This document shows, one piece after another, positions 1-35,786 of a DNA stretch of 35,786 nt (positions within the stretch are counted from its first letter, which is position 1; each line of letters begins with the position of its first letter). The notes below the pieces were generated by a model, which had not been told where the DNA came from, ran no database searches, and was given only the letters and a program-made list of their open reading frames with translations. Origin of the DNA: Nemertoderma westbladi. Taxonomy: Eukaryota > Animalia > Xenacoelomorpha. A program made the position numbers and the translations under genes. The DNA is taken from NCBI GenBank assembly GCA_032718475.1, contig JAUCBJ010002477.1, positions 1 through 35,786 on the forward strand. The letters run 5' to 3'.

Positions 1-15
1 TATATCGAACCGCCG

Positions 16-1470
16 ATGTCCCAAGAGCAACTTACGCGTGAATTGGACTATCGAAAATTCACCGCTCGCTATACGCATCGTAATAGTACGTATATGGACT
101 TCCTAACTACCGGCCATCCTATCGATTTACATGATACGGACGATGTAGACACCGAAAGGGAAATGGTTCTATTTAAATATCATACCCAGCGGAGTCGTAA
201 CGATAAACCGAGAATAGAACACGAAAATTCTATTCGTAACAGACTGGAAAGAGAAAACGTTGAAGAACCGGATAAACGCATCGACTTCAACGACTACCTG
301 GAATTTTGGGAGAAACCTATCTCAACATCGCCAGCCAGCAGAACCTCGAGACTCTATATCCTCAAGGTATACATCATGAACCCATGGTAGAACTCAAACG
401 GCTCTATTTCACTATGATGTATCTTACCGCCGATCGTCCACTACCTGTTATCCCGGATAGTTTTGAACAAATGGAAGAATATTGCAAAACTGGAGAACGA
501 TCACCCGCGTTTCCTCTACAGGACGTACGTCTTTGGTGTTATTGTGACGAATGCCCTAGACCCAACCAACAAACTGAAGGACACAAACGTCCGCTGTTCC
601 TATTTCCACGAACAACCGGCGATGGAAATTTATTGCGCGTAATGCAGACTCAATAACTTGCACATTTTTGCGGTTTGCCCTCAATTTATGACTCAATGTC
701 ACCATTGTCAACTAAAGGGACACGCCAGTTTCGATTGCCCTTTTAATCACGATTTGGAAAGCGTAGATGAAATGATCACACTACGTTACATCAGAGCTTG
801 GGAAGCGAACGCTGATTTACATTGTGATTCGCGCCATCGTTATTATCCTGGACGCGCTTACGAAGGAGTTTATGCGTTCCATCCTTATCTATTCGCTTCT
901 GTCGAACAGAAATCACGCATATCGAGTTACGAACTACTGAAGCGCGTCGGAGAATGTATTTCAACCAAGTTCGTACGCAAATTTCTCAGGAGTGTTAATC
1001 CTAGCGACCTTCATTCATATAACCTAATCAATTTTATCCGTCAGGATCCGGACTATGGAGACTTATTTGTTAACTCACACCCCGAGTTACAGGAAGTATA
1101 TCGACGGCCTTACGAATACCGAGCCCGCGAACGCGAGTTGGAAAGAACCATTAAACCCAGGAAGTTTCTGACTGCCTATGGTCCACCCACGGCTCTCGTT
1201 CAGACCACTCGTAAAGGACCCGTAAGAGCGGCCGTCCTAAAACGCGCTCTAAAGGCTGTTAGACCCCTCTCTCCCGACGTTGATGTCAACCAACCCGGCA
1301 CTTCGACCGGCGGATACACCGACCATAATCCTACACCCTCTGATGCAATCATATTGCACCCTTCACCCAGGAGTTATAGCCCTCCTTGTAAAGTGGCTCG
1401 CCCCAAAGAGAAAAAGACTCTGGCCAGCTTTAAAAAACTGCGTAAACGCCGTCCGCGCAAGAAAGACTAA
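16..1470 (+). pseudogene. Frameshifted ORF of an LTR retrotransposon with three tandem CCHC-type zinc knuckles and a basic C-terminus
   Basis: ORFs 16-390, 306-656 and 658-1470 join by frameshifts. The reconstruction gives CDEC-x9-H-TNVRC, CA*CRLNNLHIFAVC and CHHCQLKGHASFDC, and ends KKLRKRRPRKKD. It lies ~70 bp upstream of a purine tract followed by TG. Confidence 0.6.
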
Positions 1471-1548
1471 CTGTTTAGAGTATTTACGTATATTAGAAAC
1501 TGTGATTTTGTATATTTTATAGACTCAAATCCCATTTTCTGGGAGCGG

Positions 1549-2195
1549 TGTAAAAGCTTTTGTGGGATATAACTGGCCCTTTTGCTTTGCAATCCAGTTT
1601 CCCCCCAGGCGCTGGAATACTCTAAAAAGCTCTCTAACTCGAATGATGCAAAGCGACCGGCTGATTGGCTGATTTGTTATACGAGGGGCTCCTTGCTATG
1701 TTCTATAGGCCAACCAGAGCTATAGCAGCAGAGTATGCAACCAGGGCAACCGAGCGGAGTGACTCATTTTGTGTGTTGGCCAAGGGTTGCAAAAATCCTG
1801 ATAGTTCGGCATTTAGATATTCGTGGAACTTGTGGAATCTGGTGCTCTGCCAATGAGAGCTATTCCTCTCTGTGTAAAAAGATACAGTCAGAGAGTTTTG
1901 ACTCACTCTCTGTTGTGTTGTTTCTATCTAGGCCAGGAACACCGGCTCTAGAGTCAATTCGTTTCAGACTTTAGAAGAAACATTAGTAGGCTTAGATTAT
2001 AGAGCGTATAACTGTTATCAGTCCAGTCTTAACGGCACATACATTATCATATCATATCTTAACCTACCGTCTTAATGCTTTTTACTGTTGTTATTATTTT
2101 GTATCAGTTGGTTGAATATTATTTGGAGAACATCTATAAAGAACCCAAATTTCCCAATTTTCTTGATACACTACAGGTTAGAGAGACGGGTTACA
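1549..2195 (+). mobile_element. Probable 3' LTR
   Basis: Purine-rich tract GGGAGCGG (1541-1548) is followed by TGTAAAAG; candidate end GGGTTACA at 2195 (alternative AAGCTTACA at 2567). Non-coding. No partner LTR in the window, so the right boundary is uncertain. Confidence 0.45.
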
Positions 2196-2741
2196 TATAG
2201 TGATTGCGACTTATATTATTGTGGTTTGTAGTGAGTTTAATGCTATTTGATAAGCACTACATGAGTCAATTGCTGTTCTCTTTATATATGATAAAATTCA
2301 TTGACGGTCGGCAAATTAGTGTGCAGTATTGTGTGTTACCGGTAGTGCGCATGATTGTGACTGATAACTAAGCATTTCCTAAAGAATGCGCCTCATACGT
2401 GAATCATAAGCCTTACCGACTTACTGTTGTGTTTAGTATAAGTCATATCTCTGTTTACCTAGATAGAGCGCCACGTCCTAAAGGAACTGTTAATATTTCC
2501 CGAAAGTGAATAATATTGGTCAGAAATTATTTATTAACGATCAATCGAATAATACAGTAAGCTTACACTGCAATAACAATCTAAGCCCTCCGAATCCAGT
2601 CTCCCGGGTATATCCAGCGGGTGAATGGACGCGCACTAGGCTGGCTTCGGCTAATGTTGTGTTTATTGGTATTAAATACTTGTCAATTTCTAAAGTCTAT
2701 TTATAAACCAAAAGACATATAAATTTTGGCAGGTTAAACTG

Positions 2742-4860
2742 CTAAAGGTCTTCAAAAGCGCGTACAATAACATCAGATGCCAATTCATTGCGTTCGACTT
2801 GTTTTAGAAACATGTTAAACTTAAATGCTATCTCATTTTCTTTGTGCCACTCCTGCGTATTCTTATGTGCTTCGTGTTTAACCCGAAAGCACTGTTTGAC
2901 TTCTTCAGCTGTGACGGTCTGATGTGTTAGACATTTCAGGCTATCTTCTGGAAAATTTCTCATAATATCATAAACTCCAAAAATATTCAACCCTTCACGG
3001 AACTTATTAATTTCTTCAGAGACAGTACTAAGTAAGATATGCTTCAGTAGCAGATCTACAACTTTGTCTTTCTCGTCCACGGTTATGTTTGCTTGTAAAA
3101 CTCCCATGTCGAACCGCTCAGTAAGACTATTTACTGCATTGATCAAATCACCTTCGGTGATAGCCTCTTTTATAGTACTGACTCTTTCAATTAGTTCATC
3201 ATCTTTAGGTATATCACTAATATTTATACTAAACGGTAGTTCCAGGATCACACGGGCAAATACATCACTGAAACAATGTGGCCTAGGGGCGCCATTTAGA
3301 AGCGAAATCCCAACTAATTTCCCAAGATGATAAAATCTTTGGATGTCAGACAAGTTATGTCGAAAAACATACTCTGGATAAGATCCACGAAACAAGGATG
3401 GAGGCTGATGGAGAAAAAATAATGATAACAATTCTCGTAAAGGCCCTCCTGTGTCCACAGCTTCTTCGTCCAAAAACTTAACCATCAAGGTTATCTCAAT
3501 CTCTTAATCTCTTCGGTATCCATAATATCATACACACTTTCCACGATACGACTTCGTGGAACTTCTAGAACTGAGTGGCTTGGATCCATTTCCTTTAAAG
3601 CTTTGAATAAACTGGTCAATGAAGATGATAGATTGCTTTCAACTTCGACAGCAATAACAGAATCGGCACCTGTAGTATCACCATTCTCTTTGATGTGATC
3701 TACATCAACATCATTATCTAATACAGACATCGGGGTATCGGCAGTGTTCTCGTGATTGTCGTTATGACTAAAGAACAGAGATCTCAAATTTGCCAATTCC
3801 TCACGTGTGTATTCATACATTGTTGTAGGTTCTGTAATATCAGTAAAAGTATCAGCATTAGCGGTCGAAGTAGAGGATAGTAAATCTATCATTTCCGACT
3901 CATTGTAATTTTCATTAAGTTTACAGTTATAACAAATGGTTTCAGTTCGTGGTCGGCTGGTCGAGCATACTGGACAAATTAATCGCCTTTCACTACATAT
4001 GGAAGCATTAAAATTACCCTCCACAGAATCACCAATAACTTCAATATCAGAGTTTTCTGTATTAAACGAGTTTTGATCACCTGTATCCAAACTTTCAGTT
4101 TCAGTTCCCAAGTTAACATTATTATTAGCAGTCCCAGTGGTTCCACTTCCATTTGAAATTTATATTTTCCTCTTGCCAAACAGAGTTAGTTTGGGAATTC
4201 CCGCAACACAGGTGCTTTCCAAATATTTATGTAGAGATGCATGATTCTCGATATCTTCACCAAAGTCATTAAGTAAATGGAAATCATAATCTGATTTATT
4301 GCAAGGCCTCTTTTGTAATTTCAACCGTGTATTATTCCCCATATCATCAAAGAATATCGTATCAATAACCTGTGATTTGATTTCAGTCATAGAGCTCTTC
4401 ACTGGTATTTTCAGTTTTAAAATCGTAGAAACACCTAGTGGTTTTTTTTAGGATAAACGGTTGTCCTTTGCCTGTGTCTATTTTACAGTTAAAATGCAAA
4501 CACTTAGTAGTAGCTGGTGGTCGTCCCACTTTCGCATTAAATGGTTTTCTTCCTAAGCCGGAAATTGGCTTTGGTTTGGAGCACAATGAATCGATAGAAC
4601 TAGGTGCACCACGAACAGCAGTGTCAGGCTCAGTAGTTTTATTTATGGCAACTGAGGCAGTGGAACTTAGGTCACAATTATTAATAACATTACCAGTATT
4701 GTAGTCAGAACTTCCAGAGAGGCCCAAATCGGTATGATTATGACTAGGCCTATCACCTTCTCCAGAAAATCTACGATATATTGAATCTATTCTTAAGTAA
4801 GTATCCCTCCTTATATCATTGAGGAGATTTCGCCGAACCCTATTACCGGTATCATCTCTG
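2742..4860 (-). pseudogene. Degraded G2E3-like HECT-domain ORF (N-lobe only), probably transposon-borne
   Basis: Four consecutive minus-strand ORF pieces (4383-4727, 4160-4402, 3491-4111, 2742-3488). HECT N-lobe motifs VKFLDEEAVDTGGPLRE, FYHLGKLVGISLLNG and FREGLNIFGV are present, plus a CPVC..CYNC zinc ribbon upstream. The C-lobe with the catalytic Cys is absent. Confidence 0.75.
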
Positions 4861-5294
4861 TGGTTTAATTAAATCCAATACAGCAATACATACAAATGTA
4901 GGGCCTACATACAACAGTCTGACAGTACAAACCTTGCGCTTGCCCAATAGAACAAAATACTGGAATAACTGAATAAGGCCACATACAGTATGCTGGTTTG
5001 AAGCGTTTCTTCTGCTGTTCTGTTCTGTCCTTACTCTCATCCAACCCATCTGCCCATGCAGACATGTCAGCATGTGACAAAATACTAACAACATACAACG
5101 TAAAAATACATAAAAACTGACATACCAACGTCCAGACGTCTGCACTGCTCCACTGCACGCCAGGCTGCAAACCACCACTGAACCGCGCATAACGCCTGCG
5201 CACAATTTTTCAGCCCCGCAATATTGGACAATATTATCGCGCATGCAGGCATGCACCGAAAAAAAACGCGCACACCACATTTTAACAATGTAAA

Positions 5295-5653
5295 CGAGAA
5301 ACATATGCCAGCGAAGCGAGCAAAACCTTTTCATTAACATTGCAAAATGAACAGATGAAAAAGAAACGCGAGCAAAACTCAAAGTGAGAGAAATTTGTTC
5401 ATTCTAAGAGCTGAACAGTGCACAGTGCAAAATAATAAGATAAAGAAACGCGAGCAAAACACAAAAGTCTGAAAGTGAGCGAAATTTTTTCCTTCTAACA
5501 GTGCAAAATGAAAAAGAAACGAGAGCAAAACTCAAAGTGAGTGAAAGTTTTTCATTCTACATGTAACAGTGCAAATTGAAAAAGAAATGCGAGCAAAACT
5601 CAAAGTGTTCGAAATTTTTTCATTCTAACAGCGCAAAATGAAAAAGAAACGCG
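5295..5653. repeat. Tandem array of ~60-bp units (about 5-6 degenerate copies)
   Basis: Recurring AAAGAAACGCGAGCAAAACTCAAAGTGAG.GAAATTTTTCATTCTAACAGTGCAAAATG. Confidence 0.85.
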
Positions 5654-5689
5654 ACTACCAGTCTGCTTTATATTATTTACAGCGTTAAT

Positions 5690-5806
5690 TGTAAAATTTT
5701 ATGAAAAACCATAAAAAACCAATTTTTTCGCCTTTTTTTAAAAGTTGGTTAAACCAAAAAACCATAAAAAACCAATGGTGAGAAAAACCATTGGTTGCCA
5801 ACCCTG
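5690..5806 (-). mobile_element. Terminal fragment of a hAT/P-like MITE
   Basis: The minus strand starts CAGGGTTGGCAACCAATGG, followed by short subterminal repeats (AAAAACCA on plus). No partner end found. Confidence 0.4.
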
Positions 5807-6020
5807 TGTAAGTCATAATCAATAGCCTACCGGTGGTCCCTATTGAAAAGTTTTACATCTACGCCGAACCCCGAACACGTTGGGCGCTGCATTACAACAT
5901 GCATTCGGCGCAGACTATCAGACAGTTAGGCTCACATAGGTCTACAGTACTGTATTACAGTATGATGCACATTACGGTAGGCCTACAGAACAGCAGAAGG
6001 CTATGGCTGCAGCATGCAGA

Positions 6021-6295
6021 CACTTTAGTTTGAAACTTTTTTTAGGTTCCTACTTTAGTTTGTAACTTTTTTATGTCCTACTTTAGTTTGAAACTTTTTT
6101 TATTTCCTACTTTAGTTTGAAACTTTTTTTATTTCCTACTTTAGTTTGAAACTTTTTTATTTCCTACTTTAGGCCTAGTTTGAAACTTTTTTATTTCCTA
6201 CTTTAGTTTGAAACTTTTTTTATTTCCTACTTTAGTTTGAAACTTTTTTGCCGTTAAAAAAAATGAAAGTAAATTGGCCTAAACCAGCCACCGTA
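6021..6295. mobile_element. Right end of an IS3EU-like DNA transposon with a subterminal ~29-bp tandem array
   Basis: About 8 copies of CTACTTTAGTTTGAAACTTTTTTTATTTC end in ...CCAGCCACCGTA (6295), which is the reverse complement of the TACGGTGG terminus at 22966. Confidence 0.65.
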
Positions 6296-8189
6296 GTACC
6301 CACTTTTTGACCAATTATTTGACCATTATAATAGCTATTATCATGAGGTTTTTTGTTTTACAGTAGAACATAAATTTCATCTCCTTAGAGACGATAGCTA
6401 TTGTTTTTTGATGGTAGCTAGAATTTTTTTTAAGGTAGCTTTCTCTACTGTTTTTAAAATTACAAATCCTAATTCTCGGTACATATTTTTTGATCAATTT
6501 TTCGACTTGTTAATATATATTATCATAATGTTCTTTTGTTCTAGAACATAAATTTCATCTTCTGAAAGACGTTAGCTATTGTTTTTTTTATGGTAGCTAG
6601 TGTTTTTTTAAGGTAGCTACTGTTTTTAAAATTACAAAACCAAATTTTTGGTAGCTATTTTTTATGAAATTTTGGACTTGTTAATGGATATTTCATAATG
6701 TTTTTTTGTTCTAGAACATTAATTTCACTTTTTGAAAGATGTTAGGACAGGATAGGTTACATGGTAGGACTTTATGGAACATGGTTTGGGGGAAGCCACT
6801 TACTTGTTAGACAATTTCTTTGGCTCCTCTTCTCCTTCATTGCCGAATGGTCCTTCAAGCTTACATATAAGCTTTTAGGAGACCAAATGGGCTCATCAAA
6901 CACTGTTGTTGTCATTTTCGATTGGCACAATTATATACGTGAGGTTATGCATAAGGAATTGGTCAATGCTAAACCAATGGGTGGGCCAGGGCCATTGATG
7001 AGTCGTTTTTCAGGGGAAGAAGGAAGTATAAAAGAGGTAGGAAATTACTTGGAGATGCAGTGCAACGTGGAATTATGGAAATCAGGTTGTTGGTCCATGG
7101 GTATTTGGGATGGTTTGTGTTCTGGCTTCTGGGGAGACAGATATACGTCTGTTCCGTGTTGCACGCAGAGATGCGCGCACTCTGCGACCAATTATAGAAA
7201 CAAATGTCAAGGGTGGACCACATACAAAGCGATGAATGGAGTGCCTATTGTGGCCCTAATCAAGGAATAACCAACGAAAAAAAAACCCATGGAAATGTGT
7301 AGACGGTAGCGGAGCATATACACATTCGTCAGTCTGTCACTCTAAGAAAAAGACCAAGAAAAAGTTTACTCGGATACAAAAAAAAGAAGGGGGAGGTTTG
7401 TAGATCCGTTCAATGTCATGTGGTCCCATGCAAAGCAAACTATAATGCGAAAAAAGCGTGGTACCGCGTGGTAAGCGTTGGTGAAACATCACTTAGTAGA
7501 ATTCTGTTGGCGTCAACTCCACAAGAAAACGCCATTTTTGGATGCCCTTGAAATGATAAAGAAATATTATTAAACATGATAAACAGTCTTTAAGCAACGG
7601 TACCGGTATAGTAATTTATATTTCTGACTGAGTGTAATAAAAAATATACATAATTTTACATTTACACAACTTGATTGACAACATGAATAATATTAACTGT
7701 ATTTTTTTACAGCACATAAAAAAACTAGCTAGTAAATAATTATGACTAGCTATAAACCCCTGGCTATAAAATTCAAATTACTAGCTACCATTACTCATAA
7801 ATTATTACACATAAATGTAATTGAGGATTAAATTATATTTTGTATTTTTTTAACTAGCTAATAAAAAGTACTAGCGAACACAAAATCAAAATTACTAGCT
7901 ACCATCTTACTGTCAGAAGGTCAAATATTTATTCTAATACAAAAACCCTCATGCTTAAAGCCATTTTTACAAGAAAACAGTAGGTCAAAATATATTTTCA
8001 AATTTTCAATCTAAATTTTTTTAACTAGCTAATAAAAAGTACTAGCTAACACGAAAATAAAAATTTATAGCTACCAACTAACTGTCAGAAGTTCAAATAT
8101 TTGTTCTAGAACAAAAAACCTCATAAAAAATGCCATTTTCATAAGAAAAAAATTGGTCAAAAAGTGGGTACCCATAACATAGTAGTACT
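6296..8189 (+). mobile_element. Merlin (IS1595/ISXO2-like) DNA transposon with long, internally repetitive TIRs
   Basis: Left GTACCCACTTTTTGACCAATT is the inverse of right AATTGGTCAAAAAGTGGGTAC(CCATAACATAGTAGTACT). The arms are built of GTTCTAGAAC/TAGCTA-containing repeats, with a transposase remnant inside. Confidence 0.8.
6755..7573 (+). pseudogene. Merlin/ISXO2-like DDE transposase pseudogene
   Basis: Across frameshifts: DWHNYIREV, MGGPG, IDESFFRGRRKYKRGR, GPWVFGMV, RLFRVARRDARTLRPII, SDEWSAY, FVDP, MWSHAK, HLVEFCWR. These match the canonical ISXO2/Merlin motif order. Confidence 0.88.
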
Positions 8190-9952
8190 GAGGAGTTATA
8201 TAACTTCCGAAAGGGGGCGATAAAGATATATCAGAAGAGACATATCTTACAGGAGGACTGGATAATGATAGGGTTGGTGAACCTATTTGTGACAGTGGTT
8301 ATCGACAGGGAGCCGACAGTGGTTATCGACAGGGAGCCGACGGTGTTTCTACTGACGGGAGCAGCTCTGAACCACAGGAGAGCCTTTAAGGTAGCCCTAG
8401 AAGGTCTTGAGACCACCCGGGGCAGAAGGGCAAGTTGGTGTATTATGATACCAGGCACCTGGTGGACAGAGAAGTAGACACCGTACAGGTGATGGAAGAA
8501 ATGTGAGGTGGATAGAGGAGGAGGAAAGAAAGCTAGAGGAAGTCGCCAGGAAAGAGAGGAGGGAGGCAGCAGGCAGATATAAGGGGAGGGGAGTATGATT
8601 TTGAAGCCCAAGACTTGGATGAGTTGAGGTGGGGATCAGAGACCTCGGGTGAGTTTCGGCTAGGGGATGAGGTGGATTGGATGGAAGAGACACCGATGCA
8701 TTCTACATCTGGACTGCAGGGAATGCCGATATCTGGGGGGTCCGAGAGTGACTTTGGAAGGAAGAGACCGAGAACGATGGAGGGGTGGAGGGTTACGGGC
8801 GAGTACCAGGCCAGGAAGGGACATGGTGGATCGACCGGGATCCCAGGTTTGGAGCCGCTCGTGGAAGAGGAAATATAGGAGGACGAGTTCGGGGAGATGC
8901 CCGCGATAGAGAGAATCGGCCGGGTGGACACGGACTGGGTGGACGGGAGAGTGGTGACAGCCAGCAGGGCGAGAGCCTTCTGGGACACACCCAGCAAGTG
9001 AGCCTGGGAGCATGGGGAGCCAGCAACGAACTTCCCAGCGAACACGATTCGGCTAGGCGAGCAACCGGGGATGGCGCCACGGGTAGTGTTTGGGGAGACA
9101 ATGCCGAGGGAGGAGGACGACATTGATATGGGTAGGGAGGACAAGGTTGAAATGTTCACTTATCAGCGGCTCCATAGGCCCAGGAGGCTACGCGGAGCCA
9201 AGGACGACTTGGGGCGAGAGACAGTGATAGATGGTTGCGACTACTGTGGGAGACTAACCCATCAGCATAAGAACTGTCTATACCGTTACCAGAAGGGGCG
9301 GCATGTCTTTACTGCTGCGAGTCTATGCATAGGATGGGCGTGTGCCCAAGGTTGCACCACAGGTGTTCGAAGTTTAAGTATAGGGGGCATTTTGAGCGCC
9401 AGTGCGATTGGATGGACAATGAGGAGAAGTTCCGTATTTACGAGGACTGGGCTGGCGTCGGAGTCATGACAAGGCAAAGGATGAAGGCCCAGGAGTTCCG
9501 GTGGGGGTTCTTCAACATCAACCTACAGGTCCACCAGGAGATTACTAAGAGGAGACTACCATTCATGTATCAGGAGGTAGTGATAGCATCATCATATGGA
9601 GGAGTTATTAACACCCAAAGATATCTAGATAGATGGTCACCAGAGAACAGGATGGAATTCAGGAACTTTCTGGTGGAGCATGTGCCGCGTGGGATGAAGA
9701 TGATCTTGTGGGACACTACCAGAGGGAAGCAGGAGGGGCACTCGGTGGGACCACCTGCGAAGCGACACCTTGAATTAATAACGCCCGCACCCAAGGATCC
9801 AACAACAGGGCTCGGCAAGACGGTATCAGCGCGAATGAGTAGCCTCAAGAGCAAACAGGAGGGGAGAAAAAGACCAAGGCAGGACGATGATAGAGGCAAA
9901 GAGATGAGATGGTTTCCAGAGGATACGGGAGGAGCACTCTAGGACTCGAGAA
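8190..9952 (+). pseudogene. LTR-retrotransposon 3' region: possible integrase tail followed by a degraded ORF with three CCHC zinc knuckles
   Basis: 8615-8878 and 9071-9469 are in the same frame across stops, then shift into 9325-9942. Motifs CDYCGRLTHQHKNC, CLYCCESMHRMGVC, CSKFKYRGHFERQC. The segment at ~8198-8265 (YITSERGR*RYIRRDI) weakly resembles a Gypsy integrase C-terminus. A 24-bp tandem duplication lies at ~8291-8338. Confidence 0.55.
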
Positions 9953-10122
9953 CTGATTACGGGCAGTGTTAATGTGCCTGGAAGGCACCGCATGGACATA
10001 TAAGTACAAAATAACTCACAAGTGCAATTATATAAGTGCAATTAGGACGTACGTACATAATCAATCAGTGCTAAAGAAATATAATATACGTAGCATAGTC
10101 AGATATAACCTTTTCCAATTAG

Positions 10123-10740
10123 CTACTGGGACTGGGGACTAATTGACTGTACAGGAGGACGAGACATTGGATGGACCTCACTTCTCAAATGCGAAATGCT
10201 TGTCCAGAAATGCTTCCGAAATGCTTGAAATGCATGTCCAGAAAGGTCATCAGCAAAGGGACTCAAAGAATTGTTGGCTGCTCTCTCTCCAGTAGGGGAT
10301 GAGACAGGCAGCCAGTCAGGAGATAACTGACGCCTGTGAGGCCAATTGTGTCCGGTAATGTCCAGCTTTCGGGGCAAATAACACACCCTGGTTTGCCATT
10401 CCATGGGGTGGCTGTCGCAGTGGAGTCGATATGAGGCCTATCACCCATATCTACTCTGGCGCACATGACCCACCATTGGCTGTGCAGCTCATCTGCTTCG
10501 TCATGCCCTGCACCCCTGCTGCCAGGTGCAGGAGGCAGTGAAGTGCACTCAGAGTGAACATGAGAACATTCTACTCCTGACCAGCCATTGGTATATCACC
10601 ATCTGCCTGGCCAGGCCATATACCCATGCAGCCAAGTATATGGGTCCTTAATCCAGGACCAAGGGCGTCCTTATCCCAGAACGAAGGGGGTCCTAGTTGC
10701 AGGACCAGATTTGCCCTAGTAAGAGGGTCTATGCAGCTAC
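10123..10740 (-). mobile_element. RTE-like LINE 5' UTR and ORF start (copy of the 27.5-28.1 kb element)
   Basis: The reverse complement is highly similar to 27583-28130 and shares the peptide LPVS.PTGERAANNSLSPF.DDL. It is preceded on its own strand by (GTCAG)4 at 10741-10760. Confidence 0.85.
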
Positions 10741-11339
10741 CTGACCTGACCTGACCTGACATGCGATCTATAGGTGCGACCTTGATCCTTACACACGAAC
10801 TTAGAAACTGAAAATTAAAAAACCCCTCCATAACTTTCCCTCAATTAGCATTGATGGACTATAGATTACAGTGAGATGGTACAGGTATATATACTATAGG
10901 CCTACCCTCTACCCTGTAATATAGCTAATTATTTTACAGTATGAATGAAGCCTACAGTATGTACTGTCAGCAGACATTGTGCAGTTCCAGTGTCACAGGG
11001 AAATCTGCCCCCCCCCCCTCCCCTCCCACAAATGCTTCTGGAATGCACAAGTGGGAATGTTAGACCCGACGAAAGTGTGAAGTGAGGATGAAACGGCAAA
11101 CGGGTTGAGTGAGAGAGAAGCATGGGGAGAAGGTGCTAGGATTTGGGAGAAAGTAAGGAGTGCAAGATCCAAGTGTGGGGAGTGAGCAGAGAGAAAGATG
11201 AGTCCTATGGGACTGGTGAGCGAGGAGAACGGATGATAGAGTCTGAGAAAAAATTATGTGCGAAGAGAGGGTGATCGTCTAAATAGAGATGCCAGATGCC
11301 TTGGTACAGCTTAGCTCGCAGATGTACCAAGGATGGGTA

Positions 11340-12118
11340 GTGAAAACAGACCCAGGGGGGCCAGCCTGGAAAGCTGGCCCCGAGAAAAGAATTCCACCCC
11401 ACATCCAATACTAGATTGGATTCCAGTGGAATTGGAGCGCACTAAAGGTTGATGCTATCTTCTCACTGGGAAGATAGCTTGGGGGGGGGGAGTGTTAGCG
11501 GATCAAATTCGCTGCACCACCCAGCGGAAAATGGGGAAAGTGGCTTTTTACCAATTATAGTTGGCTAGGCGACATTACCAATATAATGTCACCTACCAAC
11601 GAACGGAGGCAATATACACTGCCAGCCACAAGGAGAGATGACAGGTTACAAGCCATCTCGTGGTGAGAAAGAAAGCTAGCACGTGCACACAGAGATTAGG
11701 GATTGTCAGAAATAGAATTAGATAAATGTCGAATAGATTAGCCAATGGTGGGGCAGCTTACCATCTGATTAATGCGCATTCATTGGCCAGGCCAAACAGA
11801 AAGTAGCAATATTACATATGTGTTAGTAATTTAACTGTTGTCTTTATTACCTGTCGTTTAGTTGGTTTATACTGAGTGTGGAAGCAAGACAGTTTTGACC
11901 GTCGTCATTAACCATGCTATTATTGTATACTGATTGTGCTATATTGTATTCTGAGATTACGAACAACTGCAACTATAAAACTCAGTTTTTGTTTCGGCCT
12001 CCGGCCTTTCAGATACCACAAGCCTTTCAGCAGCCAGCGGACACGGCGACGCATACATTCCAACACACACACACACACACCAGTCGGGATTCCCTCACCA
12101 ACTCGGGGATCCCGCACA
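11340..12118 (+). mobile_element. LTR retrotransposon 3' end: internal remnant, poly-G PPT and LTR (11493-12118)
   Basis: G10-AG tract, then TGTTAGCGGATC...GGATCCCGCACA (TG..CA with imperfect terminal inverted repeat). Homologous to 23820-24643. May be the true 3' end of the element at 8190-10120. Confidence 0.75.
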
Positions 12119-12383
12119 AGAGTGACATTTTTAGAATTATTTTTGATGGGGGGTAGAGGGGTGGGGGGGGGGGGGGGGTGGGGGGTGCAGTAATAGTAAT
12201 GTTCGAATTCGCGAATTTAACCTCTCAAAATTCGAATTTGAAGTGGAAATCTGAATTTGCAGGGACCTAGAGCAACCCCAACCCCCTTAAATCGTGTTTG
12301 TAAAAAAATTCATATATTTTTAACGGTCGCAGATAACCCGGACTTTACTACATAATGTCTTCGCTTACAGTAGGCCTACTCAC

Positions 12384-12679
12384 TTTATTATAGGATATAT
12401 CAGGGCCGAAGGTAATATATAGCCCATTTTATTTACGGTACAATAAATAGTTATAACTAACTGTGTGAACTTTTTCGTTCTATATACAGATACCATCGTC
12501 TCTATAAGCAAAGCAGCGAGTGGTAGGATAATGAACCAGTAATACCGCGACATTCCGTTATTTCCGTTGGAATCCGCGATATTTGTTGCCAACACATAGA
12601 ACATACATACCAAAGCGTGAATCGCAAACATTAGTCGAGGAAGAATGTCTTTAATTATAGTATTGAATATTACACCCAT
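12384..12679 (-). CDS. TMEM26: TMEM26-like transmembrane protein, first coding exon (or gene fragment)
   Basis: ILPRLMFAIHALV, RYYWFIILPLAALLIET and LPSALIY parallel the TMEM26 N-terminus (TRLLFLLHSLV, RYWLLALLNLLLFLET, SPAIFLY). The apparent stop overlaps a GTGAGT splice donor (12383-12378). No downstream exon was recognised in the window. Confidence 0.65.
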
Positions 12680-13020
12680 ATCGTTAAATCATCCTACAGT
12701 TACTCAATTTCCTTACTGCGTGAAAAGGGATAGTTCTAAATTATGAAAAACACGAGTAAAACAGTAAAACATTACAAAAACATAGGAAAAACACTGTCAA
12801 ACAGCCGGAAAACAGGGAAAATATTAATCCGCAGGAAATTTAACACATGTAATATTCTGAACTGGTAATCCTAAATGTACTCCTCGCACAGAACATCCTA
12901 AGTAACCACCGTATAACATAGGGAGAACACTACAAACCCTCCGGAAAAAACAGTGAAAATATGATCAGCATGAAATGTTGCCTATAATATGCTGCTAAAA
13001 AATAAACTGAAAGAGTCGTA

Positions 13021-14512
13021 TACTACGCAGAAAGCATTGTTGCCATTGCCAGGCGACTGTAACCAATCAACATGCATTCAGTTTGCCATTATAATATGAT
13101 AATCTAATTTACCGACATAACTGACTAATGGGGGCTTGGTATATATATAAAATCTAAGGGTAAGAGCCTAGAGTCTTATACCCCCCAAACTAACAAAAAA
13201 CATAGAATTAGGACATTACGCCCAAAGTAGTACTCAGCCCTAATTAGGGCTGAGTACTACTTTGGGCGTAATGTCTTTGGGCACTTTGTACTTTGGGCAC
13301 CATCAAAAAACAACACAAACAATACAAACAAAAATGACATAAACAAAAAACATATTTATCAAAACATGCTCAACATACAGGTATGTATCGCACCCTAACC
13401 CTAACCTAACCGCCATACACTAAATGATACCGGTAGGATACTGCACAAAAGCTAAGCCTATATTTCTATGTAAAAATATATGACATTTTGTCGCCGTAAA
13501 GGGGTAGGACTAGGGCAAAAATAATTAATTTTATCAAAAATCTGGTTGCGTTTCGGTGTCTGAGACCCAGTACGCGGTAATCTCGACACCTCATCAGCTG
13601 GACAAAGGATTACCCAAGGCTTATCTATATTGCACCAATGACCTAAAGAAATCGCACTATGAACTCTGTTACCGCCTATCCCAAACAGACATCGGACCAA
13701 CAGAACATTGGAACCCTACACAGTAAATAAATTGCAGTGATATCAATGGGAAAATACTGGTAGGTTGCTGGGGCGAACACACAGTATAAAAAATATATTA
13801 GATTTTACAATTTGCAGTGAATGTCGGAATTCTGCTCTACATTCCATAATATGATAATCTAATTTAGCGACATACTGACTAATGGGGGCTTGGTATATAT
13901 ATAAAATCTAAGGGTAAGAAGCCTAGAGTCTTATACCCCCCAAACTAACAAAAAACATAGAATCAGGACATTACGCCCAAAGTAGTACTCAGCCCTAAGG
14001 CCATCAAAAAGCAACACAAACAATACAAACAAAAATGACATAAACAAAAAACAAATATATTAAAACATGCTCAACATACAGGTATGTATCGCACCCTAAC
14101 CCTAACGCTAACCTAACCGCCATACACTAAATAATACCGGTTGCCGGTAGTATACTGCACAAAAGCTAAGCCTACAGTATATTCTATGGAAAAATACAGG
14201 TAGCATTTAGTGTGGCGGTTAGGTTAGGGCTAGGGTGCGATACATACCTGTATGTTGAGCATGTTTTAATATATATGTTTTTTGTTTATGTCATTTTTGT
14301 TTGTATTGTTTGTGTTGTTTTTTGATGGCCTTAGGGCTGAGTACTACTTTGGGCGTAATGTCTTGATTCTATGTTTTTTGTTACTTTGGGGGGTATAAGA
14401 CTCTAGGCTCTTACCCTTAGAGTTTGGCATTATCCTTGTTTTTACCGGTCCGCCGCTAAAGGTGTTGGTTATTGTTTAAAGGTTGCCTGGCAACAATGCT
14501 TCCTGCGTAGTA
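13021..14512. mobile_element. Composite foldback / Helentron-like non-autonomous element
   Basis: Outer inverted repeat TACTACGCAG.AAGCATTGTTGCCA. Inside are three copies of a ~230-350 bp unit containing CCCTAACCCTAACCTAACC: two direct (~13087-13470, ~13840-14190) and one inverted (~14205-14420). Confidence 0.65.
13541..13604 (-). ncRNA. Hammerhead-ribozyme-like core, probably degenerate (Penelope pLTR-like remnant)
   Basis: The minus strand reads CTGATGA-GGTGTC[GAGAT..GTCTC A]GACACC-GAAAC: both catalytic boxes flank a perfect 6-bp extended stem II. Stems I/III and the NUH site are not convincingly intact. Confidence 0.5.
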
Positions 14513-14742
14513 TTACACCTTTGTGTAGTGTTCCTTTGATAGTAAGCTAGAAATGTAGGCCTACTTAATGAGTGGACACCCTTAAATACCTTCTAAAAAA
14601 TCTACGTAATTTAATTTTATAATACTCTGATAAGGTATTTTTATTGAAACTTAATCTCTTTTAAAGTAAACTATGTACATCATTAGTTACCAACACATCA
14701 TTAGATTTTAAATCTGTTTAACATTATTGTTATCATATTTTA

Positions 14743-15025
14743 GCCCATGTGAAGAATACCAGACTTTCTGCCGTTATATTTCACTTTGCAGTTACCCCCA
14801 TGTGAAGAATACCAGGTTTTCACCAAAACCACAGGTTACAGAAGGGTTGAATCTAACCAAAACAATAAACGAATTAGTATATGTACAGGTTATAAGACAG
14901 AAATAAGCGCTATAAAACACTTAATAAAGATAAATTAAAAAAAAATAAAAAATCTTCATATATAAAATTCCAATAAAAAGTCGACCGAAAAGTGAAATTG
15001 AAATCCTGGTATTCTTCACATGGGC
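14743..15025. mobile_element. Small MITE with 20-bp TIRs
   Basis: GCCCATGTGAAGAATACCAG ... CTGGTATTCTTCACATGGGC. The left TIR is duplicated at ~14797. Confidence 0.7.
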
Positions 15026-15539
15026 GCATATTTTTTTAAATATTAAAAATCAAATTGGGTTATTAATACTTATTAAATTCTACTCATTCATTTTTAATTA
15101 ATGGAGGGTTTTAACCATCCGGCCGACAAACCACACTTGACAACACAGGTAGTTGTAAAGACAAGACATTCAATATTACCACAGTTATCCCATCCCCTCT
15201 CTTGTTGTGGACTATTACTATATCATTGTACAAGCTGCGGACCTGCACTCACACCCACCCCCCCCCCCCCCCCCCTCCCCACATCACCCCATTATAATGT
15301 GTTGTAGGTAGACATCCACCCAACCCATTGCGTAACTCAAAATAAACTCCACACAGCCCATACCCGCCCGCCCTTGCTTTTACTACCGCCAAGTGGAGAT
15401 TCAATAAATTGTGGCTGTTTATTTTCTGCTAATCGCGGTGAATTATTATAACCTAGGCGGTCAGGTATAAATAACGGTTACAGATTACAAACCTATGGTA
15501 TATGGACGTGGTGTCCTGTGTGCTCTGCAGACATCCTAC

Positions 15540-18430
15540 AGAGCACATGGAACATTACAAACACAGCTTTTGTTCTAGAATATTAAAAAAAATAAATAAA
15601 CTTATTAGAAATTATTTGTTATGTGTAATCAATTGTTTAATTATCTATAAACATTAATAGACTCTACTGTACTAATTTTCATGCTAGCTAGTGATTTTGC
15701 AAGTTAGCTATTATTAAAATTTTTGTTTTTTCAAAATTATACTTTCCTTTTATATTTCCATTACAACTACAATCTAATTTTAATGTTTATAGATAATTAA
15801 ACAATTTATTACACATAACAAATAATTTCTAATAAATTAATTTTTTTATTAAAAAAAGTTCTAGAACAAAAAGTATTTGTTCTACAACATTTTTTTCACC
15901 AAACTATAGCTAATATGACATAGAACATTATAAAAAAAAGTAGCAAAAACTAACTACTACAAAAAAAAATCCCGGTTATGGGTACACATACCGGTAGGCC
16001 TACAATAGTAGTGCCTGTTACTATGGCAACGTTGAAGAGTTCTATAACAGTAGAAATAGAAAAGTACTAATATATAAATAGAAAAGTAAATAGAAATATA
16101 CTATTCTAGAACATAATGAATTACGAAAATATAGGGCCTAATGTTCTAGAACATATAGCTAGTTTTTTTATTTTAAAATAGGTAGTAAATTTTTAAAAAA
16201 ATTTATTTTTAAATAAATTTCTGCATAGATATAAATCAATATTGATTATAGAGTTTTTGTATATAATTTTTTGAATACCGGTATATTTTTATACCGGTAA
16301 TACCCGTTTATTTTTTTATAGTTCCGTATGCAGTCGCATTTTTAAAACATTGTTACCAGGGCAACAATGTAGAGTTCTAGAACAAAATATAATTATTATG
16401 CACTAAAACTAAAACATAAATAAAATAAAAAATATAGGCCTAATGTTCTACAACAGATAGCTAGTAATTAAAAAGAAACTACATTTTTTATAACATAAAT
16501 CATTGTTACCATGCAAAAAATGTAAACTGCTACAGTATACCATCATTTAATACCTATAATGCCATCAATATTTTTGGTCATTAATATATTCTGCTACAGT
16601 TTAAACCTGAAATATCAGTACTGGTCCAGTATGCGTACACCCCCCACCAAATTTTTGTACTAGCTAGTTTTTGATAATTTCTTTTTTTTAATGTACCAAA
16701 ACATGTTAGCTACTTGATTTTGAAAAAAATAATGTTCTAGATCAAATATTCTTTGTTCTAGAACATTTATAAGACAAAAGCCTGGTTTGTATTTAAAAAG
16801 CATGGGATTGAAAAAGCAAGGAGGTAAAATATATTTTTTTAATATTTTGAAATTTTTCAATTAAATTATTATGTTAGCCAGTAAAGTTACTGGTAGCTAA
16901 TAATTAATAAACGAAACGATAAAAGCAATTTACACAATAAAAAATGTGGTCAATATTTTTTCAAATTTTCAATTTTTATTTTTTCACTACCGGTAGCTAA
17001 TATAAAGTTCTAGCTAACACAAAATCAAAATTACAAGCTATAGGAACTACCATCTTAGTGTCAGAAGGTCAAATGATGAAAGCTGATGATAAAAGCCATG
17101 AAAAACTCGGTCAAAACTGTGGCAACCTAATACATAAAAATTTGAGACACATAGGGCCTATGGTAATTGTACCCCACATCGATTTCTACGTACAAAGTGA
17201 CACAAGTGTATAGGACTAGCTAGTTTTTATAAAAGATAATAATGTTTCCAGAGAATTATTAAAAATTATAAATACTGTTAATATAACGAACTCATAAGAT
17301 TTTAATCCAAACCTTGTTTTTTTCTAAAAAGATGTTCCAGAATGTAAATATTTGTTCTAGAACATTATTTTTTATAAACAAAAACAGTAGCTAACATGTT
17401 CTAGAACATTTAAAAAAAATGAATTATCAAAAACTAGCTAGTACAACAAATTTGATGGGTGGTGTAAGCCTAGTGGACCAGTACCGAATTACAGTACAAA
17501 AGATACTAGCTAGTAAAAAACACTAGCTACCATAAAAAAACATAGCTACTAATGATGTTCTAGAACACAAAAAAATGCAGTATTTTTAGACGTTTAAAAA
17601 AAATGTTGGGCCTAATATATAATAAATCATGTATCAAAAAATTAAAAAAAATAACTAGCTAATGAACTTGAACTTGAACTTGTTTATTAGCGGATTACAA
17701 AGTAAAATAAATACAAATCACTACAGTTAGGTATATGGCTTGTACAACTACAGTTATAGTCATTAATACCTATAATACCATCAATATTTTTGGTCATTAA
17801 TATATTCTGCTACAGTTTAAACCTGAAATATCGGTACTTAGCTAATCAATTAGCTAATGTTCTAGAACACAATATATATTTTTTAAATGTTGCAATGAAG
17901 TGTGCAAAAAGTACATAATTTCATTAATTAATATCAAAATATCAAATGCCACCGCATAACATTTAGTACCCCATTTTTCTGTCAGAAGGCCAAATATTTG
18001 TTCTAGAACAAAAAACGTCATAATATAAGACATTTTCACAAGAAAAAGTTGGTCAAATTTTTCAATTATGGTTTTTTTCACAAGCTAATAAAAAGTGGGC
18101 CTACTAGCTATCACAAAATCACAATTACTATCTACCATCTTACTGTCAGAAGGTCAAATATTTGTTCTAGAGCAAAAACCCTCATGATAAAAGCTATTTA
18201 AGTAAATAAATAATAAATAAATAAAATAATAAATATTTAAATAAAAGCTATTTTCATATGAAAAATTCGGTGAAAAAGTGGGTACCCATAACATAGTAAT
18301 ACCGCAAAATCTAGCTTAAATTGAAAAAGATTTGGAGGGGGTTGTACGCATACTGCACTAGTGCCCTAGAAAATAAGTAGCAAAATAAATTGTTCTAGAA
18401 CAAAGAAAATATGTCGAACAGTAATTTGTT
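15540..18430. repeat. Scrambled Merlin-TIR-derived repeat field (GTTCTAGAAC / TAGCTA units in both orientations)
   Basis: Many degenerate copies of the arm sequence of the 6296-8189 element, including a complete right terminus AAAAGTGGGTACCCATAACATAGTAATACC ending at 18303. There is also a direct duplication, ~16545-16621 / ~17761-17838. Confidence 0.7.
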
Positions 18431-18765
18431 TTTAGTGAATAGCTAACATTTTCAAATTAAAGTTGCAAAATAATTTAATACTTGGGAAAAAAAGTATAAG
18501 TTCGAGAATGGTGAGAGTCAAGAGCATTTTGAAAAAGTCTACCTTTTTATCCCACGTACAGTATAGGGCCTAATTTATGAAGTATGAATAGCTACGCAAT
18601 AGATATATTGGATAAGAATACCGCTGTTGCCAACCAACTTATAAAGTCCATAGTGTATTATTATTAAAGTATTATTATAAAAGGAATTAAAATTAATATA
18701 AACACCCAAGAGTTGCATATTTCTAGTAGTCACGGCTGAATGAATAGAGTTTGTAAAGTGTACAT

Positions 18766-18882
18766 CTAATATTCCTCCTCTCCCTCCTCATCTTCGGCTC
18801 CACCACTATCAACTCCAACCTCCTCGTAATCCTTCTCCAGAGCAGCGAGATCCTCACGAGCATCGCTGAATTCTCCCTCTTC
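18766..18882 (-). pseudogene. TUBA: Alpha-tubulin C-terminal fragment (last 38 codons plus stop), followed by probable 3' UTR to ~18655
   Basis: Translates [38 protein letters not shown], the diagnostic alpha-tubulin helix 12 and acidic tail ending EEY. Not in the ORF track; no upstream tubulin sequence is present. Confidence 0.95.
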
Positions 18883-19320
18883 TAACGCACCGCCCAAATA
18901 CCTGCGCCATCGTCAAGCCCTATTGGCCGCCACGACATCCGCCCACCCCTCAAACAAAGACCCACTGCCCGGACCAAGGCGATAGAAAGCCGCGCCCTCA
19001 CCCACCCCAATACCGAACCACTAGGCTTCTCCTTCCACCCCTACATACAGGAGAGGTGTGTCGCAAGGTGGTGCAGGAAGTGGGAGGCTTCCTTCCCCCA
19101 GACTCCGTCAGCAGTGACCGCGAGCGGAGTGAAGGTGAGTCGAAGCTGCTCAGAGATTTGGCAGAGGTGGTGCTTCTTCGAACTCACCTTCGTCCGCAAT
19201 ATATTGTCCGTGGAGCGGTTGCGGTAGGAGGGAGCGTCAGCGTTTACAACGCATATGTCAAACGACGCCTCCCTCTGCGGCTCCCACACACCACGGACAA
19301 CTAGGCCAGTTCTGACCCCT
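18882..19320 (-). mobile_element. 5'-truncated CRE-clade non-LTR retrotransposon, restriction-like endonuclease C-terminus
   Basis: One frame with a single internal stop (19041-19043): VRTGLVVRGVWEPQREASFDICVVNADAPSY...FTPLAVTADGVWGKEA...[41 protein letters not shown]. This is the typical CRE RLE domain and terminal motif. Confidence 0.85.
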
Positions 19321-19789
19321 GCCTAATTTATGTAATTTTATTCTTAAATTGGTAAGCCGACTTTTTTTCTGCTTGATTCTTTAAGAAAAATTTTGAAGAA
19401 CTAAATTGAACTGTAACTGTGGTATTTTACTATATTACTTTCATCTATAGTTACAACGATTCCAATTAACTCAATGTTACATAATGAATATTGGATATTG
19501 GGTTCCGTTTTGGTGTAGGCCGTGCCGACGCTAAAGTTGTCATAAATTTTATGATAGGATTTTGATCTAATTCTGGGTTTTAACTTATCAAGGAAGAACT
19601 AAGAGTATGCTCGGTCAATTCCAAACTACAGTAGTAGCTAGTACTGTACCGTTTTGGAGTTCGCCTTGCAGACACTAGTAAAGTAGCAATAACTTTTGAG
19701 TGAGTGAATGGATTTTGTTCAAATTAAGTGCAAACCTTTTCTACGTTGCTCTCTCAATATATGTAATAAAATTTATGAAATTCCACCAA

Positions 19790-20045
19790 AAATATTTTAC
19801 TTTACTTTTTTCGCCGGGAAAAAAAGTAAAATCAATGCAATCCTATTGATTACTTTTTACCCAAGGGAAAAAAAGTGAAACTTTTTCTCCCGATTTTGAG
19901 GTATATTCGAGCGAAAAAGTATTTTATAAAAATATTTTATTTTACTTTTTTTTCGCCGGAAAAAAGTTGTGGGCGCTCTTATTTTACCAAGGTAAAAAAG
20001 TGGAACTTTTTCTCCCGATTTTAGGGTATATTCGACGAGCGAGTA
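19790..20045. repeat. Two tandem ~130-bp repeats, likely subterminal repeats of a DNA transposon
   Basis: TTTTTCGCCGG.AAAAAAGT...CAAGG.AAAAAAGTG.AACTTTTTCTCCCGATTTT...GGTATATTCGA occurs twice. Confidence 0.65.
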
Positions 20046-20264
20046 ACAACTAATATAAGAACTAATATTAAAGACTTTTTGTGGAATATAACAGGTACCT
20101 CTCCCCACACGCCCCCCCCCCCCCCCCCAAACAAGGTGTCGAACTAAGAACTATCCTCAGTAAATTTCGCAATTGATTGAAAACAATTGGGGGGGGGGCT
20201 CCGACCTGCTAAAGAAGTTTGTTGTATTAAGGTCTTAATTTTAGGTAGAGATTCATACATAAAC

Positions 20265-20960
20265 AATAACTATTTACATCATTGTGTGCAAAGTAGCACT
20301 TTGCAGCGTTATGACCCGAGTTTATTTATGTACCGAGCGAGCGCAGCGAGGGAGGTTTACATAAATAAACAAGGGTCTTTAACGCTGAAAAGTGCTACTT
20401 TGCAAGCAATGGCGTATGCCATTTTGTTACATTTTGTCAACTTATCAGCGTTCGGTATGTGAAGAAAGGATTTCATGAATACTTATTTGTACATTTTAAT
20501 CTGTACTATATCGAATATAAGTTAAATTTATTAACAGGTACACAGTATTAATTATACATTTAAATCTAATTAAAGTTTATTGGAAGTTATCTCCTGCATG
20601 GATGTGATAAATCATTAATCCATCTTGACTATAGTCGACTGAAGCAAACTGTCGACTGTCGCCATTTTCTTTGCTCATTTTAGTGTCTTCTATTGGACGT
20701 TTCGCCATAATGGATTACAGAACACATTAAACAATTATTTACATACAGTAGCTAGTCCCGTCACTGCAAACTGGATAATAAGGCAGCACGCATTAATATA
20801 AATGGAAATAATACATTCTGGAATACGGTAATTGAAGTTGTTTCCGAGTTATTGATTACTTTGCAGCGTTCCGTCCTATAAGCCGCAACGCTGCAAAGTA
20901 GTACTTTGCAGCGTTGCGATTAATTCACTAGAACGCTGATAAGTTGACATAATGTAACAA
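20265..20960. mobile_element. Non-autonomous element with palindromic arm and inner inverted repeats (possibly Crypton-like)
   Basis: Starts AATAACTATTTACAT, with a self-complementary arm around GAGCGAGCGCAGCGAG. Inner IR 20424-20453 / 20931-20960. An inverted copy of the arm lies at 33069-33170. Superfamily assignment is tentative. Confidence 0.6.
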
Positions 20961-21502
20961 TATGTTCTATTGTAAATATAGTTTATTTATTTATTAGAAT
21001 ATATTAGAATAAATGGCCTGCAGCGGGAGCAATCACACGAAACGTTCGAACGTCCTCAGCTATTCACATTTTGTTACATTATATGGAATCCTTGCACGGC
21101 CGGTTTTCTAACAATATTAAGGTTGAACTATAATTTAACTATAAGGTTGAATAATAACTGCAGTACGGCTGGTGCAATATCGTCGGATACACCTTTTTCA
21201 AACGCTTGTACTGTTGTAGCTAAATAATGAAAGCGAAAATAAAAATGTAATTTTTGAGATATTTAAACCTCGTAACATTATTCGGAATAACAAATGTGCA
21301 GAAATAATTGCACTTTAAAATATCAAGGATTACAATGTAGGGCCTACCGCAAGTACCGGTATACAAAAGCGTAGAAATAAGTCTGTGGAATAAACCTTAT
21401 GGTTGGCAGCTGTGCACAGTGAACAAGTAGGTTTCTACAAATATTGTATTAATTAATTAATAAAAGCAAAATAATGAATTAATTAATTAATAAAAGCTGC
21501 AT

Positions 21503-22102
21503 CTACATTTTTTTATCGTAAACTTCGAATGTATATTTAACTCCGTTATCCTCATGAACCTCTCTCTCCACATCAGTCGGGCCTTCCGTTTCGGGAGGAC
21601 GTAGATTATACGAGTTGATATCGAACTCCGGGAAGAAAGTATCGCAGGGAAACTCGGAGAGAACTCGAGTTATATGTAACCGATAGCAGGAAGGATGACA
21701 CAAAGCCGACTCGAATACTCTCCTTCCGCCGATAACAAATAGGTTCCCTATATCGAGACGACCTGACAACGAACTAACAGCCTCTCCGAGCGAGCCGAAT
21801 AACTCGTGAGCTCCGGTAGGGGGCGCTGTTAGTGTCGTACTTAGAACCACATTGTGCCGATGACGTAACGGTCTATGAGCTTCCGGTATAGAGAACCAGG
21901 TTTTTCTGCCCATTATAACGGCGTTGATTTTGCCTTCGTTCTCGACTCGCGAAGTTTCTCGTTCGAACATTCTCATATCGGCGCGCAGACGAGGCCAGGG
22001 GAGGCGGCCCTGGTAACCGATTCCGTTGCTAGGGGTTATTGCTACTATAAGCCGAAGAGGGCGGGTTGCCATGGTAACAGTATCACCTGATAGCACACTC
22101 AT
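21503..22102 (-). CDS. DHFR: Dihydrofolate reductase (eukaryotic type, intronless CDS)
   Basis: LIVA..NGIGYQGRLPWP, AVIMGRKTWFSIP..RPL..R.NVVLS, FVIGG, CDTFFPEF, GVKYTFEVY; full-length and uninterrupted. An alternative start is at MATRPL. Confidence 0.96.
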   Translation of the reverse strand: MSVLSGDTVTMATRPLRLIVAITPSNGIGYQGRLPWPRLRADMRMFERETSRVENEGKINAVIMGRKTWFSIPEAHRPLRHRHNVVLSTTLTAPPTGAHELFGSLGEAVSSLSGRLDIGNLFVIGGRRVFESALCHPSCYRLHITRVLSEFPCDTFFPEFDINSYNLRPPETEGPTDVEREVHEDNGVKYTFEVYDKKM

Positions 22103-23594
22103 TATATAACATCAATCTGCCAGTACCGGTACTGCAGTAATTACTGTAGAATAAGTAGACAGTGACAGAGCAATACAAAAAGGGTAGAGCATGGTAATCT
22201 AATAGCTACCAGGCTACTGCAGGTCTCACTCTCAAGGTCTATACTTACTTATACTGCAATAATTAATCTACCTTAAATAAACTAAAAAACATTAGCTGAG
22301 ATTTTGAGACAATTTAGCCACATACAGCGCTGCCAGGCAACATACAGTAGATCTGTGAATGGTAATTGGCAACTCAGATATTGTCCGAAAACTTTTGAAT
22401 AAGCCTACACAAGTGACGTGTAGTACATATTTAAAAGCCTACGCGTAGGTCGAAAAGATTTACCCCTATAATTCAACTTCACTCCACTCACTCAGATAAT
22501 AATTACCTAGCAGCATAGCGGTACTATACACTGTAGGGTAGCTAGCTATTTAATGGCCAGTGCGTTGTGTAGGCCTATGTATGATGTATTGTCTCGGTAC
22601 TTTCAGACTGTATAATCTGAGAAAACACCAGTACACAGCAGCACAGCTGCACAGACTACAGAGACTGGAGACAAGCCGACCGTGACTGTGGACTGTTCAT
22701 TTCCGTGAATTGACTCTTGCCAGACGACAGCCTGCCACTGTCAGACAGTGCCACAGCCAGCCACTGCCAGCAGAGCAAAATGTTCTTATGGCAGTGTATG
22801 GAGATCTGGAGATAGGCCTACGCCTACTGGCTGACTGGACGTACATGTTTGAATTTCCCTCTCATTTCAACATTTAAATACTAACTTATGGGATTATCAC
22901 TTGATTTTTGTTCTTTTGTTGAATGAGGAGTCTTAACGGCTTACGAATAATATTAACGTGGATACTACGGTGGTGAGTTGCGGCCAATTATTGAATTTTT
23001 TTTAAACGTTTAAAAAAAATTATTTAAGTTTGTAAAAAAAATTAATGTTTTGCTAAAAAAAATTAATGTTTTGCTAAAAAAAATTAATGTTTTGCTAAAA
23101 AAAATTAATGTTTTGCTAAAAAAAGTTAATGTTTTGTTAAAAAAATTAATGTTTTGCTAAAAAAAAATTAATGTTTTTTAAAGTATAATTTGAATTTCCG
23201 GCTTTCTTCTGGCTTGTTGAAGTGAAGACAGAAGGCCTATCGAAAGATTTTCACTTTCAGTCTTCCCTTCAGTCTGTGTTGTATTATAATATTAGCTGTA
23301 GGTAGATACCGGTACGGTTGGTATGTGTAGGGAAGGGAAGAAAGGCCTATTATCATATTGGCCTATACAAACCTGACACCAACTACAGGCAACAGCAAGA
23401 GTCTTTCACTGATGCTAACCGTACTGTGGATGAGGGTGTGTTTAGTGTAACGCAGTAAAGTAAAGTAGTGCACTACATACATACATGCTGTACAGTATAT
23501 GTACAGTACTTTAAGTGCAGTATCAGTACATATATACTGTATAATCAATAGCAATAGAGCCTACACGTATGTTATTGTAGTATTGGGTGGCGTC

Positions 23595-23735
23595 ATGGAT
23601 AATGAGCGATGGCGGCTTTATACTGCCTTACGGCATGAACTAAACAATCTTATTTCCGATACAGAAAGACCAACCAGCGACGACCAAAGAACCAACGACG
23701 GGGCTTAGCAAGACGGTATTGTGTGGAGAGTGAGT
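23595..23735 (+). pseudogene. N-terminal remnant of a second ORF inside the IS3EU element
   Basis: MDNERWRLYTALRHELNNLISDTER...; convergent with the transposase remnant and cut off by the LTR-element sequence. Confidence 0.35.
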
Positions 23736-23819
23736 ACAATGGTCTCAAACAGAGACACCAGATACCTAGGTGCAACATAGCTCGCGATTGCACCAAGGAT
23801 GGGTAGTAATAACACACCC

Positions 23820-24643
23820 AGGGGGGGGGGGGGGTCTGGAAAGCCGACCCCGAGAAAAGAACTCCACCCCACGCCCAATATTAGATTGGGTTCCAGCGGA
23901 ATTGAAGCGCACTTAAGGTTGATGCTATCTTCTCAACGGGAAGATAGCATGGGGGGGGGGGGGGGTGTAAGCGGATTCAATTCCCTTCTTTCTCCACCCT
24001 AAAATGGGACCAGTGGCATTTTACCAATATAGTTGGCGATGCGAGATAACCAATAAATAATCTCGCCTTATAACCAACTTAGGGGGGGGGGGGGGGGGGG
24101 CGACACCCGCCCTAAGCCACAGAGAGAGGTGAGAGGTCAAACCACCTCAGAGGGGAAACCCAGGAAGCGAGGCTAGCATCAGGGAGTAACACTTACAGGG
24201 AGTGCCGAAGTGACAATTAGTATATAAGACAATAGAGGGCAGGGAAGCGCGTGAGGAAGGATAGAAGGGCATCCATTGGGTATCAAAGGCCACAGTAATG
24301 TAGAAGTGAAACCAATATGTATCAATCATATATTTACTCTGATTACTGATTTACTGGTCAGTTCATTATTACGCAGTTGCGGACCGGCATAGTTTTGACC
24401 GTCATTTTATAGTCTTTGTAACTTATACTGTACTACTATACCGCTGCTGTTGTCATTTGTGTTTCAATCTATATTATTTCATATTCAACTGTGCTGTTAC
24501 TACTGGAATCATTAACACTGAGAAACACAAACTCTGTTACTTTCCCAACGGCCTTCGGCCAAAGATACCAGCCCAGCAGACCAGCAGCTAAGTGACGCGT
24601 ACAGTCTTACCCGGTCGGGATCATAGAACTCAATCCCGTCACA
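23820..24643 (+). mobile_element. LTR retrotransposon 3' end: internal remnant, poly-G PPT and LTR (23966-24643)
   Basis: G15, then TGTAAGCGGATT...AATCCCGTCACA; homologous to 11340-12118. Confidence 0.75.
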
Positions 24644-24819
24644 CACTAACTATTTCGGGTTACCGTTCGATTTGAAACCTCCTTTGAAAGCAATTCCATA
24701 TCGCCCAATCGTCGACGAATTGTTCGTATATCCTCAAAGTGCTCTTCACGCAGTAAGCAAGAGATTTCCTTGTATGTAAATCCCTTCTTAAAGTATTCTA
24801 GCAACACGCGGTTGTCCAT
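24644..24819 (-). pseudogene. IS3EU transposase N-terminal HTH remnant
   Basis: MDNRVLLEYFKKGFTYKEISCLLREEHFEDIRTIRRRLGDMEL resembles the YF..G.TYKEI...RT.RRRL HTH that precedes eukaryotic IS3-like integrase cores. Truncated at the LTR end. Confidence 0.65.
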
Positions 24820-26056
24820 GTCCGTACGAAATAATTAAGCGGATAGCTTACCGGTATGGCGTACAATAAGACTACCGTCTAATCGTATTGCACACCATTA
24901 ACAACCAAGAATGAAGTACCTAAGCCTACTGTATGTAGGCCTACTTAGCAAAACATTGATTTTTTTTCTCAAAACATTAATTTTTTTTATCAAAACATTA
25001 ATTTTTTTTTAACAAAACATTAATTTTTTTTAGCAAAATATTAATTTTTTTTAGCAAAACATTATTTTTTTTTATCAAAACATTAATTTTTTTTATCAAA
25101 ACATTATTTTTTTTAACAAAACATTAATTTTTTTTTAGCAAAACATTAATTTTTTTTACAAACTTAAATAACTTTTTTTAAACGTTAAAAAAAAATGCAA
25201 TAATTGGCCGCAACTCACCACCGCAGGATACAAATTCCTGAGTTAATATCTTCTCATTTGTACTTGTAAGCCAACGCAATGTCTTGAAAGATTGTGGGTT
25301 GTGACTTTCGACTGTAGAAACCAGTCTAGTCAATTAGATTTGTGCTCCCGAAAGTTGTACAGTCTTTCGAACGAGTTTGCAAGCAGTCTCATTGGAAGCA
25401 CTTTCAATCATTTGTGACGAAATTTTGGTATGATGATAGTTCGACAACTTCTCTTACTGCTGGCAGAGCCGGATTTTTCAATTTCTGAACTATTTCGATA
25501 CAACAGTCCGTTTTAATTAATATACAGTAGTCTTGTTGTATTAAGGGAGGTGGTGCAGGGCCTATTTAATAAAACGTAGAATGAAATTAAGTTATGAACA
25601 GTTTACTATTGATTGTCCTTCTTTAGAATTATATTAAGTCAGATTATAATTATAAGTTATGCACAGTTTACTATTTTTAATATTCATTCTTCACCACTTC
25701 TATCAAGTTAGTGAAGGGCAAATTTTTATGGAGTTGCCTCCATCTAAATTCTGCAAGATGGTTGTCCTGAAGTTTTTTTGTCGTACAGTACCTTTCCGTT
25801 TCCGCATAATCATTTGCTTGGCGTTAAATACAGTATAAAAAAAAAATTTGTTCTAGAACATTTTTTTGGGAAAAATTTAAATAGTACAGGAATCACCCTA
25901 CAACCTTTATTAAAAAAAAATAGTAACTTCAAATGATTAGTCCTCTTAGTAACTACAGTACCTTTAATCTAGAACATATAACACACTGATACACAATTGT
26001 GTTTGATGTTCTAAGAAGGTTAGGCTAAATATGAATAATAATTCATTTAGCTATAC

Positions 26057-26655
26057 GATCCGCCAAGCCGCTACAACGCTCCTAAATTTAGTGGGCCAGT
26101 TATTTCACTATCTTATATTTATCTTAGTTAGATGCACAGAAACAACAGGTCTAGCGACTAGCGAGTCGAAAGTACTTGACCCTAACTAAAATCAGGTCCT
26201 CTTTCAGATGAGGCAAATAAATATTTAATTAGCTCCAGTAAATTTCGAGATATGGGGAGTTCATGTTCCTGGCACCATTTCAAAACTTTAGGGATTGAAA
26301 AAAATTCCGTAAATAGTTTAAAGACTTTGATATAACCAACCTTATAAGGTTTGGTTGGTAATTTGGTTGGTTGAATTCATTATTAATAATTATTATTTGT
26401 ATACAAAATATAGGTGTTTTGACTTCTAATCTCACTTTCGATTGTTACACCTGTAGGCCTACTACTGTACACCTGTACTACCATATCACGAAAACTACTG
26501 GAGCTATTAAATTAATTTAATTGGCCTCTGAAAGAGGAGATAATTTTATTTAAAGCCAGTTACTTTCGACATGCTAGATCTATTGTTTTGGAGTTTCTAA
26601 CTAAGAAAATAACTGGCCTACTAAATTTAGGGACTTTGCAGCAGCTTGGCGGGTC
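26057..26655. mobile_element. MITE with ~200-bp degenerate TIRs
   Basis: 26057-26255 (GATCCGCCAAGC..CCTAAATTTAGT..AGCTCCAGTA..GATATGG) is the inverse of ~26481-26655. Confidence 0.75.
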
Positions 26656-26696
26656 CAGTCTATAATAGTAGGTCAAGGTACAACGTGAAATTCTAT

Positions 26697-27163
26697 TTTT
26701 ATTCCAAAATTGTAACATTACTCAAAGCCGTTAGTATTAACAGCGAGTTGTTATTTAGCAGTTTACAATTTCAGAGGACATTACAGCATTGTATTGGCCT
26801 GTACATTTAGTATTCTATTTGGTGTTATCAGTTAAGTAATGTCCCCTTAGTGGACATTACTTAACGCCGTCATTGGTTATCACAATAGGTGGAAATTTGC
26901 CTAACAGCCAGATAGGCCTACTGCATTACCTACCGATAGGCGGGGTATAGCTATTAATAACCAGTAGCTATATTATTAACATGGCTCCAAATGCCACCAT
27001 AAATATAAGCTAACTTATTTATAACATAATTTATGTTATTTTACATTTATTTATAAAGCAACTAATTTAATTTGTGCAGTTTCTATTACTTATAATATAT
27101 GTACAATCATTTCGTATTGTTAAAATTTTGGAAAAAAACTACATACATAGGCCTACTTGTTGC
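26697..27163 (-). mobile_element. Inverted partial copy of the interior of the 27164-29051 element
   Basis: 26697-26910 is the inverse of ~28790-28915; 26955-27163 is the inverse of ~27338-27507. Confidence 0.7.
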
Positions 27164-29051
27164 AATAACTATTTACATACTTGCGTGTAAAGTTGCTGTA
27201 CTTACAGTGTAAACTGTAAGTGTAAACTTACGTGTAAACTTACAGTGTAATGATCCGAGTGGCTTTGTTACACGAACGAACATTATTAGTGAGTGAGTGA
27301 AAATAAAGCCACGAGGGTCAGAACACTGTAAAGTACTTTGCAACAAGTACCGGTATGTATGTAGTTTTTTTTCCAAAATTTTAACATTACGAAATGATTG
27401 TGCAAATACATTATAAGTGATAGAAACTGCACAAATTATATTATGTAGGTAGCGTGGTAGCGTTTGGAGCCATGTTATAATAATATAGCTAGGCCCTACT
27501 GGTTATTTGGTAAGGTCAGGTATTCTAGGTCTTTGATCAAGAAAACTTGCCACCTCCATGCAGCATAAAGGAGGTGCCACCTGTAGCTGCATAGACCCTC
27601 TTACTAGGGCAAATCTGGTCCTGTAACTAGGACCCCCTTCGTTCTGGGATAAGGACGCCCTTGGTCCTGGATTAAGGACCCATATACTTGGCTGCAGGGG
27701 TATATGGCCTGACCAGGCAGATGGTGATCTACCAATGGCTGGTCAGGAGTAGAGTGTTCTCATGTCCACTCTGAGAGCACTTCACTGCGACCTGCACCTG
27801 GCAGCAAGGGTACAGGGCATGACCCAGCAGATGAGCTGCAACAGCCAATGGTGGATCATGTGTGCCAGAGTAGATATGGGTGATGGGCCTCATATCTGAC
27901 TCCATTGCGACACCCACCCTGTGGAATGGCAAACCAGGGTGTGGTATTTGCCACGAGAGCTGACTCGGCAAAAAAGCACCCCCCAACCCCCACTATGGAT
28001 TACATTAGCAATGCGGAGGTCCGGCCACTAGAGGCCAGTGGAATTACTGACCGGCTGCCTGTCTCACCCCCTACTGGAGAGAGAGCAGCCAACAATTCTT
28101 TGAGTCCCTTTCCTGATGACCTTCCTGGCCCAAACCCTGGGTCACCAGGAAGGCCAGATTGTGATGGGGAGAGGGATTCTGGAGTTGGAGGCTACTCTCA
28201 TGTTCCACCCCGACCAACAAAGCCATTGGTGAATCTGAGGCAAGTCACAAGACTAGCCTCAGTAAACACCCTAACACTCGGGTCCCCAATGCGACAAGGT
28301 GAGCTGACTGCCTTGGCAGATAAGCTTTCTCTTAGTGCAGTGGGTGTTCCAGAGCACCGAATGCAGACTGGACAGACTGATGAGGTTCTGATTAAAGACA
28401 TGGGGGGCGGTTGGCGACTCGCCCTTGCGTCAGCAGATGATAGTGGCAATGGTGGAATTGGTCTATTGATGAATCCAACTGCACATGCAGCATTGGACAA
28501 AATAGACCAAATATCTAACCGCATCATCCGTTGCCACTTCTCATGTTCTGGAAGACTGGCTAAGAAGTTTCCTAAGGTGGTTCTGATTGTGTGCTACTCT
28601 CCAACTACTGTAGTGTTGCCCCTGTAGAGGAGGTGGAAAATTTCTACCACAATCTACAAGCAGCTACTGATGGAGTGGATCAGCATGCCTTCTTAACATT
28701 CCTGGGAGACTTTAATGCAAGTCTGCATCAATCACCTACATTGCCCTGGGTCTATAGCAATAGTGTTAACTGTTAAATTGTTAACTGTTAGTGTTAAATT
28801 TCCACCTATTGTTTACGTGGTATCCAATGATGGCGTTAAGTAATGTCCCCCTGTGGACATTTTTGCTTTGCTTTTTTGTTAACGGCATTGAGTAATGTTA
28901 CAATTTTGGAATAAAGTACTACAGGATACAGTGTTCTGATCCTCGTGGCTTTATTTTCACTCACTCACTAACGTTCGTTCGTGTAACAAAGCTACTCGGA
29001 TCATCACACTGTAAAGTGCTACTTTAACACACAAGTATGTAAATAGTTATT
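27164..29051. mobile_element. Non-autonomous TIR element related to 20265-20960, interrupted by a LINE
   Basis: TIR AATAACTATTTACATACTTG.GTGT / ACAC.CAAGTATGTAAATAGTTATT with ~130-170 bp matching arms, plus inner IR TTCCAAAATT.TAACATTAC. Confidence 0.75.
27509..28760 (+). mobile_element. RTE-like LINE: 5' UTR plus AP-endonuclease domain, truncated before RT
   Basis: RLASVNTLTL, VGVPEHR, GNGGIGLLM, ISNRII, IVCYSPT, (frameshift) EEVENFYHNLQ, LGDFNA. Single-ORF layout with APE at the N-terminus. Confidence 0.88.
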
Positions 29052-29112
29052 TTACAAATATGTTACACAGTTAGTAGTGTTTCTACATATTAAATAAAAA
29101 ATAAATTACACG

Positions 29113-30327
29113 ATGAAATCAATTCGAAATGTTCTCAAGCATATTTCTTCTCATCCTGCGAATTCCAACAACAGTGAGAGAGTAACTAGACCAAAAACAC
29201 CAGAAGGTTTGCCAGTAGCCATAACTGATGACTTCGAGGTAGAAACACTTCTAGGCACTGGTCTGAGTGCTTGCGTATATTACGTTCGTCACAAAAGCGA
29301 TAACAAATACTATGCCTTAAAAGTTGTCTCGAAATCTCCATCTAGCCCGCAGACCAAAAGGATCACTAATAATGTCAAACTCAAAAAGGCATGCTTTGCT
29401 GAGAAAGATGCCTTGAATGCTATTGATCATCCCTTCATTGTAAAATTGCATTATGCTTTTCAAAGTGATACGAAAGTTTTCCTCGTTCTAACTTATGCTG
29501 CTGGCGGTGATATTTATGGGAATCTAAAAAAGGCAGGAAATCTTTTCGTCGAAGGGAGAGCGAGATTCTACGCGGCCGAGGTGGCTTGTGCTCTTGGATA
29601 TCTCCACGAAAAGGGAATTATATATCGAGATTTAAAAACGGAGAACGTGTTTTTAGATGCCGAAGGTCACGTTTTATTAGGCGATTTTGGTTTCTCCAAG
29701 ATGGGGTTGGAACCCGGCCAGCGGACGCAATCCTACGGTGGCACGGCCGCGTTCATGTGCCCGAATCGAGTGCGACACGTGGAATACGGCGTTGCTTCTG
29801 ACTGGTGGTCTTTGGGTATCTTTATATTCCAGATGCTGAGCGGGACTACCCCCTTCGTATGGGGACCTCATTATGTAAAGGGTGAGCGTGAGGGTGTCGA
29901 ACGTCTCTCGCCCCGGTCCATACGCAACGCAATCTGTTTTAGTGAACCGGAAATGAGCCGACTTCCAGATCATACATCACTTGAAGCCAAACATATTATT
30001 AAACAATTGTTAATAAAAGAAGAGAAAGAAAGATTAGGTAGAGCAAACGGCGTTAAGGATATCAAGAGTCAAAAGTTCTTTGATGGTTTAAATTTCGATG
30101 CTCTTGAACAAAGAGAAGTCACACCACCATTTAAACCCGATATTAAGAGTAACAAAAATAAGTTTAAGTACTTCGATGAAGCTCTCGACGTTAGAGACAG
30201 AAGTGGATGGCTGAAAACAAAAAAGGTACCTCACTGCAACGTTCTAGATGACAACGAAGATGAAAGAAGCGAGATATTTCAAGGGCTCGATTACACGAGG
30301 CCGTCATCATCAGGAAGTGCTCAGTGA
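29113..30327 (+). CDS. AGC-family Ser/Thr protein kinase (S6K/RSK/SGK-like), intronless and divergent
   Basis: LGTG, YALKVV, EKDAL..IDHPFIVKLHYAFQ, GIIYRDLKTEN, DFGFSK, DWWSLG, ERLG, VTPPFKP and YFDE, plus a C-terminal hydrophobic-motif-like FQGLDY; 404 aa uninterrupted. Confidence 0.93.
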   Translation: MKSIRNVLKHISSHPANSNNSERVTRPKTPEGLPVAITDDFEVETLLGTGLSACVYYVRHKSDNKYYALKVVSKSPSSPQTKRITNNVKLKKACFAEKDALNAIDHPFIVKLHYAFQSDTKVFLVLTYAAGGDIYGNLKKAGNLFVEGRARFYAAEVACALGYLHEKGIIYRDLKTENVFLDAEGHVLLGDFGFSKMGLEPGQRTQSYGGTAAFMCPNRVRHVEYGVASDWWSLGIFIFQMLSGTTPFVWGPHYVKGEREGVERLSPRSIRNAICFSEPEMSRLPDHTSLEAKHIIKQLLIKEEKERLGRANGVKDIKSQKFFDGLNFDALEQREVTPPFKPDIKSNKNKFKYFDEALDVRDRSGWLKTKKVPHCNVLDDNEDERSEIFQGLDYTRPSSSGSAQ

Positions 30328-31091
30328 TCGTTTGTGATTATTATTTCCCAAGGAAATAAGAGTGTCGGAGAAATATAAAAATATATTTTCTACTTGTACG
30401 TGGCGAGGTATTGTATTGTCAGTCACGCGTGTGACGAGTGCGAACTTCGTGCAGAAAAACTGCAAACCACTTCAGCGAACAATTATCAATATTAATATCA
30501 ATATAACATAACATAAAGTTACAGGTATGGCTAGTTACTACGTTATATAAATCCCTCGCAGCCCACACGGCCTTGTAATCAAAAGGTTTTGGAATCGACG
30601 CTTACTGAGGACGCTATTCGAATTTATATATAATATATTTTACTATTCATATTGGCTTCGGACAATTTTTTACGAATTTTTTACCATTTGAATCAACAGT
30701 TAGTTCGAAATTGACTGAACAATTAATTAAAAAAATAAATCATGGGGAAGGTAATGAGCCGCCTGAAATAAAATCCCTCAGGCATTATTGTTTCGACATT
30801 ATTGGTATTACGATATGACATAATAAGTGTACCTTTTACATGTTTTGTGATATATTATTTGGACCCGGAATCGAAATTAAAAGTAAAAAACAATGTCACT
30901 GATGCCGTGTTTGCCCTTCATTGATTCTGCCATGACAATGTATTACTAATATTAAAATACGTAACCAATAACTCATTACTGGCTAGCTTCACAGGGCTCT
31001 ATGGGACATTGTAAACCTTACACAATGTCCTGAAATATTGGGTCATAATTAAGCATTGTTATATATACGCTAGTATTTATATAGTATTATA

Positions 31092-33048
31092 CAGGGTGTC
31101 CCACAAAATTTGATAATTTTTGTATTTTCATTTGTGCAGCTCCATATTAATGATTTTAAGTAATTATGGTGTCACTGGATAGCTGGAAAGTGCTATTTTG
31201 TGCAAACTGGTGATAAAACATCAAATAGAGTACCCAACATGGATTGTTTTAATATAGGGGCCTACTAATTACATACTTAAATACAAGGTAATAAATATTT
31301 GAAGAGATATCAATATGTCCTCCTCCAACCCTGGCACACATTTCATTAAAGCTGTGAGCCACAAAACGAGAGAGAGAGAGAAAACGAGATTTTCCCCAAA
31401 ATTCGGCAGTTCCATCGGTTAACATGCCCGGATAGATGAAATGTGGTTTCATCACTGAAAAACACATGTTCTGGTGATTTGTTGTTGAGGAACAATGCTA
31501 TGGACTCCGCACAGCTTACTCGCTTACTAATGTCACTTGTACTGTACGTAAACCATTTATATCTGTAACTTGTATGGCTTAAAATTACGTTTTTAATGAC
31601 TCGTCAGGCGGTGCTTTTACTTATCCCAAGGGCTAGTCCTGGCCGCCTTAGAAACCAGTTTTGTAAAAAGTTGAATCTATGAATACATTTTGATCACCAC
31701 TAAACATGATGAATAAATTGAGAAAAGGTCACCACAATCAAACTGAACGAAATGAAACCTAAACCAAAACATGTACAACAACGCCACATATATAATAATT
31801 TCTAACGATTAATTCCAGAACCTCTTTCTGTAGCAACATTCTCTTTCGTGTTACAATTAATTGTAATAATTTGGCAATAAAAATTGTTGTTAAAAAATCC
31901 ATGTTAAATTAAAAACTTTGTTTCAACAAAAAACAGAAAAACAAAAAATATAACTCTCTAGCTATCCAATGACCTCATTTTATAGTCGAGTCAATCTATC
32001 AAAAAACCCATAAGTATTTCGCAATCAATCCGAACCACACATTTTGGATTCTATATTACCTTATTAATGACCAAAAAAAGTCTATAAAATTTTATTTTCG
32101 GATCATATGTTTATTCATGGAAATTCTGCGTAAATTTGCATAACACAAGCCAAACAAAAGGAACATTAGGGAAAAGTAAGTAGCAAATTGGTGATGTTCC
32201 AGAATAATTTAATTAATTTCACAATAAGCTGTGATTCAAAGGGAAATTAGTAAAATTTACACTGGCGTGTTACACATTAATTGCTATATCTTGGAAACTA
32301 GAAGTCGCATCAAATTTTTAAATATATCAGAAACTTCACGATATATTAAGGTAACTGTTGTAAAAAAATTATACAATTCCACTGCAAGGAAATTTCATAA
32401 TTTCCTTTAATGTTAGCGAAGATTTTTCACATAATTAAATTGTGATTGCTATATTGATTTTAGGTGTAATTTATTTATTTGTTTTAGTTTGAAAACAACA
32501 ATAGTTTATCATATAACAAATACATATTTTGGGGATAGGGGATTTTGAGTTCGATAAATCCGATGGGCGAGGTTACATCCACCCGTTTAGTAGAGAAGTT
32601 GTGTAAATAAGGTTCTTATATTGTACCAGCAAAATTGGTATTAAAAATGGATAAATTTAGACAAATTTCCGTTGCTCTGTAAACTAAATTGGTAACTATC
32701 TAGAAGTGCATACTTCTGTCAATCGATAGTCAATAGAGTAAAGTTTGTCTGTACCAAATTTGGAGAAAATCCCACCAATAGATCTCTTGTTGCTATGTAA
32801 AATCCATGTTGCTAAGGAAAGAAACAGGAAATTGAAGGTGATCCGCATAATATATATTTTTATAGACTTTTTTGGGGGTATTAGGCAAGGTAATGTAGAA
32901 TAAAAAAAATTTGGTTTGTATGAATTGCGAATTTGTTATGGGTTGACCCCCTTTTTCGACTAGATTGAATCGCCTATTACTGAAAATCATTAATATGGAG
33001 CTGCACAAATAAAAATACAAAAAGTATCAAATTTTGTGGGACACCCTG
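31092..33048 (-). mobile_element. Tc1/mariner-superfamily transposon with decayed transposase
   Basis: ~65-bp TIRs CAGGGTGTCCCACAAAATTTGATA..., flanked TA / TG. Minus-strand remnants at ~31300-31650: LALGISKSTA*RVIK, FKPYKLQI, VFFSDETTFHLSGHVNRWNCRILG, CARVGGGHI. Confidence 0.88.
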
Positions 33049-33068
33049 TGGCCTGTATATGTAAGTAG

Positions 33069-33170
33069 TTATTTATGTAAATCTCCCTCGCTGCGCTCGC
33101 TCGGTACATAAATAAACTCGGGTCATAACGCTGAAAAGTGCTACTTTGCACACAATGATGTAAATAGTTA
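33069..33170 (-). repeat. Inverted copy of the arm at 20267-20367
   Basis: Near-identical reverse complement (both give YLHHCVQSST.QRYDPSLFMYRASAARE in the ORF track). Confidence 0.85.
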
Positions 33171-33445
33171 ATATAAGTTGGTGGCATCAGCGGTATACCT
33201 ATCCAATATCTATATTGCCTAGCTAATCATACACAAACCGGAAAGCCGGAAAACCATTAAAATGTTATTTGTATTTAATACAATAGGAAATCATAATATC
33301 ATTAATGATGTAGAAAAGTAATTACTTTATATTACAAGAGAGAAATGAACACGAAATTAAACTAAGTAACTGCCGGTTGATATAAATAATATTCCGTATA
33401 AATAAATTTAAATAAATAACAACAACTGATAAATTGGTTAATTAA

Positions 33446-33833
33446 GGGGGGGGGGGGGGGGGCAAATTATCTCGGAATTACATTTCACGATATTTCCATT
33501 TTTCAAAATTTTTATTAATTAATTTACTTAAAAATGTAAAAAATCGGCTGGATAATTTTTGTTAGTGCTGAGTCCAAAAAATTGGTTTCAAAATAATTGG
33601 ATAAATATTAAGGGACTAGTTAGTGTTTTTAGTGAAATATTTAATTCCGCCACTTTCCGCTAGAGGGTCACAAAAAATAAAAATTTTTATTTTTATTTCT
33701 CTTTGGCCTTCCCCACGTTGGTTGAACACCACATAGACAACAATGATATTCACCTAGAACATGAAGTTAGAGCTGTTTAAAAAACTCCCCTGAGGGGGGG
33801 GGGGGTACCCCCCCACCCCCCCCCCCCCCCCCC
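33446..33833. mobile_element. Possible Kolobok-like MITE
   Basis: TTAA|GGGGG... ...CCCCC|TTAA boundaries. The termini are homopolymers, so the evidence is weak. Confidence 0.35.
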
Positions 33834-33974
33834 TTAAACATTGCGTAGATATTTACAGATAGATTGAATTGGTTAGTCAGTATTGTAGGAAATTAACACT
33901 AAATATTGGATGGATAGAGGATAGATAACTTATTTATTACTGCGACGCCGCAGATAACTTTAAACTGTTAAAGC

Positions 33975-34676
33975 TCAGCTGTGCGACGTTGACGGCTGTG
34001 GTTCTTCCATGATTGTCTCCGAGTCAGGCGGTTTAAACAACGATTCCCAGGGGCCGAACCTTCGAGCGATATCGTACGGAGTCTCCCCGATGGAGTTCGT
34101 CACGGTCAGATCGACGCCGGGCCAACTAACCAACAGTTTAACAACGTCCACGGACTCTCGCTGACTGGCCGCTATGTGCTGCGCGGTCTGCCCCCCAGAG
34201 GTCCGAGCGTTCACGTCCGCTCCGTGTTGGAGCAGGCACCTCGCCACATCGAGTTGGTTCCATCGGATTGCGGAGTGCAACGGCTCCCAGCCGTCGGAGG
34301 TCCGCGAGCGGATGTCCGCCCCGTTGCTAAGCAGCAGCTCGCACGCGGGTAGATGGCCGTTGTAGCTGGCGCGATGCAGCGGCGTGTATCCGTCGTCGTC
34401 GGATACCGCGACAAGCTCCCGGTTACCGAGTAGCATGTCCCGCATACCGGGATGGTCCCCGCTTTGGGCAGCGTATAAGAATCGTTCCTCTACTGGTGCG
34501 TTCGGACCGGGTACAGTGTCCGCTGAGTCGCGACTATCGTCCGATAAGTCACCAGCTCCAGCCAGTCTGTAGCTCTGCAGTTTCGCGATGAATCGAATTT
34601 TTTCAGTTTCGTCTAACTCATCGAATCTCATCATCGACTGAATGTCCACTTCCGTCAGCTGTGTTGAATCATCCAT
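33975..34676 (-). CDS. ANKRD49: Ankyrin repeat domain-containing protein 49-like, intronless CDS
   Basis: FLYAAQ, DDDGYTPLHRASYNGH, DGWEPLHSAIRWN, LLQHGADVNA and GETPYDIARR match the ANKRD49 repeat pattern and length (233 aa, acidic N-terminus). Confidence 0.85.
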   Translation of the reverse strand: MDDSTQLTEVDIQSMMRFDELDETEKIRFIAKLQSYRLAGAGDLSDDSRDSADTVPGPNAPVEERFLYAAQSGDHPGMRDMLLGNRELVAVSDDDGYTPLHRASYNGHLPACELLLSNGADIRSRTSDGWEPLHSAIRWNQLDVARCLLQHGADVNARTSGGQTAQHIAASQRESVDVVKLLVSWPGVDLTVTNSIGETPYDIARRFGPWESLFKPPDSETIMEEPQPSTSHS

Positions 34677-35786
34677 ATCTTTGAATTTTAACCGGTCAGC
34701 CGGTGACTCTGCGAATAGCTGAATATTTTTTTTCGAGTTTTACTTTCACAGTTTCAGGTTTCAATTTGTAAGCAGGTAAGATCTAACATTTTCTAAGAAT
34801 AGGCCTATCTCAGTATCTTCCTTCACTCTCTGACTCTCACCGGAATGTAAATAGGTACCGGTAAGGGTAAGCTAATCCTGTACTGTATCGCTGTATCTGC
34901 TATGCTAATGCTGTAATGCTGTGTTCTGGTGTTAATGTTCACTTTCAGGTACCATTAGAATCGCATTAGGCGAATCTGCACTCTGGCTCTGCTGCTGTGC
35001 TGCGCCAAATGCTGAAATGCCCCACCCCAACACAGCAACACCTGTCTGCAGCTTTTGTTCTAGCTCCACTTTAATTTGTTTGTTTTAAACCAGTGAAATT
35101 TTCTAACTAACTGTTAAGGCATTTAAAAATAAAATTAATTAACATCGCATCAATATCATAATAATATCACATTGATGATCATATCATAATCCTGGATTTG
35201 TTTTTAAGCGTTGCTATGACAATGATGGTATTCGAGAACCACATCATGTTTTATACCAAAGTCTAAGTTTTTATTCTGGCTTTCAATTAGAACCAAAATG
35301 TACAATTTTCGTCAAAGTGCAGGAGAGTTATTAAAGAATGAAACCTTACATATTCTGGCAAACACCCTGTATTAGCTTGCCCAAACTGGCAAGTTAATGT
35401 ATGTTCGCTTGCTCAAATTGGCACGTTCTGTAATGTATTTATTTGGTTTTGATTTATTATGTTCAATTGTGCTTTGCAGTTTAATTTGAGTGCATTATTT
35501 AGGTTTTCAATTGAACTACCGTTAGGTGTTTCATGATTTATGTAACCATAAATGCAACAGGAAACTGCTATTTTACAAAATCTTTACGTTTTAGGAAAGC
35601 GGCCTCTTTTACTTTCCTGCAATGGGCCCAGGCGCGGTACTCTACTCCACCGTCTATTTTCATAAGTCCCCATCTGTACACAATATTTATATCACCATCT
35701 TTAATTGTACGAAGCTGCCCAGAAGGCCTCTTACTTGGGACTTTCTGGGCCTCACCATAATACATGGTTAACACGACGACGTACAG

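What the first reader, a model, noticed from the sequence alone, without database searches (positions are those of the whole stretch)
18580..19332. CRE-clade retrotransposon fused at its stop codon to the 3' end of alpha-tubulin: candidate tubulin-targeting or tubulin-tailed retroelement
Seen: on the minus strand the RLE ORF ends ...[11 protein letters not shown], and the G of that TAG (18882) is the first base of the tubulin codons GAA GAG GGA GAA TTC (EEGEF...EEEY*). An AT-rich 3'-UTR-like stretch follows, ending in AATAATAAT. The element has no 3' UTR of its own and no other tubulin sequence is nearby. In the tubulin frame, the last element bases read YLGGAL where tubulin has YVGEGM, hinting at target-like sequence at the element end. 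A 12-bp direct repeat GCCTAATTTATG lies at 18568-18579 and exactly at the 5' truncation point (19321-19332). It may be a TSD, but 18580-18645 also resembles 33173-33230, so it may be coincidental. Known: RLE elements are often sequence-specific for multicopy targets (CRE/SLACS spliced-leader genes, R2 28S rDNA, MoTeR/Cnl1 telomeric repeats); I know of none targeting tubulin. Inference: the family inserts at the conserved MEEGEF site of multicopy alpha-tubulin genes and uses the tubulin 3' end for termination, and this is a 5'-truncated, 3'-transduced copy. Alternatively it is a one-off template-switch chimera.
Basis: partly seen in the sequence, partly recalled or inferred. Interest (0 to 1): 0.9.

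Follow-up and report, generated by a model that had tools for sequence, protein, structure and literature searches.

The report
Retrotransposon family ending in alpha-tubulin genes
In this animal genome, a multi-copy jumping gene ends directly on the last codons of an alpha-tubulin gene, which likely means it uses tubulin genes as its landing site, a target not found in the literature searched, though it may instead have captured the tubulin tail once and carried it along.

Summary
A 438-bp, 5'-truncated fragment of an RLE-type non-LTR retrotransposon ends in a TAG (18884-18882) whose G is the first base of alpha-tubulin codon 414. Tubulin codons 414-451, a UTR and a 64-bp repeat fragment follow, and a 12-bp duplication brackets the whole block (5 of 5000 resamples).

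It is not a one-off chimera. In public contigs of the same organism, junction-spanning contigs have the same depth as the element body (ratio 0.93-1.10 in X2 and X3), about 8-15 times the unique flanks. So nearly all copies of a young family end at this tubulin base. The family has no 3' UTR of its own, whereas 3 of 3 distant relatives do.

Best reading (0.5): site-preferring insertion into multicopy alpha-tubulin genes, with this copy an off-target insertion that carried the tubulin tail. Main rival (0.35): one ancestral capture of the tail, then unspecific spread. The 5' flank of full-length copies would decide, and I could not see it. A second multicopy non-tubulin junction lies 21 bp downstream (weak RLE likeness). 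CRE membership is untested. Ten literature searches and five look-ups in earlier scan notes found no tubulin target. Repbase and Fell et al. 2025 were not available.

The parts
19321..19332 (-). 12-bp direct repeat at the 5' junction, probable target-site duplication; its last 2 bases also fit the element frame
18885..19320 (-). 5'-truncated RLE (restriction-like endonuclease) end of a non-LTR retrotransposon ORF, 59% GC, complete at its C-terminus, one internal stop at 19043-19041 that no laid contig shows
18882..18884 (-). element stop codon TAG; its G is the first base of alpha-tubulin codon 414; junction shared by nearly all family copies
18766..18882 (-). alpha-tubulin codons 414-451 and stop
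18657..18765 (-). AT-rich tubulin 3' UTR-like tail (25% GC) ending in AATAATAAT; 18708-18785 matches a very deep contig of run X4 with 3 differences and 1 gap
18582..18645 (.). internal fragment of a very high-copy repeat, inside the duplicated block
18568..18579 (-). second copy of the 12-bp direct repeat, 3' end of the insertion

Best explanation
This is a 5'-truncated copy of a young, multi-copy RLE-type retrotransposon family whose copies end, with no 3' UTR of their own, at the first base of alpha-tubulin codon 414; the family likely inserts by preference at this site of multicopy alpha-tubulin genes, and this copy is likely an off-target insertion that carried the tubulin tail along. Shown: the junction, its multicopy state, the missing 3' UTR, the truncation and the flanking duplication. 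Inferred mechanism: (1) source copies sit in tubulin genes, where the target's G completes the element's stop codon; (2) transcripts read on through the tubulin tail and end in or beyond the tubulin UTR; (3) at a tubulin gene the tail of the RNA would pair with the nicked target and prime reverse transcription exactly at the junction, standing in for a 3' UTR; (4) at other nicks the whole RNA end is copied, which gives dispersed, truncated, tubulin-tailed copies with a duplication, like this one.
For: Junction depth equals element-body depth: X2 287.5 against 260.5-289, X3 180.3 against 179.1-194.2, which is 7.7-9.8 and 11.4-14.9 times the window's unique flanks. A fixed 3' flank is the evidence used to call Utopia families U2-specific, and 5'-truncated Utopia copies were in some cases not flanked by U2 (PMC4640811). 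The X3 junction contig stops exactly 30 bases into tubulin (18853), which is where a 31-mer graph breaks if another path, such as an intact gene, shares that sequence (inference). Intact HWYVGEGM-type tubulin leaves the stretch at 18882 in 1 contig each of X1 and X2 and in 9 of X4. The tail is about 95% identical over 78 bases to a very deep X4 contig, so it is young. One diverged copy (15 differences in 120 bases) also aligns 5 bases past the junction (X2 record 13). A second multicopy non-tubulin junction lies 21 bp downstream on a different tubulin tail (X3 depth 134.7) and also ends in TA plus the tubulin G (read by hand). Four of five RLE clades are mostly target-specific (PMC4640811).
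Against: No 5' junction with upstream tubulin was seen. The window copy and 2 of the 3 loose ends listed inside the element (X3 18900, X1 18985) run into AT-rich non-tubulin DNA and the third looks like element sequence; 24 of 44 loose ends were shown, and I cannot tell which copy each belongs to. About a third of X2 junction depth (104.3 of 287.5) shares a base change at 18873 that alters a conserved tubulin glutamate, which suggests tails copied with the element; it is absent from X1 and X3. A diverged single-copy fragment stops at 18888 and runs into non-tubulin DNA in X1, X2 and X3. The second junction's tail is one unbroken 99-base contig, so no intact gene seems to share it, and its RLE likeness is weak (4.7 bits against 12-20 for true homologues, p 0.014-0.052). 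3 of 3 related loci from metagenomes have their own 3' UTR and no tubulin. No listed X1 piece bridges the junction at high depth, and no listed bridging contig has 31 bases on both sides with a near-exact match (X3: 30 and 63).
Confidence: 0.5

Rival explanations
1. Captured tail. One ancestral copy landed in, or switched template onto, an alpha-tubulin gene or mRNA, lost its 3' UTR at the stop codon and kept the tubulin 3' end as its permanent tail. The family then spread to unrelated sites without any tubulin preference.
For: The only fully seen copy is dispersed and tailed. A shared tubulin-altering change in about a third of X2 junction depth. Non-tubulin 5' flanks at the truncation points seen. 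Relatives keep their own UTR. 10-12 of 20 matching bases before the junction could have served as microhomology. Target-derived 3' sequence inside elements is known for fish R2 (PMC5035012).
Against: It needs loss of the UTR exactly at the stop codon with continued mobility. It does not predict the second multicopy junction 21 bp away on a different tubulin tail. The tail is close to current tubulin while an older-looking copy already aligns past the junction, though that rests on 5 bases in one low-depth contig.
Confidence: 0.35
2. DNA-level amplification. A single element-tubulin chimera was multiplied by segmental or tandem duplication of a tubulin locus, or carried by a DNA transposon, with no special retrotransposition habit.
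For: The copies are nearly identical (unbranched contigs of 140-150 bases at depth 111-260). The window is dense in inverted and dispersed repeats, and a repeat fragment lies inside the insert.
Against: The window copy has a sharp 5' truncation with a 12-bp duplication, the mark of reverse transcription. Other copies extend further 5' (X2 loose end at 19298 stays in frame; depth 105-123 up to 19305).
Confidence: 0.12
3. One-off template-switch chimera, or an assembly artefact.
For: Contig depth is no exact copy number, and the window's private bases are not seen in the laid contigs.
Against: Junction contigs are as deep as the element body in two samples from two studies (X2, X3), and both outer junctions of this copy are present in X1, X2 and X3 at single-copy depth.
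Confidence: 0.03

Closest known systems
Utopia (NeSL clade, RLE; U2 snRNA genes), PMC4640811
   Same: RLE element with a precise 3' junction to the downstream half of a conserved multicopy gene, low copy number, and 5'-truncated copies that need not be flanked by the target.
   Different: The target here is the coding sequence of a protein gene. Utopia has a 3' UTR next to the U2 fragment; here the stop codon itself overlaps the target. No sequence relationship to Utopia was tested.
CRE1/SLACS/CZAR and related MoTeR (CRE clade; spliced-leader genes, telomeric repeats), PMC3636483
   Same: Single ORF with RT then RLE; target-site duplications. The RT motifs of the relatives look CRE-like to me (recalled, not tested).
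   Different: No spliced-leader or telomeric target; Rfam finds nothing in the window. Clade membership is untested.
R2, including fish R2 with 28S-like 3' UTR (R2Gs, R2Bs), PMC5035012
   Same: Co-transcription with the target gene as a likely route; target-derived sequence at the element's 3' end.
   Different: R2 targets rDNA and keeps a 3' UTR. Sequence similarity is remote (one hit, E 0.54).
Unnamed RT-RLE elements of Vitrella brassicaformis, Selenidium and metagenomes (P0002-P0011, L001-L003)
   Same: 41-59% identity to the window peptide; one clade with 99/99 support that holds the window element; the same C-terminal (E/D)DGAG motif.
   Different: The three loci whose DNA could be read have their own 3' UTR, one ending in (TTCA)n, and no tubulin. 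The DNA of the nearest protein, P0002, could not be fetched.
3' transduction and chimeric retrocopies of L1 (recalled)
   Same: Downstream host sequence is carried to a new site between duplications.
   Different: Those are single events. Here the junction is fixed across the family.

Membership tests
RLE-type (R2 group) non-LTR retrotransposon | C-terminal PD-(D/E)xK-like endonuclease behind a CCHC knuckle | tested here: met
   The window peptide aligns over 97-99% of its length with the C-termini of P0002-P0004 (E 1e-47 to 2e-22). The knuckle (CDGCG...HAL.C) is seen upstream in the relatives. The RLE label rests on motifs and architecture; Pfam has no hit.
RLE-type (R2 group) non-LTR retrotransposon | RT domain in the same single ORF | tested here: inconclusive
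   Absent from the truncated window copy. Present in relatives: RVT_1 in P0004, P0012 and P0013, and in 48% of a related Atlas cluster.
RLE-type (R2 group) non-LTR retrotransposon | 5' truncation and target-site change typical of target-primed reverse transcription | tested here: met
   Sharp truncation at 19320 with a 12-bp duplication; longer copies exist. The empty site itself was not found.
CRE clade | RT-domain phylogeny groups with CRE1/SLACS/CZAR/Cnl1/MoTeR | not testable with these tools
The tree holds only the RLE region of unnamed or Vitrella/Selenidium proteins.
CRE clade | Target-site duplication on insertion (PMC3636483) | tested here: met
CRE clade | Insertion into spliced-leader genes (most described CREs) | tested here: not met
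   The 3' flank is alpha-tubulin; no Rfam match in the window.
Site-specific non-LTR retrotransposon | Fixed 3' junction to one site of a multicopy sequence across copies | tested here: met
   Junction depth over body depth 0.93-1.10 in X2 and X3; older diverged fragments differ.
Site-specific non-LTR retrotransposon | 5' junction to the upstream half of the target in at least some copies | not testable with these tools
   No genome held. The element's 5' end is not in the window; the truncation points seen are non-tubulin.
Site-specific non-LTR retrotransposon | Independent insertions or families at the same site | tested here: inconclusive
   A second multicopy junction at 18861, RLE likeness p 0.014-0.052; 0 of 3 distant loci tubulin-linked; junction pattern absent from viral contigs.

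The most novel reading that the evidence does not exclude
A lineage of RLE retrotransposons targets the coding sequence of alpha-tubulin genes, has given up its own 3' UTR, completes its stop codon with the target's first base and uses the tubulin tail as terminator and priming homology; at least two families occupy sites 21 bp apart.
Probability: 0.4. Interest if true: 0.87.

Novelty: new variant of a known kind. Interest (0 to 1): 0.72.

Why it matters
The target lists in the papers I read name rRNA, tRNA, snRNA and spliced-leader genes, microsatellites, telomeric repeats and other transposons (PMC4640811, PMC8869645, PMC3636483, PMC4494074), and no protein-coding exon. An RLE element that homes to a conserved protein-coding site would extend the 'safe multicopy target' idea to essential gene families and would offer a nuclease with a new natural specificity. 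An RLE family that moves without its own 3' UTR would also test directly whether target homology alone can prime insertion, a live question in R2-based genome writing. Under the captured-tail rival it is still an unusual case of a retrotransposon family that replaced its 3' end with a host mRNA tail.

Tried and rejected
No whole genome is held, so copies could not be tabulated directly.

Scans for relatives: viral contigs gave 0 loci in 3 scans, prokaryote genomes 0 of 126 candidates, metagenomes 3 of 265.

Structured RNA replacing the 3' UTR: none (z 0.68; no Rfam match).

Target mimicry at the element end: weak. Among 35 homologous C-termini, only P0002 fits the shifted tubulin frame at its first three positions (4 of 6 overall). 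Shared ancestry explains this as well, so it is a lead only.

Empty site: joints in X2-X4 link the left flank (18492-18499) to the right flank (19332-19337) in other repeat copies, which fits an insertion into a repeat. But the sides are only 18-24 bases, the spacer differs (33 against 91 bases) and a spacer motif is no more frequent than chance (2 matches, 1.97 expected), so I give it little weight.

Expression: X4 behaves like RNA although it is labelled 'DNA?'. Its contig at the element end (about 18888-18946, depth 9.67) stops short of the junction, so it says nothing either way.

Splicing out of the element with its final AG as acceptor: considered. The upstream sequence is G-rich with no pyrimidine tract and the 5' end is unknown, so it is unlikely and untested.

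PDB searches gave only a remote R2 hit.

Literature: ten searches, seen as listings with abstract starts, showed no tubulin-targeting or tubulin-tailed element. Fell et al. 2025 (Nature), Starnes et al. 2012 and Luan and Eickbush 1996 are not held, Repbase could not be searched, and no supplements were read; Fell's target tables could bear on novelty. I recall histone-gene-targeting Tx1 (APE-type) families but found no text for them.

Full report
What is in the window. On the minus strand a GC-rich stretch (59% GC against 33% in the 5' flank) starts abruptly at 19320 and encodes the last 146 codons of a retrotransposon ORF, with one internal stop at 19043-19041. It ends ...[12 protein letters not shown], then TAG at 18884-18882. 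The G at 18882 is also the first base of a second frame, EEGEF...EEEY*, which is alpha-tubulin 414-451. An AT-rich UTR-like stretch follows, with no AATAAA and no poly(A), then AATAATAAT, then a 64-bp piece of a high-copy repeat, then the second copy of a 12-bp direct repeat whose first copy abuts the truncation point. The 12-mer occurs twice in the window. A match this long arose in 5 of 5000 resamples and 0 of 1366 real windows, so it is probably a target-site duplication around a 741-bp insert. The host is an animal: an ANKRD49-like gene in the window has its best named hits in molluscs and echinoderms at about 45-51% identity.

What the element is. The peptide matches the C-termini of unnamed RT-bearing proteins (3 hits of 738 candidates; 10 hits; 5344 relatives of P0002 at E up to 0.001). 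It falls in a clade with 99/99 support together with Vitrella-like elements, next to P0002 with weak support (63 rows, the 60 best proteins covering the region plus 3 loci). In 64 of 162 sequences a (E/D)DGAG-like motif lies within 14 residues of the end, with 2-12 residues after it. The window has 5, so its ORF is complete at the C-terminus and the stop sits where the family's stop belongs. What is missing is the 3' UTR: the three related loci I could read (45-52% identity to P0002) continue for 135-290 bases of their own sequence, one ending in (TTCA)n, and none has tubulin. I call it RLE-type. 'CRE-like' is my recollection of the RT motifs in the relatives and was not tested.

The junction is a family trait. 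No genome is held, so I laid the contigs of four public runs of the same organism on the region (at most 3 samples and 3 studies; 32 of 1765 and 32 of 302 pieces, 24 of 391 and 24 of 44 loose ends were shown). Both outer junctions of this copy are present at single-copy depth in X1 (30, 30.1), X2 (29.4, 37.3) and X3 (12.1, 15.8). The element body is deeper: 111-123, 260-289 and 179-194. Contigs that cross the element-tubulin junction are as deep as the body: X2 287.5 (18874-18945) and X3 180.3 (18853-18945), ratios 0.93-1.10, or about 8-15 times the flanks. X1 gives a lower body ratio (about 4) and lists only one low-depth bridging piece. Depth is no exact copy number, and the deep bridges carry only 9 and 30 tubulin bases, because graph contigs break where paths merge or split. 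Even so, a one-off chimera cannot give junction depth equal to body depth in two studies. Most copies extend 5' of this one (depth 105-123 to 19305; one X2 contig continues in frame from 19298).

Targeting or a captured tail. For targeting: the 3' junction is fixed to one base, which is the evidence on which Utopia families were called U2-specific, and 5'-truncated Utopia copies were in some cases not flanked by U2 (PMC4640811). Intact tubulin genes with the upstream HWYVGEGM sequence exist in the same runs. The X3 junction contig stops exactly 30 bases into tubulin, as expected if an intact path shares that sequence. The tail is young: 3 differences and 1 gap in 78 mostly untranslated bases against a very deep contig of X4, a run that behaves like RNA. 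A diverged copy (15 differences in 120 bases) aligns 5 bases past the junction. And a second non-tubulin, GC-rich sequence joins a different tubulin tail at 18861, 21 bases downstream, in X1, X2 and X3, at depth 134.7 in X3. Read by hand from a 30-base consensus, it also ends in TA plus the tubulin G, and in that frame it resembles the family's last motif, but only weakly (4.7 bits, p 0.014-0.052; true homologues score 12-20).

For a captured tail: the one copy seen whole is dispersed and tailed. Two loose ends inside the element run into AT-rich non-tubulin DNA and none into upstream tubulin, though I cannot assign them to copies. About 36% of X2 junction depth shares a change at 18873 that alters a conserved glutamate, as if mutated tails were copied with the element; X1 and X3 do not show it. 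A diverged single-copy fragment ends at 18888 in non-tubulin DNA in three runs. The second junction's tail is unbroken over 99 bases, so it seems private to those copies. Fish R2 elements show that target-derived sequence can become part of an element's 3' end (PMC5035012). The 10-12 matching bases among the last 20 fit either microhomology at a single capture or an older captured piece of target.

Mechanism. Both readings agree on this copy: an RNA that ran from the element through the tubulin tail was reverse transcribed at a non-tubulin site, stopped early and left a 12-bp duplication (inferred, about 0.85). They differ on whether tubulin is hit again and again. I put site preference at 0.5, since it explains the precise junction, the missing UTR, the young tail and the second junction together; single capture at 0.35; DNA-level amplification at 0.12; a one-off event at 0.03. 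In the preferred model the tubulin gene supplies the last base of the stop codon and the transcript end, and the tail would pair with the nicked target to prime insertion. None of these steps was shown.

Comparison and novelty. It works like Utopia or R2: an RLE element tied to one site of a conserved multicopy gene. It differs in that the site is protein-coding and the element has no 3' UTR. Ten full-text searches showed no tubulin-linked element. What I saw of each paper: PMC4640811, passages and parts 1-2 of 3 of the Results; PMC5035012, passages and two sections; PMC3636483, PMC8869645, PMC6136364, PMC4494074, PMC13580325, PMC13586686 and PMC1621084, passages only; PMC13708176, a term count only, with 0 hits for tubulin. 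No supplements were read. Fell et al. 2025 surveyed RLE elements including CRE (as described in PMC13580325) but is not held, and Repbase could not be searched, so a prior record is possible. Five look-ups in earlier notes of this scan found nothing similar on this or other DNA. Verdict: a real, family-level feature and a new variant of a known kind; interest 0.72, and 0.87 if targeting is confirmed.

Noticed in passing
window 18861 (contigs of X1, X2, X3): A second multicopy junction between a GC-rich non-tubulin sequence and a different alpha-tubulin tail (7 differences in 99 bases from the window's), 21 bp downstream of the main one; possibly a second RLE family.
   Followed up: partly
window 18885-19322: The element of this animal nests among Vitrella-like (alveolate) and metagenome elements in a clade with 99/99 support. 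Sampling is thin and the region short, so horizontal transfer is only a possibility.
   Followed up: partly
P0002 C-terminus: The nearest protein's last residues fit the shifted reading frame of the tubulin target better than those of 34 others (4 of 6 positions); its contig may also be tubulin-linked.
   Followed up: partly
window 21503-22111 (-): Intronless dihydrofolate reductase ORF (Pfam DHFR_1).
   Followed up: no
window 29098-30327 (+) and 33975-34739 (-): Intronless protein kinase ORF and ANKRD49-like ankyrin ORF; with DHFR, three single-exon housekeeping-type genes in 13 kb.
   Followed up: partly
window 2742-4868 (-): HECT-domain fragment with broken upstream frames, resembling the G2E3-like repeats of marine animals (recalled).
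   Followed up: no
window 27583-28627 and 10238-10740: Two inverted copies, 95% alike, of the 5' part of a LINE with an AP-endonuclease-like start (family label recalled).
   Followed up: no
window 22959-25232 and 13149-14425: Long inverted repeats built of 21-bp units or nested arms, MITE- or foldback-like.
   Followed up: no
window 643-1470, 9002-9942, 6746-7270, 31346-31603: Zinc-knuckle ORFs and fragments that look like ISXO2-type and Tc1/mariner transposases (labels recalled).
   Followed up: no
L003 1-150: The contig begins with an inverted copy of its own element sequence, probably an assembly fold-back.
   Followed up: no
run X4: Labelled 'DNA?' but with tubulin depth above 500,000 and no cover on unique flanks, so it is probably RNA.
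   Followed up: partly
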